NCBI GenBank assembly: GCA_016711215.1
Contig: JADJTL010000001.1
Coordinates: forward strand, 1,910 to 65,909
Direction of reading: 5' to 3'
Length of the DNA: 64,000 nt
From: Pseudomonadota bacterium
Lineage (GTDB): Bacteria; Myxococcota_A; Polyangia; GCA-2747355
In this document: in pieces, positions 1 through 64,000 of the stretch
Position numbering within the stretch: the stretch's first letter is position 1
Layout: every line of letters starts with the position of its first letter
Notes under the pieces: model-generated
What the model was told of the DNA's origin: nothing
What the model saw: the letters and a program-made list of their open reading frames with translations, nothing else
Database searches by the model: none
Position numbers and translations under genes: made by a program

Positions 1-255
1 GGCCGCGGTTACCGTGTTGGCGGCATCGCTCGTGGCGTAGGCCTCGTCGTCCGAAACGCTCTCGAGGGGCGCGGCGCCGCTCGGGTCGCGGCGCGCTTGC
101 AGCTCCGTCAGGGAGGGCTGCTCGACCGGCGTGTTGGAGCAGCCGGGTGCCAGCGCGAGTGCCAGTGAAAGGCCAACCGGCGCCAGTCTGCTTAACCAGG
201 ACGCGGGGAGCCACGCGCCCGCGCTGGACGAAACCAGCTGTCTCATTCTCATCAT
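1..255 (-). CDS. lipoprotein, 5' portion only (gene runs off window start)
   Basis: Minus-strand ATG at 255-253 preceded by GGAGG. Translation MMRMRQLVSSSAGAWLPASWLSRLAPVGLSLALALAPGCSN is a signal peptide with lipobox LAPGC. Reading frame stays open to position 1. Confidence 0.45.
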   Translation of the reverse strand, partial: MMRMRQLVSSSAGAWLPASWLSRLAPVGLSLALALAPGCSNTPVEQPSLTELQARRDPSGAAPLESVSDDEAYATSDAANTVTAA

Positions 256-678
256 CGTCAGACCTCCGAGCGCTAGGACGCCAGGGCATGCGCCTCCCAT
301 CGCAGAAGGACGGCATTGCCCCTGGCGGAAGGAGGCAATAGCAAGTACCGCGCCGCGCGCAGCGCGGGCCCTTCCGGGCTGGCTTCGACCCTCGGTGGCT
401 GTGGCACTCGTTCGCACTGCGTCGGTATTGAAGGGTTTCGTGAGTCGGTCGAGCGCGCTCGCCACGAGGTGTGGGCTGGGTCGGTCCCGCCAGGCCGCCG
501 CTCCAAGGGCAGTCAGCGGGGCTCAGCGGGGCTCCGAGCCCTCGGGTGTGGGGGGCCCCCACGCGGCAGCACCGCGCGCCACGGCCATTGCGCACGCCGC
601 TCGGGCGGCCCAGTAGCCCTCCGCGCAGCACTCGCGCTAAGGTGGGCCGCTGCGGCCCGGCGGCCGCAAGGTGCTCTA

Positions 679-1977
679 ATGCCTGATTCATCGCTTTCGT
701 CGCTGCGCTGCATTGCCTGTGGCCAGGTCGAGCCCGTGACCACCTCGCGCTTTCGCTGCAGTGCCTGCGGCGACCTGCTGCGCGTCGACCACGACCTGCC
801 GCGCCTGGCGCGGCGCTATCCGGACCTCAAGCAGCGCTTCGCGGCGCGCCTACAGGAGCTGCGCGAGCCCTATGTGTCAGGGGTCTGGCGCTACCACGAG
901 CTGATCTTGCCCGACCTTCCCGCCGCCGCGATCGTCACTGTCGGCGAGGGCCATACGGGGCTCTATCGACGGAGCGCGATCGATCGCTTCGTCGGGGTCG
1001 CGACGGCGTATATCAAGCACGAGGGCGAGAATCCGACGCTGAGCTTCAAGGACCGCGGCATGACCGCCGGCGTCTCGTGGGCCAAGCACGTGGGCGCGCG
1101 GCGCGTGGCCTGCGCCTCGACCGGCGATACCTCGGCCGCGATGGCCTGCTATGCGGCTGCCGCCGAGCTGCCGGCGCTGGTGCTCCTGCCGGAGAACAAG
1201 GTCTCGATCGAGCAGCTCGCGCAGCCGATCGTCTACGGCGCCCGCGTGCTCGCGTTGCAGACGGACTTCGACGGCTGTATGGGCGTGGTCAAGCAGCTCA
1301 CCGACGACGGGGAGATCTACCTGCTCAATTCGATGAATCCCTTTCGCATCGAAGGGCAGAAGGCGATCGGCATCGAGACGCTGCATCAGCTCGACTGGCA
1401 GGTGCCCGACTGGTTCGTGATTCCGGTCGGCAACGCGGGCAATATCTCGGCGCTGGGCAAGGGGCTGCTCGAGCTGCACGAGCTGGGGTTGATTTCACGC
1501 CTGCCGCGCCTGGCTGGCGTCCAGGTGCGCGCCGCCAATCCGCTCTACACCAGCTTTCGCGAGGGCTTTCGCCAACGCCACCGGATGACGGCGCAGCCGA
1601 CGATCGCCTCCGCCATCCGGATTGGCGACCCCGTCTCCTTCGACAAGGCGCGGGTGGTGATCCAAGGGCTCGAGGGCGTGGTCACCGAGGTCAGCGACGA
1701 GGAGGCGATGGAGGCCAAGGCCGCGGCTGACGCCGCCGGCGTCAACATTTGCCCCAACTCGGGCGTCGCGGTGGCTGGGGCGCGGCGGCTGCGCGAGGAG
1801 GGGGTGATCGCGGCCGGTGCCAGCGTGGCGATTATTGCCACGGCTCACGGCGGCAAGTTCGCCTCGACCACGCTACCCTATCACACGGCCGCCGCGGGCC
1901 GCGGCGCCTATCGCAACCCACCCCGCGCCACGGCGCCGACGGTAGAGGCCGTCCGCGCCGCGCTGCGGGCCGAGTAG
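679..1977 (+). CDS. thrC: threonine synthase
   Basis: N-terminal Cys4 ribbon (CIACG...CSACG), PTLSFKDRG PLP-lysine motif and ~433 aa length. Taken from the ATG at 679 inside the longer track ORF 316..1977. Confidence 0.8.
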   Translation: MPDSSLSSLRCIACGQVEPVTTSRFRCSACGDLLRVDHDLPRLARRYPDLKQRFAARLQELREPYVSGVWRYHELILPDLPAAAIVTVGEGHTGLYRRSAIDRFVGVATAYIKHEGENPTLSFKDRGMTAGVSWAKHVGARRVACASTGDTSAAMACYAAAAELPALVLLPENKVSIEQLAQPIVYGARVLALQTDFDGCMGVVKQLTDDGEIYLLNSMNPFRIEGQKAIGIETLHQLDWQVPDWFVIPVGNAGNISALGKGLLELHELGLISRLPRLAGVQVRAANPLYTSFREGFRQRHRMTAQPTIASAIRIGDPVSFDKARVVIQGLEGVVTEVSDEEAMEAKAAADAAGVNICPNSGVAVAGARRLREEGVIAAGASVAIIATAHGGKFASTTLPYHTAAAGRGAYRNPPRATAPTVEAVRAALRAE

Positions 1978-2017
1978 GGCCTTCAAGCAGGGGGCTTGCC
2001 TTCGAAAGGGGAGACGC

Positions 2018-3427
2018 GTGCCACCACAAGCAGTTGACGCCGCGGCGGCGGAGTGGCTCCAGCGCGTCACGGAGCTCCTCGAGGGCCTTCGGCTGGGTCA
2101 ATACTTCTCGCTTTCCCAACAGCTACCGGACAATCAGGAGTTTCCCCTCGACGGGGGCGGCATGCTGCGCTTTCCCGCCGGGACGGTGGTGACCCTGTCG
2201 GTCAAGCCTGCGAAGGGCGAGGGAGGCGCACGATCCTTCGACCTCACCTTGGATCCGGAGCCGGACGGCTTCCTTACGCTGCCCGCCGTGAGCCCGGGGT
2301 CGCCCGCCAGCAGCCTGCTCCCGCTCCCGCAGCGACTCTTTGCGCTTGCCGCGGCCGCCGGGTTCGCTCGGTTGATGGCTGCGCCGCGGATCGGGAGCTT
2401 CACGGCCACCGTGACCTTGAATGAAGCCCGGGGTGGGCCGGCGGGGCTCTTTCCCCGCTTGCAGGTGACGCAGCCCAGAGTGCAATGGCGGGCACAGGGC
2501 GCGCGGGAAGAGCTCGGGAGGCTGGGGGCGGTGACCCGGGTTGAGCCCTACCTCAGGCAGGTCCTCGATGGCGTGGGAGGCAGCGTCAACGCCTTGCTGG
2601 CGGAGGCCTCGACGGTGCTGGTTCAGCACCTGGCGGCGCCCGGTGTCAGGCGGGTCGGCCAGCAGGCAAACGACACCTTCGGGAAGGTGGCCGGGCAGCC
2701 GGAAGAAGAGGTCTTCAACGACCTCGTGCGGCTCTTGGGCCTCACGCCCTCCAACCCGGGACCCGCCGCTTGCACGGCGGCGAATTGGCTCCGCGGCTTT
2801 CGGGAGTTCCGCTTCCAGTTCTGGTTGATGAAGTCGATCAGTAGCTCTGTGCCCGGTGACACTACGGACCGGGGGATCGAGCTTGTTGCGCCGCTGCCGA
2901 TCGATTTCGCCATTCGGTATGACCTCGCTCGCAAGGTGGTCGTGGTGAGGCTCAGCCGAAATTTCTGGGTGGGGCGCCCGGCGGGGGTCAGCAGGCCCGA
3001 CGGTGGGCGAAAGGAGGGCCTCTTCGTCCGCGGGTCCGGACACGTCATGCGCGCCGAGTGGCTCGAGTTCGAGCATCCTTTGACGGGTGTCGGCAGCGGA
3101 GGGTTCACCGGCGTCGGGTTGGAGACGACAGCCGGCCCGACGCTTGACTTCGCCGTCCTGATTGGGCTCGGCGCCATGTATGCGGGGTCGGATCCGGAGG
3201 CCGTCAGGCCTCTGGCGAATGCCGCGGTTCCGATAGCGGCCAGAGAGATCCTCGGGCGGCTGAACCAGGAGGTGCCGCGCGTCGCCGGCGTGCTCGATGC
3301 CTTGCTGGAGCAGGCGGCGACGCAGGCGCCGCCGCAGCTGCAGGAATGGATCGCCACCGCGCGCTCCGCGCTGACGGTGGAGGGGACCTGTCCCGTGCGT
3401 ACCGTCGTCGCCACCGCGTCGAGGTAG
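2018..3427 (+). CDS. hypothetical protein
   Basis: 469-aa ORF with GTG start preceded by AAAGGGGAG. No recognisable motif and no signal peptide. Confidence 0.5.
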   Translation: MPPQAVDAAAAEWLQRVTELLEGLRLGQYFSLSQQLPDNQEFPLDGGGMLRFPAGTVVTLSVKPAKGEGGARSFDLTLDPEPDGFLTLPAVSPGSPASSLLPLPQRLFALAAAAGFARLMAAPRIGSFTATVTLNEARGGPAGLFPRLQVTQPRVQWRAQGAREELGRLGAVTRVEPYLRQVLDGVGGSVNALLAEASTVLVQHLAAPGVRRVGQQANDTFGKVAGQPEEEVFNDLVRLLGLTPSNPGPAACTAANWLRGFREFRFQFWLMKSISSSVPGDTTDRGIELVAPLPIDFAIRYDLARKVVVVRLSRNFWVGRPAGVSRPDGGRKEGLFVRGSGHVMRAEWLEFEHPLTGVGSGGFTGVGLETTAGPTLDFAVLIGLGAMYAGSDPEAVRPLANAAVPIAAREILGRLNQEVPRVAGVLDALLEQAATQAPPQLQEWIATARSALTVEGTCPVRTVVATASR

Positions 3428-3523
3428 GGGGGCTCGCTGGCGATAAAGCGTCGAGGCGGGCCGGGGACGTCAGCAACGCAGGACGCTTGCCGCTTACCGC
3501 TGCCTTGGGCCATCGTCGCGGAC

Positions 3524-3946
3524 ATGACGATTCATCGGCGTGAGCTTGCGCTCGAGACGACGGCGGCGACGGACATCCTCGACCTGAGCGGCGAGGTCGC
3601 GCGCGTGGTCGCCGAGAGCGGAGTGCGCCACGGCAGCGTGTTGGTCTTCGTGCCCGGCTCGACGGCGGCGCTGACGACGATCGAGCTCGAGAGCGGCGTG
3701 GTCGAGGACCTACGACGCGCGATCGATCGGCTCGTGCCGGCGGACGCTCCCTACCTGCACGATCGGCGCTGGGGCGATGGCAACGGCTATGCCCACGTCA
3801 GGGCCGCGCTCCTCGGCCCCTCGCTGACCGTGCCCCTGATCGATGGGCGCCTGGCGCTCGGCACCTGGCAGCAGCTCGTCCTGATCGACTTCGACAACCG
3901 CCCGCGCTGCCGGCAGGTCCTGGTCCAGGTGACGGGGGAGCCGTAG
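3524..3946 (+). CDS. YjbQ/UPF0047 family protein (secondary thiamine-phosphate synthase-like)
   Basis: 140 aa. The pattern ...DIT..V...V..SG...G.v.vF..HTTAAltinE... matches the YjbQ family. Confidence 0.7.
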   Translation: MTIHRRELALETTAATDILDLSGEVARVVAESGVRHGSVLVFVPGSTAALTTIELESGVVEDLRRAIDRLVPADAPYLHDRRWGDGNGYAHVRAALLGPSLTVPLIDGRLALGTWQQLVLIDFDNRPRCRQVLVQVTGEP

Positions 3947-3978
3947 GCGCGAAGGGCGGGGTTGCGGCGGTGGTGGGG

Positions 3979-4374
3979 CTAGCGAATGACGTGCCGCATC
4001 GCTCGTTGAGCCCGCGACGATCCTGGCGCATTGGATCCATGGGACCGTGAGGAAGCGCTGCTGGTCGCGTCCCTGTTGGAGAGATTGAAGGGCGTGGCCA
4101 TTTTCGCTCGCTGTGTCGCGTCGGCGCGTGCCTGGGCAGCATCAGTTCGCGCGTTTCGCCGCTGCGTCCGCACTTCGTCTACGTAGGTGCGGAGCTGGGC
4201 TGTCGCGCCAGCGGCGGCGTCTCCGAGCCGTTGCAAGAGGGAGCGGGTGTTCTCGCTCGCTCCCTCGTCAGCCGAACCAAGCCAGTCCTGAAAAAAGGCG
4301 CCCTTTGCCGCTGCCGGCGAGGTGGCGAGCAGCAGGCCCAGGAGGCTTGTCGCCACGACCGATCCGCACCTCAT
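3979..4374 (-). CDS. small secreted hypothetical protein
   Basis: Minus-strand ORF whose internal Met is followed by MRCGSVVATSLLGLLLATSPAAA, a signal peptide. The track N-terminus (MGTRIGSRMGTRIGS) only reflects a 24-bp DNA tandem repeat. This call is weak. Confidence 0.3.
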   Translation of the reverse strand: MRCGSVVATSLLGLLLATSPAAAKGAFFQDWLGSADEGASENTRSLLQRLGDAAAGATAQLRTYVDEVRTQRRNARTDAAQARADATQRAKMATPFNLSNRDATSSASSRSHGSNAPGSSRAQRAMRHVIR

Positions 4375-4380
4375 CCCACT

Positions 4381-4508
4381 CGACCCGATCCTCGTCCCCA
4401 TCCTCGACCCGATCCTCGTCCCCATCCGTCTCGGCATTAGAGGCTCCCTTCGTTCGTCTGGCTCGCGTTTGGTTGGCGTTTGGTTGGCGTTTGCCTGGCG
4501 TTTGCCTG
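4381..4508. repeat. intergenic tandem repeats: 24-bp x2 (cgacccgatcctcgtccccatcct) then 11-bp x4 (gcgtttggttg / gcgtttgcctg)
   Basis: Direct reading of the sequence, inside the ~1 kb gap upstream of argC. Confidence 0.85.
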
Positions 4509-4938
4509 GGCCTGGTCAACCGCGAATGCCCATACGGGCCTCCGTGGCTGCCTCGCAGCGCGCCATCCCGTATCGGCGCCCTTGCAGAGCAACTCCCGTT
4601 CCACAAAAACGTGGGTCTGGTTCTTAATTGTTTCGGTGGCAACGCGGCGTCGCGCCCTTAGCCGCCTCCGAAAATCAATGGTCCTTGATACCGGGCCGGA
4701 GCCGCGGAACCCCGCCCAGGAACGGTCCTATTTTCGCTGGAGGTGCGGGCTGCAAAGTTCGGGCTGCGAAGGGCGCGGCCGGCGGCACGCGATGACCGTC
4801 CTCGGGCGCCCGGCCGAGGGTCGATCGCGGCCGTGTTTCCCACGCTTGACGATATGGCGAGCGCTGCGCCAAATTGCCGCCTTTCGCGAATTGTCGTTCT
4901 TCGCAAATAGTTCTTGTTCTTGTTGGGGGGAGGGTTCG

Positions 4939-5970
4939 ATGGCCTTGCGCGTCGCCGTGTTGGGTGCCTCTGGCTATGCCGGGGGCGAGGTCGTGCGCTT
5001 GATCGACGGCCATCCGTCCTTCTCGATCGCCTACCTGGGGGCGCATTCCCAGGCCGGCCGAGCGCTGGGGGTGGCCCATCCGCAGCTCAGCGGCGGTGAG
5101 CGCCTGCTCGCGCCGAACAGCCCCGAGAGCGTACCGGACGTCGACCTGGCCTTCATGGCGCTGCCGCACGGCGCCTCGGCGGCGACCGGCGCGGCGCTGG
5201 CGGCCCGCGGCATCAAGGTCGTCGACATCGGCAGCGACTTCCGCATGGACACGGCCGCGCGCTACGAGGAGGCCTACGGCGCCGCGCATCCACTGCCCGA
5301 GGAGCTTCCGGCCTGGGTCTACGGCCTGCCCGAGCTCTTTCGCGCCCGTATCGTCGGCGCCGACCGCGTCGCCGCCCCCGGCTGCTACCCGACGAGCTCA
5401 TTGCTCGCGCTGGCGCCGCTCCTGCGCCAGGGGCTGATCGGCGAGCAGGGCCTCGTGATCAACGCGCTCTCTGGGGTCTCGGGCGCGGGCCGTGCGCTGC
5501 GCGAGGATCTGCTCTTCGGCGCGGTCGCCGAGAGCGTGCGCGCCTATGGCGTGACGAACCACCGCCATCGGCCGGAGATCGAGATGGGCCTCGAGCTGGC
5601 CTGTGGCCGCCCGCTGCGCGTGCTCTTCACGCCGCACCTGATGCCGATGCAGCGCGGCATGCTCGCGACCTGCACCGCGCCGCTGGCGCGTGCGGTGACC
5701 CGCGCGCAGCTCCTTGCCGCCCTGCGCGAGGCCTACGCCGACGCGCCCTTCGTCAGCGTGATCGACGACCCGCCGCAGACGCGCTGGGTCGTCGGCTCGA
5801 ATCGCGCCGTGCTGACGGCTTACGTCGACGCGCGGACCCAGAGCGCGGTGGTGCTGAGCGTGATCGACAACCTGTTGAAGGGCGCCGCGGGCCAGGCCGT
5901 GCAGTGCGCCAACCTGATGTGCGGGCTCGACGAGGCGGCAGGCCTGCCGCGGAACGGAATCATGCCATGA
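4939..5970 (+). CDS. argC: N-acetyl-gamma-glutamyl-phosphate reductase
   Basis: MALRVAVLGASGYAGGE NAD-binding start, ~344 aa. Its stop overlaps the argJ start (ATGA). Confidence 0.9.
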   Translation: MALRVAVLGASGYAGGEVVRLIDGHPSFSIAYLGAHSQAGRALGVAHPQLSGGERLLAPNSPESVPDVDLAFMALPHGASAATGAALAARGIKVVDIGSDFRMDTAARYEEAYGAAHPLPEELPAWVYGLPELFRARIVGADRVAAPGCYPTSSLLALAPLLRQGLIGEQGLVINALSGVSGAGRALREDLLFGAVAESVRAYGVTNHRHRPEIEMGLELACGRPLRVLFTPHLMPMQRGMLATCTAPLARAVTRAQLLAALREAYADAPFVSVIDDPPQTRWVVGSNRAVLTAYVDARTQSAVVLSVIDNLLKGAAGQAVQCANLMCGLDEAAGLPRNGIMP

Positions 5971-7160
5971 AGAAGCCCTTCCCCGCTGACCCCGAGGCCG
6001 AGGGCGCGATCGTCGCCGCCCGCGGCTTTCGCGCGGTGGGCCTGGGTTGCGGGATCAAGCCCCAGGGCCTCGACCTGGCGCTGCTGGTCGGGGAGCGCGC
6101 CGTGCCGGCCGCGGCGGTCTTTACCAGCTCGCTGGCGGCCGCGCCGCCGGTGCAGCTCAGCCGCCGACATCTCGCGCAGCCCTATGCTCGCGCCGTGCTG
6201 GCGACCTCCGGCTGCGCCAACGCGGGCACCGGCGCGCCGGGTCTGCAGGCCGCCGAGCAGTCGGTGAGCGCCGTGGCTGCCCAGCTCGGTTGCGCTGCCG
6301 AGGAGGTGTTGGTCTGCTCGACGGGCCTGATCGGGCCGCGCCTGCCGGTGGAGAAGATCGTCGCGGCGCTGCCGCAGGCGGTCGCGGGGCTCGACCGCGG
6401 TCGCGAGGCGGGGCGGGCCGCCGCCGCGGCGATCTGCACGACGGACAGCCGCAGCAAGCAGTCGCTGCGCCGCGGCGGTGGCTTCGTCGTAGGCGGTATG
6501 GCCAAGGGCGCTGGGATGATCTGCCCAGACATGGCGACGATGTTGGCCTTCATCACGACGGATGCCGTCGTCGATCCGGCGCGGCTGGCCCGCAGCCTGC
6601 ATGCGGCCGTCGCCGTGTCCTTCAACTCGCTCAATGTCGATGCCTGCCAATCGACCAACGACACCGTCATGGTCCTGGCCTCGGGAGCTGCTGCGGTCGA
6701 GCCGACCGAGGCCGAGTTCACGGCGCTTCTGAGGGAGGTTTGCTGCGACCTGGCCTTCCAGATCGCCGCCGATGCGGAGGGCACGACGCGGGTCGTTCGG
6801 CTGCGCCTGCGGGGCGCCACCGACGATGCCGTGGCTCGAAAAATCGGCAAGCATGTCGCCAGTTCGGACCTCGTGCGCGCGGCGCTCTGGGGCGGCGACC
6901 CGAACTGGGGCCGCATCCTCGCGGCGCTCGGTACGGCCGGCGTGCCGCTCGATTGCCAGGCCGTCGAGATCGACTACGCGGGCGTGCCCACCTGCCGCGC
7001 TGGCGCGGCCGTGCCCTTCGACGATCCGGCGCTGGCGGCCCAGGTGGCCACCGGCGACTTCGCGATCGATATCAGGGTCGGTACGGGACCCGGCTGCGCC
7101 GAGGTGCTGACCGCCGACCTGACGCCCGACTACGTGGTCTTCAACGGGGAGCGCTCGTGA
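5967..7160 (+). CDS. argJ: bifunctional glutamate N-acetyltransferase / amino-acid acetyltransferase
   Basis: ATML(A)FITTDA autoproteolytic threonine motif, ~397 aa. Confidence 0.9.
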   Translation: MKKPFPADPEAEGAIVAARGFRAVGLGCGIKPQGLDLALLVGERAVPAAAVFTSSLAAAPPVQLSRRHLAQPYARAVLATSGCANAGTGAPGLQAAEQSVSAVAAQLGCAAEEVLVCSTGLIGPRLPVEKIVAALPQAVAGLDRGREAGRAAAAAICTTDSRSKQSLRRGGGFVVGGMAKGAGMICPDMATMLAFITTDAVVDPARLARSLHAAVAVSFNSLNVDACQSTNDTVMVLASGAAAVEPTEAEFTALLREVCCDLAFQIAADAEGTTRVVRLRLRGATDDAVARKIGKHVASSDLVRAALWGGDPNWGRILAALGTAGVPLDCQAVEIDYAGVPTCRAGAAVPFDDPALAAQVATGDFAIDIRVGTGPGCAEVLTADLTPDYVVFNGERS

Positions 7161-8098
7161 GTCGGCCGGACGATGGCGAGGAGGTCAAGACCGGCCTCAC
7201 GACCAGCCCGGGTCCGGCTGCCGCTGGCGCGGCGCGGGCGGCGACCACGCTCAAGGCGCGCATCCTGATGGAGGCCAAGCCCTACATTCAGGCCTATCGC
7301 GGCAAGATCGTCGTGATCAAGTACGGCGGGTCGGCGATGACCGACGAGGCCCTGCGCGAGAGCTTCGCGGGCGACGTCAGCCTGCTCAACCTGGTTGGCA
7401 TCAAGCCGGTGATTGTCCACGGTGGCGGGCCGCAGATCACGCGGGCGATGCGGCAGGCGGGCGTCGAGCCGAAGTGGGTCGATGGCCTGCGCGTCACCGA
7501 CGCCGAGTCCGTGCGCGTGGTGCAGACGACGCTGGTCGGCGAGATCAATCCGGACATCGTGCGCCTGCTCAGTGGGCATGGCACGATCGCCGCCGGGCTC
7601 AACGGCCTCGACGGTCAGCTGCTGGTTGCGCGGCCCAAGGACGCGCGCCTCGGCTTCGTCGGCGAGGTCGACGAGGTCAATCCAGCGATCATCTTTGGGC
7701 TGCTCGACCGCGGCATCGTCCCGGTGATCGCGCCGATCGGCCATGGGCGCGACGGCGCGGCCTACAACATCAACGCCGACACGGCGGCGGCGGCGGTGGC
7801 GGAGGCGATCGGCGCCGAGAAGTTGGTCTACCTCACCGATGTCGAGGGGCTCTACCGCGATCTCGGCGACCGCAACAGCCTGCTTCCGCGGATCAGCCCG
7901 GCCGGGGTGCGCGCGCTGATCGACTCCGGCGCGATCTCGGCCGGCATGGTGCCAAAGCTGCTCTCCTGCCTCGCGGCGCTGAAGGGCGGCGTCCAGCGGG
8001 CGCATATGCTCGACGGTCGTCTCGAGCACGCGCTGCTGCTCGAGATCTTCACGCCCGAGGGCGTCGGCACGATGATCACCGCGGAGGATGAACCATGA
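7157..8098 (+). CDS. argB: acetylglutamate kinase
   Basis: GKIVVIKYGG...VIVHGGGPQI motifs. Start taken as GTG 7157 overlapping the argJ stop (GTGA). An alternative start is ATG 7268. Confidence 0.85.
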   Translation: MSRPDDGEEVKTGLTTSPGPAAAGAARAATTLKARILMEAKPYIQAYRGKIVVIKYGGSAMTDEALRESFAGDVSLLNLVGIKPVIVHGGGPQITRAMRQAGVEPKWVDGLRVTDAESVRVVQTTLVGEINPDIVRLLSGHGTIAAGLNGLDGQLLVARPKDARLGFVGEVDEVNPAIIFGLLDRGIVPVIAPIGHGRDGAAYNINADTAAAAVAEAIGAEKLVYLTDVEGLYRDLGDRNSLLPRISPAGVRALIDSGAISAGMVPKLLSCLAALKGGVQRAHMLDGRLEHALLLEIFTPEGVGTMITAEDEP

Positions 8099-9276
8099 GC
8101 GCGAGCTGGCCAGCGCGGGCCGACGCCGTGCTGATGGCGACCTATCGCCGCGCGCCGATCGTCTTCGTGCGCGGCGAGGGGAGCTGGCTCTACGACGAGG
8201 CTGGCAAGGCCTACCTCGACTGTCTGGGCGGGGTGGCGGTTTGTTCGGTGGGCCACGCCAATCCGCGCGTCGCGCGGGCGATCAGCGACCAGCTCGGCAC
8301 CCTGGTCCATGTCTCCAACCTCTTTTACACCGTGCCACAGGTCGAGCTGGCGGAGCGGCTGGTCGCGCGCTCGGGCCTCGATCGCGTCTTCTTCGCCAAC
8401 TGCGGCGCGACGGCCAATGAGACGGCGATCAAGCTCGCGCGGCGCTGGGGTCAGCAGGGCGCGCAGCGGCGCCACGGCGTCATCTCGCTGCTGGGCTCGT
8501 TCCACGGCCGCACGCTCGCCACGCTGGCGGCCACCGGGCAGCCCGAGAAGCAGGCGGTCTTTGAGCCGCTGCCGCCGGGCTTCAGCCAGGTGCCGCCCGA
8601 GGATCTCGACGCGCTCGCCGCGGCCATCGAGCCGACCACGGTGGCGGTGATGATCGAGACCCTGCAGGGAGAGGGCGGCGTACGCCCGCTCGGTCCAGCC
8701 TACCTCGAGGGCCTGCGGCGCCTCTGCGATGAGCGCGGGCTGCTGCTGATCGTCGACGACGTGCAAGCGGGGATGGGACGTTGCGGTCGCTGGTTCTCGT
8801 GGCAAGATCTCGGCCTCATGCCCGATATCGCGACCACGGCCAAGGCCCTCGGGGGCGGGCTGCCGATCGGCGCCTGCCTGGCCCGCGAGGGGGTCGCGGC
8901 GGCCTTTCGCCCGGGAGACCATGCGACGACCTTCGGCGGTGGCCCGGCCGTCTGTCGCGGCGCCCTCGCGGTGCTCGACGAGATCGACGAGCGCGACCTG
9001 CTCGCCAACTGCGTGGCTCGCGGAGCCGAGCTGCGAGCGGCGCTGGAGCGCGTGCCGGGGGTTTGTGCGGTGCGCGGGCGCGGCCTGCTGCTGGGCGCGG
9101 TGCTCGAGCGGCCCTGCGCCGAGGCGCTGGTGGCACGCGCGCTCGAGCTCGGGTTGGTGGTCAACAACGTGCGGCCGGAGGTGGTGCGTTTCGCACCGCC
9201 CCTCTCGATCACGACCGGCGAGGTCGGCGAGGCAGCGGAGCGTTTCGCGCGGGCGTTGGTCGCGGTCGCGACCTGA
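8095..9276 (+). CDS. argD: acetylornithine aminotransferase
   Basis: Class-III aminotransferase motifs (LIVDDVQAGMGRCG, TTAKALGGG). ATG overlaps the argB stop (ATGA). Confidence 0.9.
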   Translation: MSASWPARADAVLMATYRRAPIVFVRGEGSWLYDEAGKAYLDCLGGVAVCSVGHANPRVARAISDQLGTLVHVSNLFYTVPQVELAERLVARSGLDRVFFANCGATANETAIKLARRWGQQGAQRRHGVISLLGSFHGRTLATLAATGQPEKQAVFEPLPPGFSQVPPEDLDALAAAIEPTTVAVMIETLQGEGGVRPLGPAYLEGLRRLCDERGLLLIVDDVQAGMGRCGRWFSWQDLGLMPDIATTAKALGGGLPIGACLAREGVAAAFRPGDHATTFGGGPAVCRGALAVLDEIDERDLLANCVARGAELRAALERVPGVCAVRGRGLLLGAVLERPCAEALVARALELGLVVNNVRPEVVRFAPPLSITTGEVGEAAERFARALVAVAT

Positions 9277-9325
9277 GCCGAGCGAGCAGGCAGTCGGCGA
9301 ACAGGCAGTAGAAGGAGCGACGCAG

Positions 9326-11860
9326 ATGTTGTACGCGAGCGCGGTGAGGGTTGGGGCGTTGAAGCTCGGTCGAGCGCGGGGCGCGCTGGCTTGCCTGGCG
9401 GTGACCGGTGTGCTGCTGCTGGGCTGCAACGATTCGCGGGTGCGCGAGCGCGAGTGCCGGACCGACGACGATTGCCCGCCGCATCACGTTTGCTCGGTGA
9501 CGGGGCAGTGCGTGCCGGAGGTCGGCGATGGCGGCGTTGGCGACCTGTCGCGCGCGGATCTCGGTCCCTGCGGGGGCTGCGCCGAGGGCGAGCGCTGTGT
9601 GGCCGGGCGCTGCATCGAGATTCAGAGCTGTCGCCACGATAACGAGTGCAGCAACGACACCTACTGCGACGAGGGTCAGTGCATCCCCTGGGGAACGGGT
9701 CCGAAGGGCGACTTCGACCGCTCCTGCTCCACGCTTCAGCCGATCGGGCTCTTCGCGCCGGCGATCCAATGCGCCTGGAGCGGCCCGCCCTCCGGCGACC
9801 GTTTTCCGGCCCACCGCAACGTGCTCGGTACCCCGCTGGTCGTCGACTTCGACTTCGATGGTGACCCGCAGCAGCGGCATCCCTCGATCGTCTTCGTCTC
9901 CTACGACGGCACCGACGGCAAGGCGCAGGCGGAGTACTGCGCCGACGGTCATCACGGCGTGATTCGCGTGATCGACGGTGAGCGCTGCGCGCAGCAGCAG
10001 ACCGTCGATCCAGCGCTCGGACGAATTCGGGCCGCGGCGATCCTCGCCGTCGCTGATCTCGACGCCGACGGTCGGCCCGAGATCGTCGCCCTGCGCTGCG
10101 AAGGCGGCGTGGTCGCGTTCACCTACGACCGGACGCAGCAGCGCTTCACGCAGCTTTGGGACGCGCCGCATGCCGCGAGCAAGACCTATAGCGGCTGGAC
10201 CGGCCCTTCGATTCATGACCTCGACAACGACGGCAAGCCCGAGGTGCTGAGCTGGGGCGTCGTCTGGGGCCACGATGGGCGGCTGCTCGACGACGCGCTG
10301 GGCGACCTGAGCTACGACGCCGGGTTCATCCCCGTGGTCGCCGATCTTCAAGGTGACGGGCTGGTCGAGCTGACCAACGGTGAGACGGCCTGGCAGTGGC
10401 GCGAGGGTCGCTGGCAGCCCTGGAAGCAATATGACCACGAGCGCGGCCAGGTGGCCTTCGGTGACTTCGGCACCTACGGCGCCGAGGCGGCCGCGGACGA
10501 TCGCCAGCGACTGGATGGCGTGCCCGAGATCGCCGTCGTCGCGGCTGGCCAGGTGCGGGTGCAAACGCTCGACGGCCGCATCATCTTCGGGCCGCTGGCG
10601 CTGCCCGCCGGCGGCACCGGTGGCGCGCCGACGATCGGCGACTTCGACAAGGATGGGCGTGCCGAGCTGGCGGCCGCCGGCAGCGATAGCTACACGGTCT
10701 TCGATCTCGACTGTGGCAAGAGCTGGCAAGCGGCGCCCTGCCAGGACGCGGCTGGCATCCTCTGGACCAGCCGCTCGCAGGATCACAGCTCGAACGTGAC
10801 GGGCTCGTCGGTCTTCGATTTCGAGGGCGACGGCGCGGCGGAGGCGGTCTACGCCGACGAGTGCTTCACGCGCGTCTACGACGGCAGGACCGGCGAGGTG
10901 CTCTTCTCGCAGTGGCGCACCTCCTGCACCTGGTACGACAACCCGGTGATCGCGGACGTCGATGGCGACTTCAACGCCGAGATCGTCGTCTCGGCCAACG
11001 CCAACTGCCAGACCTACGAGGGCAACGAGAACGGCGGCCCGTGGCAATGCGCCACCGATCGCGCGACTTATCCCGAGCGCCATCCCTTGACCGACGAAGC
11101 GCTCGATCCGCTCTTCGCCGGGCTGCGCTGCCGAGGTGCGGAGGACTGCCCTGGGGGCTCGTGCAATGAGGGGCTCTGCCGCTGCAACAGCGATGCGCAG
11201 TGCGGCAGCGGCGGCGGCTTCGGCTGCACGCCGCCGCGGGCGGGGACGGCGGGGGCCGGCAACGTCTGTCGCGCGGTCTTCAAGGGCTACGTGCAGGGCG
11301 TGCGCGTCTATCGCGACATTCAGGACCGCTGGGTGCGCTCGCGCATGATCTGGAACCAGCACGCCTACGCCGTGACCAACGTCGACGAGACGGGCACGGT
11401 GCCCCGCACCTCCGCCTGGCAACAGAACTGGAAACAGGCCGGCCTCAATAACTTCCGTCAGAACGTGCAGGGCTCGCTCGAGCCGGGAGCGCAGCCCGAT
11501 CTGACCGTGCGCCGCAACCAGAACCTGGCCTGCGAGCGCGAGGGTTGGCGCTTCTCGGCCAGCCTCTGCAACCGCGGCCTCGAGCCGGTGGGGGCCGGCA
11601 CGCCCGTCACGTTCTATCGCGGCGCGCGCGATGCTGGCGGCACACCCCTCTGCATCGGCCGCTCGGAGGCGGCGATCGGGCCCGGTGTCTGCACCGAGGT
11701 GACCTGCCTGTGGCAGGACGCCGACGGCACCTTCTCCCTCGGGGCGGACGTCTACGCCATGGGCGACGATGACGGCACGGGCCTGGGCCAGAACCGCGAG
11801 TGCAAGGAAGGCAACAACGGCGCCCGCATGCGCCGCCCGCTCTGCACGGTCATTTACTAA
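9326..11860 (+). CDS. FG-GAP/VCBS-repeat beta-propeller lipoprotein with Cys-rich N-terminus
   Basis: GAAGGAG RBS and signal peptide with lipobox LLLGC. Seven D-x-D-x-DG-x-x-E repeats (DFDGDPQ, DLDADGRPE, DLDNDGKPE, DLQGDGLVE, DFDKDGRAE, DFEGDGAAE, DVDGDFNAE). Lies 50 bp downstream of argD. Confidence 0.7.
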   Translation: MLYASAVRVGALKLGRARGALACLAVTGVLLLGCNDSRVRERECRTDDDCPPHHVCSVTGQCVPEVGDGGVGDLSRADLGPCGGCAEGERCVAGRCIEIQSCRHDNECSNDTYCDEGQCIPWGTGPKGDFDRSCSTLQPIGLFAPAIQCAWSGPPSGDRFPAHRNVLGTPLVVDFDFDGDPQQRHPSIVFVSYDGTDGKAQAEYCADGHHGVIRVIDGERCAQQQTVDPALGRIRAAAILAVADLDADGRPEIVALRCEGGVVAFTYDRTQQRFTQLWDAPHAASKTYSGWTGPSIHDLDNDGKPEVLSWGVVWGHDGRLLDDALGDLSYDAGFIPVVADLQGDGLVELTNGETAWQWREGRWQPWKQYDHERGQVAFGDFGTYGAEAAADDRQRLDGVPEIAVVAAGQVRVQTLDGRIIFGPLALPAGGTGGAPTIGDFDKDGRAELAAAGSDSYTVFDLDCGKSWQAAPCQDAAGILWTSRSQDHSSNVTGSSVFDFEGDGAAEAVYADECFTRVYDGRTGEVLFSQWRTSCTWYDNPVIADVDGDFNAEIVVSANANCQTYEGNENGGPWQCATDRATYPERHPLTDEALDPLFAGLRCRGAEDCPGGSCNEGLCRCNSDAQCGSGGGFGCTPPRAGTAGAGNVCRAVFKGYVQGVRVYRDIQDRWVRSRMIWNQHAYAVTNVDETGTVPRTSAWQQNWKQAGLNNFRQNVQGSLEPGAQPDLTVRRNQNLACEREGWRFSASLCNRGLEPVGAGTPVTFYRGARDAGGTPLCIGRSEAAIGPGVCTEVTCLWQDADGTFSLGADVYAMGDDDGTGLGQNRECKEGNNGARMRRPLCTVIY

Positions 11861-11914
11861 GCTCACCTCCTTCTTCTCTTCGCGCTGCTAGGCTGACGGG
11901 CAGGCCGGCGTGCG

Positions 11915-14209
11915 TTGCTTGCCTGCGCGAGCGGGGGGGCCGGGGCCGGGGCACGGGTCGTCCTGGCCCTCGGCGAGCGGAGGAGAACGCAGGGTGGTGG
12001 GACCGCCGCAAGGTTGCATGGCGCGCTTGGCGCGCTTGGCGCGCTTGGCGCCCGAGCGCGCGCGGTCCTGCTGACGCTGGCCGCCCTCGGCCTCGGCGTC
12101 GGCTGTCCCGGCTCGATCGGCTTCGTGACGCCAGCCGGCGACGCCCGTCGCCCGGCCCGAGACGGCGGGAGCTCCGATCAGAGCGCTGGTTGCCGACCGG
12201 CGTGTCTTGCTGGTCAGCGATGCGTCGACGGCTTCTGCTATCTCGGGGACGCCCCGCCCGCGTGCCCGGCGCAGCCGACGCGGCCCTGCAGCGTCGCGCG
12301 CGGCAGCGGCACGCAAACCTGCGCCCGCGGCGTCTGGGGCGCTTGCGTCCTGGAGTCGTGCGACGACGCAGCGGCGACGCCTCCGGCCTGCGGCTTCACC
12401 CCTCGGAGCTGCGCGGGCGCGCCGCGTGCCTGTGCTGCCGTCAGTCACCAACTACCCCTGCCGACCCACTTCAGCGCCGCCAGCGGTGGCGCGTCGTTCC
12501 TCGCCACCGACCCGCCGGAGCTGATGTTGCAGCCGAGCCTCTCGCCCGATTACACGCCGGGGCTCTGCTACCGGGTCTACAACTACGGGCTGATTCCTGA
12601 CGTCGATGATTACCCGGCGGCTACCTTCACGACGGAGGCGCCCAGCAACGCCAGCGCTGAGGCCTTCGCCGCGGCGAGCTGTGCCGCCACCGGCGTGCCG
12701 CTCGAGCACCGGCGGCCGCCGACCGGCGACGGCGTTTGGGCCTCCGGCGCACCGACCTCGAATAGCTGCCGCACGCAGGTGATCCATGCGAGCATCGCCG
12801 ACCACTCGCTCTACACGGTCTTCCTGCCGCCGAACTGGTCGGCCGACGCGCCCGCCGCGACCTACCCGATCCTCTTCAACGGCCAGTACGACCTGCACGC
12901 CAACACCTTTAGCCAGTACGGGTCCCTGCTCGCGCGCGTGGTCAGCGAGAGCGGCCTGCAGGGTCGCCGCGGCGTGATCGGCGTCTTGTGGAATGGCGGC
13001 GGCGCGGCGGCGAGCCGCACCACCAACGAGCGCGCCCTCGCTCAGTTCGCCGCGGTCATCGCCCAAGTGGTCGAGCGCTACCACGGCAACCCGCAGTGGA
13101 TCGTCACCTTCGGTGCCTCCCGTGGGGGGGGCACGGCGCTGGCGATGGCGGCCAACCCCAACGGCGCGCCCTACCGTGTGGTGCTGGCCGCGGCGCAGGT
13201 GCCGCCGACGCTCCTTGGCGACCACGCCCGACTGGGCACGGTCACCTATCCGGCATTGCTCGGCGCCGTGAGCTGGAGCACGGGCCTCGCCGACGCCTGG
13301 TTGACCGGCTGGACCTACCCGAGCTGCGCCGGTCGACCGGCACTCACGGGGCTGCGCGGCTGGCAGGCTCACCTGCACGTGCTCGTCGGCACCACCGACC
13401 CAGCGGTGGCGGATACCCAGCACAGCCTGCTCTCGGAACGCTTCCTCGGCGCGCTGCAGCGCGCGGGCACGCAGATCTACCTCGAGATCGGCGAGCACGA
13501 CCACATCGTGCCCTACCCGCACCAGGTCCGTTACGCGACGGCGCTGCGCGCGCGCGGGTTGCCGGCCCAGGTCGAGGTCGTGCTGCGCGGCGGTCACGGC
13601 TCGCTGCGCACGACCCTTGGGGGCGCGGGCCCCGCCTTCGACTACCTGGAGCGGCTCGTCCGCGACGCCGGGCTCGCGCTCGCCAACAGCGCCCAGAGTC
13701 TCCAGGCGTCGCCGCCCGCCCTGGTCACGCCCGGGCTTCGCTTCCACCGCGTGCGCCGCGGCGATGGCGCGACCGAGCTCGTCTCGCCGGCGAAGGGGAA
13801 TTACCCCTTCGCGATCGATGTGCCCTGGATCGTTGCCGCCGGCACCGGCTTTCCCGTGATCGCCGTCGGCGAGCCGGGCACGCTTTACGAGTTCTCCGCG
13901 ACCCACGTGCCCACCGGCGCCGCGGGGGGCACCCTCGCGGGCACCATCGCGGCGAACCACACCCGCGAGGATTGGGTCGAGCTGCCGGTCACGCAGCCCC
14001 TCGGTGCCTACCGCTGGGCCCTGCGCATCCAGCGCCCGGGCGAAGGCTGGCAGGAGATCCCCAGCACCGCGACCCCCACCGGCGCCCTCTGCACCACCGA
14101 GGTCATCCCCTCCGAGCCGCCCCTCACCGGTGACGCTGCCAGCGCTGGTGCCCAGCCGCCGACGGTGCCGGGCTACGCCGGCACCAACTGGGGTCTCTCC
14201 GAGTATTGA
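11915..14209 (+). CDS. secreted alpha/beta-hydrolase-like protein with Cys-rich N-terminal module
   Basis: Signal/lipobox LAALGLGVGC, Cys-rich ~80 aa, then a GxSxG elbow (FGASRGGGTALAMA). True start is uncertain (possible TTG ~12012). A 9-bp x3 repeat gcgcttggc sits in the N-terminal coding region. Confidence 0.6.
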   Translation: MLACASGGAGAGARVVLALGERRRTQGGGTAARLHGALGALGALGARARAVLLTLAALGLGVGCPGSIGFVTPAGDARRPARDGGSSDQSAGCRPACLAGQRCVDGFCYLGDAPPACPAQPTRPCSVARGSGTQTCARGVWGACVLESCDDAAATPPACGFTPRSCAGAPRACAAVSHQLPLPTHFSAASGGASFLATDPPELMLQPSLSPDYTPGLCYRVYNYGLIPDVDDYPAATFTTEAPSNASAEAFAAASCAATGVPLEHRRPPTGDGVWASGAPTSNSCRTQVIHASIADHSLYTVFLPPNWSADAPAATYPILFNGQYDLHANTFSQYGSLLARVVSESGLQGRRGVIGVLWNGGGAAASRTTNERALAQFAAVIAQVVERYHGNPQWIVTFGASRGGGTALAMAANPNGAPYRVVLAAAQVPPTLLGDHARLGTVTYPALLGAVSWSTGLADAWLTGWTYPSCAGRPALTGLRGWQAHLHVLVGTTDPAVADTQHSLLSERFLGALQRAGTQIYLEIGEHDHIVPYPHQVRYATALRARGLPAQVEVVLRGGHGSLRTTLGGAGPAFDYLERLVRDAGLALANSAQSLQASPPALVTPGLRFHRVRRGDGATELVSPAKGNYPFAIDVPWIVAAGTGFPVIAVGEPGTLYEFSATHVPTGAAGGTLAGTIAANHTREDWVELPVTQPLGAYRWALRIQRPGEGWQEIPSTATPTGALCTTEVIPSEPPLTGDAASAGAQPPTVPGYAGTNWGLSEY

Positions 14210-14236
14210 GCCGCCGAGCGACGCGCGACGCGACGC

Positions 14237-15610
14237 TCAAGGTGCCGGCAGCTCGAGCCGCACGTCGTCGTAGTAGACCTCGCCCTCGTAGTAGTTGGTG
14301 TGCGGGTCGCCGAACATGAAGTAGTCGGGCCAGCCGACGCCTGCGGGCCAGACGGCGCCTGTCACTGCGGGCCAGCTCGCGGCATCGAGGCAGCCGCTGG
14401 TGGCTGTCTCTCCGGGCTGGTTGTAGTGCCAGACGCAGGCGGTAGCGGCGTCGAGGGTGGCGCGGTAGTGCTGGCGCCCGCCGTAGGCGAAGTCGCCGCT
14501 GACCTCCAGCGTATAGCGTCCACCGTCGCGCGTGATGCGGACGTCGTACCAGGTCGCCGGGCGGTAGGCGTCGACCGCGCGAATCGCGTCGAGCTCGGCC
14601 TCGCGCTGCCACTGGCCGGCGGCGTAGGTGACGAAGCGCTTGCCGATCTCGACGCGGTCGGCGTCGAGCGCACGATCGCGCCCGTCGATCGCGAACATCG
14701 TCAGCCCGTGCTTGCCGCTGGCGACGAAAGATTGCCCGTTCCAGATCTCGACCCAGGGCGGCGGCAGGTGGTTGTCGGTGTCGATCACGACCTTGCGGTG
14801 GTGGTGGATCCAGATGTTGTTATGAGGCCGCGGGCGGCTGTCGAGGATGGCTAGCCAGTAGCAACCGTTATCCGTCTGCGCGCTGGCGTCGCGCCAGGGC
14901 TCGGCGCGCTCACCCCCGCTGTAGCCGTTGGCGCCGCTGCCGTCACCAAAGCTCAGATGGCCGACGCGCAGCGAGACGCGATAGCGCGCGGGAAGCGGCG
15001 CACTCGGCCGCACGACGGTCGCATCGGTGTGGCGTGGCGAGCGCAGCCGCAGCACCTGATTCGACCCACCGCTGGGGTCCGCGACCACGCTCGCGAGGGT
15101 CGTGAGCGTGGTCGTCGCATCGCGCGTCGAGGACTCGAGCGTCAGCCAGGCGGCCTCGCCGAAGGGCAGGCTGAGCCGGTACGCGCTCGGTGGCGCGAGG
15201 CCTTGCTCCGTGAAGTAGCTGCCGCGATCGGCGAAGGGGCCGTCGTCCGGGTAGCCATCGGGCTGCCACGCGGCCGTGCCCAGCGCGCCGGTCTCGAAGT
15301 CCTCGAGGTGGCTTACAACCCAGCCGCCGGCCATGCCGTCTGCGCCGGCGCGGGCATCCTTGCGGTCGGTCGACGCGCTGCTGTCGCCGCCCTCGGGCTG
15401 GCCCCCGTCGCGCGTGCTTGTGTCGCGGTCGCTGCGCGCATCGGCCCTGGGTGGCGGCTCTCGCCCATCCTTCGACCAGGGCACTGGGCGATGCTGGTGG
15501 CAGGCCGCGCCGAGCAAGAGCAAGCCGGCCAGCGCGCCGCGCCGCGCCTCGCTCGCCCGGCGTGGCGGGCCCGCGCCCGGTCGCGTTCGTCGCAGGTCAC
15601 GCCGCTGCAC
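14237..15610 (-). CDS. hypothetical secreted protein
   Basis: 457-aa ORF with basic N-terminus then LAGLLLLGAAC, a signal/lipobox. No family recognised. Confidence 0.55.
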   Translation of the reverse strand: MQRRDLRRTRPGAGPPRRASEARRGALAGLLLLGAACHQHRPVPWSKDGREPPPRADARSDRDTSTRDGGQPEGGDSSASTDRKDARAGADGMAGGWVVSHLEDFETGALGTAAWQPDGYPDDGPFADRGSYFTEQGLAPPSAYRLSLPFGEAAWLTLESSTRDATTTLTTLASVVADPSGGSNQVLRLRSPRHTDATVVRPSAPLPARYRVSLRVGHLSFGDGSGANGYSGGERAEPWRDASAQTDNGCYWLAILDSRPRPHNNIWIHHHRKVVIDTDNHLPPPWVEIWNGQSFVASGKHGLTMFAIDGRDRALDADRVEIGKRFVTYAAGQWQREAELDAIRAVDAYRPATWYDVRITRDGGRYTLEVSGDFAYGGRQHYRATLDAATACVWHYNQPGETATSGCLDAASWPAVTGAVWPAGVGWPDYFMFGDPHTNYYEGEVYYDDVRLELPAP

Positions 15611-15628
15611 GCCGCCCTCTTCGCTCCC

Positions 15629-17113
15629 TCAGTCGGCAGCCGCGGGCGTGTTCTCGCAGCGCGAGGGAGCCTGCAGCACGCAGCGGGTGGCCGCCGGGAG
15701 CGCCCGCTGCGCCAAGCGATCGTCGACGAAGCGCAGCAGCTCGGGCAGCGCCCAAAGCGTGGTCTTGGTGTGGCCAGCGTCCCGGCACTCGAGGTACTGC
15801 AGCGGCAGGCCCTGGCTACAGAGCGTCGCGAAGCTCTCGCGCTCGATCGGCGTGTTCACCAGCTGGTCGGCCTCGCCGGTGACGAAGAGCATCCCGTAGC
15901 TCTCGCTCGCCTGGCCGAGGCGTGCCACCGAGGTCGTCGTCAGGCCGTTCTCGCGCACGATGCAGCCCCAGGGATCGAGCGCGGCGAAGCGGTCCTCGGC
16001 AGCAGCGCTCAGCACGCCCGGCGAGAAGACCTCCTCGAGCGCGGTGGGGCGGAACGCGTCCCCCAAGTCACAGCCTGCGCCCAAGAGCGCTGGGATTCTG
16101 CTCGGCCACGGTTCCGCGAAGACCTCATCCAAGCGCGCGCCGACCCCGTACCAGAAGGGCACGGTGCCGAGGAAGGCCACCGCGTTCTTGCTCGCGTCGA
16201 CGAGGGAACGCAGCGCACGTTCCGATTGTCGCAGGAGATCGGCCGGTGGCACCGTGGCCACCCCGCCCAGATGCTCGAGCTCCCGCGCGTAGTAGGGCGC
16301 GAGGCGCTCGACCCAGAGCGCCGCATGGCCACCCTGTGAGCCGCCAAAGGTGACGAAGCGCGGTCGCGCGCAGACGCCGCCGCGCTGGCTGGGCGCGAGC
16401 TGAGCAGCGGCGCGCAGGGCATCGAGCGCCGCGATCGCCGTCGGCTGGCCCGCGAGGTAGGGGTGGAGGAACCCCGTCTTCTCGCCGTCCGAGCGCAGTC
16501 CGAGGAAGTCGGGGATGACGACGACCCGGCCATACGATGCCAGCGCCGCGCCGAGGAGCTGCGTGGCCTCGTCGCCGCCGACCCCACAGCCATCGGTGAA
16601 GCCGCTGGTGCCATGCAGCAGCAGGAGCATATCGAGCGCCGCGCCGGGAGTGCTGTCGTTCGGGTAGGCCACGACCGCCGTGGCCTCGATCAACTGGCCC
16701 CGGTCCTGGGTGCGGTAGGTGATGAGCTGCACCGCCGAGTCGTGCTGAAGCGGCTCGGGCAGGCTGACGCCCGAAACCGCCAGCAGGGTGTTGAGCAAGC
16801 TGGCGCGCAGGACCCGCGGCTCCCCGGCGCTGACGATGGCTCCGAGCTCCGAGCCGCGCAGCCAGCGGTACGCGCCCTGCCCGCAGCGCGCCGGAGCGTC
16901 CGCCAGCGCGTCGGTCTCCACCGTGCCCGCCACGAGCGGCGCAGGAAAATCGCAGGTCGCAGCATCGGCGCTGGCCGCGTCGGCCGCCGAGGCGTCGGAG
17001 GCAGCACCATCGCCACCCGCGTCGCGTCGCGCGCTGACGGCCCCGTCACTGCAGGCGCCGGCCGCGAGCAGCAGCGGCAGGGCGAGTAACCCCAGCCTGG
17101 AGCGTGAGCGCAT
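15629..17113 (-). CDS. secretory-lipase-like alpha/beta hydrolase lipoprotein
   Basis: Signal and lipobox LLLAAGAC. HGTSG oxyanion-like motif and FGGSQGGHAAL GxSxG nucleophile. Confidence 0.65.
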   Translation of the reverse strand: MRSRSRLGLLALPLLLAAGACSDGAVSARRDAGGDGAASDASAADAASADAATCDFPAPLVAGTVETDALADAPARCGQGAYRWLRGSELGAIVSAGEPRVLRASLLNTLLAVSGVSLPEPLQHDSAVQLITYRTQDRGQLIEATAVVAYPNDSTPGAALDMLLLLHGTSGFTDGCGVGGDEATQLLGAALASYGRVVVIPDFLGLRSDGEKTGFLHPYLAGQPTAIAALDALRAAAQLAPSQRGGVCARPRFVTFGGSQGGHAALWVERLAPYYARELEHLGGVATVPPADLLRQSERALRSLVDASKNAVAFLGTVPFWYGVGARLDEVFAEPWPSRIPALLGAGCDLGDAFRPTALEEVFSPGVLSAAAEDRFAALDPWGCIVRENGLTTTSVARLGQASESYGMLFVTGEADQLVNTPIERESFATLCSQGLPLQYLECRDAGHTKTTLWALPELLRFVDDRLAQRALPAATRCVLQAPSRCENTPAAAD

Positions 17114-17164
17114 GCGTTCTCCGTCGTGGCGCGACCGAGCGCGCGCCGCCGCTACTGTGCGCCG

Positions 17165-18148
17165 CTACTGTGCGCTGATCGTCGCGCCGACCGCGGTGAA
17201 GCCGAGACCAATCGACATCCGATTGTTGGGCAGGTCGGCGTGGAAGAGCTCCTTGACCAGCAGGTTCCCGCGGACGATGGCCAGCGTGAGCTGCTGTCCG
17301 GCGCCGAGCTGGAAGGTCGAGCGGATCGTGTCGGCCGTGCTACCCGTCGGCTTCTCGACCAACGTGGCGTTCCCCAGGTCGACGGCGACCTGCAGCAGTT
17401 GGTCGACGTTGAACGCGCCAGCGATGATGCCCGAGGTGATCGTCGTGCCCGTCAAGGTCCCACGGATGTGGGCCTGCTCGATCGTGAGGATGGGGCGAAT
17501 CGTGTCCGCCATCGTCAGCTCGAGCTGCAGCTTGGCCGGCCCCAGGTCGAAGGCGCCCGTCGTGATTTTACCGCCGAAGAGCAGGTCGTTCGGGCTGTTC
17601 GCCGCCGGGGTGAAGAGGTGGCTGCCGTTGAAGCAGCGCGCCGCGGCCTCGAGGCCGCACGCGGCCAGGTCGTTGCTGTCACAACAGGTCTGGTCGTCGG
17701 CGAGCCAGAGCTGGCCCTGCGCGTTGCTGGTGTTGGCGAAGTCGGCGGCGCGCATGCGCAGCGTGAGCAGGGTCTTGCCCTCGAAGACGGACTCATCGAC
17801 CTGGGTCTGAAAGTCACCGTCGGAGAGCGAGGCCACGAAGGTCAGGCTGGTGCGGAACTCGTTGTCGACCTTCCCGTCCCCGGTGAGGTCGATCGCATAG
17901 CTCTTGGTGGCCGTGGGCAGCAGCAGTCGGTTGACCACGAAGTCACGACAGTTGGTGGTGCAGCCTGTGCTGCTGCTCGCGGCGTCGCTCTTGAGGCCGC
18001 CGTCGCCTGTGGCGACCGCTACCGTATCGCCGCAGGCCGCCAGGGGCAGGCTCGCCGCCAGCAGCAGCACGAGGGCCTTTGCGATCAAGGCCAAGGCCGT
18101 GGCGGACGCCAGGCGTGGCCCGAAGAGCTTGTAGCTGCGTTTTCCCAT
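17165..18148 (-). CDS. hypothetical lipoprotein
   Basis: Internal start MGKRSYKLFG...LLLAASLPLAAC (signal plus lipobox). The track ORF extends further 5'. Confidence 0.5.
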   Translation of the reverse strand: MGKRSYKLFGPRLASATALALIAKALVLLLAASLPLAACGDTVAVATGDGGLKSDAASSSTGCTTNCRDFVVNRLLLPTATKSYAIDLTGDGKVDNEFRTSLTFVASLSDGDFQTQVDESVFEGKTLLTLRMRAADFANTSNAQGQLWLADDQTCCDSNDLAACGLEAAARCFNGSHLFTPAANSPNDLLFGGKITTGAFDLGPAKLQLELTMADTIRPILTIEQAHIRGTLTGTTITSGIIAGAFNVDQLLQVAVDLGNATLVEKPTGSTADTIRSTFQLGAGQQLTLAIVRGNLLVKELFHADLPNNRMSIGLGFTAVGATISAQ

Positions 18149-18581
18149 CGGATGAACCTCCATGTTCGGGTCAGGGTCGCCGGCGGCACGCGGCACGCGG
18201 AGCGACCGAAGACATACACCACGCGGACACATACACCAGGCGTGGAGCCGGTGCGACCCTTGAGTCCACCGGCCCCTCGATCGTGAACGAGGATCGGGAG
18301 GCGTCAACCCGGCGGTGCGCACGAAGGTGCGCGCCAGTTGACCGATGGTCTTGCAGCGCAAGGTGTGCGGAGCGTCTCAGGCCGGCCTGGGCCCGGCAGT
18401 TGGGTCGCTGGTTTGCATGCGGCGTTGCAGGGGCCGCGGCGCCGCCGCGCTGCGGGGCTGGCGGTGCTATATCGCGCTTGCGCATCGGGCCTGGTTCCGC
18501 ATGATCGGCGCCAGGCGCCAGGCTGGCGCCTCGAGGGTCGTGGGACGGCGCGCGCTGCGTGCCGAGGCAGGGGAGGGGAGA

Positions 18582-20911
18582 TGGCGCTTCAGCCCTTAGA
18601 CGAAGGTCGATGCGAACGCCGAGGCGAAGGATCGGGCCGGTGCGAAGGGTCGGGCCAACGAGCGCGGCCCCCGGGGCCTCGGGGCGCGTGGTGGCGCGGC
18701 GAGCGCTGGCCGCTGACGATCGCCCTGATCGCCGCCGCGCTGGGGGGCGCCGCGCTCACGGCGCGGAGCGCCGCCGCCGAGGAGATCGTCGTGGCCATCG
18801 CCCCCGAGGGCCTGCGCTACCTCGAGCGCCAGCTTCCTGCCCTCGTGCCCCAGACCTATTCGATCGAGCCCACGGAAAAACGCGAGCTCTATAGCTGTTT
18901 GAACGTCGAGACGTCCCTGCGCGTGAAGGGCGGGACGGGCCGCGTCGAGCTCGACGGCGTGACGCTGAGGGCGACCGACGGCAAGCTCGTGCTCCAGCTC
19001 ACGGGCCGCGCCGAGGGGCAGCTCAGCTTCGAGCTGGACAACGTCGTTCCCTGCGTCTCGCCCAGCCCGAATATCGGCTGCGGCGTCGATTTTCGCTTCG
19101 AGGTCGACGCGCATGCGGAGCTGACGCCCGTGCTCGAGGCTGGTCGCATCCGCCTGCAGCAATCGACCATCGAGGTCGATGTTCCTCCGTCGGCGGTCGT
19201 GATCGAGCCCAGTGGCTGTGGCCGCGTCGAGAACCTGATCATCAACTTGGCGGTAGACGAGCTGCGTGGTCGGGCGGCCGAGGCTCTCGAGGAACGGCTG
19301 CGCAAGGTGATCATCGAGGAGCTCGTACCGCGGCTCGAGGCGTCGCTCGCGCGGCCCCTGAACTACCAGGCGACGACGAGCGCCGCTGGCGCCAGGGTCA
19401 CCGTGGCCGCGACGCTGGCCGAGCTGACGGTCGATCGCGACACCATCGGCGTCGGGGTCGACGCCGCGTTTTCGGCCGCTCCGGCCACGAGCTGTGCGCT
19501 CCCTGAGGTGGCCGCCCCGGCGACGGTCGTCGCCCGACCCAGCTGGTCCTGGCGCGGCGCGCAGCTCGGCGTGGCTCTTTCGACCTCGTTGCTCAACCGG
19601 GGCCTCTGGGCGGCGTGGCGCGCTGGCGCCTCGTGTTTCGCGCTCGACGCGGTCGCGGGGCTCGGCGCCGGGGTGGTGCGAGCAACGGCGCCACCGGTGG
19701 CGTCGCTGGTCCAGGGCGAGGGTCTGCGCCTCAAGCTGCGCTTCCCCGAGATCAGGGCCGAGTTTGGTCCGGGGGGCGCAACGGCAGCCGCGACCCTCGC
19801 GGTGGAGGGGGTTGCCCAACTCCTGATCGATCCCGGCGCCCGCGAGGCGCGTCTCGACTTGATCGCGCTCGACGCCGTGGACGCTCGCCTCGACACCGAG
19901 CTCGCCGACGCGCCCGGTCTGGACCTCGGCCGCCGGCTGGCCGCCGTGGGCTCCGCGCTGCTGGCGCAGCTGCACCAGCGCTACGATGGGCAGGTGGTCG
20001 TGCCGCTGAGCGTGGTGCAGCAGAGCGGCGGGGTCTGGGGCGAGAGCTTCCTTTACGTCGACCGGGTGCAGACGGCGCAGCACCACTGGCTGATGTACCT
20101 CAAGGCCTTCGCGCGCCCGGCCGAGGACATCCAGGCACCCCACACGAGCTGGGCCGAGCAGCCCGCTGGCACGGCGCGGCCCGAGGCCGTGCGCCTGGTC
20201 GCTAGCGGCAGCGACGATTTGACCCCGGGGCCCCTCTTGCGCTTCCAGTGGCGCGTCGGCGGCGCGGGCTGGAGCGCACCGAGCTTCGCGCGCACCTACA
20301 AGCCGGCGGCCAGCAGCGGCAAAGTGCTCGCGGACGGGATGTACGAGGTCGCCGTGCGCGCCGTCGACCTGAATGGCAACAGTGATCCGCAGCCGCTGAC
20401 GACGCGTTTTCAGATCGATGGCGTCGCTCCGACGGTGGCCATCGCCGGCCCAATCATCGCGGGCGAGACGCTGAGCATGCAGCTCTCCGCAGACGACAAC
20501 CTGACGCCCGCCGCCCGCGTGCGGGTCGCGCTGACGGTCGAGGCTGAGGCCGACGGGACGGTGATCTACAGTCATCCCTTCCAAGCCAACGTGCAGGAAT
20601 TCAGCGACCCGCTGCCCCCCGCTGGGCGCTACCGTGCGGTGGCCGTGGCCCGTGACGAGGCCGGGAATCGCTCGGAGCCCGCGAGCGTCACCTTCGACAG
20701 TCCGGGGCCTCCCGGGCCGGCGGCCCGTGGCCCCGTCAGCCCGCTCGCTGGCGGCGGGGGCTGTGCGCTGGGGGGCGCGCGTGCGGACGGCCTGGCCGCG
20801 GCGCTGCTGCTCTTGCTGGTGCTAGCGCTGGCTCGGGGCGTCTGGCGAAGGAAGGCGCGCGGTGGCGGATCCTACGCTGCCGTCACTTGCATCGACGCCC
20901 GCCAACGCTGA
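18582..20911 (+). CDS. large secreted protein with MYXO-CTERM-like C-terminal sorting signal
   Basis: Signal peptide WPLTIALIAAALGGAALTARSAAA. C-terminus is GGGGCALGG...AALLLLLVLALARGVWRRKARG: Gly/Cys motif, then hydrophobic helix, then Arg/Lys cluster. Confidence 0.6.
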
Positions 20912-21004
20912 TGTAGGTATCGCCTCGGCTCGGCGCGGCAGGCGTCGCCCGCGCAACGCTGCGTTGGCCTTTGAGACTAAGGCTTTGACGCGACCTGCCG
21001 CGCC

Positions 21005-21020
21005 TGGCATACGGATTGCT
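21005..21020 (+). promoter_or_regulatory. candidate sigma-54 (-24/-12) promoter TGGCATacggaTTGCT for glnB-glnA
   Basis: Matches the TGGCAC-N5-TTGCW consensus with correct GG/GC spacing. A 13-bp palindrome CAACGCtGCGTTG sits ~40 bp upstream (20954-20966). Confidence 0.45.
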
Positions 21021-21163
21021 CAACGGCCCGGCGCGGTGCGGCACGGCGTGCTGCGGCGCGGTGCGGGATGGCCCGGGGGCTGCTTCCCGGCCACCCCGCA
21101 GGTGTTGATCCGCCCGCAGGTGTCGATCCGATAGTGTGATGTGAGGTCTTGGCGCGAAGCCTA

Positions 21164-21591
<428 letters not shown>

Positions 21592-21797
21592 GCCTCGCGC
21601 CCGGGCTGCCGCGCGCGGCCCGGGGCGCCTACGCTCAGGTCGGAAGGTCGCGCTGGTAATCCGGACGGCTTGATTGTATGGAGTGGGCGCAGATGGCGCC
21701 CACGGGCGCGGGCCGCGCAAGACGGGCCCACTTCAGCGAGAGCACGAACCGATCAGCAAGTGAACGAAGCAAGAGAACGAACAAGGAGCAGAGGGAG

Positions 21798-23211
21798 CAT
21801 GAAGCCGAAGGATGTGTTGGCGTTCGCCGAGAAACACGGCGTCAAAATGGTCGATTTCAAGTTCCTCGACATGCCGGGAACCTGGCAGCACTTCGCGGTG
21901 CCGGTGTCGCGGCTCGAGGAGTCGCTCTTCGAGGATGGGTTGGGCTTCGACGGCTCGTCGATCCGCGGCTGGCAGCCGATTCACGCCTCGGACATGCTGG
22001 TGATCCCCGATCCGACGACCGCGCGCATCGACCCCTTCATGAAGGACTCGACGCTCAGTCTGATCTGCAACATCTTCGACCCGATGACGCGTGAGCCCTA
22101 CTCGCGCGACCCGCGCAACGTGGCCCAGAAGGCCGAGCGCTACCTCAAGTCGACCGGTCTGGCCGACACGAGCTACTTCGGGCCCGAGGCCGAGTTCTTC
22201 ATCTTCGACGACGTCCGCTATGACCAGACCGCCAACGGCGCCTTCTACCGCGTCGACTCGGTAGAGGGGCAGTGGAACACCGGGCGTGAGGAGCAGCCGA
22301 ACCTCGGCTACAAGCCGCGCTACAAGGAAGGCTACTTCCCGGCGCCGCCAACCGACAGCCTCGTCGACCTGCGCGCTGAGATGTGCCTCGAGCTCGAGAA
22401 GCTCGGCATCCCGGTCGAGGCGCAGCACCACGAGGTGGCGACGGCCGGCCAGTGCGAGATCGACATGAAGTTCGGTCCGCTCGTCGACATGGGCGACATG
22501 TTGATGTGGTTCAAGTACGTGATCAAGAACACGGCGCGCCGCAACGGTCGCACCGTGACCTTCATGCCCAAGCCGCTCTACGGTGACAACGGCTCCGGGA
22601 TGCACGTCCACGTCAGCCTCTGGAAGGGCGGCAAGCCGCTCTTCGCCGGCGACAAGTACGCCGGCCTGAGCGAGATGGGGCTGCACTTCATCGGCGGCAT
22701 CCTCAAGCATGCCCCGGCGATTTGCGCCTTCTCGAATCCGAGCACCAATAGCTACCGTCGGCTGGTGCCCGGCTACGAGGCGCCGATCAACCTGGCGTAT
22801 TCGAGCCGTAACCGCTCGGCCTCGATCCGCATCCCGATGTACTCGTCGTCGCCGAAGGCCAAGCGCGTCGAGTTCCGCACGCCGGATCCCTCCTGCAACG
22901 CCTATCTCGCCTTCAGCGCGATTCTGATGGCCGGCCTCGACGGCGTCGAGAACCGGATCAACCCCGGAGACCCGCTGGACAAGGACATCTACGCGCTCAA
23001 GCCCGAGGAGCTGGCCAACGTGCCGAAGGTGCCCTCCTCGCTGCCGGAGGCGCTCGAGGCGCTGAAGAAGGACCACGACTTCCTGCTGCGCGGCGACGTC
23101 TTTACCGACGACGTGATCTCCGAGTGGTACGAGTACAAGATGGAGAAAGAGGCCAAGCAGGTGCTGCTGCGGCCGGTGCCCCACGAGTTCGCGCTTTACT
23201 ACGACTGCTAG
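21798..23211 (+). CDS. glnA: glutamine synthetase type I
   Basis: 471 aa with GS motifs ([31 protein letters not shown]). Lies directly downstream of glnB. Confidence 0.9.
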
Positions 23212-23329
23212 AGCGACTCGCCCTACCGCGCGCGCTTTTCTGCTCGTGCGCGGTAGGCGCCCCCCTCTGCTCAGCCGCGAGAACCCCAAGAAGTAGTTCC
23301 CTGCGCCGACGCCGTGCGATGATGCGCCG

Positions 23330-24226
23330 ATGTTTGGTGCATGCGGTGGGTCAAGTTTGCGCGCGCTCGGGATGCTGGGCATCGCGGTGCTGCTCGGCGC
23401 TGGGTTCGCGAGCTGCTCGGCCTGTTCTTCGCCCCCGCCGGAGGCTCTTCGACCGGCGGCCCAGCGCGCCGCCTCGCGCTCAGCGAACGCCGAGGCGACG
23501 GTTAGCCCTCCAGCCGCTTCCCCGGGCGAAAGCGCACGACCAGCTGATGGTGGCGCGGCCCAGGTGGACGAGCTGGCAGCGCTGCCCGCAGTCGAGATCA
23601 CCCGCTCGACGCCCCCCGACGAGTTCCGCCAGCGGGTCGTCTACCAGATGCAGCAGCTGGCCGGCCACGACATCCGACGCTTGCAGGATGCCATCAACGC
23701 CGCGTACCTCAGTGCGGGCTGGCAGCGTGGTCGCGACGCGACCGCGGCCGAAGACCGACGGGCCCGTGCGCAGGCGTTGGCCTGGGGATTTTATTTGAAG
23801 TCCTTCCTCGCGCGCGGCCGCGACCTGCCCTTTGCCATGGATGATCTGGCCGATGGTCCGCTCGCCGAGCCGGCGACCGAGGCTCCTCGGCAACAGCTCT
23901 GGCGCCGGGCCGCCTGGCGGCCGCTGCAGGCGACCGCTGCAGCCGCCGCCCTCGCGCCGCCACCGACGACCGCCCCTGAGCCTCAGCGCGGAACCGTCGA
24001 CCTGGCGCAAAAGGCGCTGCGCCTCGACGCCGAGCTCGGTGCACTGGAGCATACGGTCGGTGCGATCAACGAGCAGCTCGCGCGCAACGAGCGGTGGATT
24101 CGCAGCCAGGGCCAGCGCGCGCCGGCGGCGCGAGAGGCGGCGCAGCGGTTGGTGAAGAGCGCGGAGCAGGCGATTGGCGCCACCGAGGCTACGCTGCTGC
24201 AGCAAACGCAGCGCCTGAGGCCTTAA
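23330..24226 (+). CDS. hypothetical lipoprotein
   Basis: Signal MLGIAVLLGAGFASC. Ala/Arg-rich with coiled-coil-like C-terminus. No family recognised. Confidence 0.5.
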   Translation: MFGACGGSSLRALGMLGIAVLLGAGFASCSACSSPPPEALRPAAQRAASRSANAEATVSPPAASPGESARPADGGAAQVDELAALPAVEITRSTPPDEFRQRVVYQMQQLAGHDIRRLQDAINAAYLSAGWQRGRDATAAEDRRARAQALAWGFYLKSFLARGRDLPFAMDDLADGPLAEPATEAPRQQLWRRAAWRPLQATAAAAALAPPPTTAPEPQRGTVDLAQKALRLDAELGALEHTVGAINEQLARNERWIRSQGQRAPAAREAAQRLVKSAEQAIGATEATLLQQTQRLRP

Positions 24227-24393
24227 GGCGCGAGTCCGCGGCGGCGGGTCTCGACAGCGCTGCGACCAAGCCTCCGTTGCGGCGTTAGAGCCGCCGCTCG
24301 GCCCCCCGCTGCGCGGGGGTGGGGGCTCGCGATCAGGCTTCCGCGGTGACGAGCGCCGCCGCCCGCCGCGCTGCCCACGTGCCCAATTTGCGC

Positions 24394-25803
24394 TCAGCGC
24401 TTGGCCTGGCCCGAGGGGCCGACGTGCGGGCCACCATCTGGTGCGTAGCCGAAGATACCCATCTCCGAGAGGTCCAGCCCGTTGATCTCGTCCTCCGCCG
24501 TGACGCGATTGCCGACCAGCTTGTCGATCAGCCAGAAGCACAACGCGGCGGTCGGCGCGACCCAGAGGATGTTCGCCAAGATGCCGATCACCGAGGCGCC
24601 GAGCTGGCCCGCGTCGCCATAGAAGAGGCCCGTGACGCCACGGGCCACGCCGTTGAGCCCCTGTCCGTAGGTCCCGTTGGCGAAGAGTCCGACCGAGAGA
24701 ATGCCCCAGATCCCATTGACCCCATGGACGGCCGACGCGCCGACCGGGTCGTCGATCTTCAGCTTTTGGTCGATGAACATCGCTGCGACGACGACCAAGG
24801 CGCCCGCGATGCCCCCGATGACCACGGCGGCCCACGACGAGACGAAGGCACAGGGGGCCGTGATCGCCACCAGTCCGGCGAGCATGCCGTTGGCGAGCCA
24901 GGTAGGATCGGGCTTGCCGAAGCGCCACATCACGTAGAGGTAGGCGCCGAAGGCGCCGGCTGCGCCCGCAAGCATCGTGTTGACGGCGACGACGGCCAGG
25001 CGCGTGTCCATACCGGCGAGCGTCGAGCCCGCGTTGAAGCCGAACCAGCCGAAGGCGAGGATGAAGGTGCCGACCATGACCTGGGCGATGTTATGCGCGG
25101 GGATCGCGTTCACCTTGCCGTCAGCGCCGTACTTGCCGATGCGTGGACCGAGCATCTTGGCCAGCACGAAGGCCATCACGCCGCCGGTCATGTGCACGCA
25201 GGAGCTACCGGCGAAGTCGACGTGGCCATGGCCGAGGCCGAAGTTGGTGCCGAGCGCCGCGAGCCAGCCGCCGCCCCAAACCCAGTTGGTGTAGATCGGG
25301 TAAATCAGGGTCGAGATGGCGAAGCTGAGCAGGATGAAGCTGGAGATCTTCCAGCGCTCGGCCAGCGATCCCGTCGGGATCGTCGCCGTCGTGTCCATGA
25401 AGACCATCTGAAACAAGAACATCGTCGCCACGGCCGGTGTGAAGGTCGTCAAGGGCAACATGAAGCCGGAGTAGCCGAAGAGCCCGAAGGGCTTGCCGAA
25501 GAGCTCGATCGTGAACTCCTTGGCCAACGAGGCGTCGCCGCCCAGCGTCCCGAGGGCACCAACACCGCCCATCTGGAGGCCGAAGCCGATGAAGTAGAAG
25601 CCAAGTACCCCGATCGCGTAGACGAAGAAGTTCATGCCCATCGTGTGGGCGACGTTTTTGGCGCGGGTCAGGCCGGCCTCCACCAGCGAGAAGCCCGCCT
25701 GCATGAACATCACGAGGAAGCCCGCCATCAGCGTCCAGACGATGTTGAGGGCGGTTTGGGTGTCGGCGACCTGCTGGCTGAGCTGGGTAATCGGATCGGC
25801 CAT
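24394..25803 (-). CDS. amtB: ammonium transporter
   Basis: 469 aa, 11-12 TM helices. Amt motifs (DFAGGTVVH-like DFAGSSCVHMTGG, GALAERI-like). Confidence 0.9.
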   Translation of the reverse strand: MADPITQLSQQVADTQTALNIVWTLMAGFLVMFMQAGFSLVEAGLTRAKNVAHTMGMNFFVYAIGVLGFYFIGFGLQMGGVGALGTLGGDASLAKEFTIELFGKPFGLFGYSGFMLPLTTFTPAVATMFLFQMVFMDTTATIPTGSLAERWKISSFILLSFAISTLIYPIYTNWVWGGGWLAALGTNFGLGHGHVDFAGSSCVHMTGGVMAFVLAKMLGPRIGKYGADGKVNAIPAHNIAQVMVGTFILAFGWFGFNAGSTLAGMDTRLAVVAVNTMLAGAAGAFGAYLYVMWRFGKPDPTWLANGMLAGLVAITAPCAFVSSWAAVVIGGIAGALVVVAAMFIDQKLKIDDPVGASAVHGVNGIWGILSVGLFANGTYGQGLNGVARGVTGLFYGDAGQLGASVIGILANILWVAPTAALCFWLIDKLVGNRVTAEDEINGLDLSEMGIFGYAPDGGPHVGPSGQAKR

Positions 25804-25854
25804 CGATTCTTCTCCTCGCTTTGCAGCGCGTTGTAGAGGACGCGCGTCCGCAAA

Positions 25855-25869
25855 GCACCGGGCGTGCCA
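25855..25869 (-). promoter_or_regulatory. candidate sigma-54 promoter for amtB (minus strand reads cTGGCACGcccgGTGCt)
   Basis: Reverse complement gives a perfect TGGCACG -24 element, 4 nt, then GTGC at -12. Perfect 12-bp palindrome GGACGCGCGTCC at 25838-25849 between promoter and ATG. Confidence 0.45.
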
Positions 25870-26062
25870 GACTGCGTGGCGCCTGGCCAGCCGCGAGGAG
25901 TGGTGCGGTTCCGAGGCCTTGTGCGGGCGGGGCGGGAGCTGGGCCGGCGAGTCGGGGCAGAGGGCGAAGCACGCCGCGGTGGGTTTCTCTGCAACTGGGT
26001 ACGCCGAGGTGGGTTCCCCGGCGCGGAGGCGGCCGACGCGGTGGCCGCCGGTCTCGAACGCC

Positions 26063-27520
26063 TCAGCTGCCCGTGAGCTGCGCGATGACGCTCGCCGCAG
26101 AATAGGAGGACTGTCCCCGCGGTAGGAAACGCAGGAGCCCGGCCAGGTCGTCGCCGGCGGTCACGAGTGGGGGCTCGGCGTAGCCGTTACGACGCTGCCC
26201 GAGACCGACGTTGGCCAGCAGCGCGTTACACAGGCACTTGCGTCCCTGCGCCTGCTCCGGACGTCCGCGCTTGAGCTCGAAGGTTCGGTCGCTCTCGGCC
26301 GCGCAGCGATAGCCGATCGTCCCGCCCTCGGCCTTGAAGGGGGTGCGGAGGTAGCCGACGTCGCAGATCCGACGGCGCTGCTGATAGACCTCGGCCTCGG
26401 AGAGCGTCTGCGGCAGGTCGAGCACCTTGAAGGGAAAGCCGGTTGGAGAGGCGTGGGCGTCGGTGAAGACGCAGGCCTCACCAGCGAGGACGCGGCGCAG
26501 GGTCTCGCCCTTGAGGTGCTGGTCGAGGCCCGACTCCTCGCAGAAGGCGAAGGCGGTGCCCACCTGGATGCCCGCCGCGCCAACCGCGAGCGCGTGCTCT
26601 AGCGCCTCCCGGCTGGCGCAGCCGCCGCCGACCCAGAAAGGGCGCCCGAGCTTCGCCACCTGCGCCAGGTCGATCTCGTCGTCAGGGCCGTAGACGGGCT
26701 GGCCCGCGGCGTCGAACTGTCGCCGGCCGCGCGGCGGCGCGTTATGTCCGCCCGCCGTCGACCGCTCGATGACGAAGCCCTCGGGTGGCACCTCGATCGC
26801 CTGCGCGAGGTGGGTCGCCAGCTCGACGGAGGAGACGATGGCGAGGAAGCGCGGCCGCCGCGGTGGCGGGGTACCGGCGTCGAAGAGCTCGGTTGGACTG
26901 AAGCGCACCCTGAAGTCGTCGGCGGGCGCGGCGTACTGGACCTTGAGGTCCAACGACACGTCCTCGTTGCGCGCCAGCTTGGTCAGGACCGCGCCGATCG
27001 GCGCGGGACTGCCGGCGCCGATGATCACGAAGTCGACGCCCGCGAGCATCGCACCGTAGAGCGATGCGAGCAGCGGAAGTTGGATCTTGAAGAGGAAGTT
27101 GATGCCGATCAGCCCGCCCTGGCCCTGCTCCTTGGCCAGCGTGACCTCGGCGAAGTTGGCGACGACCGAGAGCTCCTGCAGCGCGCGGGTCGGCTGCATG
27201 CCGTACATCGGTACGCCCTTGAAGGGCTCCGTCGGCGCCTGCCCTTCAGCGACGAAGTAGCGCTCGAGGACGCGCGTGGCCATCGCGGGCGCGGGGAAGC
27301 GCCCGAGGGCGCGCCGAAGGTGGCCGCCCGGATCGCCGAGCTGGAGCTGTCTGGCGTAGACGACCTCGAGCGCCGTGCCCGAGACGACGCCGAGCTGGCC
27401 GGTTCGCGCCACCGCCCCGGCAAGCTGCCAACCCGATATCCCGACGCCCATGCCACCTTGGATCACCCGCGGCAGGCCGCCGCCCGGCGCCGACGTTAGG
27501 GTAACGGTTGCGTCGTTCAT
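26063..27520 (-). CDS. nitronate monooxygenase (2-nitropropane dioxygenase-like) family oxidoreductase
   Basis: GGMGVGIS FMN-binding start motif and TIM-barrel NMO-like sequence. Start taken at MNDATVTL. Confidence 0.65.
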   Translation of the reverse strand: MNDATVTLTSAPGGGLPRVIQGGMGVGISGWQLAGAVARTGQLGVVSGTALEVVYARQLQLGDPGGHLRRALGRFPAPAMATRVLERYFVAEGQAPTEPFKGVPMYGMQPTRALQELSVVANFAEVTLAKEQGQGGLIGINFLFKIQLPLLASLYGAMLAGVDFVIIGAGSPAPIGAVLTKLARNEDVSLDLKVQYAAPADDFRVRFSPTELFDAGTPPPRRPRFLAIVSSVELATHLAQAIEVPPEGFVIERSTAGGHNAPPRGRRQFDAAGQPVYGPDDEIDLAQVAKLGRPFWVGGGCASREALEHALAVGAAGIQVGTAFAFCEESGLDQHLKGETLRRVLAGEACVFTDAHASPTGFPFKVLDLPQTLSEAEVYQQRRRICDVGYLRTPFKAEGGTIGYRCAAESDRTFELKRGRPEQAQGRKCLCNALLANVGLGQRRNGYAEPPLVTAGDDLAGLLRFLPRGQSSYSAASVIAQLTGS

Positions 27521-27634
27521 TGGCGTCTTCTTTCCGTGGTCTTGGGGCCGCATGTAGCACACCCGCTGACGACTACCAGCCGATTGTCATGAAGTGGTCA
27601 TCGGCCGGCGCGCGCGCTCTTGCCGCAGCGCGCG

Positions 27635-28315
27635 TCAGCGCTTCGGCTGGTAGAGCGCCTGGAGGTTGGCGCCGAGCAGACCCGCGTCGTAGCTGCGCTC
27701 GTCGATCAGGGGCAGCCCGCGGGCCTGCTGCTCGTCGACCAGGACGATCAGGCGCAGCTGCTCGGTGCGGGTCGAGATGCGATCGGCCGCGGCATCGTCG
27801 GTCAGCCAGCGGTAGCGGTCGAAGGCGCGGAGGTCCAGCGGGCCGGTGTAGCCACGCAGCGTCTTCTCGCGCTCGACGTTGAAGTACTGGGCGAAGTACG
27901 ACATCGCCAGCTCACGCACGCTGCGATACACGGGGTCGCGGTAGCGCAGGCCCGTGGTGTTGGACTTGGCGAGGGCGCCCCAGCAGCGGCCCTCGCGGAA
28001 GAGCGCCAGCAGGTGCTCGTCGTCGCGCCCGTTGGCCATCAGATCGAGCAGCAGCGGCTTGTGGCCGAGTCGTCGTAGCGCCGCGGCCGCGAAGAGCGCG
28101 CCGTCGAAGCAATGGGCGGTGCGCTCGCGGAGCACCCGCAAGGGGCAGCGGTAGAAGCTGTCGGGGCTGTAGCGCAGCGTCTCGAGCCAGGCCTGAATAG
28201 CGGGCGGGCTCGTCAGTCCCGCCATCAGCCGTCGCTCCGCCGCAGTCAGCGCCGCGTCGAAGGCCACGTCGGCTACCGATGGCTCCGAGGCGCGCGGCGG
28301 GCTGGAAGCGTGCAT
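27635..28315 (-). CDS. hypothetical protein, possible transglutaminase-like cysteine-protease fold
   Basis: Segment TAHCFDGALFAAAALRRLGHKP resembles the G-x-C-x-x-FA...R..G Cys motif of transglutaminase-like domains. The family call is weak. Confidence 0.4.
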   Translation of the reverse strand: MHASSPPRASEPSVADVAFDAALTAAERRLMAGLTSPPAIQAWLETLRYSPDSFYRCPLRVLRERTAHCFDGALFAAAALRRLGHKPLLLDLMANGRDDEHLLALFREGRCWGALAKSNTTGLRYRDPVYRSVRELAMSYFAQYFNVEREKTLRGYTGPLDLRAFDRYRWLTDDAAADRISTRTEQLRLIVLVDEQQARGLPLIDERSYDAGLLGANLQALYQPKR

Positions 28316-28371
28316 CCGTCGATCCCCTCGGTCGCGTCTCCGCCGAGTCTCAGTCGCGTCGCAGTCGAGAC

Positions 28372-29436
28372 TCAGTCGAGTCGCGCCAGGACTGCCTCGG
28401 TCATCGCGCTGGTCCCCAGTGTGCCGCCGAGGTCGCGCGTGCGGGCACCCTCGTTGATCGCGCGCTCGACCGCTTGCTCGATGGCGCGCGCCTCGGCCTC
28501 CAGGCCGAGCGAGTGCCGCAGCAGCAGCGCCGCGCTGAGCATCGTACCGAGCGGGTTGGCCACGCCCTTGCCCGCGATGTCCGGCGCCGAGCCATGGATC
28601 GGCTCGTAGAGGCCACGGCGGCCCTCGCCGGTCGAAGCGCTGGGCAGCAGCCCCAGCGAGCCGCCGATCACCGCTGCCTCGTCCGTGAGGATGTCGCCGA
28701 ACATGTTCTCGGTGACGATCACGTCGAAGGCGGCCGGCTGCGTCACCAGCCGCATCGCCGCCGAGTCGACGAGTTGATGCTCGAGCTTGATCGCCGGGTA
28801 CTCGGCCGCGACCTCGATCGCGACCTGGCGCCAGAGCCGCGAGGACTCGAGCACGTTGGCCTTGTCGACGGAGGTGACGTGGCCGCGGCGCTGCCCGGCG
28901 AGCTGACAGGCGAGGCGGACGACGCGGCGAATCTCGACGTCGGTGTATTCGAGGGTGTCGACCGCGCGCTCGCTGCCGTCCTCGCGCCGCTCGCGCAGCC
29001 GCGGCTGGCCGAAGTAGAGGCCCCCCGTCAGCTCACGCACGACCAGCAGGTCGACGCCCTGCAACCGCTCTGCCTTCAGCGGCGAGGCGTCGGCCAGCGC
29101 TGGATAGACCCGTACCGGTCGGAGATTGGCATAGAGGCCCAGGGCCTTGCGGATCCCGAGCAGCCCCTGCTCCGGGCGCACGGGCGCGCGGGGGTCGTCC
29201 CACTTCGGGCCGCCGACCGCCCCGAGCAACACGGCATCGGCGCGCAGACAGGCCTCGACGGTGGCCGCAGGGAGCGGCCCTCCCGTGGCATCGATCGCCA
29301 CGCCGCCGATCTGCTGCTCGTCGTAGCGCAGCGCGTGGCCATGACGCTTGGCTACCGCGTCGAGGAGGCGCCGCGTCGCCGCCACGATCTCCGGTCCGAT
29401 GCCGTCGCCGCCCAAGAGTACGATCGTTGCGTCCAC
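28372..29436 (-). CDS. leuB: 3-isopropylmalate dehydrogenase
   Basis: 354 aa with [14 protein letters not shown]-terminus and NLFGDILSD-like motif. Confidence 0.9.
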
Positions 29437-29512
29437 CGCTTCCCTCCGTCAGTGCTGCCTCAGTGCTGCATTCGCACCGATGCGTCTTGGTGTGGCCTGG
29501 CCAGGCGGCGCC

Positions 29513-30085
29513 TCAGCTCTGCTGCTGGGCCTCGAAGGCGGCGATCTGCTCAGCATGGCCCAGCAGGTAGTCGAGCTGATCGATGCCGCGCAGCAGGCAG
29601 TCGCGCGCGAAGCGGTCGATCGGGAACTCCGTCGCGGGGCCTCCCGGCCAGCGCAGGTGCTGGGCCTCGAGGTCGATCGTCAGCGCCAGGTCGGGCTGAG
29701 CCTGCAGCAGCGCGACGAGCTGCCCGTGGAGCGCGGGCGTGACGGCGACCGGCAGCAGGCCGTTCTTCAGCGCGTTGTTGCGGAAGATATCCGCGAAGGA
29801 GGTCGAGACCACGGCGCGGAAGCCGGCCGCGATGAGCGCCCACGGCGCGTGCTCGCGCGAGGATCCGCAGCCGAAGTTATCGCCGGTCACGAGCACCTGC
29901 GCGCCCGCCGCCGCCGGCTGATTGAGGACGAAGGAGGGTTCCTTGCGCCAGTCGCAGAACAACGCCTCGCCGAGGCCGTCCTTGTCGGTGACCTTGAGGA
30001 AGCGCGCCGGAATGATCTGGTCGGTGTCGATGTTGTCGATCGGCAGCACGACGGCCCGCGCTGTGAGTGTCTTGAACTGCGCCAT
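29513..30085 (-). CDS. leuD: 3-isopropylmalate dehydratase small subunit
   Basis: 190 aa LeuD/aconitase swivel domain ([17 protein letters not shown]). Confidence 0.9.
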
Positions 30086-30086
30086 C

Positions 30087-31523
<1,437 letters not shown>

Positions 31524-31567
31524 GCGAAGTCTCCTCGGGAACCCGGCGGGTGGGCCCCCTGCCTGCG

Positions 31568-33238
<1,671 letters not shown>

Positions 33239-33354
33239 CGCTCACCCCCAGGGCGCTGGCCCTCGCCAGAGGCGCCCGCCTGCTGCGCGCTCCACCGGTG
33301 ACGCCGCGGCCGCGCTCGCTTGCTGCGCGCGCGGTCCGCGCGTGGGCGCTGGTG

Positions 33355-33903
33355 CTACGCCGCGCTCGAGGCCGCCAGCGGACGAGCCCCGCTGCCCGGC
33401 TCCACCGTGGCCAGCTCGGCGCTGCGGGTCATCGCCACCATGCCGCTGTTGACCATCTCGAGGATGCCGAAGGGCCGGAGCAGCGCGACGAGGCCGTCGA
33501 TCTTCTCCTGCTCGCCGGTGATCTCGACGATCAGCGCATCGGTGGCGATGTCGACCACGCGCGCGCGGAAGACCTTGGCGATCTCGAGGATCTCCGCGCG
33601 TTCGGTGGCGGCGGCCTTGACCTTGATCAGCGCCAGGTCGCGCGCGACCGAGGGAACGGCCGTGATGTCGCGCACGCGCAGGACATTGACCAGCTTGTAG
33701 AGATGCGCCTCGAGCCGCCGCGCCGTGTCGTCGTCGGCGCAGGTGATCATCGTCAGGCGCGAGACGCCCGGCTCGTGCGTGCGTCCGACCGTCAGCGACT
33801 CGATGTTGTAGGCACGGCGGCGAAAGAGCGAGACGACGCGGTTCAGCACGCCGGGCTTGTCTTCGACATAGGCGATGAAGGTACGGGAAATCGCGCGATC
33901 CAT
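33355..33903 (-). CDS. ilvN: acetolactate synthase small (regulatory) subunit
   Basis: 182 aa ACT domain (VEDKPGVLNRVVSLFRRRAYNIESLTVG). Confidence 0.85.
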   Translation of the reverse strand: MDRAISRTFIAYVEDKPGVLNRVVSLFRRRAYNIESLTVGRTHEPGVSRLTMITCADDDTARRLEAHLYKLVNVLRVRDITAVPSVARDLALIKVKAAATERAEILEIAKVFRARVVDIATDALIVEITGEQEKIDGLVALLRPFGILEMVNSGMVAMTRSAELATVEPGSGARPLAASSAA

Positions 33904-33905
33904 CG

Positions 33906-35609
33906 TTACACCTCCGAAGTCGGGCTGCGATGCGGGCGGCGGATCATCTTGTCCAGGTCCGCACCGGCCGGCACCATCGGGTAGACGCTGTCTTCCTTCT
34001 CGACGCGGAACTCGACCAGGAAGGTGCCCGGCGCCTTGCGTGCGGTCTCGATCGCGCCGGCCACCTGGTCACGCCGCGTCACCACCAGGCCCTGAAGCCC
34101 GTGGGCCTCGGCCAGCTTGACGAAGTCGGGGCTCTTCATCGGTGTCGCCGAGTAGCGGCGATCATAGAAGAACTCCTGCCACTGCCGCACCATCCCGAGG
34201 TAGCCGTTGTTGATCACGGCGATGTTGAGCTTGAGCTGCTCCTGGGCGCAGGTCGCGAGCTCGCACGCCGTCATCTGGAAGCCGCCGTCGCCGGCGATCG
34301 CCCAGATCTCCTCCTGGGGCTGCGCGAAGCGCGCGCCGATCGCTGCCGGCAGCGCGAAGCCCATCGTGCCCAGGCCGCCCGAGGTCAGCAGCTTGCGCGG
34401 GTAGTCGTGCTTGTAATACTGCGCCTCCCACATCTGATGCTGGCCGACGTCGGAGACCACCAAGGCCTTGCCCTCGGTCGCGCGCCAGAGATCGTGCATC
34501 ACGTGGGCGGCATAGAGGTGGCCGTCGTCGGGCAGCGCCTGGATGTCGCGCACGGCGGTCTCGCCCTTCAGCGTCGCGATGCGCGCCAGCCACTCGGCGC
34601 GGTCCTTATGCTCGAGCTGCGGCTGCAGCGCCAGCAGCGTGGTGCGCAGGTCGGCGACGATCGGCAGGTCGACCTTGACGTTCTTGTTGATCTCGGAGGC
34701 ATCGATGTCGATGTGGATCTTGCGCGCGTGTGGCGCGTAGGTCGCCAGCTTGCCGGTCACGCGATCGTCGAAGCGCATGCCGAGGGCGATCAGCAGATCG
34801 GCCTCCTGGATCGCCGTGTTGACCCAGGCCTCGCCGTGCATCCCCATCATGCCGAGGCTCAGCGCGTGGGTCGCCGGAAAGCCGCCCAGGCCGAGCAGCG
34901 TCAGGGCGACGGGCAGGTGGCCCGTCTCGGCGAAGCGCACGACCTCGGCGGTGGCGCCGGACTGGACCACGCCCTGGCCCGACAGGATCAGCGGGCGCTT
35001 GGCGTCATGGATCAGCTCCAGCGCCCGCGTCAGCGCGGCCTGCGGCACGGCGGCGGGCTCGCGATAGCCCGGCAGCTCGATGGGATTGTTATCCCAGGCG
35101 AACTCGGTCGAGGCCTGCTGCGCGTCCTTGGTGATGTCGACGACCACCGGCCCGGGACGTCCCGAGCGTGCGATGTAGAACGCCTCGCGCAGCGCGGGGG
35201 CGATCTCGTCGGCGCGGGTCACCAGGTAGTTATGCTTGGTGATCGGCAGCGTCACGCCGGTGAGGTCGGTCTCCTGGAAGCCGTCGGTTCCCAGCAGAAA
35301 GCCCGCGACCTGGCCGGTGATGCAGACGATCGGCGAGGAGTCCATCATCGCCGTGGCGATGCCCGTGACCAGGTTGAGCGCGCCCGGGCCCGAGGTGGCC
35401 ACCGCGACGCCGACCTTGCCCGAGGCGCGGGCGTAGCCGTCGGCCATGTGCGCGGCCCCTTGCTCGTGGCGCACCAGCACATGGCGCACGTCGTAGTCGA
35501 GCAAGGCGTCATAGGCCGGCATGATCGCCCCGCCGGGGTAGCCGAAGCAGACCTCCACGCCCTCGCGAGCGAGCACCTCCCAGATCACCTGGGCTCCCGT
35601 GCGTTGCAT
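33906..35609 (-). CDS. ilvB: acetolactate synthase large subunit
   Basis: TPP-enzyme motifs (GYPGGAIMP; GDGGFQMT). Start at MQRTGAQV with GGAGGAG-like RBS. The track N-terminal extension is ignored. Confidence 0.9.
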   Translation of the reverse strand: MQRTGAQVIWEVLAREGVEVCFGYPGGAIMPAYDALLDYDVRHVLVRHEQGAAHMADGYARASGKVGVAVATSGPGALNLVTGIATAMMDSSPIVCITGQVAGFLLGTDGFQETDLTGVTLPITKHNYLVTRADEIAPALREAFYIARSGRPGPVVVDITKDAQQASTEFAWDNNPIELPGYREPAAVPQAALTRALELIHDAKRPLILSGQGVVQSGATAEVVRFAETGHLPVALTLLGLGGFPATHALSLGMMGMHGEAWVNTAIQEADLLIALGMRFDDRVTGKLATYAPHARKIHIDIDASEINKNVKVDLPIVADLRTTLLALQPQLEHKDRAEWLARIATLKGETAVRDIQALPDDGHLYAAHVMHDLWRATEGKALVVSDVGQHQMWEAQYYKHDYPRKLLTSGGLGTMGFALPAAIGARFAQPQEEIWAIAGDGGFQMTACELATCAQEQLKLNIAVINNGYLGMVRQWQEFFYDRRYSATPMKSPDFVKLAEAHGLQGLVVTRRDQVAGAIETARKAPGTFLVEFRVEKEDSVYPMVPAGADLDKMIRRPHRSPTSEV

Positions 35610-35677
35610 GATGTTCTCCTCCTTGCGGCTGATGACCCCGCTGGGGGCCGGACCTAGCACGAACCCGCTAGGTGTTG

Positions 35678-35715
35678 AAAACAAAAACCCCCGCAGCCAG
35701 TCTTGGTTGCGGGGG
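35678..35715 (-). terminator. intrinsic terminator / attenuator hairpin upstream of ilvB
   Basis: Minus-strand RNA reads CCCCCGCAaccaagacuggcUGCGGGGG followed by UUUUUGUUUUC. It lies between the leader-peptide stop and the ilvB start. Confidence 0.6.
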
Positions 35716-35737
35716 CGAAGGCTGACTCCGAGTTACG

Positions 35738-35842
35738 CTAAACCCAGGGAGGCCCACACCCCGCGCCTACACCGACGAGCAGTACGAGAGCGAGGACGGG
35801 CAGACCAAGGAACACGGGCGCCTGTGACGGCCGCTGAAACAT
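35738..35842 (-). CDS. candidate Leu/Val-rich attenuation leader peptide
   Basis: MFQRPSQAPVFLGLPVLALVLLVGVGAGCGPPWV has 8 Leu/Val in a 10-residue run. Stop is ~25 nt before the terminator. No strong SD, and upstream in-frame starts exist. Confidence 0.4.
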   Translation of the reverse strand: MFQRPSQAPVFLGLPVLALVLLVGVGAGCGPPWV

Positions 35843-36000
35843 CGGCTGCAACGGCGCCCGGGACGCGGGCGTGCAGGACGAGGGAGTGCGGGACACGGAG
35901 ACGCGACGGTTCAGCATAGCGGCCGGAGTGTGCGGCGAGGGCAAGGGGTGAGTCAAGAAGAATCGCCCTTCCCTGGCTAGCGGTTCAGCCCGTTCATCAC

Positions 36001-36057
36001 TTGTTCTATTGTTGTCTATTGTTGTCTATTGCTGGTGGTGTTGTCTATTGCTGGTGG
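36001..36057. repeat. AT-rich direct repeats TTGT(C/T)TATTG x4 interleaved with CTGGTGG(TG) x2
   Basis: Direct reading. Located in the presumptive promoter region of the ilv-leu leader, overlapping the 3' end of the upstream ORF. Confidence 0.8.
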
Positions 36058-36859
36058 ACCTGCCGCGCAGCCGGCGCGCGAGCGCTCCGCCTGTGCCGAA
36101 TCCGAAGCCACCCAGGAGTGCAGAGGAAAAGACGACAGCCTCAAGATTGCGCCTTCCGATATCAAGGAAGTCCGTGGACGGTGGGGAAAGACCCAGCTGG
36201 GTCATGGCGGTAACCGTATCGCGGCCCAAACTCTGTACGCCACCGCGGGCTTGTTCCGCCGCTCTGCTCAGGAGCCCACTGCTAGAGGTCCAGGGAAGCG
36301 TCTTCTCCTGCTCGACGACCACGGAATAGGCGCCTCTGGCGCTCGTCGCTACCTTCGTCCAAATGGCTACGCCAACCTGGCCCAACCCCTCCCAGCCTTT
36401 GAAGGCTGATGGCGTCCGATGCGGCGAGGGGAATAGAGCGGTCGGTCCCACCAGAAGGCCTTCCTTGCCCGCAAGCGAGGTTGGGCTGGGAACCAAGTCC
36501 GTCCGCGCCCCGACCTCTGTCCCGGCGACATATGCCGCGGCAGTGACCCCAAGGACGCCCGCACCGACAAGTGAAGTGGGTATTGCAGCAGCGGGCGCGT
36601 ACCCGGCGAGGGAGTGGCTCGCAGTAATCACCGCCGCTTCGAGCGGTCGATCGACCACGTAGTTTCGCGCGGGCGCGTTGATTCCGAGGACCCCTAACGC
36701 GCCAACAGCGCCCACCAAAAGCGCGTTGCGGGTCGATCGTCCAACGCGCCTTACGATCGATGTCCCATGGGGGGTTGCCCAAGCAGGCTGCGCAAGGGCG
36801 CCCAGGCTAAGGCTGGCAAAGAGCAGAAGCGCAATCGAAGGCGTGCGGCGCAGCATCAT
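36026..36859 (-). CDS. hypothetical secreted protein
   Basis: MMLRRTPSIALLLFASLSLGALAQPAWA signal peptide. Gly/Ala/Val-rich. No family recognised. Confidence 0.5.
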   Translation of the reverse strand: MMLRRTPSIALLLFASLSLGALAQPAWATPHGTSIVRRVGRSTRNALLVGAVGALGVLGINAPARNYVVDRPLEAAVITASHSLAGYAPAAAIPTSLVGAGVLGVTAAAYVAGTEVGARTDLVPSPTSLAGKEGLLVGPTALFPSPHRTPSAFKGWEGLGQVGVAIWTKVATSARGAYSVVVEQEKTLPWTSSSGLLSRAAEQARGGVQSLGRDTVTAMTQLGLSPPSTDFLDIGRRNLEAVVFSSALLGGFGFGTGGALARRLRGRSTSNRQHHQQ

Positions 36860-36955
36860 GGGACGTTCCTTTCGGCGGTCTGGCGAGGGGCCTATGCATA
36901 GCATGTACCACGGCGTGCGCAGCTCGCTGCCGCAGGTGCGGCGGCGGCCGGCTCG

Positions 36956-38637
36956 CTATTTCGGTGGGTTGCGGCCGCGGGGGCGGGATGGGGGGCGGCG
37001 GCCGGGCTGGCCGGGGTGGCTCGTTTTCGACGAGGGCAGGGGCTCAGGCTGCCTTTTAGGGCGAGGTCCTCGCGTGGCCTCGCCCTCAGCGGCCTCGCCC
37101 TCAGCGCCCGTGCTGCTGGTCTTCGCGCCGGCAAAGAGGCTACAGGCGGGGTTGTGGGTCTCTTCGTGGTGGGCAAAGCCGAGGCTGCGGAGCAGCTCGA
37201 CGAAGGCGCGGCGGGCGGCGGCGTCGAGCTGCAGGCCGAGCAGCACCCGGCCGTAGTCGGCGCCGTGGTTGCGGTAGTGGAAGAGGCTGATGTTCCAGCG
37301 GCCGCCCATCTCGCGCAACAGGCCGAGCAGGGCGCCGCGGCGCTCGGGGAACTCGACCCGCCAGAGGGTCTCGTCGCGCAGCCCAGGGGCGTGGCCACCG
37401 ACCATGTAGCGAATGTGCAGCTTGGCGGTCTCGTTGTCGGTCAGATCGACGACGCCGTAGCCCTCGGCGACGAGGCGGGCCGCCAGCGCCTCGCGCTCGG
37501 TCCGACCCTCGCTCAGCTCGACGCCGACGAAGACCTGAGCCCGGGTCGCGTCGTGGTAGCGGTAGTTGAACTCGGTGACGCTGCGCTCGCCGATCGCGCG
37601 GCAGAAGGCGAGGAAGCTGCCCGGCCGTTCGGGGATGCTGACGGCGAAGATCGCCTCCCGCTCCTCACCGAGCTCGGCGCGCTCGGCGACGTGGCGCAGC
37701 CGGTCGAAGTTCATGTTGGCGCCGCTCTCGATCGCTACCAGCGCGGCGCCGCGCAGGCGCTCGCGCGCGACGTATTTCTTCAGCCCGCGAGGGCCAACGC
37801 GCCAGCCGGCTCGGCGATGGTGCGGGTGTCCTCGAAGAGATCCTTGATCGCGCCGCAGGTCTCGTCCGTGCTCACCAGCAGCACCTCGTCCACCACGCGC
37901 CGCGCGAGGCGGAAGGTCTCGCGGCCGACCTGTCGGACGGCGACGCCGTCGGCAAAGGGGCCGACGCGGTCGAGCGTGACCCGCCTGCCGGCGGCGAGGG
38001 CGCGCGAGAGGGTCGGGGCGTCGTCGGGCTCGACGCCGATCACGCGCGTCTCCGGGCGTACGAACTTGATATAGGCGCCGACGCCGGCGATCAGCCCGCC
38101 GCCGCCCACGGGCACGAAGACCGCGTGCAGCGGGCCGCTGTGCTGGCGCAACAGCTCCATGCCGATGGTGCCCTGGCCGGCGATCACGTCGAGGTCGTCG
38201 AAGGGATGCACCAGGGTCAGCCCGCGCGCCTGGGCCAGCCGCTGCGCATGCGCGCCAGCCTCGTCGAAGCTGTCGCCCTCGAGCACGATCGTGGCGCCGA
38301 GCGCCTGCACCGCCTGTACCTTGATCGTCGCCGTGGTGCGCGGCATCACGATCAGGGCCTCGAGCCCGAGCTCGCGCGCGGCCAGCGCGACCCCTTGGGC
38401 GTGGTTGCCGGCGGAGGCGGCGATGACGCCGCGCCGGCGTTGCGCGTCGTTGAGCTGGACGATCTTGTTGTAGGCGCCGCGGAGCTTGAAGGAGAAGACC
38501 TGCTGCAGGTCCTCGCGCTTGATCAAGACGCGGTTGCCGAGGCGGCGTGAGAGGCGCGGCGCGGGGCTCAGCGGGCTCTCGCTGGCGACCTCGTAGACGC
38601 GGGCGCGGAGGATGCGTTCGATCATTCGATTGAGCAT
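36956..38637 (-). pseudogene. ilvA: threonine dehydratase (biosynthetic, IlvA) with apparent single-base frameshift near 37786
   Basis: PLP domain (38637..37780, ends ...TIAEPAGALALAG*) and regulatory ACT-like half (from 37786, LKKYVARERLRGAALVAIESGANMNF...) are in different frames. Together they match IlvA end to end. The DNA reads gcgggcTGAagaaa where gcgggcCTGaagaaa is expected. A ~60-aa low-complexity C-terminal tail is dubious. Confidence 0.75.
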
Positions 38638-38745
38638 CGGTGGAGCATACGGCGCGCGCCGCTGAGCGCGCCAGCGAGCTGTGGCGCGGCAGGCGCCGGG
38701 CGCGATCGGTCGCGCCATCGCTGGACGGGCTGCTCGAAGGGGCTG

Positions 38746-39609
38746 CTAGGCGGGGGGCGGCGTGGCGCGTGCCGGCGAGCGCAGCGCCAGATCGCGGCGC
38801 GGCGCCTGGCGGCGGAAGCGCACGTGCAGGTGATCGGCGTGACCGCGCCAATGACGCACCAGGCCGCGGCGGCGACCCGGGTACTCGAGGAGGCTCGCTA
38901 GCGTCTCCGCGGCGTAGCCTTGCGCGCGGGCGTGGACGTAGAGCGCGCGCTGCAGGCGGCGGTCGAGGAAGATCACCTGCACGTCGCCGGTGTCGATCAG
39001 GCGCAGCAGCAGAAACCAGGTGCGCTCGAGGTCGAGGGTGCGTGGTGTCGCGCGAGCGTAGCCGAGCGTCTCGCGCTTGAGCACGACGCGGATGTCGACG
39101 TCCTGGCCGGTGTCGTGCGAGAGGTGCGGCCGCAGTCGTCCGCCCCAGCGACGGCTGAGGTCGTGGACCCAGATCGGCGAGGCCTCGGGGAAGTGCTCGT
39201 GGTAGGCGGTCATCACCTCGCTCAGGCGCTGCACCGTCAGCGCCGTGCCCCAGGCCTGATCGGGCGTCCGCACCTTCAGGCCCGGGCGGTCGGTGAGCTG
39301 GACCAGCCCATGGATGCGGCGATAGCGGCGTCGGTGGCGCGAGCGCCGCTGGGCGGTGCCGCGGGTCGCGAGCGCGCGCCTTGCTCGAGTCCGCGTGGCG
39401 CTGCGCGTCGAGGGCGTGAGGGCGGCTGAGGTCGCGACGGAGGGGGCCCCGAAGCTCGCGGCCGGTGCGGCGTCGAGCAGCACCGTGGACACCGTCGAGG
39501 CGAGGATGGTCGGGTCGGCGCCGGCCGCGCTGAGCCCGCCGAGCAGCGTGGCGGCGGCGAAGCTAGACAGAAACGAGTAACTTGGCTTACTGACCATGCA
39601 TCGGATCAT
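38746..39609 (-). CDS. penicillin-insensitive murein endopeptidase (MepA / peptidase M74)-like
   Basis: Signal peptide plus zinc-ligand motifs HLSHDTGQDVDIR and GHADHLHVRF. Confidence 0.6.
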   Translation of the reverse strand: MIRCMVSKPSYSFLSSFAAATLLGGLSAAGADPTILASTVSTVLLDAAPAASFGAPSVATSAALTPSTRSATRTRARRALATRGTAQRRSRHRRRYRRIHGLVQLTDRPGLKVRTPDQAWGTALTVQRLSEVMTAYHEHFPEASPIWVHDLSRRWGGRLRPHLSHDTGQDVDIRVVLKRETLGYARATPRTLDLERTWFLLLRLIDTGDVQVIFLDRRLQRALYVHARAQGYAAETLASLLEYPGRRRGLVRHWRGHADHLHVRFRRQAPRRDLALRSPARATPPPA

Positions 39610-39830
39610 GAGCAGCTAGCGTGCCAGCGAGCCTACCGGCGGTAGCCCCGCGGCGGACGCAGAAAAGGCGAGTCATCACGAGAAAGCCTCGCGCGGCGCC
39701 CTGCGCAGGCTGCAGCCAGGCGGCCACAGCCTGCAGCCTCCAGCCTGCAGGCAAGAGGCTCGTCAGGGCCGCTCAGGCCGGTCGGCCGGGCGCAGCGCGC
39801 CAGGCCCTGGCGTGTCGTGTCAGGGGTCTG

Positions 39831-40697
39831 TCAGTGGCGCGGTCGGATCGCCTCGGGGGACAGCGCACGATAGGGCCGGCCGTCCTGCGCCGCGAAGAGG
39901 TCGGCGATCTCGGCCGGTCTGAGGATGTGGAACTCGCCAAACTCCTCTCGCGCCTCGCGACGTGGGGTGTCGCGAGGTCCCGCGGGCCCCCTGAGCCAGG
40001 TGGCGAAGGGCTCGAGGTGGAGGGCGTTCAACGTGAAGCGCAGGTCGCCCGGGTCGCCCTCGAAGGCCCGCGCGCCGAACGCTTCCTGGAGGAAGGCGAG
40101 CTGCCGGGGACTCGCCTTGGTCGTGCCGCCGAAGGGCACGAAGCGGGGACGCGAGGAAGCCTTCGGGAAGGGTGATCGCACGAGGAGGATTCGATCCAGG
40201 CGTGGGTCGGGCTGCGGAAGCGTCAGGGCGATCGGAAAGCTCACCGTGACGCGGACGATCCGGGGCAAATCCATGCCGGCCGGCAGGCCGCTGGAACGGC
40301 TGCCGAGGGGCAGGCTCCAGTCATGAACCTTGCGCTCGGCGGCGCTCAGGTCGCCGACGAGGGCGAGCCCGGCGTCCCAGGTGACGGTCGAGTGAATCCG
40401 GGGCGCGATCAGCTCGCTGCGCGGGATCCACCGCAGATCGTTCCGCTCCGCCGTGCGCTCCTGGAGCGCTGCTCGCCAGTCCGCCGGGACGATCAGCCGC
40501 TCGCGCCTGAAGAACTTGGCTGTCGGACGGCCGTGCTTGCCCCCGGGACCGAAGTAGACGTCAAAGGGCTGCGTCGTGCCCGCTGCGGAAGTACCCCGCG
40601 CGTGGGCCCCGCCCGTCCAGTCGGCGCGCGCCTCGGCGGAGCCGAGCAGCACGAGCGTGAAAACAAGCCCTGCGGTGAAAGTGGCCCGGTGAAACAT
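39831..40697 (-). CDS. hypothetical secreted protein
   Basis: MFHRATFTAGLVFTLVLLGSAEA signal peptide. No family recognised. Confidence 0.5.
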   Translation of the reverse strand: MFHRATFTAGLVFTLVLLGSAEARADWTGGAHARGTSAAGTTQPFDVYFGPGGKHGRPTAKFFRRERLIVPADWRAALQERTAERNDLRWIPRSELIAPRIHSTVTWDAGLALVGDLSAAERKVHDWSLPLGSRSSGLPAGMDLPRIVRVTVSFPIALTLPQPDPRLDRILLVRSPFPKASSRPRFVPFGGTTKASPRQLAFLQEAFGARAFEGDPGDLRFTLNALHLEPFATWLRGPAGPRDTPRREAREEFGEFHILRPAEIADLFAAQDGRPYRALSPEAIRPRH

Positions 40698-40794
40698 AAG
40701 GACTCCCCCCATTTTCGACCCCCCAGCGCGAGTCCGCGTCTCCGCGCCCTCGTGCCCCCCCCTACCCCCAAAGCACAACCCAAGGCCAAGCGTC

Positions 40795-41667
40795 CTAGAC
40801 GAAGACCACGGTCTTGTTGCCGTGGACGATGATGCGGTCCTCCAGGTGCCAGGCGACGGCGCGCGCCAGCACCTGGCGCTCGATGTCGCGGCCGAGCCGT
40901 CGTAGCTCGCCCACCGAGTGGCGGTGCGAGACCCGGATCACATCCTGCTCAATGATCGGCCCGGCGTCGAGCGCCGCGGTGGCGTAGTGCGCCGTGGCGC
41001 CGATCAACTTGACGCCGCGCTCATCGGCCTGCTTGTAGGGGTCGGCGCCGGCGAAGGCGGGCAGGAAGGAGTGATGGATGTTGATGATGCGCTGCGGGTA
41101 GTGCGCGACGAAGTCCTCACCGAGGATTTGCATGTAGCGCGCAAGCACGACCAGGTCGGTCTGCTCGGCCAGCAGCTCGAGCATGCGCCGCTCGCCGGCC
41201 AGCCGATCGTCGGGGTTGATCGGCACCTCGTGGAAGGGCACGCCGAAGTCCTCGACCGCGCCGCGCAGCGTTCCATGGTTCGAGATGACCATCGTCACCT
41301 GCGCCGGCAGCTCGCCGCGGCGCCAGCGCCACAGCAGCTCGAGCAGGCCATGGTCGGTCTTCGAGACCAGGATCGCCATGCGCTTGAGGTCGCTGGCGTA
41401 GCTGATGTGCCAGCGCATGCCGAAGCGGGCGGCGACGACCTCGGAGAAGCCGCGCTCGAGGGCGCTGCGCGAGACGTCGAGGTGCGGCGTCTGGAACTCG
41501 AGGCGCAAGAAAAACGTGCCGCCGCTCGGATCGGTGGAGTGCTGATCGAGGGCGGTGATGTTGACGCCGTGGTTGTAGAGGAAGCCCGTGACCGTGGCGA
41601 CGATGCCGGGGCGATCGTCGCAGGTGATCAGCAGCCGCGCGGTGGTGTCGCGGGCGTTGCGGCTCAC
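40795..41667 (-). CDS. purU: formyltetrahydrofolate deformylase
   Basis: N-terminal ACT domain plus formyltransferase core (IINIHHSFLPAFAGADPY). Confidence 0.85.
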   Translation of the reverse strand: MSRNARDTTARLLITCDDRPGIVATVTGFLYNHGVNITALDQHSTDPSGGTFFLRLEFQTPHLDVSRSALERGFSEVVAARFGMRWHISYASDLKRMAILVSKTDHGLLELLWRWRRGELPAQVTMVISNHGTLRGAVEDFGVPFHEVPINPDDRLAGERRMLELLAEQTDLVVLARYMQILGEDFVAHYPQRIINIHHSFLPAFAGADPYKQADERGVKLIGATAHYATAALDAGPIIEQDVIRVSHRHSVGELRRLGRDIERQVLARAVAWHLEDRIIVHGNKTVVFV

Positions 41668-41683
41668 GCGCCCTGCTCCGGCC

Positions 41684-42661
41684 TCATGGCAGCAGCACGC
41701 TGGCGCCGCTGGTTTGCCGGGCCTCGAGCGCGCGATGCGCCGCTGCCGCCTCGGCCAGCGGCCAGCGCTGGCGCAGGTCGAGCTTGATGGCGCCGTCGCG
41801 GACGAGCGCGAAGAGCGCCGTCGCGCTCGCCAGCAGCTCCTCGCGGGTGGCCGTGTAGTCGCCGAGCGCGGGCCGCGTGAGGAAGAGCGAGCCGCGCTGC
41901 GCCAGGATGGCCGGATCGAAGGCTTCGGGGCGTCCCGAGGCGTTGCCGAAGGCGACCAAGAGGCCCCGCGGGCGCAGGCAGGCGAGGGAGCCCTGGAAGG
42001 TGCTGCGCCCGACCGAGTCGTAGACGACGGGGACGCCGGCGCCGTCGGTCAGCTCGCGGACGCGCGCGACGAAGTCCTCGCGCGTGTAGACGATCGGATG
42101 GTCGCAGCCGTGGGCTCGCGCGAGCGCGGCCTTGGCCTCGCTGCCGACGGTGCCGATCACCGTGGCGCCCAGGTGCTTGAGCCACTGGCAGGCGATCAGC
42201 CCGACGCCGCCGGCTGCCGCGTGGAAGAGCACCGTCTGGCCGGCCTCGACGCGGAAGGTGCGCCGCAGCAGGTACTCGGCGGTCAGGCCCTTGAGCAGCA
42301 GCGCGGCGGCCTGCGCGTCGTCGAGAAAATCGGGCAAGGGGACGAGTAGCGTCGCGCGGAGCACGCGGGCCTCCGCGTAGGCCCCGGGCGGGCCGCCGGC
42401 GTAGGCCACGCGCTGACCGACGCGCACGGCGCTGACGTCGGGCCCGACCGCCTCGACGACGCCGGCCGCCTCCAGGCCGAGGCCCGAAGGCAGCGCCGGT
42501 AGCGGATAGAGCCCGCTGCGGTGGTAGGTGTCGATGAAGTTGAGGCCGATCGCGCTCTGGCGGATCAGCGCCTCGCCGGGGCCGGGGAGGGGGAGCTCAA
42601 TGGGCTCGATCCCGATCACCTCGGGACCGCCGACGGCGTGGATGCGACAGGCGCGGATCAT
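41684..42661 (-). CDS. NADPH:quinone oxidoreductase (zinc-type alcohol dehydrogenase family)
   Basis: Qor/zeta-crystallin-like (AIGLNFIDTYHRSGLYP, AAGGVGLIACQ). Confidence 0.8.
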   Translation of the reverse strand: MIRACRIHAVGGPEVIGIEPIELPLPGPGEALIRQSAIGLNFIDTYHRSGLYPLPALPSGLGLEAAGVVEAVGPDVSAVRVGQRVAYAGGPPGAYAEARVLRATLLVPLPDFLDDAQAAALLLKGLTAEYLLRRTFRVEAGQTVLFHAAAGGVGLIACQWLKHLGATVIGTVGSEAKAALARAHGCDHPIVYTREDFVARVRELTDGAGVPVVYDSVGRSTFQGSLACLRPRGLLVAFGNASGRPEAFDPAILAQRGSLFLTRPALGDYTATREELLASATALFALVRDGAIKLDLRQRWPLAEAAAAHRALEARQTSGASVLLP

Positions 42662-42740
42662 CACTGGGGGCAGCTCCTCGGTGGCCACGATAGCAAGGAG
42701 TGTGGCAAAAAAGAACGTCCCAAGGCGGGAGGAGCGACGA

Positions 42741-43483
42741 TGGTGGCAACAGATACGCTCGAGCAGTTGGCGCGCCTCGACCTCGACCGCCGCGCGCGCA
42801 GCGGAATCCCCGAGGTGATCTTCGCCGAGCGCAAGGAGCTCGAGGTCCTCTGCGCCATCGCTGAGCGGATGGCGACGGCCTGCGGGCGCGCCCTGCTCTC
42901 GCGCGTCGAGCCGGGGCTGCAGGCGACGCTGGCGCAGCGCTTGGCGCCGCGCTTCGTCGTCGAGGTCCACGCGCAGGCGCGCATGGTCGTCGTGCGCCGC
43001 GCTGAGGCTGCAGCGCCGAGCGGCGGCGGCGTGATCGGCCTGCTGGCGGCCGGGACGGCGGATCTGCCCGTGGCCGAAGAGGCGCGGGTGATGGCGCAGG
43101 AGATGGGCTGCGAGGTGCTTCACCACTACGACGTCGGCGTGGCCGGGCTGCACCGCCTGGTCGAGCCCCTGCGCGAGCTGCTGGCGCGCGAGGTGGCGGC
43201 GGTGGTCGTGGTGGCGGGCATGGAGGGCGCGCTGCCGACCGTCGTCAAGTCCTTGGTGCCCGTCCCGGTCATCGGCGTACCGACCTCGGTGGGCTACGGC
43301 TTCGGCCGGCCGGGCGAGGCGGCCCTGATGACCATGCTGCACTCCTGCGCCCCCGGGCTGACGGTCGTCAATGTCGACAACGGCCTGGGCGGCGGGGCCA
43401 CCGCGGCGCTGATCGCGAATCGGGTCGCGGCAGCGGCCCTCGGCCGCAGCAGCTCTGTCGAGGCGCTCGTCAGCGCCCTCTAA
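42741..43483 (+). CDS. PurE-like protein, LarB family (nickel-pincer cofactor pyridinium-3,5-biscarboxylate mononucleotide synthase-like)
   Basis: N-terminal ~85-aa extension plus AIR-carboxylase fold (GLLAAGTADLPVAEEA...VAGMEGALPTVV...PVIGVPTSVGYG). No larC/larE nearby. Confidence 0.6.
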
Positions 43484-43562
43484 CGCGAGCGCTGCGCGAG
43501 CCTTGTGCGTTCCGTGATCCCGGAGGTCGGGGTATAATTCCCCGCAAGCGAGGCGCGCGACC

Positions 43563-45848
43563 GTGCCCAACGAGCCCGTCGACAAACATCGTTGCCTCCA
43601 CGATCCAGCCTACCTGGCCGATACCCTGCGCCAGGCCTTGGCGTCGGTGGAGCTGGACTCGTTGCTCTGGCGGCTCGCCGAGCTCCTGCATCAGCGGATG
43701 GGCTTCCACTGCGTGTCCTTCGGCGTCGTCGAGGGATCGGGGGTCACCTTTCGCACCCCCCACGGCGCGCGCTCCGATTGCCCCTTGCAGCCGCTCGGCG
43801 CCTGGCAGCGCCCGCAGCAAGCCGGGGCCCTGGCGAGGGTCCTCGAGCGGCGCGAGACCGAGCACTGCGCTGGCAGCCCTCCAGGCGCGGAGGTGGCCGC
43901 GGCCACCGAGGGCGGTGTCGGGCGCGGCTGCACGCTCGTGCCCCTCGTGCACCAGCAGAGCGTCGCCGCCGTGCTGGTCGTGGCCGAGCCGGGGGGGGGG
44001 CCGCTGGCGGCGGACGAGGTGCGCCTGCTGGAGCGGGTGGCGGCTCTGGCGGCCCCGAGCGTGCTGGCCGCGGCGCGTTTGGATCAGGAGCAACGCCGCG
44101 CCGGCTACCTGCAGATCGAGAGCGAGGTCGGTCGCATGGCGATGGCCTCGCCGGATCGAGGGCAGCTCCTCGGCATGGTTTGCCGCGGGTTGGTGGATCG
44201 GCTGCGGCTGAGCTTCGCCGCGCTGGTGATTTGTGACGAGAGCGGCGGGTTCCCGGTGCTGGCGCGCTACGCCAGCGCTGCGCCCTTCAGCGAGGGCGTG
44301 GACGCCGAGCGCTGGCCCGCGCGGGTGCTGGCCGGGGCGGGGGCGGCCGCCCTGGCCGAGCACGCGCCCTGGTGCTGCGACGACCTGAGCGGGTCGCCTG
44401 GCGTGCAGCCGATCGTCGTCGGCACCCGCTCCGTCCTGGCGCTGCCGATCGGGCTGCTCGGCGACGTCGTGGGCGTCTTGGCGGTCGAGCATCCGACGGC
44501 GGGGTACTTCACCAGCCTCGAGCGGGCGCGGATGGGCGACCTGGCGCTGATGCTGGCGGAGGCGCTGGACCACGCGGAGATCTTCGACCAACAGCAGCGC
44601 CGCTGGCAGCATTTGCTCTTGGCCAACGAGATGGCGCGGGTCGCGAGCGAACGCCTCAACGTCGAGGAGATCGCCTGCCGCGTGGTGAGCGAGCTGGCGC
44701 ATCGCTTTCGCTATCCGACGGTGGCGCTGTGGTTGGCGGAGCCGCCCCACGTGGTCTTGCGGGCCGTCCGGAGCCAGCTCGCGCTCGATACGGGCGTCGG
44801 CGACCGCGAGCGCCTGGGAGAGGGCTGCGCCGGCTGGGCGACGCAATACGGTCGCGTGGTTCGCGTCGACGAGGCCGAGCAGCTCGGCGATCGTCGAGCG
44901 CTCGGCGCCGGGCGCGAGAGCTTGCTCTGCGTGCCCATCGGCAGCCCGGATTGGCCGATCGGCGCGTTGCAGCTCGAGAGCCCGGAGCCGGGCGTCTTCG
45001 GCGAGGATGATGAGCTGCTGCTCGAGGCCCTGGCCCACGCGCTGGCGGGGGTCTTGGCGGGCGCGCAGGCGCTGGCTCGGACCCAGCGGCTGCGTGAGGA
45101 CCTGACGCGGATGATCGTCCACGATCTGCGCAATCCGCTCCAGGCGGTGCAGCTGGGCCTGGGCTCGCTGCTCGCCAGCGAGCGGCCGGCGGTCGAGGCG
45201 CGCGAGCGGCTGCGGGAGAGCGGCCGCTGCATCGACGAGATGCTGGCGTTGGTCAGCAGCCTGCTCGACGTGGCTCGCTTCGAGGATGGCAAGATGCGCT
45301 TGCGTCTGGCGCCGGCCGCGCTGAATGACCACATTCGCGCGGTTGTCCGCCGCTACGCGCCGCTGGCCCGCGCGAAGGCCGTGCAGATGACGACCGTGCT
45401 CTCGCCGCAGCTCCCCGCGATGCAGCTCGACGGCGAGCTGATCGAGCGCATGCTCGCCAACGTCGTCGGCAACGCGCTCAAGTTCACGCCCGAGGGGGCG
45501 CCGGTGACGATCCAGAGCGCGCTGCTGGAGACGCCGCGGCCAGAGTGGTCGTTGCCGGCGGGGACGGTGCTGGTCAGCGTGCGCGACAGCGGCGAAGGCA
45601 TACCGACCGAGTACCACGAGAAGATCTTCGAGAAGTTCGGTCAGGTCGAGGCGCGCAGGGCAGGGCTGACGACCTCGACCGGCCTCGGTCTCGCGCTCTG
45701 CCGCTATGTGGCCGAGGCCCACGGCGGGCGCATCTGGGTCGAGAGCGCGCCCGACGACGGTTCGACCTTCCTGATCGCCTTGCCGCTCGCCGCCGCGGGC
45801 GGCAAGCTGGCGGGGGCCGGCGCCCGGTCGCTCGCCTCGGGGGAATAG
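43563..45848 (+). CDS. cytoplasmic sensor histidine kinase with tandem GAF domains
   Basis: No TM segments. 3-4 GAF-like modules, then HisKA (IVHDLRNPL) and HATPase_c (GLGLALCRYVAEAHGGRIWVESAPDDGSTF). Confidence 0.8.
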   Translation: MPNEPVDKHRCLHDPAYLADTLRQALASVELDSLLWRLAELLHQRMGFHCVSFGVVEGSGVTFRTPHGARSDCPLQPLGAWQRPQQAGALARVLERRETEHCAGSPPGAEVAAATEGGVGRGCTLVPLVHQQSVAAVLVVAEPGGGPLAADEVRLLERVAALAAPSVLAAARLDQEQRRAGYLQIESEVGRMAMASPDRGQLLGMVCRGLVDRLRLSFAALVICDESGGFPVLARYASAAPFSEGVDAERWPARVLAGAGAAALAEHAPWCCDDLSGSPGVQPIVVGTRSVLALPIGLLGDVVGVLAVEHPTAGYFTSLERARMGDLALMLAEALDHAEIFDQQQRRWQHLLLANEMARVASERLNVEEIACRVVSELAHRFRYPTVALWLAEPPHVVLRAVRSQLALDTGVGDRERLGEGCAGWATQYGRVVRVDEAEQLGDRRALGAGRESLLCVPIGSPDWPIGALQLESPEPGVFGEDDELLLEALAHALAGVLAGAQALARTQRLREDLTRMIVHDLRNPLQAVQLGLGSLLASERPAVEARERLRESGRCIDEMLALVSSLLDVARFEDGKMRLRLAPAALNDHIRAVVRRYAPLARAKAVQMTTVLSPQLPAMQLDGELIERMLANVVGNALKFTPEGAPVTIQSALLETPRPEWSLPAGTVLVSVRDSGEGIPTEYHEKIFEKFGQVEARRAGLTTSTGLGLALCRYVAEAHGGRIWVESAPDDGSTFLIALPLAAAGGKLAGAGARSLASGE

Positions 45849-45930
45849 CCCCCGGCCGCTTCGGGTTTTGGCCCGTCACGGCGCGCCGCTGACGCCAGCC
45901 GCCGACCTCAGTCGCGCAAGGCCGCCGCGG

Positions 45931-46000
45931 CAGGGCTGATTGCGCAGGGCTGATTGCGCAGGGCTGATTGCGCAGGGCTGATTGCGCAGGGCTGATTGCG
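45931..46000. repeat. 14-bp tandem repeat (CAGGGCTGATTGCG) x5 plus a partial copy at 46052-46064 just upstream of the moxR ATG
   Basis: Direct reading. Perfect copies. Shares the CAGGGCTGA core with the glnB-upstream repeat. Confidence 0.9.
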
Positions 46001-46075
46001 GCGCGCCGCGGCGCCGTGCTAGCTAGGCGCGCGTCTGGGTCTCAAGCGGGCGGGCTGATTGCGAGGGAAGAGGGC

Positions 46076-47061
<986 letters not shown>

Positions 47062-47065
<4 letters not shown>

Positions 47066-48027
47066 TCGACCGCGAGCTGCTGCGCAGGATTCGCAAGATC
47101 GAGATCTACACCGGTCGGCTGGTCAACGATCAGCTCGCGGGGCAGTACCACAGCGTCTTCAAGGGCCGCGGGATGGCCTTCTCGGAGGTGCGTCAGTACC
47201 AGCCTGGCGACGATATCCGCCTGATCGACTGGAACGTCAGCGCGCGGATGAACGACGTCTACGTCAAGCTCTTCAGCGAGGAGCGCGAGCTGACGGTGAT
47301 GCTCCTCGTCGACATGAGCGCCTCGAGCGCCCTCGGCAGCCAGCCGAGCAGCAAGCGCGCCCTGACGGCGGAGGTGGCCGCGACCTTCGCGTTCTCGGCG
47401 ATCAAGAACAACGATCGGGTCGGCTTGATCATCTTCAGCGATGGCGTCGAGCGCTTCGTCCCGCCGAAGAAGGGTCGCAAGCACGTCCTGCGCGTGATCA
47501 GCGAGATCCTCAGCTACCGACCGCGGCGGATGGGCACTGATCTGGCCGCGGCGCTCGGTTACCTCGGTCGCGTGGTGCCGCGGCGTTGTGTGGCCTTTCT
47601 GCTCAGTGACTTCGTCGGCGACGCCGAGCTCCCCTTGCCCGCGCGTGATCTTGCCGCGGCGCCGGATCGGCACGCCGCGAGCGTGGCGGGCGGCGCGGCG
47701 GTGTCCCGGATGGAGCGAGCGTGGCGGGTGATCGCACGGCGCCACGACCTGATCCCGGTGGCGATCAACGATCCGCTCGACCAGTCGCTGGCCGGGCTCG
47801 GCATCGTGCGCTTGCTCGACGTCGAGACCGGTGAGCTGCTGACCTTTGACAGCGCCGGGCCGGAGGCGGCGGCGTTTGCTCGCCACATGCGCCGCGCGCG
47901 GCAGGAGCGGCAGGCCTTCTGGCGCCGCCTCGAGCTCGATGGCATGGAGCTCTCGACGGCAGAACCCTATCTCAGCACGCTGGTGGCGTTCTTTCGCCGG
48001 CGGCAGCTGCGGCTCCGGCACGGATGA
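47062..48027 (+). CDS. DUF58 domain protein (vWA-like partner of MoxR)
   Basis: GQYHSVFKGRGMAFSEVRQYQPGDDIRLIDWN signature. GTG overlaps the moxR stop. Confidence 0.8.
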
Positions 48028-49064
48028 GCCGGCGAGGGCCTCAGCCGCGGTGGTGGCCGCGCTTCTGCCTCGTGGTGCTGCTGGCTGGCGCTGGCGCCGC
48101 GCCGGTGCGTGCGGCCGCGCCCGATGCGGGAACGACGACGGCGGCGCCGAGCTGGGCGCCGAGTCTGACGATGACCATGCGGCCCTCGCATGCCCATGTC
48201 GGTGACCCGCTGACGGTGACGCTGGTAGCGCGCTGCCCGCAGGGCGTCGCCGTCAACCTGCCGCTGCAGCTCACCTTGGGCGATTTCGTCGAGCTCGGGC
48301 GCAGTGAGTCGAGCAGCGAGCCGACGCCGGGCGCCGCCGCCGCGCCGCGCGTGCAGACCTTCAGCCTGCGCCTCGCTGCCTACAAGCTCGGCACCCTGAC
48401 CTTGCCGGCGTTGCCGGTGACGGCGATCGGCAAGGGCGGCGAGTTGCTGACGCTGCGGACCGAGCCGAGGTCGGTGCGCATCAGCAGCGTGATGGCCAAC
48501 GAGCCGAACCCGCGGCTCAAGGCCCTCGAGCCGCCGGTCGTCGTCTATCGTCGCACCTGGTGGTTGCTCTACCTCGTCGGCGGTGTGTTGGCCGCCGCGG
48601 CGAGCGCCGCCCTCAGCGTGCTGGCTTATCGGCGACTCCAGGCGCGACGCCAGCAGCGACCGCCGCCGCAGCCCTTGCCCGCGCATCAGCAGGCGCTCGA
48701 GCGCCTCGCCGCGCTGCCGATCGACCCGTGGCTCGCCGAGCAACGGCAGAAGACGCTCTACGCTGCGCTGTCGGAGATCCTGCGCGCCTATCTCGGGGCT
48801 CGCTGGGGCTTCGAGGCCCTCGAGATGACCACGAGCGAGGTCCAGACGGCGCTGATCCTGCGCCTCGTGCCTGCGGAGCAGCGCGCGCGCGTGCAGGGGC
48901 TTTGTCAGGTCTGTGACCTGGTGAAGTTCGCCAAGCTCCAGCCGGAGGATCAGGCCGCGCGTCAGGCGGTGGCCGAGGTCGAGGCGATCGTGCGCGTGAT
49001 GGCGGCGAGCGCGGAGGCCGGCCTGCGGCCAGCGACCGCGCCGATCGCGGCGGTGGCGCCGTGA
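48024..49064 (+). CDS. hypothetical membrane-anchored protein (DUF4381-like, Bat-operon associated)
   Basis: Signal peptide plus a central TM helix (WWLLYLVGGVLAAAASAALSVLAY). Synteny between DUF58 and BatA. Start overlaps the previous stop (ATGA). Confidence 0.55.
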   Translation: MSRRGPQPRWWPRFCLVVLLAGAGAAPVRAAAPDAGTTTAAPSWAPSLTMTMRPSHAHVGDPLTVTLVARCPQGVAVNLPLQLTLGDFVELGRSESSSEPTPGAAAAPRVQTFSLRLAAYKLGTLTLPALPVTAIGKGGELLTLRTEPRSVRISSVMANEPNPRLKALEPPVVVYRRTWWLLYLVGGVLAAAASAALSVLAYRRLQARRQQRPPPQPLPAHQQALERLAALPIDPWLAEQRQKTLYAALSEILRAYLGARWGFEALEMTTSEVQTALILRLVPAEQRARVQGLCQVCDLVKFAKLQPEDQAARQAVAEVEAIVRVMAASAEAGLRPATAPIAAVAP

Positions 49065-50200
49065 GCCGCTCGACGAAGGGGCAGGACCTGCCCGAGGCGG
49101 CGCCGGCCGTGACCGCGCGGCGTGCGCCAGGCCCCTGGGGGTTGCTGCTGACCGTGCTTGCTGCGGTCGTGGCGCTGCTGGGTTGGGCGCTTTCGTCGGC
49201 CGGACAATTCTCCTTCGGTCGGCCCTGGGCGCTCTTGCTGCTGCTCGTGGCGCTGCCGCTGGCCTACTGGCTGCTCTTCGTGCTCCTGCCGCGGCGTGGC
49301 GCGCATCTGCGCGTCTCGAGCACGAGGGTGCTCGGGCGACTGCGGCCGGGTCCGATGGCGCGGCTCTTGCCTCTGCCTGGGGTGCTGCGGCTGGTGCTCT
49401 TGGCCTTGCTCATCGTGGCGTTGGCGCGCCCGCAGACGCGCGAGCGTGGCGGCGCGATCGAGGTCGAGGGGATCGACATCGTCGTCGCCCTCGACCTCTC
49501 GAACAGCATGGAGGCCGACGACCTGGTCCCCAATCGGCTGGAGGCCGCCAAGCGCGTGTTGGACGGCTTCATCAGGCGGCGCCGCAGCGACCGGCTCGGC
49601 CTGGTCGTCTTCGGTCGCGAGGCCTACACCTATTGCCCACTGACCCTCGACTACTCGGTCTTGATCAACCTGCTCGGCGGCGTGCAGCTCGGGCTGATCG
49701 ACGGCGCGGCGACGGCGATCGGCAATGGTCTCGGGCTCGCGCTGGCGCGGCTGCGGCCGAGCGATGCGAAGAGCCGTGTCGTGATCCTGCTGACCGACGG
49801 CGACAACAACGCCGGCAATCTCGCACCGCGCGAGGCAGCGCGCTATGCGCGCGACATGAAGGTCAAGGTCTTCACGATCCTGATGGGGCAGCACGCGCCG
49901 CCGCGCGGCGCGGGGGCTGATCCGCTGGCCGGATTAGGGCGGTCGTCGCAGCGGCTTCCGGCGAATCCAGCGCTGCTGGAGTCGATCGCGCGCGAGACGG
50001 GAGGCCGCGCCTTCCTGGCGACAGATCGTGGCGCCCTCGAGCAGACCTTCGAGACGATTCTCAGCGAGCTCGATCGCACGACGCGGCGCGATGTGGCAGC
50101 GTTGCACCGCGATGCGCAGCAGCCCTTCCTCGCGCTGGCGCTGCTCTTACTCTTGCTGGAGGCCGCCTTGCGCCTGACGCGCCTGCGCGAGCTGACCTGA
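49061..50200 (+). CDS. VWA domain membrane protein BatA-like
   Basis: Two N-terminal TM helices, then a vWA MIDAS motif (DIVVALDLSNSM...LTDGDNN). Confidence 0.8.
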   Translation: MSRSTKGQDLPEAAPAVTARRAPGPWGLLLTVLAAVVALLGWALSSAGQFSFGRPWALLLLLVALPLAYWLLFVLLPRRGAHLRVSSTRVLGRLRPGPMARLLPLPGVLRLVLLALLIVALARPQTRERGGAIEVEGIDIVVALDLSNSMEADDLVPNRLEAAKRVLDGFIRRRRSDRLGLVVFGREAYTYCPLTLDYSVLINLLGGVQLGLIDGAATAIGNGLGLALARLRPSDAKSRVVILLTDGDNNAGNLAPREAARYARDMKVKVFTILMGQHAPPRGAGADPLAGLGRSSQRLPANPALLESIARETGGRAFLATDRGALEQTFETILSELDRTTRRDVAALHRDAQQPFLALALLLLLLEAALRLTRLRELT

Positions 50201-50205
50201 GGACG

Positions 50206-51237
50206 ATGATGCGTTTCGCTGAGCCCTCGCTGCTCTGGTTGCTCTTGGCGGTACCGGCGCTGATCGTCGGCTTGGCCTTGCGTTTTGGCTGGCGGCGTCA
50301 GGTCCTCGCGCGCCTCGGGGACGCCGGGCCGCTCGCGCGCCGGCTGAGCCCGCTGAGCCATGGGCGCCGGCTGGCGAAGAGCGCGGCGCTGGTGCTGGGG
50401 CTGGCCTTGCTCGTGCTGGCCTTGGCGCGGCCGCAGGCGGGTGAGCGCACGACCCTCGCCCCGCAGCTCGGGCTCGATCTCGTCGTCGCGCTCGATCTCT
50501 CCAAGAGCATGCTGGCGCGTGACGCCTTTCCCAGCCGCATCGAGCGGGCAAAGGCCGAGCTCGGTCGGCTGATCGATCGGCTGCGGGGCGATCGCCTCGG
50601 GCTCGTCCTCTTCGCGGGCTCGACGCTGACCTATCCCCTGACCACGGACTACGCGGCCGCCAAGCTCTTCCTCCGCGACGTGGGGCCGGCTGACATGCCG
50701 CGCGGCGGCACGGCGATCGGTCAGGCCGTGGTGGCGGCGACGCGGCTACTCGGCGCCGTGCGCGGTCACGGCCCGCCGCGGGCGCAGGTCATCGTGGTGC
50801 TGACCGACGGCGAGGACCACGAGAGCGAGCCCCTGGCCGCGGCGCGCGAGGCCGCCCAGCGCGGGATCCGAATCTTCACCGTCGGCATCGGATCGCGCTC
50901 CGGGGAGCCGGTGCCTCAGCTCGACGCGCGCGGGCAGATCGTCGGCTATCTGGAGCATGAGGGTCGCCCCGTCGCGAGCCGACTCGACAGCACGACGCTG
51001 AAGGAGATGGCGTCGCTGACCCGCGGGCGTTACCTCGAGATGGAGCCGCAGCACTTCGCCGTCGAACCGGTGATCGCGGCCCTCGAGCGGCTCAATCGCT
51101 CCGCCGTCGACGCGCGGCTGGTGCGGCATTACGACGAGGTCTACGCCTTCTTCGTCTGGCCGGCCTTCTTGCTGCTCTTGGGGGAGCTCTGCCTCAGCGA
51201 GCGGCGGCGCTCGCGTCGCGAGGAGCAAGACGCATGA
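50206..51237 (+). CDS. VWA domain membrane protein BatB-like
   Basis: TM helices plus vWA MIDAS (DLVVALDLSKSM...LTDGEDHE). Confidence 0.8.
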   Translation: MMRFAEPSLLWLLLAVPALIVGLALRFGWRRQVLARLGDAGPLARRLSPLSHGRRLAKSAALVLGLALLVLALARPQAGERTTLAPQLGLDLVVALDLSKSMLARDAFPSRIERAKAELGRLIDRLRGDRLGLVLFAGSTLTYPLTTDYAAAKLFLRDVGPADMPRGGTAIGQAVVAATRLLGAVRGHGPPRAQVIVVLTDGEDHESEPLAAAREAAQRGIRIFTVGIGSRSGEPVPQLDARGQIVGYLEHEGRPVASRLDSTTLKEMASLTRGRYLEMEPQHFAVEPVIAALERLNRSAVDARLVRHYDEVYAFFVWPAFLLLLGELCLSERRRSRREEQDA

Positions 51238-52088
51238 TCCGATCCTCGCCTCACTTCGGCCGCGGGGGGCAGGCCCTGCTGCTGCTGCTCGTTCCCCTCT
51301 TCGGCGGCGCCTTCGATCTGCTGCGTACGCGGAACGCTGCGGTGGAGCGTGGCAACGCCGAGCTCGCCGCCGGTCGAGCCAAGGAGGCGCTGGCGGCCTA
51401 CGACGAGGCGCTGGCGGCGCAGCCCGACGCCCAGGGAGTCCACTACAACCGCGGGGTCGCGCTGCACCGGCTCGGTCAACACGACGCGGCGCGGCAGGCG
51501 CTGCTGCGTGCGACCCAGGGTGAAGACCGCGCGCTGCGCGCCAAGAGCTTCTTCAACCTCGGGGACGTGGACTTCGAGCAGAAGCGCTTCGCGGAGTCCG
51601 CGACGGCCTTCCAGCAGGCGCTGCGTCTCGACCCGCGCCATCGCGCGGCGAAGTGGAACCTCGAGCTGGCGTTGCGGCGTCGCGAGCAGGAAGAAAAGAA
51701 GCAGCGTCAGGACAAGAAAGGCGAGCAGCAGAAGCCCGAGCAGAAAAAGGGCGAGCAGCAGAAGAACGAACAGAAAAAAAGCGAGCAGCAGAAGCCCGAG
51801 CAGAAGCCCGACGCGAAGAAGCAGCCGCAAGCGACGCCCAAGGGGGAAAAGGGCGCCCGGCCAGATCCGCAGCAGCCACCACGCGAGCCCGCGGCGACGC
51901 CCTCGCCGGCACCGCGCGAGCAGCCGGCGCAAGCGGCAGAGCGCGCTGCCAAGACGGCCGCGGAAGAACAGGCCGAGCGCGAGCGCCAGCAGGTGCTGGA
52001 TGCCCTTGATCGTGGCGACAAGAACGTGCAGCGTGAGCGCGCGCGGCTGCAGCAGGGGCTCTATCGGCCGCCGCTGAAGGATTGGTAG
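51234..52088 (+). CDS. TPR-repeat protein BatC-like with K/E/Q-rich low-complexity linker
   Basis: TPR motifs followed by the (KGEQQKPEQK)n region encoded by DNA tandem repeats at ~51716-51810. Confidence 0.7.
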   Translation: MIRSSPHFGRGGQALLLLLVPLFGGAFDLLRTRNAAVERGNAELAAGRAKEALAAYDEALAAQPDAQGVHYNRGVALHRLGQHDAARQALLRATQGEDRALRAKSFFNLGDVDFEQKRFAESATAFQQALRLDPRHRAAKWNLELALRRREQEEKKQRQDKKGEQQKPEQKKGEQQKNEQKKSEQQKPEQKPDAKKQPQATPKGEKGARPDPQQPPREPAATPSPAPREQPAQAAERAAKTAAEEQAERERQQVLDALDRGDKNVQRERARLQQGLYRPPLKDW

Positions 52089-52089
52089 C

Positions 52090-53964
52090 GTGAGCTCCGG
52101 CGCATGGGCTTTTCGGTCAGCGCGGCGAGCGCGTGCGCGTGGCTCGCGCGTCGTGGGGGCGGCGGCCGCGTTGGCGTTGCTCTGCCTGGCTGCCGCGGGC
52201 GCGCTGGCCCAGGGCGTCAGCCTCCGCTTGACGGCCGACCGGCACATCACCGCCGTGGGGGAGCCTGTCGTCGTCACGGTGGAGCTTGCCGTCGAGGGGC
52301 GCGCGGACGTCGAGTTCCTCGAGCCCACGCTCCGCGGTTGGCGCCTGCTGAGCAACAGCCTCGTCAGCCGCAACATCGAGCTGATCAACTGGCAGATGCG
52401 GCGGCGTGAGACGCGCGTCTACGAGGTGGCGGCGCTGCAAGCGGGGACCCTGGCCTTGGGGCCGGCGGGCGTGCGCCTGGCGCAGCGCGTCGTGCGTTCG
52501 AATACGGTGCAGGTGGAGGTGCGCCCGGCAGGGGCGAACACGCCGGCGGGCGCGCCGGCCGCGCTGCCGACACCGAGCGCCAGCGCCCGCGGGGGCGCGC
52601 AATCGGGCGGCTTCATCGTCGCTCAGCCCTCCCTGACGCGGGTCTACGTCGGCCAGCAGCTCGTGGTCACCTGGCGGCTCTACACGCAGTCGGAGCTGCT
52701 CTCCTTTGGCATCGAGACCCGGCCGACGACCGATGGCTTCTGGAGCGAGGACGCAGGCTCGCCGCGGCGGCTCGACCTGGAGCGGGTCGTGCTCGATGGC
52801 CAGGTCTACGGCACCGCCTTGCTGCAGCGCTCGGTGCTCTTTCCGCAGCGCGCGGGGTCGTTGCCGATCGGGCCCTTCGAGGCCCAGCTGCAGACGGCCG
52901 ACACGCTGGGGGAGGGCCCGCTGCTGCGCCGGGCCGACGGCCTGACGATCGAGGTCTTGGCGCTGCCCGCCGCGGGCCGGCCGGCGGGCTTCGCGGACGC
53001 CAACGTCGGCCACTTCGCGCTGGCGGCCCTGGTCGACCGGGAGGCAGTGGAGGTCGGCCAGGCGGTGACCTTGCGCTTGATCGCCCGCGGCAGCGGGAAC
53101 CTGCGGCAGCTCGTCTTGCCCGTGCTCCCTGCGCTAGCCGGTGTGCGGGCCTTCGAGCCGAAGCTCACCGACCGGCTGGAGGCGGGCGAAGCGGGGTTGC
53201 AGGGTGAGAAGGAGGTCGCCTACCTCCTGCTGCCCCAGCAACCCGGCGAGCTGCGGATCCCGGCCCTTGCCCTGGCCTACTTCGATCCTGAGGCGCGCGC
53301 CTATCGCGTGGCGCAGACCAAGCCGCTGCGCCTGCGCGTCACCGGACAGGCCGCTGCTGCCTCGCGCGGCGCCCCTTCGGCTCAGCCGGCGAGCAACGTG
53401 CTCGGTCCGGATATCCGACCGCCGCGCCCGGCCGAGGCGCTGCAGGATCGCTTGCCACGCGCGCCGATCAACGCCCTCTATCTCGGCCTGGCCGCCCTGC
53501 CCCTCTTGTTGCTGGCCTTGGGATGGGGGGCGGAGCGGGTGCAAGCCGCGCGCAGCGCCCCGACGACGCGCGCGCGCCAGCGGGCGATGCAGCGGCGTGT
53601 GCGGACAGGGTTGCGCCAGGCTCGCGCGGCCGCAGCGCAGGGGCGGCCAGCGGCGGAGGCCTCTGCCTTGCTGGTCGCGGCGCTGCATGAGCAGCTCGAT
53701 CATCGGCTCGGGCTGCGGGCCGGCGGGCTGACGCGCGAGGCGCTCGCTCAGGCGCTGCGCGGCCAGGGGGTCGGCGACGAGCTCGCCGCCGCCGTCGGCG
53801 CGTTGCTCGATCAATGCGATCAGGCGCGCTTCGCCCCCGGCGCTGCGCCGCAGGCGCTCGGCGTCGCCACCGTCGACGCGGCGGAGGCGGTCATTCGGGC
53901 CCTTGCAGCGGGCACCGCGGCGGCAGGCGCAAGCCGCGATCCCCGCGATGAGGAGCGCTCATGA
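52090..53964 (+). CDS. BatD-like (oxygen-tolerance) protein
   Basis: GTG start, signal peptide, ~620 aa, C-terminal TM. Position in the operon supports the call. Confidence 0.65.
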   Translation: MSSGAWAFRSARRARARGSRVVGAAAALALLCLAAAGALAQGVSLRLTADRHITAVGEPVVVTVELAVEGRADVEFLEPTLRGWRLLSNSLVSRNIELINWQMRRRETRVYEVAALQAGTLALGPAGVRLAQRVVRSNTVQVEVRPAGANTPAGAPAALPTPSASARGGAQSGGFIVAQPSLTRVYVGQQLVVTWRLYTQSELLSFGIETRPTTDGFWSEDAGSPRRLDLERVVLDGQVYGTALLQRSVLFPQRAGSLPIGPFEAQLQTADTLGEGPLLRRADGLTIEVLALPAAGRPAGFADANVGHFALAALVDREAVEVGQAVTLRLIARGSGNLRQLVLPVLPALAGVRAFEPKLTDRLEAGEAGLQGEKEVAYLLLPQQPGELRIPALALAYFDPEARAYRVAQTKPLRLRVTGQAAAASRGAPSAQPASNVLGPDIRPPRPAEALQDRLPRAPINALYLGLAALPLLLLALGWGAERVQAARSAPTTRARQRAMQRRVRTGLRQARAAAAQGRPAAEASALLVAALHEQLDHRLGLRAGGLTREALAQALRGQGVGDELAAAVGALLDQCDQARFAPGAAPQALGVATVDAAEAVIRALAAGTAAAGASRDPRDEERS

Positions 53965-54746
53965 GCTTGCCTTCGACGGCGCGGCGCCTGGCCTGGCTAC
54001 TGCTTGGCGCCCTCTTGCTGGTGGCGCCAAGCGGCCTGCGGGCGGAGACGGTGGACGCAGCGTATCGTCGGGCGCTGGCCGACTACTACGGTGGCCGCTA
54101 TGCGGCCGCGGCGCAGGCGCTCGAGCGGCTGGCCGCGCTGCCGCTGCGGCACGAGGCGCTCTTCTACAACCTCGGCTGCGCTTACTATCGCCTCGGACGC
54201 CTCGGTCCCGCGGTCTACGCCTTCGAGCGGGCCCTGGCGCTGGAGAGCGGCTCTGATGATGCGCGGCATAACCTGCGGCTCGCGCGCCAGCGTGCGGCCC
54301 AGGGCGGACGCGACGTGCTGCGTGGCGTCAGCGATCAGCCGGCGTGGCAGCGCGCCGCCAGCGTCTTCGAGCTGCGGACCGCGTGGTGGCTGACGCTCAT
54401 CCTGTGGTGGGCCGTGCTGGCCGGCTTCGTGCTCGTGCGTCGGACCGCGCCTGGGCCCGCCCGCGCCGGATTGGTCGCGGGCAATGCGCTGCTCGGCTTG
54501 CTGCTGTTGGCCAGCGTCGGGCTGCTGGGGGCGCGGATCCACCTCGAACGCAGTGTGCGCTACGGTATCGTGCTTCCCGACAAGCTGGCGGTGCGCGAAG
54601 GCCCAGAGGCGGCAGCCCGCAGCGCCTACAGCCTACACGCGGGGCTGCGCGTGCGCCTCGTCGGCGAGGTCAGCGGCTGGCGCCGCCTGCGCCTCGGCAA
54701 CGGCCTCGAAGGCTGGGTGCGCAGCGACGCCATCGGCCCGATCTGA
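53961..54746 (+). CDS. BatE-like TPR/SH3 membrane protein
   Basis: Signal, TPR motifs (ALFYNLGCAYYRLGRLGPA), TM helices, and a C-terminal SH3-like segment (GWVRSDAIGPI). Confidence 0.65.
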   Translation: MSLPSTARRLAWLLLGALLLVAPSGLRAETVDAAYRRALADYYGGRYAAAAQALERLAALPLRHEALFYNLGCAYYRLGRLGPAVYAFERALALESGSDDARHNLRLARQRAAQGGRDVLRGVSDQPAWQRAASVFELRTAWWLTLILWWAVLAGFVLVRRTAPGPARAGLVAGNALLGLLLLASVGLLGARIHLERSVRYGIVLPDKLAVREGPEAAARSAYSLHAGLRVRLVGEVSGWRRLRLGNGLEGWVRSDAIGPI

Positions 54747-54756
54747 GAGGCTCGAT

Positions 54757-54840
54757 AGGCCGCCCTCGACAGGCCGCCCTCGACAGGCCGCCCTCGACAG
54801 GCCGCCCTCGACAGGCCGCCCTCGACAGGCCGCCCTTCCC
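54757..54840. repeat. 14-bp tandem repeat (AGGCCGCCCTCGAC) x5 plus a partial copy
   Basis: Direct reading. Lies immediately downstream of the BatE stop. Confidence 0.9.
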
Positions 54841-54859
54841 TCTTGGGGCGGGGCGCCGC

Positions 54860-55732
54860 TCAGAACATGCTCTGTGCGGTTGCCACGAATGCGGCGGCGC
54901 GCTCTGCGGGCGTCCTGCCCGTGCTCACGATCGCCTGCCGCAGCGCAGGCGTCATGCTGATCGCCTGCCGCAGTCTTCCGTTGGACTCAGTGGCGGTCGC
55001 AGCTCTGACCACCTCCGGCGGGAAGCTCGCACTTGCTGCGTCGAACACGCGCCGCGCCGCCCACGGCGCCCAGCTCCCCGGACCGGATTGGGGTAGGGAT
55101 GGATCGGGCGTTGGATTGTCAACGAGGTCCCGGATCGCGCGGAGGACCGCGGGGCTGTACTCGGCCACCTCCGCGATGGTGCTTTGCAGCCAATTGGACG
55201 AGAAGTTCCGCCACGCTGCGTGGTGCTGCATCGGCTGCGTGGCTGCCTCGCCCAGCAGCTCACCGGCTTGCCGGATCGCCTCGACCCAGCCCCCTGCCGT
55301 GTTGCACCGCTCGTGCCTAGGGGATAGCTCCGTGAGCATATGGTCGATCGGCATCCGCGATTCCGGGGCTGGGTAGACGAGGCGCGTGACCATAGCCATC
55401 TCGGGGATCCCGATACTCCTCTCGACCCCGCCGATCGTCTCAGTCGCCCTTTGGTTCTGCTGGACGAATCTGCGCATGGCGTCGGCCGTGAGGCGGCGCG
55501 GCTTCCCGCGATGATTGCGATAATTGGAATTCGGCGAGCCCGCCTTTAGCTCGCGAAACACCAAGGGCTTGAGGCGCTGCGCTGCAGGTTCCACCGCCGA
55601 GGCGTGGCCCGCGGGGACGAGCATTAGCGCGCCGAGGGCGCCGATGATGAGGCGCCGAGCGGACGGCTGGGCCGCGCGGGTCGTGGACCTGGCGGAGGCG
55701 GGGGGGCTGGGTGCGAGGACTCGATGGCGCAT
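54860..55732 (-). CDS. hypothetical secreted protein in a lower-GC segment
   Basis: Start MRHRVLAPS...LIIGALGALMLVPAGHASA (signal peptide). Local GC is ~62-64% against a ~72% background. Direct repeat GGGTTCTCCCC x2 just upstream (55781-55803). Confidence 0.5.
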   Translation of the reverse strand: MRHRVLAPSPPASARSTTRAAQPSARRLIIGALGALMLVPAGHASAVEPAAQRLKPLVFRELKAGSPNSNYRNHRGKPRRLTADAMRRFVQQNQRATETIGGVERSIGIPEMAMVTRLVYPAPESRMPIDHMLTELSPRHERCNTAGGWVEAIRQAGELLGEAATQPMQHHAAWRNFSSNWLQSTIAEVAEYSPAVLRAIRDLVDNPTPDPSLPQSGPGSWAPWAARRVFDAASASFPPEVVRAATATESNGRLRQAISMTPALRQAIVSTGRTPAERAAAFVATAQSMF

Positions 55733-56045
55733 CTCGAAGGCTCCTTCTCGGCCGGGTGGATTCCCGGACGCGTGCAAGGGGTTCTCCCCGGGTTCTCCCC
55801 GCATCGGGGCGCGGGCCTGAGTATTGCTCGGGCCGCCCGAGGGGGCGGAGGCCGCGATACCGACGGTCGACCCCTCGCGCCGGGCGCTCTCACGCAAGCA
55901 ATAGCCGGGCCAGCCAAGCGCCCCGCAGGGTATCGCGACCTTCGGCCAGCCGCCGGCCGCCGGAAGCCGGTCGGGTCTCCGTTTTTCGGCAGCCAGCCTC
56001 CTCCAACCGGTCGCCTCCAACGGAACGCCAGCGGCACGCCTGCGC

Positions 56046-56570
56046 TCAGAGCGGATCGCCTTGGAGGAAGACGAAGACCCGCGCGCGGACGCTCCGCTGG
56101 CTCTGCGTCGAGCTCGAGAGCGTCAGCTCGTTGCGCCCCGAGCGCAGCGTGGGAAGCGTGCCCTTTCGCGGGACGTTGTAGATTAGATCGCCCTTGAGGC
56201 CGTAAACGGGGCATGCGGAGGCCGACTCGAGCTCGAGGTAGGTGCTCGAGCCTATCTCCGTCAGAAAGGTCAAGGGCTCGCCGTTTACCGTGATCGACGG
56301 GTCAGTGATCTTCCCGGCTACCATCGCCAGCGCGCGGATCGGGCTCAGATACACGCGCACGGTCTTGCTCGGCGGTAGGTTGTTGAGCCAGAGGCTGAGC
56401 GTGGCGATCTGGTCGACGTGCACCGCCTCGCGGAAGACGTTGTAGGAGGCCCACCCCTCGGGCCATTGATAGTCGCTGTGGGCTGCCGATGCGGTCTCGA
56501 TCAGCTCGACGTAGCGCCAGGCGACAAAGTCGCCGACCGCCTCGCCGAGGCGGGCCTCGGGACTCGGTCG
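56046..56570 (-). pseudogene. 5'-truncated ORF fragment of unknown function abutting the IS remnant
   Basis: Minus-strand frame stays open from the stop at 56046 up to the IS-homology boundary, with no start codon before it. GC ~60%. Confidence 0.4.
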
Positions 56571-56809
56571 GCACCGTCGGCGACTCCTACGACAACGCCC
56601 TCGCCGAGTCGGTCATCGGCCCGTACAAGACCGAGCTCCTCCGCAAGCACAGCCCTTGGCGTCACGCCGAGGCCGTCGAGCTTGCCACCCTCGCCTGGTT
56701 CCACTGGTTCAACAACCGGCGCCTGCTCGAGCCTCTTGGCTGGGTGCCGCCGGCAGAGTACGAGCAAGCGTTCTACGAGGCTCAGGCTGCCCAAGGCAGG
56801 GCAGCCTGA
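56566..56809 (+). mobile_element. IS3-family transposase (OrfB/integrase core) C-terminal remnant
   Basis: GDSYDNALAESVIGPYKTELL...LATLAWFHWFNNRRLLEPLGWVPPAEYE matches the conserved YDNA..AESFF..LK.E...F.WI.WYN..R.H..LGY.SP.E.E end of IS3 transposases. No N-terminal part or start codon is present. Confidence 0.7.
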
Positions 56810-57048
56810 CTCAAGCAACCAAGTCTCCGGCGAACCCGGGGCGGTTCAGGGGCTGCAGCACACGGTCAACCTCCCGTGTGCTGCTGTGCGCCTCGTGGAC
56901 AGCAAGGCACGCCTGGCGAGGGGCAGCTCGGGCCAAGCCTGACCGTCCTACCTCCACCTCATTCAGGCCGCGCGCGGGGGGCGATCCGTGCTACCCAGGT
57001 AGCGCCGGTGCGGGCGGGTCGGCGGGCGAGCGCCTTGACGGGGGCTCT

Positions 57049-57119
57049 GGCCGATGACGCCGATGACGCCGATGACGCCGATGACGCCGATGACGCCGAT
57101 GACGCCGATGACGCCGATG
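57049..57119. repeat. perfect 9-bp tandem repeat (ATGACGCCG) x7, in frame at the start of the following ORF
   Basis: Direct reading. Each unit carries an ATG, encoding MTP repeats. Confidence 0.9.
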
Positions 57120-57851
57120 ACTCTGGCGGCCCTGACGATCGCCGAGCGCTTCTGTGGTCCGCCGGGAAGCGCCAACGGCGGGTACGTCTGCGGGCTGCTC
57201 GCAGAAGCGCTCGCCGGGCCGCAGGCCGGCCCGGTGCAGGTGCGGCTGCGGCGGCCGACGCCGCTGGCCGTCGAGCTGCGGGTCGAGCGGGACGAGCAGG
57301 GCGCCCGGTTGCTGCTTGGGACGGAGCTGCTGGTCGAGGCGCGCGCCGCAGACGAGGCCGCGCTGGCGGCCGTGGCGCCAGCCGACCTCCCCGACGGCGC
57401 GGCCCTGGTCGTCGCGGCTCGGCGCGCCAGCGGCCGTTTCAGCGGGCTGGACGCGCATCCCTATCCGAGCTGTTTCGTCTGTGGACCGCGGCGCCGGGTC
57501 GGCGACGGCCTGCGCATCTTCGCCGGACCAGGTCCGACGGGCGCTTGGGTGGCCGCGCCCTTCACCCCCGGAGCCGAGCTCGCTCTCGCCGACGGGGCTC
57601 TGCCGGTCCCGCTCCTCTGGGCGGCGCTCGACTGCCCCGGCTACTTCGCCGTCGCCGGCGCGGGAGAGGCGGCGCTGCTGGCCACGATGACGGCGGAGGT
57701 GCGCGCTGGCGCGGTGCGCGCGCTGGACGAGTGCGTCGTGGTGGGCTGGGCGCTCGGTGTGGAGGGGCGCAAGCGCCACGCGGCGACGGTGCTCTACGGC
57801 GCGGACGGCGCCCTCTGCGGTCGCTCGCGCCAGCTCTGGATCACCGTTTAG
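57054..57851 (+). CDS. hypothetical protein, possibly hotdog-fold thioesterase-like, with (MTP)7 N-terminal repeat
   Basis: ORF from the first ATG of the repeat array. Hotdog-like segments (ANGGYVCGLLAEAL; SCFVCGP). The family call is weak and the true start may be any of the 8 ATGs. Confidence 0.45.
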   Translation: MTPMTPMTPMTPMTPMTPMTPMTLAALTIAERFCGPPGSANGGYVCGLLAEALAGPQAGPVQVRLRRPTPLAVELRVERDEQGARLLLGTELLVEARAADEAALAAVAPADLPDGAALVVAARRASGRFSGLDAHPYPSCFVCGPRRRVGDGLRIFAGPGPTGAWVAAPFTPGAELALADGALPVPLLWAALDCPGYFAVAGAGEAALLATMTAEVRAGAVRALDECVVVGWALGVEGRKRHAATVLYGADGALCGRSRQLWITV

Positions 57852-57879
57852 CGCGCGCACGAGCGCGTGCCGTCAGCGC

Positions 57880-59076
57880 TCAGATGTCGTCGCCTCCGCC
57901 GACCTGCGGGCGGGCGCGCGGGCCGCGGCTCTGGCGCTGCGCGGGTGCGCTGGCCGCTGGCGCGGGCGCCGGCGCGGGGGGGGCTGCGCGCGGTGCTGCT
58001 GCTGCTGGTGGCGGTGCTGGTGCTGCTGCCGGTGCTGCTGCCGGTGCCGCCCGGGCGGGTTCTGTCGTGCCGGCGCTCGCGCCAACTTCGCCACCGGCTT
58101 CGGCGCCGCCCGCCGCACCCTCATCGGCAGCCTCGTCCTCGGCGGCCTGCAGGGCCGGATCGCTGACGGTCTGCTTGAGCTCCGGCCAGACCTCTTGCAG
58201 CAGGCCCTCGGAGACGTAGTAGAGCCCCTGGCGCTCGCCCGGCGTCGCAAAGAGCGTGACGTCGACGTTCTTGTTCAGCGCCCCATGCAGCGCACGGCAG
58301 TAGGCCTGCCACATGACGATGCTCTGACGCTTGCGGCCCCGGCCCGTGACCAAGGTCTGCTCCGGGCGTCCGAGCGCTTGCTCCATCCGGGCCTCGGGGC
58401 CAGGTGGCGCGAACGCGGCCTCGCCGAGGTGAAAGCCGACCCAATCGAGCTGATCCTGGTTGACGGCGTAGACCACCTTCGAAACCGCCGCCTGCTCGGC
58501 AGCCGTGGCCGCGTGGTACTCGAGGCTCTGGTCGCGCGCCCGAATCATCCGCGGCTTCGGCTCCGCGGGCAGCGCGCGAATGCTGTCGAGGGTCGCGTCG
58601 AGTCGTCGGCAGGTGGCGTCGTCGAGCGGTCGCAGCTTGACCACCCCCTCACCCTCGAGCCGGGTCAGGGTCGCGCTGGAATCGGTCGTCGCACCTTGCA
58701 GCCGGTGAAAGCTGCCGGCCAGCGCGCCCCGCGCCTTGAAGCGCTCCCCGCCGGTGCGGATCAGGCGCGCGACCTGTGCTACCGCTTCGGGACCCCTGAG
58801 GACCGCCAACCGCTCGTCATCGAGGAGCTTCCATTTGCCGGAGAGCAAGGGATCGGTCGCGCCAGTGCAGCTGACGTTGAGATAGGCGCGGAAGGTGTGG
58901 TCGGGCAGAAACTCGTGGCAGTGGACCGGCTTGCCGTCGTCGTCGACGAAGGCCCAGCGCCCGATCATCCACTCGGGCTTGCGGCAGCCGATAGCCGCCA
59001 GCAGCAGCGTGGCGACCAGCGCCCATCCGCATGCTCGAGCGCCTCGCGGCGCGCAACCCGTGCTTTGCTGCGTCAT
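57880..59076 (-). CDS. hypothetical lipoprotein with Ala/Pro-rich C-terminal tail
   Basis: Start MTQQSTGCAPRGARACGWALVATLLLAAIGC (signal plus lipobox). C-terminus is a ~70-aa A/P/G low-complexity region. Confidence 0.5.
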   Translation of the reverse strand: MTQQSTGCAPRGARACGWALVATLLLAAIGCRKPEWMIGRWAFVDDDGKPVHCHEFLPDHTFRAYLNVSCTGATDPLLSGKWKLLDDERLAVLRGPEAVAQVARLIRTGGERFKARGALAGSFHRLQGATTDSSATLTRLEGEGVVKLRPLDDATCRRLDATLDSIRALPAEPKPRMIRARDQSLEYHAATAAEQAAVSKVVYAVNQDQLDWVGFHLGEAAFAPPGPEARMEQALGRPEQTLVTGRGRKRQSIVMWQAYCRALHGALNKNVDVTLFATPGERQGLYYVSEGLLQEVWPELKQTVSDPALQAAEDEAADEGAAGGAEAGGEVGASAGTTEPARAAPAAAPAAAPAPPPAAAAPRAAPPAPAPAPAASAPAQRQSRGPRARPQVGGGDDI

Positions 59077-59271
59077 GGCCCCCTCCCGATCCTCGTCAAT
59101 CCCGGCAGCATACGCGAGGGCCCTGGGGCGCGTCGATTCTCTGGAGCTTGCCGTGGCCTCGGCGGTCGTGTCCTCGGCGTTGACAGCGGCGAGTTGAGCA
59201 AATGTAGGATAATTAACTACCAAGACGTACTCATCCTACAATTACCGCCACAACCGAGGTGGAGGTGAGCC

Positions 59272-59619
59272 ATGCTGGATCCCAGAGTCGACCGGCGCCG
59301 GCACGTGACCTACGTGACGCAGCATACCGAGTACCATTGCCGCGGCCGCGAATGCGTCGGCGTGCGCAACCGACGCACGGGCGAGTGGGTTCGCGACCAT
59401 GGGGCGCTGCGTGGGCGGCTGGCCGGAGCGACCGACGGTGGGAGCCCCGCGCTCGACGGCCCGCCCCTCGGCCTGCGCTTGCTCTTCGTCGGCCGCGAAG
59501 GCGTCCTGACCTCAAGGGTCGAGGCGATGCTGCGCCCGCCCAAGGAGGTGCTGGCGCGCTACGCCAGCCGCGCCGCCGCGGGTTCCATTCGCGGACCGAG
59601 CACAGCGGCCGGCGCCTAG
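59272..59619 (+). CDS. small hypothetical protein with His/Cys cluster
   Basis: 115 aa with HTEYHCRGRECVGVRNRRTGEWVRDH, a possible metal-binding ribbon. Preceded by an AT-rich operator-like region. Coding status is uncertain. Confidence 0.35.
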   Translation: MLDPRVDRRRHVTYVTQHTEYHCRGRECVGVRNRRTGEWVRDHGALRGRLAGATDGGSPALDGPPLGLRLLFVGREGVLTSRVEAMLRPPKEVLARYASRAAAGSIRGPSTAAGA

Positions 59620-60067
59620 CGGCCCGCCTTCGCCCCCGGGCGCTTCGGGGCTGAGCCACGAAGACGCGGCTCCGATCTTCTGCGCGAACTACACCGTCCA
59701 TAGTGGCTTGCGCAACGCCGAGCCGCGGCCGGGTGAGCGCGTCGAGGCGGGCAGGCTGCGCGCTAGGGCCGTGCTGCAGCACGCGCCCTAGCGCCCCCGC
59801 AGCGACGGGGTCCTCAGCTCGCGCCCCCATCCCGCGCCCCCATCCCGCGACCGGCGGGAGCCGCCGCGCGCACGCACTGGCGCTGAGACGCGCCGATCGT
59901 CGGCGCATGCCCGTGGCTGGCGGACGTCGACTCAGCCTTGCCGTCCTCCAAGGCCCTGTTCTCAAATGCTGTTTTCAGAATGCACTCGACGAAGAACCTT
60001 TTTGCTTGAGTGAAACATGATTTCCCGCGTACAAATAGTGCACGGCCTATAACGCAGGAGGTGCCTC

Positions 60068-61492
60068 ATGTCAGCGCGTCACTTCGGCTCGGTAGGGAAA
60101 GGGCGTGGCCGGTTCGGGGTGGGGCGGCTGGGGGCATTTGGAGCGCTGGGGGTGCTGGGGGCGTTGGTGGCGTTGGTGGGGCTGGCGGGGCTGGCGGGGT
60201 GCGAGACGCTGGCGGATGACAGCAGCCTGACGCCGCCGCCGGCGGTGCGGTCGCAGGCGGCGAGCAGCAACGCGATGAACGCGATGAACGCGATGAACGC
60301 GATGAACGCGATGAACGCGATGAACGCGATGAACGCGATGAACGCGATGAACGCGATGAACGCGATGAACGCGATGAACGCGATGAACGCGATGAACGCG
60401 ATGAACGCGATGAACGCGATGAACGCGATGAACGCGATGAACGCGATGAACGCGATGAACGCGATGAACGCGATGAACGCGATGAACGTCGGCGACCTGC
60501 GCATCCCCTCGACGACGCTGACGGACCTCTCGAAGTACACCTTCAACCAGGCCGAGGTGCTCTGCCCGGCGACGCGGCTGGGGCCGCTGACGGTGGCGGG
60601 GCAGAGCGCCAACGTGGTGCTGCCGCGCTGGTTGGTGCTCAAGAGCCAGTTCGAGCGCGTGCGCGAGGCCTGCTGCGCGAGCCCGCCCTGCGGCACGAGC
60701 TGCGCGCCGCTGACGGTGGCGATCGACGAGGACCTGGACGCCAACGGCAGCTTCAACCCGGCGGGGGGCGTGGACCAGACGGTGACCTACGAGGTCTTCA
60801 GCGCCATCGCGCTGGCGTGCGCGGACAAGGCCTACCGGCCCTTCCTGCTCCATCCGATCAGCGGCCCCGAGGTGCAGGCGCTGGACGCGGCGGGCAAGAT
60901 CCCGACCTTCACGACCTACTTCCGCTATATGTGCATCCAGAGCTGGGATGAGACGCAGCACAAGGCCGTCTACCGCTGCGGCAAGGGCCGGGTGGCCGAT
61001 GGCATCAGCGGCTACGCGGTGAAGGCGGGCACCAACTCCCCGCGACCGGTCTACCTGTCGAGCCTGACCTGGGGCGGCAACGTCTGGGATAAGCACTTCC
61101 AGTTCCTCAACGCGCACCTGGCCTCGATCGTCGAGAGCAAGCAGGGCACGGTGCCGGTTTCGGGCTACGCGCTCGACTACGCCTGGAACCTCAACCCGCG
61201 CGATGTCCACGCGGGCACCTCGACCAAGAAGGAGGCCGACTACCTGGCCGCCGTGGCGCTGAAGACGGCGACGAGCCGCAGCGGCGTGGCCGTCAGCCCC
61301 TACAACCGCGCCAACCTGACGGGCGGCCAGAGCTTCAGCGCCAATGAGCTGAACCAGGGCGAGACGGGCTACCGGACCTATCCCGACCTGGCCTCGAAGG
61401 GCACCCTCAACGGCATCGCCATCGACCTCAAGGTCTCCCCTGGTACACGCAGAACTGCAAATGGGCCTCGGACTGGGGCCTGCCCGAGCTGA
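60068..61492 (+). CDS. lipoprotein with (Ala-Met-Asn)24 repeat and a Cys-containing central domain; likely N-terminal part of a frameshifted giant RCC1 protein
   Basis: AGGAGG RBS. Signal and lipobox LAGLAGC, then 24 perfect AMN units, then a ~300-aa domain (CCASPPCGTSC...). This frame ends at 61492, but the frame-1 continuation is RCC1-rich. Confidence 0.6.
   Translation: MSARHFGSVGKGRGRFGVGRLGAFGALGVLGALVALVGLAGLAGCETLADDSSLTPPPAVRSQAASSNAMNAMNAMNAMNAMNAMNAMNAMNAMNAMNAMNAMNAMNAMNAMNAMNAMNAMNAMNAMNAMNAMNAMNAMNVGDLRIPSTTLTDLSKYTFNQAEVLCPATRLGPLTVAGQSANVVLPRWLVLKSQFERVREACCASPPCGTSCAPLTVAIDEDLDANGSFNPAGGVDQTVTYEVFSAIALACADKAYRPFLLHPISGPEVQALDAAGKIPTFTTYFRYMCIQSWDETQHKAVYRCGKGRVADGISGYAVKAGTNSPRPVYLSSLTWGGNVWDKHFQFLNAHLASIVESKQGTVPVSGYALDYAWNLNPRDVHAGTSTKKEADYLAAVALKTATSRSGVAVSPYNRANLTGGQSFSANELNQGETGYRTYPDLASKGTLNGIAIDLKVSPGTRRTANGPRTGACPS
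60272..60487. repeat. perfect 9-bp tandem repeat (GCGATGAAC) x24
   Basis: Direct reading: 216 nt with no variant copies. Encodes AMN on the plus strand and FIA on the antisense. Confidence 0.95.
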
Positions 61493-64000
61493 CGCCGCAG
61501 TCGGTCGCCGGCGCCTCGGTCTTCCCGATCGGCAGTGCCAGCAACCAGGCCCTGCTCGGCCTCAACATCGGCGACACCACCCCGCGCCGCTGCCCCAGCT
61601 TCGCCACCTGCGAGCCCGGCCAGAGCTGCTGCATCGGCAAGTTCTCGCTGGGCCATTATCATTCCTGCGCGATCCGCACCGACTCTACCGTCTGGTGCTG
61701 GGGCGCGGATGGCTTCATGATTTTCCTCTCGAAGGCTAACGGCATGCTCGGTCAGGGCGAGGTGGTGCCCACGACCCCGGTCGCTCTGCCGGTCCTCGAG
61801 GGCGCGAACCAGGCGCGCTTCAGCGGGGCGATCGACGTCGCCCTGGGCAGCGAGCACACCTGCGTGCGGCGCAAGGACGGCAGCGTCTGGTGCTGGGGCT
61901 ACAACGTTTCGGGTCAGCTCGGCGATGGCTCGACGATGACGCGGCTGAGCCCGGTGCGCGTCACGGGCCTCGACGGCTCCGCCGTCGAGCAGCTCGTCGC
62001 GGGCTATGGTCATACCTGCGCGCGGCGCACCGACGGCAGCGTCTGGTGTTGGGGCAGCAACAGCTCGGGTGAGCTTGGCCAAGGCGATACGAACAATAGG
62101 ACGGTTGCGACTCGCGTGGGGGCGCTGGGCACCGCCGTTGTAGAGGTGGCGGCCGGATCCAGTCGAACCTGTGCGCGCCTCAGCGACGGTACCCTCTGGT
62201 GCTGGGGCGAGAACCGCTACCGCCAGGTGGGCGATGGGACGAGCACCAATCGGCTGGACCCGACGCAGGTGGTAGCCCTCGGCACGACGGTGCAGGCTGT
62301 CGCGATCGGCAACTACGGCAGCTTCGCGCTGCGCGCGGATGGGAGCCTCTGGGGCTGGGGCGCGACGTACCTTGGCACGCCTGACGGCGCGGGCATCGAC
62401 GGGATTCCCGCGGCGCTGAGCACGCTTGGCACGAACGTCGTGGAGGTCGGCGCTGGGATGATGCATGGCTGCGCGCGGCTGCGAGACAACACGGTTTGGT
62501 GTTGGGGCCTGAACAATCGCGGCCAGGTTGGCGATCGCACGATGAGTACACGCACCGTGCCGGTGCGCGTGACGACGCTCGGAACGGCGGCGGCGGAGCT
62601 CCAGGTGGGGGGTAACCACGCGTGCGCGCGACGGCTGGACGGCCAGCTCTGGTGCTGGGGAATGAACGAACAAGCGCAGCTCGGGGACGGCGTCTACATG
62701 AACGCCAACACGCCGCATGCGGTGCTCGGCCTGCAGTGTGAGTGCGGCGACGGCGTCTGCAGCCGTAGCGAGACCCGTGAGAGCTGCCCCGTCGACTGCC
62801 GCCAGGCAAGCTGCGGGGACGGGCAGTGCACGGGGACAGAGACCCACGCGACCTGCTCGCGTGACTGCCCGGCGCCCCCTCCAACGACGGCGCTCTCGCT
62901 GGGCGCTCAGTTCGGGTGCTCGCACCGCACGGATGGAAGCCTCTGGTGTTGGGGCAACGGGGCGATCGGCGCGGCGCGAAAGGAGCGCCTCAGCCCGGTG
63001 GCCATCACGACCTTGGGTAGCGGGGTGGTCGCGCTGGCGGAGGATGGCGTGGGGACCGGCTGCGCGATTCGCGCCGATCGTAGCTTGTGGTGCTGGGGAA
63101 CCGGCCCGCGGCTCGGCGATGGCTCGTCGGGCACGCGCACGACCCCGGCCCGCGTGACGGCGCTGGGTACCCAGGTCCTGCAGGTGGCGATTAGCGACTA
63201 CCATGCCTGCGCGCGTCGCAGCGATGGCACCATGTGGTGCTGGGGATCCGGCATGTATGGTGCCCTTGGCGACGGCTCGACGACCTCGAGCAGCGCGTCG
63301 CCGCTAGAGGTCACCGCCCTGGGCACGAGCGTGGCGGAAATCGGCGTCGGCATCTTTCAGAGCTGCGCGCGCCGCACGGACGGCAGCCTCTGGTGCTGGG
63401 GAACCTCAATTGGTGGCAATCTCGGTGACGGCACGACCCTCTCGCATGCGGCGCCCGCGAAGGTCACAGGACTGGGTACTGCCGTCATCGGTATCTCCTC
63501 CGGCGGCAGTCCAGCCTGTGCGCGCACGGCGGACGGTAGCCTGTGGTGTTGGGGCCCCAACCGCAACGGGAACGTCGGCGATGGCACGACGACGGAACGG
63601 TTCGTGCCGGTGCGCGTGACGACCCTCGGGACCTCCGTCGCGCAGATCGCCGAGGGCCCAGGGAGCCATAAGTGTGCGCGCCGCACGGATGGCACCCTCT
63701 GGTGCTGGGGCTGGAACGGCTATGGGCAGCTTGGCAATGGTGCGACCGACTTCTTGTGGGGTAACGGCTACCAGCAGCTCCGGCCCGTGCAGGTGACCAA
63801 CCTCGGCACCTCGGTGGTCGATGTCGCGGTGGGGAACACGCACACCTGCGCGCGCCGCAGCGACGGAAGCGTGTGGTGCTGGGGCCTGAACAATGGCAGC
63901 CAGCTCGGAACCGATGCCACGACGGAGCCCGTCTCGTCTATCCCACAGCGCGTGGCGCCCTGCGGCGACGGCATCTGCTCACTGCCCGAGCGGCAGAGCG
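61348..64000 (+). CDS. RCC1-repeat double beta-propeller protein (2 x 7 blades separated by CGDG-type Cys-rich linkers); no own start, continues past window end
   Basis: Frame-1 ORF is open from 61348 to 64000. It has fourteen W(C/G)WG RCC1 blades and two CGDGxC...C linkers at ~62740-62880 and 63961+. There is no ATG/GTG before the first blade. It joins the upstream ORF if one C is added to the C4 tract at 61437-61440. Confidence 0.7.

Follow-up and report, generated by a model that had tools for sequence, protein, structure and literature searches.

The fused ilvBN-leuACDB operon in the window (the whole 64,000-nucleotide stretch of DNA that was analysed) is preceded by a small reading frame rich in leucine and valine codons and by a GC-rich hairpin, and this arrangement raises the question of whether the two together control the branched-chain amino-acid genes that follow. 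A first-pass annotation had described a Leu/Val-rich small ORF, a terminator, and ilvB in front-to-back order, all of which are present on the minus strand, and its core reading, a Leu/Val leader-peptide attenuator with an intrinsic terminator that controls the fused ilvBN-leu operon, is supported by the analysis given here. We predict, with a probability of about 85%, that the element is a ribosome-mediated (leader-peptide) transcription attenuator of a branched-chain amino-acid operon, a prediction that draws on the elements seen in the sequence and how they are spaced, on the alternative RNA folds predicted for them, and on their conservation and association with ilvB or ilvD across a large family. 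All features described below lie on the minus strand.

Operon, leader reading frame, and terminator

The controlled operon (28372..35609) consists of ilvB (35609-33906), ilvN (33903-33355), leuA (33238-31568), leuC (31523-30087), leuD (30085-29513), and leuB (29436-28372), with all six genes scoring above the curated cut-offs of NCBIfam equivalogs, and the same fusion is found in relatives. The ATG of ilvB at 35609 is preceded by a Shine-Dalgarno sequence, AAGGAGGAG (35616..35624), and between the terminator and this ribosome-binding site are two small hairpins (35672-35653 and 35649-35634, within 35634..35672) that are kept in the three contigs, L084-L086, whose IlvB is at least 90% identical to that of the window, and in which G-U/G-C changes preserve the pairing. 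The IlvB protein of the window is identical to MBK8479578.1, and the next most similar proteins come from metagenomes (77% identity) and from species of Sorangium (75%). Upstream are ilvA and, on the same strand, a hypothetical ORF of 292 amino acids (36904-36026), which has in common with the short hypothetical ORFs of relatives only a signal peptide-like N-terminus; this ORF was considered as a regulator and rejected, being without a Pfam or NCBIfam match and having low GC3.

The small ORF was originally annotated with 34 amino acids, MFQRPSQAPVFLGLPVLALVLLVGVGAGCGPPWV, running from ATG 35842 to the TAG at 35740-35738, and it is present as described, but the frame is open to an upstream ATG at 35917, and the 34 residues are probably the C-terminal part of a leader of 59 amino acids plus TAG, MLNRRVSVSRTPSSCTPASRAPLQPMFQRPSQAPVFLGLPVLALVLLVGVGAGCGPPWV (35738..35917), an extension indicated by the in-frame upstream ATG and by the relatives. 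The run in which eight of ten codons had been noted as Leu or Val is GTC CTC GCT CTC GTA CTG CTC GTC GGT GTA, encoding VLALVLLVGV (35768..35797), and the family codon profile described below also marks it as the probable regulatory block. The last 25 codons of the leader contain six Leu, six Val, and no Ile codons, and the whole window leader is without an Ile codon. Rare codons are used for three of the six Val residues (GTA twice and GTT) and for one of the six Leu residues (CTT), compared with 4% GTA and 1% GTT among the Val codons, and 0.4% CTT among the Leu codons, of the operon genes.

The choice of the upstream start comes from the spacing of a candidate promoter. A TTGACT sequence (35951..35956), which we take as the putative -35 box of the leader promoter, is followed after an 18-nt spacer by the -10-like hexamer CACACT (35927..35932), which is weak against the E. 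coli consensus and is present as an identical hexamer in the relative L085; a consensus promoter scan did not call this TTGACT-N18-CACACT promoter in the window. TTGACT and ATG 35917 are exactly 39 nt apart, and 84 of 95 family members have a TTGAC box placed 36-42 nt 5' of an ATG that is in frame, with a mode of 39 nt (44 cases). In those 84 members no Shine-Dalgarno sequence lies between the TTGAC box and the in-frame ATG, and none precedes the 59-amino acid ORF of the window. Many other family members carry an A-tract just 5' of the -35 box. The leader ATG at 35917 is 9 nt past the -10 hexamer, and since a spacer of 17-18 nt and a 6-nt -10 element leave 9-10 nt before the ATG, the 5' untranslated region would be roughly 0-5 nt. 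The TTGAC-to-ATG spacing in the family and in the window thus suggests that the leader is probably 59 amino acids long (35917-35738) and carried on a leaderless or nearly leaderless mRNA, with ATG 35842 being internal; 59 amino acids is long for this class of peptide, and ATG 35842 may nevertheless be the real start. In-frame leader ORFs of relatives have 32-59 amino acids, vary at the N-terminus, and are conserved at the other end, and across the family as a whole the lengths extend from 30 to 90 amino acids with a median of 43.

The intrinsic terminator (35677..35717) has a stem formed by 35717-35704 and 35699-35688 around an AGAC loop, followed by the T-tract TTTTTGTTTTC (U5GU4, 35687-35677), and both its fold and its retention in relatives identify it. 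Its GC-rich 12-nt arms are 92% complementary, with a folding energy of -22.8 kcal/mol, and the 64 kb contain no other strong intrinsic terminator; the consensus scan overlooked this one, which has a mismatch in its stem. The hairpin closely follows the ORF, as first annotated, although at 20-22 nt from stop to stem rather than about 25 nt, and the distance from the T-tract to ilvB is 67 nt, in agreement with the earlier figure of about 65. With six frames counted, only 10 Leu/Val-dense 10-codon clusters are found in the window, and the estimated chance of one lying within 100 nt 5' of the terminator on the same strand is approximately 0.01. It is unlikely that a Leu/Val cluster stands beside a terminator directly 5' of ilvB, all on one strand, by chance.

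Alternative folds and the proposed switch

Folding of the RNA for alternative antiterminator pairing, which had been proposed as a check on the first-pass annotation, predicts an antiterminator that is mutually exclusive with the terminator. It is an imperfect hairpin of 24 bp (35709..35766) with an energy of -32.6 kcal/mol, whose 5' strand, GGGGTGTGGGCC (35751..35762, here called region 2), encodes G-C-G-P at the end of the leader ORF. Region 2 (35762-35751) resembles the terminator 3' arm and pairs with the terminator 5' arm, so that the predicted antiterminator sequesters CGCCCCCGC (35717-35709) of that arm. The UAG stop codon is located in the apical loop of the antiterminator, 10 nt past region 2, and the Leu/Val block ends 5-12 nt ahead of region 2. 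With typical ribosome footprint sizes, this geometry is that of ribosome-mediated attenuators, in that a ribosome at the stop codon would block the antiterminator and one in the Leu/Val codons would leave it free.

Before the terminator 3' arm is made, the antiterminator is the minimum-free-energy fold of the window RNA (-32.6 versus -22.8 kcal/mol for the terminator). The same comparison was made for 15 genome-derived members, which were picked via the IlvB protein and are independent of the RNA, with the RNA folded from a point 36 nt ahead of the stop codon up to the last base of the 5' arm. In all 15 an antiterminator-type fold has the minimum free energy (-24 to -41 kcal/mol, compared with -15 to -30 kcal/mol for the terminator), with most of the 5'-arm segment paired with upstream sequence, and in 8 of them the fold is better than 297 or more of 300 sequences in which the upstream part had been shuffled. 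In the window, the energy stands out only modestly against shuffles, with z = -1.3 when the arm is kept (-1.2 to -1.7 across the window lineage), and 7 of 500 mononucleotide shuffles match it; GC-rich sequence of this kind folds strongly anyway.

In an alignment of 103 sequences the antiterminator helix is 93.4% paired, and the 5'-arm positions are paired in 97-100% of antiterminators, with three of them unpaired in about one-quarter of terminators. The pattern used to collect the metagenome set fixed most of the paired positions, so that covariation rests on one pair, columns 15:69, which has four G-C to A-U double changes, with a double-changed-cell count that was reached in none of 500 shuffles; the four changes span two leader-peptide types and were counted as about two independent lineages. 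The pairing register is shifted in the window lineage compared with most of the family. In the full-length minimum-free-energy fold, which represents the RNA free of ribosomes, region 2 pairs with upstream leader sequence and the terminator is kept; the upstream part of this pairing is not conserved, and other members have instead a small local hairpin just 5' of region 2.

From this arrangement we infer a transcription start, leader translation, and amino acid-dependent termination. Transcription would probably start at, or a few nucleotides before, ATG 35917, from TTGACT-N18-CACACT, and a ribosome would translate the 59-amino acid leader while RNA polymerase advances. If charged Leu- and Val-tRNA are plentiful, the ribosome would clear the Leu/Val block (35797-35768) and reach the stop codon at 35740, where it would cover the inner half of the antiterminator (35766-35709) and keep the outer strands apart; with the antiterminator blocked, the terminator (35717-35688 and the U-tract) would form, and most transcripts would end before ilvB. 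If Leu or Val is scarce, the ribosome would stall in the Leu/Val block (35797-35774), in a leader that contains rare GTA and CTT codons, and this would leave region 2 (35762-35751) free to capture the terminator 5' arm as it emerges. The terminator would then be prevented from forming, and polymerase would read into ilvBN-leuACDB.

Conservation of the element and competing explanations

The first-pass annotation had made its reading depend on the presence of the leader ORF and hairpin in close relatives, and both are present in the three closest relatives, in distant Myxococcota, and in Sorangium cellulosum. Between the Leu/Val run and ilvB, terminator included, the window and L084-L086 are near-identical in sequence, and further upstream they are not alignable, with BLAST homology to the close relatives starting abruptly at about 35794-35788, and all four loci have an in-frame ORF of 52-59 amino acids from an upstream ATG, with a variable N-terminus and the conserved end ...LVLLVGVGAGCGPPWV. 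The same plan precedes ilvB in 14 further Polyangia-like Myxococcota genome loci. In S. cellulosum (CP012670.1), an extra 144-amino acid ORF lies between the element and ilvB. Among the genome matches listed for IlvB, with identities of 66 to 74%, the best belong to Polyangiaceae, Kofleriaceae, and other Myxococcota MAGs, with Vicinamibacteria (Acidobacteriota) MAGs also listed at 69-70% identity, and at least 11 members of the attenuator family came from these matches. The window probably derives from a Polyangia-like myxobacterium. In all 12 genome loci checked, ilvBN is fused to leuA, with or without ilvC. Among 86 IlvB-anchored loci, the Myxococcota members have terminators of the form GCCCCCGCA...TGCGGGGGC-T5-7 upstream of ilvB, and ahead of every such terminator is a small ORF containing a run of Val, Leu, or Ile codons (V/L/I), for example MRTERLNSAQLVGLEVLVLVLGDTDGCGPPWV, ...SLVLSLVVVVGLLPLISSGCGPPT, and ...SVVVVGEIVVLGLLISSGAAAV.

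The element is also found in approximately 100 metagenome contigs, nearly always just 5' of ilvB or of ilvD-ilvB. The pattern used for the metagenomes describes region 2 and the terminator only (GGGTGYG-N21-51-GCCCNCGCA-N8-20-CGGGGGNTTT) and matched at least 120 stretches. Among 100 listed stretches with at least 400 nt of downstream sequence, an ilvB homologue starts within 200 nt on the same strand in 67 and 0.8-2.5 kb away in 15, the intervening genes in the translated distant cases being ilvD or a short ketol-acid reductoisomerase (KARI)-like gene; about 10 of the 18 listed stretches without ilvB are evident false positives that contain no V/L/I ORF. Across the 91 distinct members whose stop codon is offset by 16 or 18 nt, V/L/I account for 60-98% of the codons at positions -9 to -20 from the stop, at most 18% at -1 to -7, and about 15-25% further upstream. 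The region 2 consensus, GGGTGCGG, occurs near the end of every leader ORF and pairs with the terminator 5' arm, and the stop codon follows 13-21 nt after the start of region 2 across the family. It is 18 nt from that start in 58 members, whose peptides end in ...GCGPPx, and 16 nt in 33 members, whose peptides end in ...GAAAx or ...GAVAG; the same motif is thus read in two frames, which indicates that the RNA, rather than the peptide, is constrained and rules out a functional C-terminal peptide that is conserved. In the alignment, the RNA varies in sequence beyond region 2 and the terminator.

The reading in two frames also bears on whether the small ORF instead encodes a secreted or lipoprotein-like peptide, with the hairpin merely its own terminator and having no regulatory link to ilvB. 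The peptide does resemble a signal peptide, with a basic N-terminus, a hydrophobic core, and a lipobox-like ...VGAG-C, it is open in all relatives, and in Sorangium a gene caller called a 75-amino acid product at the leader position. The 'lipobox' Cys is, however, missing in a third of the family, the end being GCGPPx or GAAAx depending on frame, the N-terminal half is not conserved even in the closest relatives, a mature peptide of 6 residues is implausible, and conservation follows complementarity to the terminator 5' arm in an element that is tied to an ilvB or ilvD immediately downstream; the use of two frames for the conserved motif led us to reject the lipoprotein or signal-peptide interpretation, which we regard as exceedingly unlikely. 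An equally slight prospect attaches to the hairpin serving only to end transcription of ilvA and of the ORF at 36904-36026, both upstream, with the Leu/Val ORF a chance frame, perhaps antisense of an acidic coding frame. At approximately 70% GC open frames are common, with an estimated chance of 0.56 for 30 codons without a stop, and the upstream ORF is on the same strand as the hairpin; against this, a conserved TTGAC box and in-frame ATG stand between that ORF and the hairpin, the upstream genes differ among relatives while leader and terminator remain with ilvB, the V/L/I enrichment is position-specific, and there is no GC3 coding signal upstream. More scope might be given to a conserved RNA that acts as a ligand-, tRNA-, or protein-binding switch (T-box-like, or dependent on ppGpp- or protein-mediated antitermination), with the ORF incidental, as a terminator/antiterminator pair alone does not tell what tips the balance, and the ilv-leu operon of Bacillus subtilis uses a T-box. 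When 35000-37000 was compared with Rfam by cmscan at E <= 10, only three matches appeared (mir-298, anti-hemB, and Spot_42), all at chance level and driven by the terminator hairpin, and six other family members gave no Rfam match at gathering score; the search for Rfam leader motifs suggested at the outset thus returned no Leu_leader, other amino-acid leader, or T-box match. No aptamer-sized core is conserved outside region 2 and the terminator; conservation is found in an ORF whose V/L/I block keeps a fixed distance and whose stop codon follows at its set interval after the start of region 2, which makes a switch of this type very improbable.

The remaining explanation concerns a patch of AT-rich tandem repeats (36001..36057) in a region with a GC content of 0.42-0.45 (35970-36059) compared with about 0.68 around it, an unusually AT-rich composition that had been noted from the start. 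The direct repeats reported with four copies are real, but there are three exact copies of AATAGACAAC (= TTGTCTATTG shifted; 36049-40, 36030-21, and 36020-11) and one imperfect copy, AATAGAACAA (36010-01), arranged as [CACCAGC-AATAGACAAC] twice, then AATAGACAAC and AATAGAACAA. Three exact copies compare with 0.24 expected by chance, a number reached in 0 of 100 shuffles, and TRF describes a period of 10 repeated 4.7 times as well as an exact 19-nt unit present twice. The repeats overlap the 3' end of the weakly supported upstream ORF and generate the sole promoter match of the consensus scan, a sigma-70-like TAGACA-18-AACAAT. It is conceivable that the main control is exerted by an Lrp- or LysR-type regulator bound to them, as first suggested, with the attenuator secondary or inactive, and their 10-bp phasing, their significant departure from randomness, and their position about 45-100 nt 5' of the -35 box, which is typical of an activator, would suit this. 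The operator reading nevertheless finds no support, in that none of the 206 related loci compared contains the repeats, not even relatives with IlvB at least 90% identical, and the closest relatives have unrelated sequence at this position; the exact 19-nt unit in duplicate looks like a recent slippage duplication, and no regulator gene adjoins the repeats. We consider control by such a regulator highly improbable. Among the loci compared the repeats are specific to the window and probably not part of the conserved switch, and they may represent a protein-binding site particular to this lineage, an additional promoter, or simply the result of slippage.

Significance and relation to known attenuators

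The element adds a new member, effectively a new family, to a well-known kind of switch, and the mechanism itself is ordinary and would be unsurprising to a specialist; the use of the finding is in annotation. If the prediction is correct, classical leader-peptide attenuation of branched-chain synthesis operates, or is at least conserved in sequence, in Polyangia-type Myxococcota. In its compact signature, a TTGAC box is followed 39 nt on by an ATG and then by a V/L/I block, GGGTGCGG, a stop codon, GCCCCCGCA...CGGGGG, and a T-run. With this signature ilvB and ilvD operons could be recognised in metagenome annotation, and the leader ORF need not be entered as a hypothetical protein. The presence of the element in the cultivable S. 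cellulosum, an industrial natural-product producer, suggests the possibility that release of attenuation could raise the supply of branched-chain precursors. A more far-reaching proposal is that this is an undescribed attenuator RNA family across Myxococcota, outside Rfam, with a long leader (30-90 amino acids) that is leaderless or nearly so and loads ribosomes at the 5' end, and to which the repeats may add a protein layer or second promoter; we offer this tentatively, and consider it rather doubtful. Our literature search returned no report of attenuation or of leaderless translation for delta-proteobacteria, Myxococcus xanthus, or Sorangium, although Lopatovskaya et al. 2010, reportedly a survey of attenuators across bacteria, may predict delta-proteobacterial ilv attenuators.

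The closest comparators in plan are the leaders of the ilvBN (ivbL), ilvGMEDA (ilvL), and leu (leuL) operons of E. coli and Salmonella, which have clustered Val/Leu(/Ile) codons for multivalent sensing of branched-chain amino acids, are 28-32 amino acids long, and are followed by a Rho-independent terminator before the first biosynthetic gene and a competing antiterminator. The window element has in common with them the short ORF with Val/Leu codons, the Rho-independent terminator, and the competing antiterminator, and differs in that its leader is longer (59 amino acids, with a family median of 43), lacks a Shine-Dalgarno sequence, and seems to begin at, or right beside, the 5' end of the transcript; it has no similarity to them in sequence or to their Rfam models, no clear 1:2 anti-antiterminator was found, which is the one sequence feature of the class without a clear counterpart here, and one leader governs the fused ilvBN-leuACDB operon. 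In the case of the B. subtilis ilvBHC-leuABCD operon, a T-box senses uncharged tRNA-Leu directly, and no T-box was detected in the window. The S. aureus ilv-leu operon reportedly uses a Leu-rich attenuator peptide (PMC5794164). Like both of these, the window has a fused ilv-leu operon that is preceded by a predicted 5' switch acting through premature termination.

Finally, the C. glutamicum ilvBNC operon has a leader peptide of 15 amino acids, MTIIRLVVVTARRLP (PMC11857589), the start codon of which is one nucleotide from the transcription start, and its control codons include CUU and GUA (PMC11857589); in the three-hairpin model for this leader, IlvL, the terminator and antiterminator share a strand (PMC11857589; PMC10272879). 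IlvL differs in belonging to a different phylum, in its length of 15 amino acids, in a peptide that is unrelated by published sequence, and in an operon with no leu genes, but it has in common with the window element the control of ilvB, a near-leaderless start, Ile/Val/Leu codons including CUU and GUA, and a strand shared by terminator and antiterminator.

Operon content and the genes placed behind the attenuator

The operon at 28372-35609 (minus strand) is without ilvC, and leuA directly follows ilvN both here and in the three closest-relative contigs (L084, L085 and L086), while the related locus L081 has the gene order ilvBN-ilvC-leuA; no ketol-acid reductoisomerase was found in the entire 64 kb. 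Directly downstream of leuB lies a 226-residue ORF (27635-28315, minus strand), which is without an NCBIfam or Pfam match.

In other genomes the same attenuator precedes other genes. It is followed by ilvD and then ilvB in nine metagenome contigs (L090, L094, L098, L105, L126, L143, L177, L193, and L195), and in three more (L130, L145, and L198) by a short gene whose product of 250-270 residues has weak similarity to ketol-acid reductoisomerase (KARI). The regulon of this attenuator family is therefore variable, yet confined to branched-chain amino-acid synthesis. In Sorangium cellulosum (CP012670.1), where the leader ORF (L207:646-873) is annotated as a 75-residue gene, a 144-residue ORF with its own Shine-Dalgarno sequence (L207:975-1409) stands between the attenuator and ilvB, and it has no Pfam match.

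A homology boundary within the leader ORF

DNA homology to the closest relatives, whose IlvB proteins are at least 90% identical to that of the window, begins abruptly inside the leader ORF, at approximately 35788-35794, and nothing upstream of that point can be aligned between them, including the promoter and the leader's N-terminal half. This loss of alignment suggests that sequence at the attenuator turns over rapidly or that a recombination boundary lies there. On the ilvB side, the stretch from the terminator to the ilvB Shine-Dalgarno sequence contains two small hairpins (35653-35672 and 35634-35649), and both are preserved by G-U/G-C changes in L084, L085 and L086; mRNA stability and translation control are possible roles for them.

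The region upstream of the leader

The interval of approximately 1 kb that separates ilvA from the leader promoter (35957-36955) has a GC3 of at most 0.8 in every frame, compared with 0.93 for ilvB. It contains a 292-residue ORF (36026-36904, minus strand) that has no family match. Short hypothetical ORFs occupy the corresponding position in L084, L085 and L086, and the similarity of the 292-residue ORF to them is limited to an N-terminus that resembles a signal peptide; a gene of the Uma2 family and one further hypothetical gene are also found there in these three contigs. Farther upstream, the threonine dehydratase gene ilvA (37109-38637, minus strand) is split between two frames at approximately 37787, with the PALP domain in one ORF (37780-38718) and the C-terminal regulatory domains in another (36956-38851). 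The split is explained by the loss of 1 nt compared with L084, in which the gene is intact; either the assembly is in error here or ilvA is a pseudogene.

A putative second attenuator type in Acidobacteriota

Five ilvB loci of Acidobacteriota (L036, L053, L044, L055, and L078) have a different small ORF with a valine run, for example MNNLYLHRIRVVVLGVGVFIPSPVWREPAS, located approximately 110-150 nt upstream of ilvB and followed by a terminator of the form CCCACCGGCC...GGCCAGGTGGG-TTTT. Together, this ORF and terminator look like a separate, putative type of ilvB attenuator.

Follow-up and report, generated by a model that had tools for sequence, protein, structure and literature searches.

The window analyzed here is a 64,000-nucleotide stretch of contig JADJTL010000001.1 (assembly GCA_016711215.1), and the genes and arrays discussed below lie on its forward strand. 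It contains two perfect 9-bp tandem arrays, both in frame and coding, as the preliminary description had stated and as TRF (100% matches) and the homology of the genes bear out. Array 1, at 57050 to 57121, is (GCCGATGAC)x8.0 (TRF period 9, 100% matches, score 144); it consists of seven full units, (ATGACGCCG)x7, followed by ATGAC, and holds eight in-frame ATGs (57054 to 57117). Array 2, at 60269 to 60488, is (AACGCGATG)x24.4 (TRF period 9, 100% matches, score 440), or 23 full units of ATGAACGCG, and encodes (NAM)24 at residues 68 to 139 of its protein. A search with two-unit patterns returned 8 matches for array 1 and 24 for array 2, versus 0.02 and 0.00 expected, respectively (100 shuffles). 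Scans of the DNA with Rfam models and for tRNAs were empty. An IS3-type transposase fragment (C-terminal integrase core, 56489 to 56809; Pfam rve_3, E = 5e−10, above the curated cut-off) sits 240 bp upstream of array 1 and is listed as context only.

Array 1 opens ORF1, which encodes 265 amino acids from the first ATG (57054 to 57851) and has 4,400 detected homologues. Its AlphaFold2 model is a double hotdog (pLDDT 94), and its best Foldseek matches are the double hotdogs TesB, ACOT12, and FatA (E about 1e−8, TM about 0.5 to 0.6). Among profile databases, the sole Pfam match was 4HBT_3, which fell short of the cut-off (E = 0.13), and NCBIfam gave no match. From its modeled structure, ORF1 is thus predicted to be a TesB/thioesterase II-like double hotdog-fold protein, extended at its N-terminus by (MTP)7. 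An in-frame TGA at 57036 to 57038 leaves only five open codons upstream of the array, so that no earlier start is possible, and the array does offer eight possible starts, as had been proposed. The NCBI annotation places the start at the seventh ATG (247 amino acids). Homologue N-termini point to the eighth ATG (57117 to 57119) as the probable ancestral start codon: it leaves six residues ahead of the conserved TIAERF motif, which matches the family consensus (41 sequences). The sole Shine-Dalgarno-like element is a G-run, GGGGG, at 57042 to 57046, 7 nt ahead of the first ATG. Because only the first ATG has kept the original upstream context, translation most likely begins there and would add a disordered (MTP)7 tail; residues 1 to 22 have no secondary structure in the AlphaFold2 model.

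Array 1 is absent from the ORF1 homologues in the searched databases, the closest of which (64 to 69% identity) begin with MTNTTTPLTIAERF and similar repeat-free sequences, and a scan of a metagenome collection for the 3′ junction of the array did not find it. Arrays of 6 to 8 ATGACGCCG units are found independently in genomes of Burkholderiales, Verrucomicrobiales, and Streptomyces. Array 1, at the translation start of a gene for a cytoplasmic hotdog protein, is an independent, lineage-specific expansion of 9 bp made up of GCCG and ATGAC, i.e., of the start codon plus the four bases upstream of it, and its effect is probably small and near neutral. The number of AUGACGCCG units might instead adjust how translation of this gene is initiated, via multiple starts, an unstructured leader, or the distance to the ribosome-binding site. 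This alternative draws on the eight in-frame AUGs, on the retention of the upstream G-run by the first AUG only, and on a region that is less stably folded than its shuffles (z = +2.15), as efficient initiation regions would be. We nevertheless consider it unlikely: beyond the lack of such an array in any homologue from the searched databases and of its junction in the scanned collection, expansion of the same unit in unrelated genes and genomes resembles sporadic mutation and not a conserved device. Taken alone, array 1 is an ordinary sporadic microsatellite expansion.

The gene that carries array 2 begins at 60068 and extends beyond the end of the window. A Shine-Dalgarno sequence, GGAGG (60057 to 60061), lies 6 nt ahead of its ATG, and the GGAGGTGCCTCATG string at this site is common to the window and to a paralogue in the metagenome-assembled genome (MAG) of a sister species. 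The encoded protein consists of a signal peptide with a lipobox, a 22-residue linker, (NAM)24, an unannotated domain of about 400 residues, and RCC1 propellers. Residues 1 to 45 (60068 to 60202; MSARHFGSVGKGRGRFGVGR...LAGLAGC) end in the lipobox L-A-G-C, with Cys45 encoded at 60200 to 60202. By the criterion of a positively charged N-terminus, a hydrophobic core, and a lipobox of the form [LVI][ASTVI][GAS]C, the protein is a predicted signal peptidase II substrate, and every complete family member in the alignment has a corresponding lipobox. The linker ETLADDSSLTPPPAVRSQAASS (60203 to 60268) connects the lipid anchor to the repeat tract. The Met-rich tract of 72 amino acids in a lipoprotein is therefore as first described, except that it does not follow the lipobox directly but begins 22 residues past Cys45.

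Downstream of the tract lies a conserved, Cys-containing domain ("Domain X," 60489 to approximately 61680), which was delimited from family alignments and whose motifs include YAWNLNPRD.H, ALKTATSR.GV, ELNQGE, and RCPS; it has no relative in Pfam, in NCBIfam, or, by sequence and profile searches, in the PDB. At 61437 to 61440, a run of four Cs stands where five would preserve the frame, and tblastn alignments switch there from frame 2 to frame 1. This is likely a nanopore homopolymer error that divides the lipoprotein gene into two ORFs. The lipobox, linker, tract, and Domain X share one frame, and the RCC1 repeats follow after this single frameshift. The RCC1-repeat β-propeller region of the same gene (61700 to 64000) continues off the window end; it matches Pfam WD40_RLD, RCC1, and RCC1_2 (E = 1e−91 to 1e−119 over 61441 to 63999) and is collinear with a 1,316-residue paralogue, L106, in which RCC1 repeats also score above the Pfam gathering thresholds. 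For the tract itself, Pfam and NCBIfam matches (Plasmodium_HRP, Forkhead_N, and EntC) were dismissed as low-complexity hits far under the cut-offs, and a protein search with the tract in the query returned unrelated low-complexity proteins only.

The two repeat units are not demonstrably related, even though the preliminary description had taken them to be. Apart from the ATG, they match at 3 of 6 positions, which is the chance level at 70% GC, and the unit of array 2 is old and family-wide, whereas that of array 1 is local and absent from homologues. Array 2 is also not an assembly artefact, since the same array occurs in the independently assembled sister MAG and contigs from activated sludge that were assembled from Illumina reads only end inside 7 to 13 perfect units. 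Arrays of this kind break or collapse short-read assemblies, can yield chimeric contigs, and can split genes in nanopore MAGs. A supplementary table suggests roughly 10 to 12× coverage, if our inference about the meaning of its columns is right.

The tract module is part of a small family of lipoproteins. In the sister-species MAG JADJDT, at least nine distinct loci bear ATGAACGCG arrays at the same position. Five complete arrays have 15 to 26 units (counted at L001, L043, L061, L106, L114, and L118), those at L003 and L004 have about 19 and 21.7 TRF copies, and L122 was left out of the sizing. The flanks of these paralogues are 69 to 84% identical to the window, and the array repeat units are identical to it. 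Five of the nine loci have uninterrupted identical runs of 14 to 24 units (126 to 216 bp), and the other four have unit variants or 1-nt indels. More broadly, 45 relatives of Domain X were found among 1.84 billion cluster representatives, and the tract is retained in every complete family member examined. Where an organism is named, which is the case for few family members, the source is a MAG of Myxococcota or "Deltaproteobacteria." Neighboring genes encode, among others, a hotdog protein, lipoproteins of unknown function, tRNA synthetases, and acyl-CoA enzymes, and no conserved partner gene was found in the examined neighborhoods of either sludge or soil members.

Copy numbers among family members cluster at 23 to 26 and at 15 to 19 units. 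Six complete arrays of soil relatives have 23 to 25 units, and the range of 23 to 26 is kept in subfamily A and the soil relatives and across lineages with only about 43% protein identity. The proposed length variation is seen as differences of 1 to 3 units between close relatives, and the held length gives no support to a hypervariable VNTR. Distant homologues have a period-3 tract of the form [M/L/V]-N-[A/S/T] at the same position, namely (LNS/LNT)n in P0146, (VNA/LNA)n in P0160, and mixed MNA and LNA in P0133, and the tract length in such distant members ranges from about 5 to 33 units.

At nine soil loci, 174 MNA units show 75 synonymous versus 7 non-synonymous nucleotide differences, while only 4 of the 27 possible single changes per unit are synonymous (binomial P about 1e−53, with units that are not independent of each other). 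The peptide sequence and the length of the tract are therefore under purifying selection, and the excess of synonymous changes together with the held length identifies the tract as a selected protein module of constrained length and not an on/off switch. Outside array 2, 63% of the Ala codons of the same gene are GCG and 85% of its Asn codons are AAC, and this codon bias predicts a single uniform array with a probability of (0.54)^23, or about 6e−7; all 23 units in the window are identical. In this lineage, the uniformity beyond the codon-bias expectation points to ongoing slippage or conversion, so that homogenization, which had been proposed as recent or ongoing slippage, is likely. Edge units of the arrays are degenerate and interiors are perfect, although polishing could slightly overstate the perfect homogeneity. 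We propose that slippage during replication, unequal exchange, or gene conversion keeps the arrays of this lineage of activated-sludge Polyangia identical, with the copy number drifting by a few units within a selected range. The CGCG palindrome in each unit has hairpin potential and may promote slippage; the RNA of array 2 folds better than its shuffles (z = −4.15) via CGCG pairing.

Taken together, we hold with moderate confidence that array 2 encodes a functional module of about 24 Met-Asn-Ala repeats in a lipoprotein and that array 1 is an independent start-codon expansion. The module lies between the putatively lipidated Cys, with its 22-residue linker, and the globular portion of the secreted protein, in which RCC1 propellers come after the unannotated, Cys-containing domain. 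On the basis of this position, of the regularity and length conservation of the tract, and of one AlphaFold2 model, the module most likely serves as a stalk, or spacer, whose defined length would keep these globular domains at a set distance from the membrane; this length would be about 11 nm if the tract is a single α-helix. AlphaFold2 models residues 61 to 136 as one long helix (pLDDT 59 to 83), the only usable part of a model built from 5 sequences with a mean pLDDT of 37. The exact period of 3 is no less compatible with a polyproline-II-like or other non-α structure than with a helix. The (LNS)n and (VNA)n tracts of distant homologues are poor helix formers.

Several known systems share parts of this architecture. 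Among the Neisseria H.8 lipoproteins, Lip consists of AAEAP pentapeptide repeats, and Laz is an azurin with an AAEAP-rich N-terminal linker. Similar to array 2, H.8 proteins have a lipobox followed by short near-perfect peptide repeats from tandem DNA repeats, which in Laz separate a globular domain from the lipid anchor. The units differ (five residues of Ala, Glu, and Pro versus three of Met, Asn, and Ala), as do the phylum and the attached domain, and H.8 is not known to form a multigene family of nine or more. For the stalk, Braun's lipoprotein Lpp, a helical, lipid-anchored rod that fixes an envelope distance by its length, serves as a working analogy. Lpp, however, is a heptad coiled coil without tandem DNA repeats, and a period of 3 cannot form a canonical coiled coil. 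We know of no precedent for a conserved tripeptide-repeat tract, and a full-text literature search on the tract peptide strings gave incidental matches in neurosurgery and haemodynamics and none on this repeat.

The methionines themselves could be the functional element, with (MNA)24 acting as a periplasmic or surface MxxM ladder that binds Cu(I) or Ag(I), or as a sacrificial oxidant sink. In this secreted lipoprotein, 24 Met residues recur with a strict i,i+3 spacing. In the 174-unit set, interior Met changes number zero in the six complete soil arrays and one or two in the partial arrays; hardly any Met-to-Leu, -Val, or -Ile change is seen in the MNA clade, even though 6 of 9 ATG changes would produce one and synonymous sites vary freely. 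Met-rich Cu(I) motifs, such as the MxxM "Mets" motifs of Ctr1, the Met-rich inserts of CueO, CopA, and PcoA, and the repeats of CopB, share the MxxM spacing and the extracytoplasmic location predicted here. However, they are short, irregular, usually accompanied by His or Asp, and linked to copper-resistance genes. The tract has no His, Cys, or Asp ligands, and the examined neighbors include no copper-homeostasis or copper-resistance genes and no methionine-sulfoxide-reductase genes. Moreover, the Met position is conserved within the MNA clade only: it is Leu or Val in the distant P0146, P0160, and P0133, and the resulting [M/L/V]-N-[A/S/T] pattern weakens a Met-specific role, which we therefore regard as improbable.

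We give a similarly low probability to a contingency-type family, in which identical arrays would act as hot spots of copy-number change and recombination and generate size and mosaic variants. The comparison here is with the Mycoplasma Vlp, Vsa, and Vsp lipoproteins, which likewise form multigene families with in-frame tandem repeats of slippage-dependent copy number. Having at least nine members per genome whose copy numbers differ (15 to 26), with perfect runs in five of the nine loci that suffice for homologous recombination, is compatible with this possibility. In addition, 5′ sequence resembling L106 and 3′ sequence resembling L114 flank a 6-unit array in a single contig, L142. This contig was assembled from short reads, however, and its 6 to 7 units (about 55 to 63 bp) resemble a k-mer collapse; the mosaic is probably an assembly chimera, and we rejected its 5′ versus 3′ identities as evidence of recombination between paralogues. 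In Mycoplasma, the longer units form most of the mature protein, and wide length variation is tied to an on/off switch (site-specific inversion or a poly-A tract in the promoter). Here, in contrast, lengths are tightly grouped in subfamily A and the soil relatives, large globular domains follow the tract, and neither a repeat in a promoter nor an invertible element turned up. Contingency loci of Haemophilus and Neisseria (tetranucleotide or homopolymer tracts) also have slippage-prone perfect repeats in or beside surface-protein genes, but they switch on and off because the unit length is no multiple of 3 or because the repeats lie in promoter spacers. The phase variation suggested in the preliminary description is not compatible with in-frame 9-bp units, in which a change in copy number cannot shift the frame and so cannot turn a gene on or off. 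Neither array lies in a recognizable promoter spacer either, and the only promoter-like site found (59213 to 59242) overlaps neither of them.

A bolder, and in our view doubtful, possibility is that the [hydrophobic]-Asn-[small] tract is an undescribed rod with a function of its own and that the shared identical units serve as recombination cassettes. Such a regular rod might take the form of a polyproline-II or 3-10-like prism with three faces, or of an oligomeric stalk laddered by Asn and bearing an unbroken methionine stripe; it might measure distance in the envelope of myxobacteria or offer a surface for metal or ligand binding, and at least nine paralogues would exchange anchors and effector domains via the identical units. 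Least likely of all is neutral low-complexity filler, which slippage would have produced in a flexible lipoprotein tether that tolerates it, with no need for its particular sequence: the N-terminal tethers of lipoproteins are commonly disordered and tolerant of insertions, and several further perfect short arrays in the window make the genome seem slippage-prone, but interior variation is exclusively synonymous, and the length is conserved across lineages of about 43% identity with the tract present in every complete member examined.

The lipoprotein family described here, with a tripeptide tract conserved in both sequence and length, is new and unannotated. In this example, perfection of a coding tandem array goes with an old, selected module under concerted evolution and not with a hypervariable switch, which calls for caution when genome scans flag such arrays as contingency loci.

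Tandem Repeats Finder (TRF) located two 9-bp arrays in the window, both with 100% matches: a short one at 57050-57121 (array 1; unit GCCGATGAC, 8.0 copies) and a long one at 60269-60488 (array 2; unit AACGCGATG, 24.4 copies). A two-unit pattern search returned 8 matches for array 1 (0.02 expected in shuffles) and 24 for array 2 (0.00 expected). Seven full ATGACGCCG units followed by ATGAC make up array 1 and provide eight ATGs, all in frame, while 23 full ATGAACGCG units in array 2 encode (NAM)24. The sequence and the list of open reading frames agree, and both perfect arrays are as the preliminary description had reported them.

The gene carrying array 2 starts at ATG 60068, downstream of a Shine-Dalgarno sequence (GGAGG, 60057-60061), and encodes a typical lipoprotein signal peptide that ends in L-A-G-C (Cys45). 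A 22-aa linker leads to the (NAM)24 tract (residues 68 to 139), which is followed by a Cys-containing region; the tract behind the lipobox is indeed unusually Met-rich, as had been noted. Domain X, the ~400-aa region between the tract and the RCC1 propellers, has no relative in Pfam, NCBIfam, or PDB searches. The open reading frame has an apparent stop at 61492. A full-length paralogue of 1316 aa (L106), however, follows window frame 2 as far as 61441, at 88% identity, and then frame 1 from 61351 to 63999. The frame changes at a run of four C at 61437-61440, where five C would preserve it, and the missing C most likely reflects a sequencing error. The region past this run is an RCC1-repeat propeller that extends beyond the window end. 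The metagenome-assembled genome (MAG) of the window, Hirt_18-Q3-R61-65_BAT3C.274 (JADJTL; Myxococcota; Polyangia; o__GCA-2747355; MiDAS midas_g_5277), and its companions were built from Nanopore data in CANU, and polishing relied on Racon, medaka, and Illumina reads (Singleton et al. 2021, PMC8012365). Residual homopolymer frameshifts are seen throughout these MAGs: genes are interrupted by single-base indels, many of them in homopolymers, in the window (61437-61440) and at the array loci L001 (5165-5215), L004 (4430-4620), and L003 (2897-2920). Probable sequencing errors also include the 1-nt deletions (GCG-TGAAC) of several sister-MAG arrays.

The few homologues in a 5.8-billion-protein database are fragments from one 5-kb contig and from the sister MAG JADJDT (Aved_18-Q3-R54-62_MAXAC.289), which belongs to the same order as the window MAG and to a different species cluster. 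Their DNA holds a ATGAACGCG array at the same position as in the window gene (25.4 TRF copies in L001, 19.1 in L002, 18.7 in L003, and 21.7 in L004). Among 185,579 species-representative genomes, a scan and a script revealed at least nine distinct array loci in JADJDT, each encoding a signal peptide, lipobox, linker, array, and the conserved motif LRIPSTTLTDL..YT..Q.E.LCP.T. The number of MNA-like units in subfamily A is 25 in the window gene, 26 in L001, 25 in L106, 26 in L114, and 23 in L061, and in subfamily B it ranges from 15 to 19. Flanking DNA is only 69 to 84% identical to that of the window, while the repeat units are identical, and close relatives are 1 to 3 units apart. Array 2 thus changes in length, yet among the relatives compared it stays within a narrow range. 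Two proposals do not accord with these data: a copy number held to a narrow range is not that of a hypervariable array, and a 9-bp unit leaves the frame intact, which argues against phase variation. No promoter-like sites overlapping array 1 or array 2 were found. The Mycoplasma Vlp/Vsa proteins likewise combine a multigene family with tandem repeats, but they show wide size variation and on/off switches; in the array 2 loci examined, copy numbers cluster at 23-26 and at 15-19, and no switch element was seen. The subfamily B members L002 (1-2324) and L003 (381-2411) adjoin a large BNR/Ycf48-like beta-propeller gene, which has 123-bp tandem repeats of its own (4.4 to 4.9 copies, 80 to 83% matches).

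A metagenome scan with four units yielded 23 loci. Six complete soil genes (L126, L129, L133, L140, L145, and L147; GC 59 to 65%) share ~43% protein identity with the window gene across domain X, have its architecture without the RCC1 repeats, and encode tracts of 23 to 25 units. Differences of the soil units from ATGAACGCG are nearly all synonymous (ATGAATGCG, ATGAACGCA/GCC/GCT). Nine soil loci, with 174 units in total, show 75 synonymous and 7 non-synonymous differences, even though of the 27 single changes that a unit can undergo only 4 are synonymous (binomial test, P ~ 1e−53, with units and loci that are not independent and edges set by MNA similarity). The mostly synonymous differences and the conserved tract lengths in soil genes argue that the tract is an old protein module, conserved in sequence and length, for which recent slippage alone would be an insufficient explanation.

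Two sets of metagenomic loci stand apart. L142 (3540-3602), on a short-read activated-sludge contig, has 6 to 7 units, an L106-like 5′ part, and an L114-like 3′ part. We do not take this apparent mosaic as evidence of recombination between paralogues: the contig is probably a collapsed or chimeric assembly, its array length being close to the typical largest k-mer, and it serves as a warning on short-read contigs at such repeat loci. In a lower-GC context, ATGAACGCG arrays of at least 12 to 14 units lie at contig ends (L116, 2389-2524; L135; L144, 1159-1302), in a group that includes a contig binned as Verrucomicrobiaceae. There the MNA frame is closed one codon upstream, with no lipobox before it, and another frame would read MS(DER)n; these arrays may belong to a different gene family or reflect misassembly at the repeat.

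Within the tract, the DNA is more uniform than codon usage predicts. Outside array 2, 63% of the Ala codons in the window gene are GCG and 85% of its Asn codons are AAC, and the probability that independent units would form a uniform ATGAACGCG array is ~6e−7 per array. In five of nine sister-MAG arrays the interior is perfect across 14 to 24 units, and edge units are degenerate, a pattern that we read as typical of slippage or unequal exchange; the slippage-type homogenization suggested earlier is thus upheld. Illumina-only sludge contigs stop within runs of 7 to 13 perfect units, which accounts for the breaking of short-read assemblies at these arrays and supports the homogeneity as real. Every unit contains CGCG, and array 2 RNA is predicted to form a long imperfect hairpin (z = −4.15 versus shuffles); a CGCG-based hairpin could promote slippage.

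Exhaustive HMMER searching of 1.84 billion cluster representatives for domain X yielded no more than 45 relatives, and the few named ones are from Myxococcota or "Deltaproteobacteria" MAGs. At the corresponding position, distant members have degenerate period-3 tracts: MNA/LNA in P0133, (MNS) of ~11 units in P0145, (LNS/LNT) of ~33 units in P0146, (VNA/LNA) in P0160, and a short MNA run in P0139; P0153 and P0166 have xNxS tracts of period 4. The conserved pattern is a hydrophobic residue, Asn, and a small residue. AlphaFold2 (5 sequences) models residues 61 to 136 as one helix (pLDDT 59 to 83), the remaining model being unusable. The tract is most likely a regular stalk linking the anchor and the globular domains, with a length of ~11 nm in the helical case. 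A regular structure other than a helix would also be compatible with the repeat period of exactly 3 and with the helix-poor variants of distant members. Braun's lipoprotein is the closest analogue of such a stalk, and the Neisseria H.8 lipoproteins, with AAEAP repeats behind a lipid anchor, come closest in design. A Met-specific role, in Cu(I) binding or as an oxidant sink, could account for the near absence of Met replacements inside the MNA clade. We consider this role improbable, since Leu or Val takes the place of Met in distant homologues and the neighbors examined include no copper-homeostasis or methionine-sulfoxide-reductase genes; the MxxM spacing is all that Met-rich copper motifs have in common with (NAM)24.

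Array 1 lies at the start of ORF1 (57054-57851), which is identical to NCBI protein IPL40_00225, has no Pfam assignment, and belongs to a large family (4,400 matches, proteins of ~229 to 250 aa). Its AlphaFold2 model (pLDDT 94) has, by Foldseek, a double hotdog fold like the TesB, ACOT12, and FatA thioesterases. The closest homologues found (64 to 69% identity) start with MTNTTTPLTIAERF, MAIAVNTTLTIAERY, and similar sequences, without a repeat. In the family consensus (41 sequences) TIA is preceded by 6 residues, which the eighth ATG (57117; MTLAAL-TIAERF) fits exactly. An in-frame TGA (57036-57038) leaves no ORF1 start upstream of the array. TRF phases the unit as GCCG+ATGAC, which means that the start codon was copied together with the four bases upstream of it. 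The G-run is kept upstream of the first ATG alone, which makes 57054 the most likely initiation site; a start there would add an (MTP)7 tail. Residues 1 to 22 have no secondary structure in the model, and array 1 RNA has less structure than shuffled sequences do (z = +2.15). A scan of the metagenome collection gave no match to the array 1 junction. Independent ATGACGCCG arrays of 6 to 8 units occur in a Burkholderiales MAG, where the array also ends in MTL... at an apparent gene start, a Verrucomicrobiales MAG, and a Streptomyces genome. Array 1 therefore looks like a sporadic, tolerated expansion. A degraded or frameshifted IS3-type element lies nearby (56046-56942), and its only readable part, a 106-aa rve_3 fragment (56489-56809), is 240 bp upstream of array 1.

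The two units had been described as related. They match at 3 of 6 non-ATG positions, about the expectation at 70% GC, and the array 2 unit is ancient and family-wide whereas array 1 is unique to its gene; sequence comparison thus lends no support to a common origin. Their sole link is a genome that is slippage-prone in general, as several further perfect short arrays in the window indicate. Short perfect repeats appear to be common in this genome overall. An 11-bp array (21164-21217; GGCTGAAGCAG x4.9, 95% matches) ends ~37 bp upstream of ATG 21254 of a PII/GlnB-like gene, and its period, which equals one helical turn, points to either direct repeats bound by a regulator or a variable repeat close to the promoter. 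A perfect 14-bp array (45930-46000; GCAGGGCTGATTGC x5.1) is followed by one extra GGGCTGATTGC copy (46051-46061) just upstream of ATG 46077. Both arrays contain the core AGGGCTGA, an 8-mer with 11 occurrences in the window (2.0 expected), 8 of them within these arrays. An intergenic 14-bp array (54751-54836; CTCGACAGGCCGCC x6.1, 98% matches) lies directly 3′ of the stop codon of a TPR/SH3-domain gene (53961-54746). Other short tandem arrays are found at 4465-4509 (11 bp x4), 28327-28384 (11 bp x5), and 36005-36057 (10/19 bp), and a perfect, in-frame one lies within a gene at 12019-12051 (9 bp x3.7). On the minus strand, 57880-59223 encodes another predicted lipoprotein (447 aa, LAAIGC lipobox, no Pfam match), whose low-complexity, Ala/Pro-rich C-terminal tail is coded by imperfect GCA/GCC-type repeats (TRF 57994-58049, plus strand).

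In the literature searched, no paper had the tripeptide repeat as its subject, and string matches came from unrelated papers. The lipoprotein family with its conserved tripeptide-repeat module is undescribed, and we regard it as the most interesting result of this analysis.

Follow-up and report, generated by a model that had tools for sequence, protein, structure and literature searches.

Among bacterial lipoproteins with a tandem peptide array next to the lipid anchor, Lip/H.8 and the azurin Laz of Neisseria carry AAEAP pentapeptide repeats just past the lipidated Cys. Surface protein genes of Neisseria, Haemophilus, and Campylobacter also provide homopolymer-tract contingency loci, in which phase variation usually involves runs of at least 7 nt. 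RCC1-like domains are represented in bacteria by the RCC1-repeat effectors of Legionella (PMC7157520), and the RCC1-repeat protein MXAN_0889 of Myxococcus xanthus was detected in outer-membrane vesicles (PMC4158809).

Here we analyze a locus at the end of a 64,000-nt stretch of DNA (hereafter “the window”). A single gene, which starts at position 60068 and continues past 64000, encodes a predicted cell-envelope lipoprotein of ~1,345 residues and appears in the window as two ORFs. Like Lip/H.8 and Laz, the predicted product places a low-complexity tandem peptide array between its lipobox and a globular domain, and the array derives from a DNA tandem repeat that is in frame and whose copy number can shift without loss of frame. 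Unlike in these proteins, the unit is a triplet of the type Asn-small-hydrophobic (NAM, NSL, NAI, NAV; NAPM in Archangium) present in 9–30 units, the array invariably goes together with one conserved domain (hereafter “N-domain”), and there is no sequence relation. With RCC1-like domain proteins the product shares seven-bladed propellers, ~51-residue repeats, and profile scores far over the Pfam thresholds. It differs from them in having tandem propellers with a Cys-rich CGDG linker between them, a pair of conserved Cys in nearly every blade (C..R....G..WCWG), and a predicted lipoprotein signal, a triplet-repeat array, and a 383-aa N-domain ahead of the propellers.

Gene layout

Read from its N-terminus, the product would consist of a signal peptide with lipobox, a Pro-containing spacer, (Ala-Met-Asn)24, the N-domain, a propeller, a CGDG Cys-rich linker, another propeller, and a Cys-rich tail (Table 1). 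A PROSITE PS51257-style regular expression matches the lipobox ALVGLAGLAGC, with Arg and Lys in the n-region, and paralogues have lipoboxes at the same place (LLGC, LGCS, or AACGF); Cys45 lies later than the 15–35 usual for a lipidated Cys. We infer from this pattern that the predicted lipoprotein would be lipidated and tethered to a membrane. Several flanking elements are shared with relatives: the GGAGGTGCCTCATGTC block around the Shine-Dalgarno is also kept in the paralogue L001 (DNA alignment), the spacer motif LTPPPAVR is kept among paralogues, and the Cys-rich linker module also occurs in L004 and L013. In L004, the closest intact paralogue, the C-terminal tail continues ...APCGDGICSLPELQSGGCAADCTATCGDCVCDGVLEGRRELPGRLCGG and is followed by a stop.

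Table 1 Features of the lipoprotein gene (positions counted from the first nucleotide of the window).
Feature	Position	Strand	Basis or remark
Shine-Dalgarno AGGAGG, 7 nt 5' of the ATG	60056..60061	+	Direct sequence reading
Frame-2 ORF, 474 aa	60068-61492	+	
Predicted lipoprotein signal peptide, 44 aa, then lipobox Cys45 (codon 60200-60202)	60068..60202	+	Pattern match
Pro-containing spacer, 23 aa, ETLADDSSLTPPPAVRSQAASSN	60203..60271	+	Translation
(Ala-Met-Asn)24, 24 exact tandem copies of GCGATGAAC	60272..60487	+	Regex count
N-domain, 383 residues, conserved	60488..61632	+	Frame 2 through 61440, frame 1 thereafter
C4 run, frameshift site, one base short versus homologues	61437..61440	+	Paralogue alignment, tblastn
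Premature frame-2 TGA, 17 codons past the frameshift	61490..61492	+	ORF list, translation
First RCC1-like beta-propeller, seven-bladed, frame 1	61633..62736	+	Pfam RCC1, RCC1_2, WD40_RLD
Cys-rich linker CECGDGVCSRSETRESCPVDCRQASCGDGQCTGTETHATCSRDCP, then Pro-rich stretch	62737..62889	+	Translation
Second RCC1-like beta-propeller, seven-bladed	62890..63954	+	Pfam WD40_RLD
C-terminal Cys-rich tail, beginning (APCGDGICSLPERQS...)	63955..64000	+	Cut by the window end; ~34 residues missing

A preliminary description of this DNA had assigned a lipoprotein signal, 24 Ala-Met-Asn units, and a Cys-rich domain to the frame-2 ORF. The signal and the array stand, and the supposed Cys-rich domain is instead the conserved 383-residue domain that continues past the frameshift to ~61632.

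The frameshift site

Frame 1 is open from 61348 (after a TGA at 61345) to 63999, and its first ATG, GTG, or TTG lies at 61717, already within blade 1, in agreement with the earlier account of a 14-blade RCC1 ORF that has no start codon of its own. With one C inserted at 61437-61440, the sequence reads ...IDLKVSPWYTQNCKW... and the uninterrupted product spans at least 1311 aa, so the proposal that a single added base merges the two ORFs also holds. Where the window reads GTC TCC CC- TGG TAC, L001, a paralogue from a related metagenome-assembled genome (MAG), reads GTC GCC CCC TGG TAC, and the DNA alignment of the window (CTCAAGGTC-TCCCCTGGTAC) with L001 (CTCAAGGTCGCCCCCTGGTAC) places a gap of 1 nt in the window precisely at this run of C. 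Consistently, tblastn HSPs with 100% identity leave frame 2 and resume in frame 1 at 61438-61441.

Intact homologues read through this point. In at least 16 related loci from four genomes, N-domain residues 1 to ~407 lie in one frame that continues into the first blade, and in P0001 the stretch ...IAIDLKVAPWYTQNCPWAADWGL... runs directly into RCC1 blades. A stand-alone 480-aa homologue without RCC1 (P0003), whose gene is complete and has a convergent gene as its downstream neighbor, has an N-domain extending ~65 residues beyond the break position of the window, and the residues beyond the break have pLDDT values of 92–96 in an AF2 model of the N-domain. The 884 codons downstream of the break are all open, with a GC3 of 0.85 and intact blade motifs. 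At the level of sequence comparison, these alignments show the gene to be one unit with a deletion at the C run 61437-61440, and the apparent two ORFs result from one missing C (C5 read as C4) inside the N-domain. A look-up of the 474-aa ORF retrieved no exact-product record.

RCC1-like propellers

The profile check that had been proposed for the translation gave scores far above the curated thresholds for Pfam RCC1 (PF00415, 8e-91, 298.9 bits, cut-off 21.7), RCC1_2 (PF13540, 2.6e-96, 313.8 bits, cut-off 22), and WD40_RLD (PF25390, 4.7e-131, 437.8 bits, cut-off 150). The best WD40_RLD stretch covers residues 532-870 of the frame-1 product and profile positions 2-346 of 363. We counted 14 [LVMI]W[CG]WG blade motifs at a spacing of ~51 aa (48–65), interrupted by a single 98-aa gap at the Cys-rich linker, and the blades therefore divide as 7+7: seven WCWG or WGWG motifs in the first propeller (merged aa 542-861) and seven WCWG motifs in the second (merged aa 959-1269). 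With scores above threshold and seven repeats of ~50 residues in each, both propellers classify as RCC1-like. The isolated Cys-rich linkers matched no NCBIfam or Pfam family at E ≤ 10, whether TIGR02232, which had been suggested for the CGDG linkers, or any known Cys-repeat family, and the whole frame-1 product had no NCBIfam match at E ≤ 0.01. The propellers are a lineage-specific C-terminal addition to a conserved module (see below), and neither Ran-GEF nor another defined RCC1-type activity is expected of a protein predicted to be a secreted lipoprotein.

The N-domain and triplet array

Across its whole length, including the part beyond the frameshift, the N-domain is 40–89% identical to 16 relatives, with 60 invariant columns (alignment A2). 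A profile search with the N-domain returned 34 representatives at E ≤ 1e-30, and searches for the family found 69 representatives among 1.84 billion and only 7 proteins among 5.8 billion clusters. No Pfam, NCBIfam, or PDB entry matched the lipobox/array/N-domain module and no solved fold was found for it. The earlier impression of an unusual architecture is upheld and extended. The AF2 model of the N-domain reached a pLDDT of 84 (an earlier model built from a 7-sequence alignment, with a pLDDT of 40.6, was discarded), and a search of BFVD viral structures with the N-domain model found nothing. Overall, the N-domain is a disulfide-capable, mostly beta domain without known family or fold among solved structures.

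The array is found among relatives as well. Beyond the 24 NAM units of the window, the AMN-type unit occurs in the related-genome loci examined (n = 25; 9–26 units per locus) except those of Archangium (L026, L027), which have NAPM/NAPL units instead, and it is also found in JGI metagenome loci. Arrays of ~30 units are present in L032, L034, L036, and L047, and the unit variants NSL, SMN, NAV, and NAI occur across P0020, P0021, P0032, and L025. In 8 JGI metagenome loci the N-domain lies directly 3' of the array. The window gene combines full-length N-domain homology with a triplet array between lipobox and N-domain, and comparison across loci shows that the predicted lipobox, the N-x-hydrophobic triplet array, and the N-domain form a conserved module. 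Array roles specific to Met, i.e., Cu(I) binding or oxidant scavenging, were considered and rejected, since Asn and the small residue are retained in relatives whereas Met gives way to Leu, Ile, or Val. Pfam matches of the array to Plasmodium_HRP and Forkhead_N were below threshold and dismissed as low-complexity noise, and a literature search for the repeat string gave spurious matches only.

One related MAG carries 21 loci of the N-domain family, and the window gene appears to belong to a large family of paralogues that is diversifying. Synteny with this MAG was not found beyond weak MoxR/Bat similarity to L005 and L016.

Cause of the missing base

Three causes had been put forward for the break, of which a sequencing or assembly error is favored here, recent pseudogenization is possible, and slippage-based ON/OFF switching is disfavored. 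We consider the missing C to be most likely, and on the whole probably, a consensus error of a long-read assembly, because the window holds a second one-base break of the same kind, in ilvA, and because a related Nanopore MAG contains many frameshifts in members of this protein family. In ilvA, a stop at position 37783 ends the PALP domain (7-274 of 295), and a different frame carries on with Thr_dehydrat_C (E 2.3e-46), while both domains lie in one protein in all of the best-scoring 120 homologues listed; ilvA is a single-copy gene that adjoins intact ilvBN and leuABCD. The related MAG was assembled from Nanopore data with CANU and polished with Racon, medaka, and Illumina reads (PMC8012365), and in it 8 of the 21 paralogues are frameshifted within the N-domain, at scattered sites. 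One source describes homopolymer indels as needing short-read polishing (PMC9262707). The window would resemble Nanopore R9-era MAGs with residual indels, in which a single-base homopolymer deletion yields an apparent split gene; the related MAG, which came from such a pipeline, contains broken paralogues in large numbers. The window's longer homopolymers (G10, G8), by contrast, sit within ORFs that stay in frame, which shows the consensus to be well polished and leaves two residual errors at short runs somewhat surprising. About 40 other ORFs of the window have domain matches without sign of a break, most of them at full length. If the C was lost in the consensus, the living cell would make the full-length protein.

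Alternatively, the deletion may be real and the gene a recently inactivated paralogue, the cell making either a truncated 474-aa lipoprotein (the array plus an incomplete N-domain) or nothing stable. A large paralogue family, with 21 loci in the related MAG, would bear the loss of single copies at little cost, some of the eight N-domain frame breaks in that MAG could be real, and the long in-frame homopolymers elsewhere in the window suggest a mostly accurate consensus. However, the open, coding-type sequence after the break, with all 14 blade motifs, would require a very recent inactivation, and two very recent real frameshifts within 64 kb, counting ilvA, are less likely than residual assembly error; we therefore regard pseudogenization as rather unlikely. 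The third cause, a slipped-strand contingency tract by which cells of the population would have the full-length surface protein ON (C5) or OFF (C4), draws on the same features that liken this gene to the loci of Neisseria, Haemophilus, and Campylobacter, i.e., a frameshift at a mononucleotide run in the coding part of a gene for a putative surface protein, with C5 in frame and C4 out of frame. We judge it very unlikely, since the tract spans only 4–5 nt and C/G runs of ≥4 nt number 51 in the gene, this one included, and 495 in the window. The C-tract comparison suggested earlier, made across relatives, showed the run to be absent from most paralogues, which have GCCGGC (GCCGGCTGG at the site); L004 has GCGCCC, and GCCCCC also occurs. 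The frameshifts of paralogues all lie at other positions, i.e., the site is no hot spot of breakage, and the locus thus has neither the long homopolymer (typically ≥7 nt) of contingency loci nor a tract conserved or length-variable at the same site among relatives.

The two remaining readings take the sequence as it stands. Programmed −1 ribosomal frameshifting at UCC CCU GG could restore the full-length protein, a −1 slip of tRNA-Pro from CCU to CCC giving ...VSPWY... as in homologues, yet the site (GUC UCC CCU GGU) contains no canonical X XXY YYZ heptamer, the homologue junctions are already in frame and need no shift, and an Rfam search of 56000-64000 found no element, leaving this mechanism barely credible. 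Separate genes for a 474-aa lipoprotein and for an independently translated RCC1 protein would match the two ORFs at face value, and N-domain proteins without RCC1 do exist (P0003, L032, L034). This too is extremely improbable: frame 1 offers no start ahead of blade 1, the break cuts the conserved N-domain ~65 residues short of its end, and RCC1 is fused to the N-domain in all intact relatives having RCC1. The alignments contradict two genes. Homologues with a separate, self-starting RCC1 gene, named beforehand as the finding that would speak against a single gene, were looked for among the relatives and did not appear.

For the favored consensus error, other copies of the broken junctions were sought: a junction scan of JGI metagenomes, allowing C4 or C5, gave 0 matches, and a homologue search with the corrected ilvA junction for same-strain fragments gave a best match 76% identical. 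Separately, a look-up with the P-II protein of the window gave two short Logan contigs, of which L030 (SRR11674025) is 100% identical to window positions 20227-21972 and so puts the organism in a public metagenome run; the frameshift site is outside this contig.

Proposed role and significance

The frameshift is probably without biological importance in itself, and serves as a warning that long-read MAGs split genes which annotation pipelines then discard as pseudogenes. This is very likely why only the 7 family proteins noted above are found among 5.8 billion clusters, when one genome alone has 21 loci. The perfect triplet-repeat array that always precedes the N-domain also breaks short-read assemblies. 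More interesting than the frameshift is the architecture, a rare module of an undescribed family that is joined to exchangeable beta-propellers and has undergone massive expansion in a Myxococcota-like lineage of wastewater or soil.

We propose, tentatively and with considerable doubt, that the module represents a new class of envelope protein built on a new fold, with the array as a stalk of defined length and the family as an expanded receptor repertoire. The triplet array is a putative extended stalk or spacer whose length could be changed in frame by 9-nt slippage; under this proposal slippage would tune the stalk, with uniformity among paralogues possibly maintained by concerted evolution. 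Array sizes in many paralogues cluster at 24–25 units, and a polyproline-II-like rod would be compatible with three residues per turn. Likewise, the 20-fold expansion and the interchangeable C-terminal propellers (RCC1, FG-GAP, Kelch-like, BNR-like) might provide a variable set of putative surface receptors with which Myxococcota could recognize, for instance, prey, polymers, or kin. If true, the combination of a length-tuned stalk and a receptor repertoire would be a new design of bacterial surface proteins, and the frameshift remains incidental to it. The N-domain and propellers may act as binding surfaces in the periplasm, at the cell surface, or on outer-membrane vesicles, and the vesicle detection of MXAN_0889, a myxobacterial RCC1-repeat protein, fits such an envelope or extracellular role.

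A predicted propeller-bearing lipoprotein whose N-terminal module is undescribed

The weight of this finding lies with a protein family, not with the frameshift: the end of the window encodes a predicted envelope lipoprotein that combines propellers with an N-terminal module not described before. What the preliminary description gave for the region holds: a lipobox, 24 Ala-Met-Asn (AMN) units, and RCC1 blades in frame 1 without an early start. The lipoprotein signal agrees with the standard pattern, lipidation itself being predicted. The frame-1 product matched Pfam RCC1, the profile proposed there as a check, together with RCC1_2 and WD40_RLD (E 8e-91 to 5e-131), while the TIGR02232 repeat also suggested was absent. 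It carries 14 [LVMI]W[CG]WG motifs spaced by ~51 residues, seven on either side of a Cys-rich linker, and both propellers are genuine RCC1-like domains. The first frame-1 start codon already lies within the first blade. One C added to the C4 run gives a merged product of at least 1311 aa; judged by homology from L004, the nearest paralogue with an intact gene (88% identical, open frame of 1358 codons), only ~34 residues of Cys-rich tail lie past the window end, for a full product of ~1,345 aa.

Features of the lipoprotein gene and related loci (window positions unless a locus is named)
Feature	Position	Strand	Remarks
Sigma-70-like match	59213-59242		single match
Intergenic region 5' of gene	59236-60067		~830 bp, unusually long
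Tandem duplication	~59823-59848		GCCCCCATCCCGC x2
AGGAGG	7 nt 5' of ORF start	+	read from sequence
Frame-2 ORF	60068-61492	+	474 aa
Lipobox ALVGLAGLAGC, Cys45	N-terminus of frame-2 ORF	+	PROSITE-style pattern match
Spacer, ETLADDSSLTPPPAVRSQAASSN	between lipobox and array	+	23 residues; translation
Triplet array, (Ala-Met-Asn)24	60272-60487	+	24 exact copies of GCGATGAAC; repeat count
N-domain	60488-61632	+	383 residues
Frame-1 open stretch	61348 to last base of window	+	first possible start ATG 61717
C4 run, frameshift site	61437-61440	+	one added C joins frames
Split ilvA (threonine dehydratase)	36956-38745, break ~37783-37795	-	Pfam domains in two frames
Short (AMN)5-7 arrays, unrelated proteins	L031 ~4258-4374; L035 6025-6069; L037 654-698		JGI metagenomes

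Two long minus-strand ORFs over the array (60071-61210 and 60079-60756) translate as (HRV)n and (FIA)n; both were rejected as genes, since the repeat together with the high GC content produces them.

The frameshift interrupts one gene within a conserved domain

Protein searches brought up very few relatives of the N-terminal region, 4 at first and then 7, out of 5.8 billion clusters. The homologous protein P0001 (86% identical) reads ...IAIDLKVAPWYTQNCPWAADWGL... straight on into the RCC1 blades, and its locus L001, in MAG Aved_18-Q3-R54-62_MAXAC.289 (GCA_016702545.1), is 83% identical to the window at the nucleotide level; at the junction, window CTCAAGGTC-TCCCCTGGTAC aligns with L001 CTCAAGGTCGCCCCCTGGTAC. 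A scan of GTDB species representatives yielded 25 loci, 21 of them in this MAG and the others in Myxococcaceae, 'Deltaproteobacteria' and Archangium MAGs, and at least 16 of the 25 kept a single frame from the N-domain into blade 1 (query 1 to ~407, tblastn). The distant homologue P0003 (39% identical), a complete 480-aa gene without the RCC1 part and followed by a convergent gene, aligns ~65 residues past the break, to a conserved RCP motif. The read-through in relatives and this alignment thus put the frameshift within the conserved N-domain (merged residues 140-522). This domain spans the break and excludes two independent genes, the arrangement that would have undone the preliminary description and to which we assign next to no probability; the claim of one protein rejoined by one added C is borne out by the L001 alignment and the single-frame loci.

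The missing base that first drew attention is probably an assembly artefact. Among ~40 other window ORFs checked with Pfam, mostly with full-length domain matches, all but one were free of any sign of a break (argCJBD, glnB-glnA, amtB, leuABCD, ilvBN, the MoxR/Bat operon and others). The sole exception, ilvA, is split by one missing base: its PALP-domain ORF ends ...AEPAGALALAG at a stop at 37783, with the regulatory domain (Thr_dehydrat_C, E 2.3e-46) resuming in another frame as GLKKYVARE..., and the coding strand reads GCG GGC TGA AGA AAT where GCG GGC CTG AAG AAA is expected. All 120 best-scoring homologues listed carry both domains in one protein, and the split gene adjoins intact ilvBN and leuABCD. 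The window thus holds two single-base deletions, each with an intact reading frame downstream, and we favor an artefact because two such deletions, one in a housekeeping gene beside intact pathway partners, have the look of residual long-read consensus errors. The related MAG GCA_016702545.1 was assembled with CANU from Nanopore data, with polishing by Racon, medaka and Illumina reads (PMC8012365). There, 8/21 paralogues are frameshifted inside the 1.2-kb N-domain at scattered sites (query 29, 60-100, 74-92, 185, 244, 272, 300 and 367-381), none at the window's break (query ~318). Against an artefact, a G10 run (43991-44000) in a GAF/histidine-kinase ORF and a G8 run (13124-13131) in a peptidase-like ORF stay in frame. 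Window 20227-21972 is matched at 100% identity by a Logan contig of run SRR11674025, so the organism is present in a public metagenome run; public sequence searches found no same-strain contigs spanning either break.

Of the three causes first proposed, sequencing error is thus the favored one, and a real, recent one-base deletion leaving a pseudogene is retained as an unlikely alternative. Slippage-based ON/OFF switching fares far worse, and we consider it very improbable: the run is only 4–5 nt, the gene has 51 C/G runs of ≥4 nt, this one included, and comparison with relatives found it unconserved (GCGCCC in L004, GCCGGC in most paralogues), so the locus was not classed as phase-variable. 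The G10 and G8 runs above, along with C8 (40755-40762) and G8 (57976-57983), would be better slippage candidates. Programmed frameshifting was likewise rejected and is scarcely credible.

The N-domain and the triplet array

The N-domain had no match in Pfam, NCBIfam or PDB sequences, even at permissive thresholds. An AlphaFold2 model from a 35-sequence alignment was confident and mostly beta (mean pLDDT 84.0, pTM 0.86), with pLDDT 92–96 around and after the break; Foldseek found nothing better than E 0.25 (TM < 0.15) in the PDB, and BFVD yielded no match. The domain may be extracytoplasmic and disulfide-bonded, to judge from its conserved Cys residues and its motifs (LACADxAYRP, CGKG, AWNLNPxD, KTATNRxGVxVSPYN, ELNQCE, RCP).

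The triplet array is not peculiar to this gene but belongs to the family: between lipobox and N-domain, each of the 25 related genome loci has 9–26 units, many paralogues having 24–25. Perfect GCGATGAAC arrays of up to 225 nt recur (window, L001, L004-L028) next to N-domains only 44–60% identical; this sharing and the clustering at 24–25 units suggest concerted evolution (slippage or gene conversion) and a length constraint. In more distant members the unit is a triplet (NAI, NSL, SMN or NAV) or a quartet (NAPM/NAPL); Asn, a small and a hydrophobic residue are kept throughout but Met is not, which argues against a Met-specific chemistry. In JGI metagenomes, five perfect units were found at 18 loci, and in 8 of those with downstream DNA the N-domain directly follows. 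Only three unrelated proteins had arrays, all short, so the short motif alone is not diagnostic; L035 looks enzyme-like, and L037 is a small helical protein. Many JGI arrays lie at contig ends, indicating that they break short-read assemblies.

Family size, putative function and genomic context

The architecture is as unusual as first claimed, a profile search of 1.84 billion representatives returning only 69 members, and literature searches found nothing on the repeat or the N-domain. C-terminal types other than RCC1 were assigned by eye from repeat motifs: alongside two RCC1 propellers (window, L004), we distinguished RCC1 with BNR-like and other repeats (L013), a Kelch-like region (L025, P0008), FG-GAP-like repeats (P0023, P0024), an unrelated domain of ~200 aa (L032, L034, L047), and none (P0003). 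Several of the paralogous loci in MAG GCA_016702545.1 (L004-L023 and L028, contigs JADJDT01...) sit at contig ends or on 4–8 kb contigs. Family genes seem to fragment or degrade assemblies, and protein databases lack most of them, presumably through annotation as pseudogenes.

Neisseria H.8/Laz are AAEAP-repeat lipoproteins that similarly place a perfect peptide repeat between lipobox and globular domain, but show no homology to this family. Here, the protein would be exported and lipidated at Cys45, with spacer and array forming an extended tether; the three-residue periodicity and the Pro-containing variant would fit a polyproline-II-like or otherwise extended stalk, whose 9-nt unit may permit in-frame length change through slippage. 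The N-domain and propellers may serve as surfaces for binding, whether within the envelope, at the cell's exterior or on vesicles, and with so many diversified paralogues the family may offer a range of binding specificities. In M. xanthus, outer-membrane vesicles have been found to contain an RCC1-repeat protein (PMC4158809).

Within the intergenic region upstream of the gene, no Rfam family was found and no promoter was evident. Further 5' lies an aerotolerance-type operon (45968-54746; MoxR AAA ATPase, DUF58, BatA/BatB VWA, TPR, BatD, TPR-SH3); at the protein level it weakly resembles what lies upstream of L005 and L016, the sole hint of shared context.
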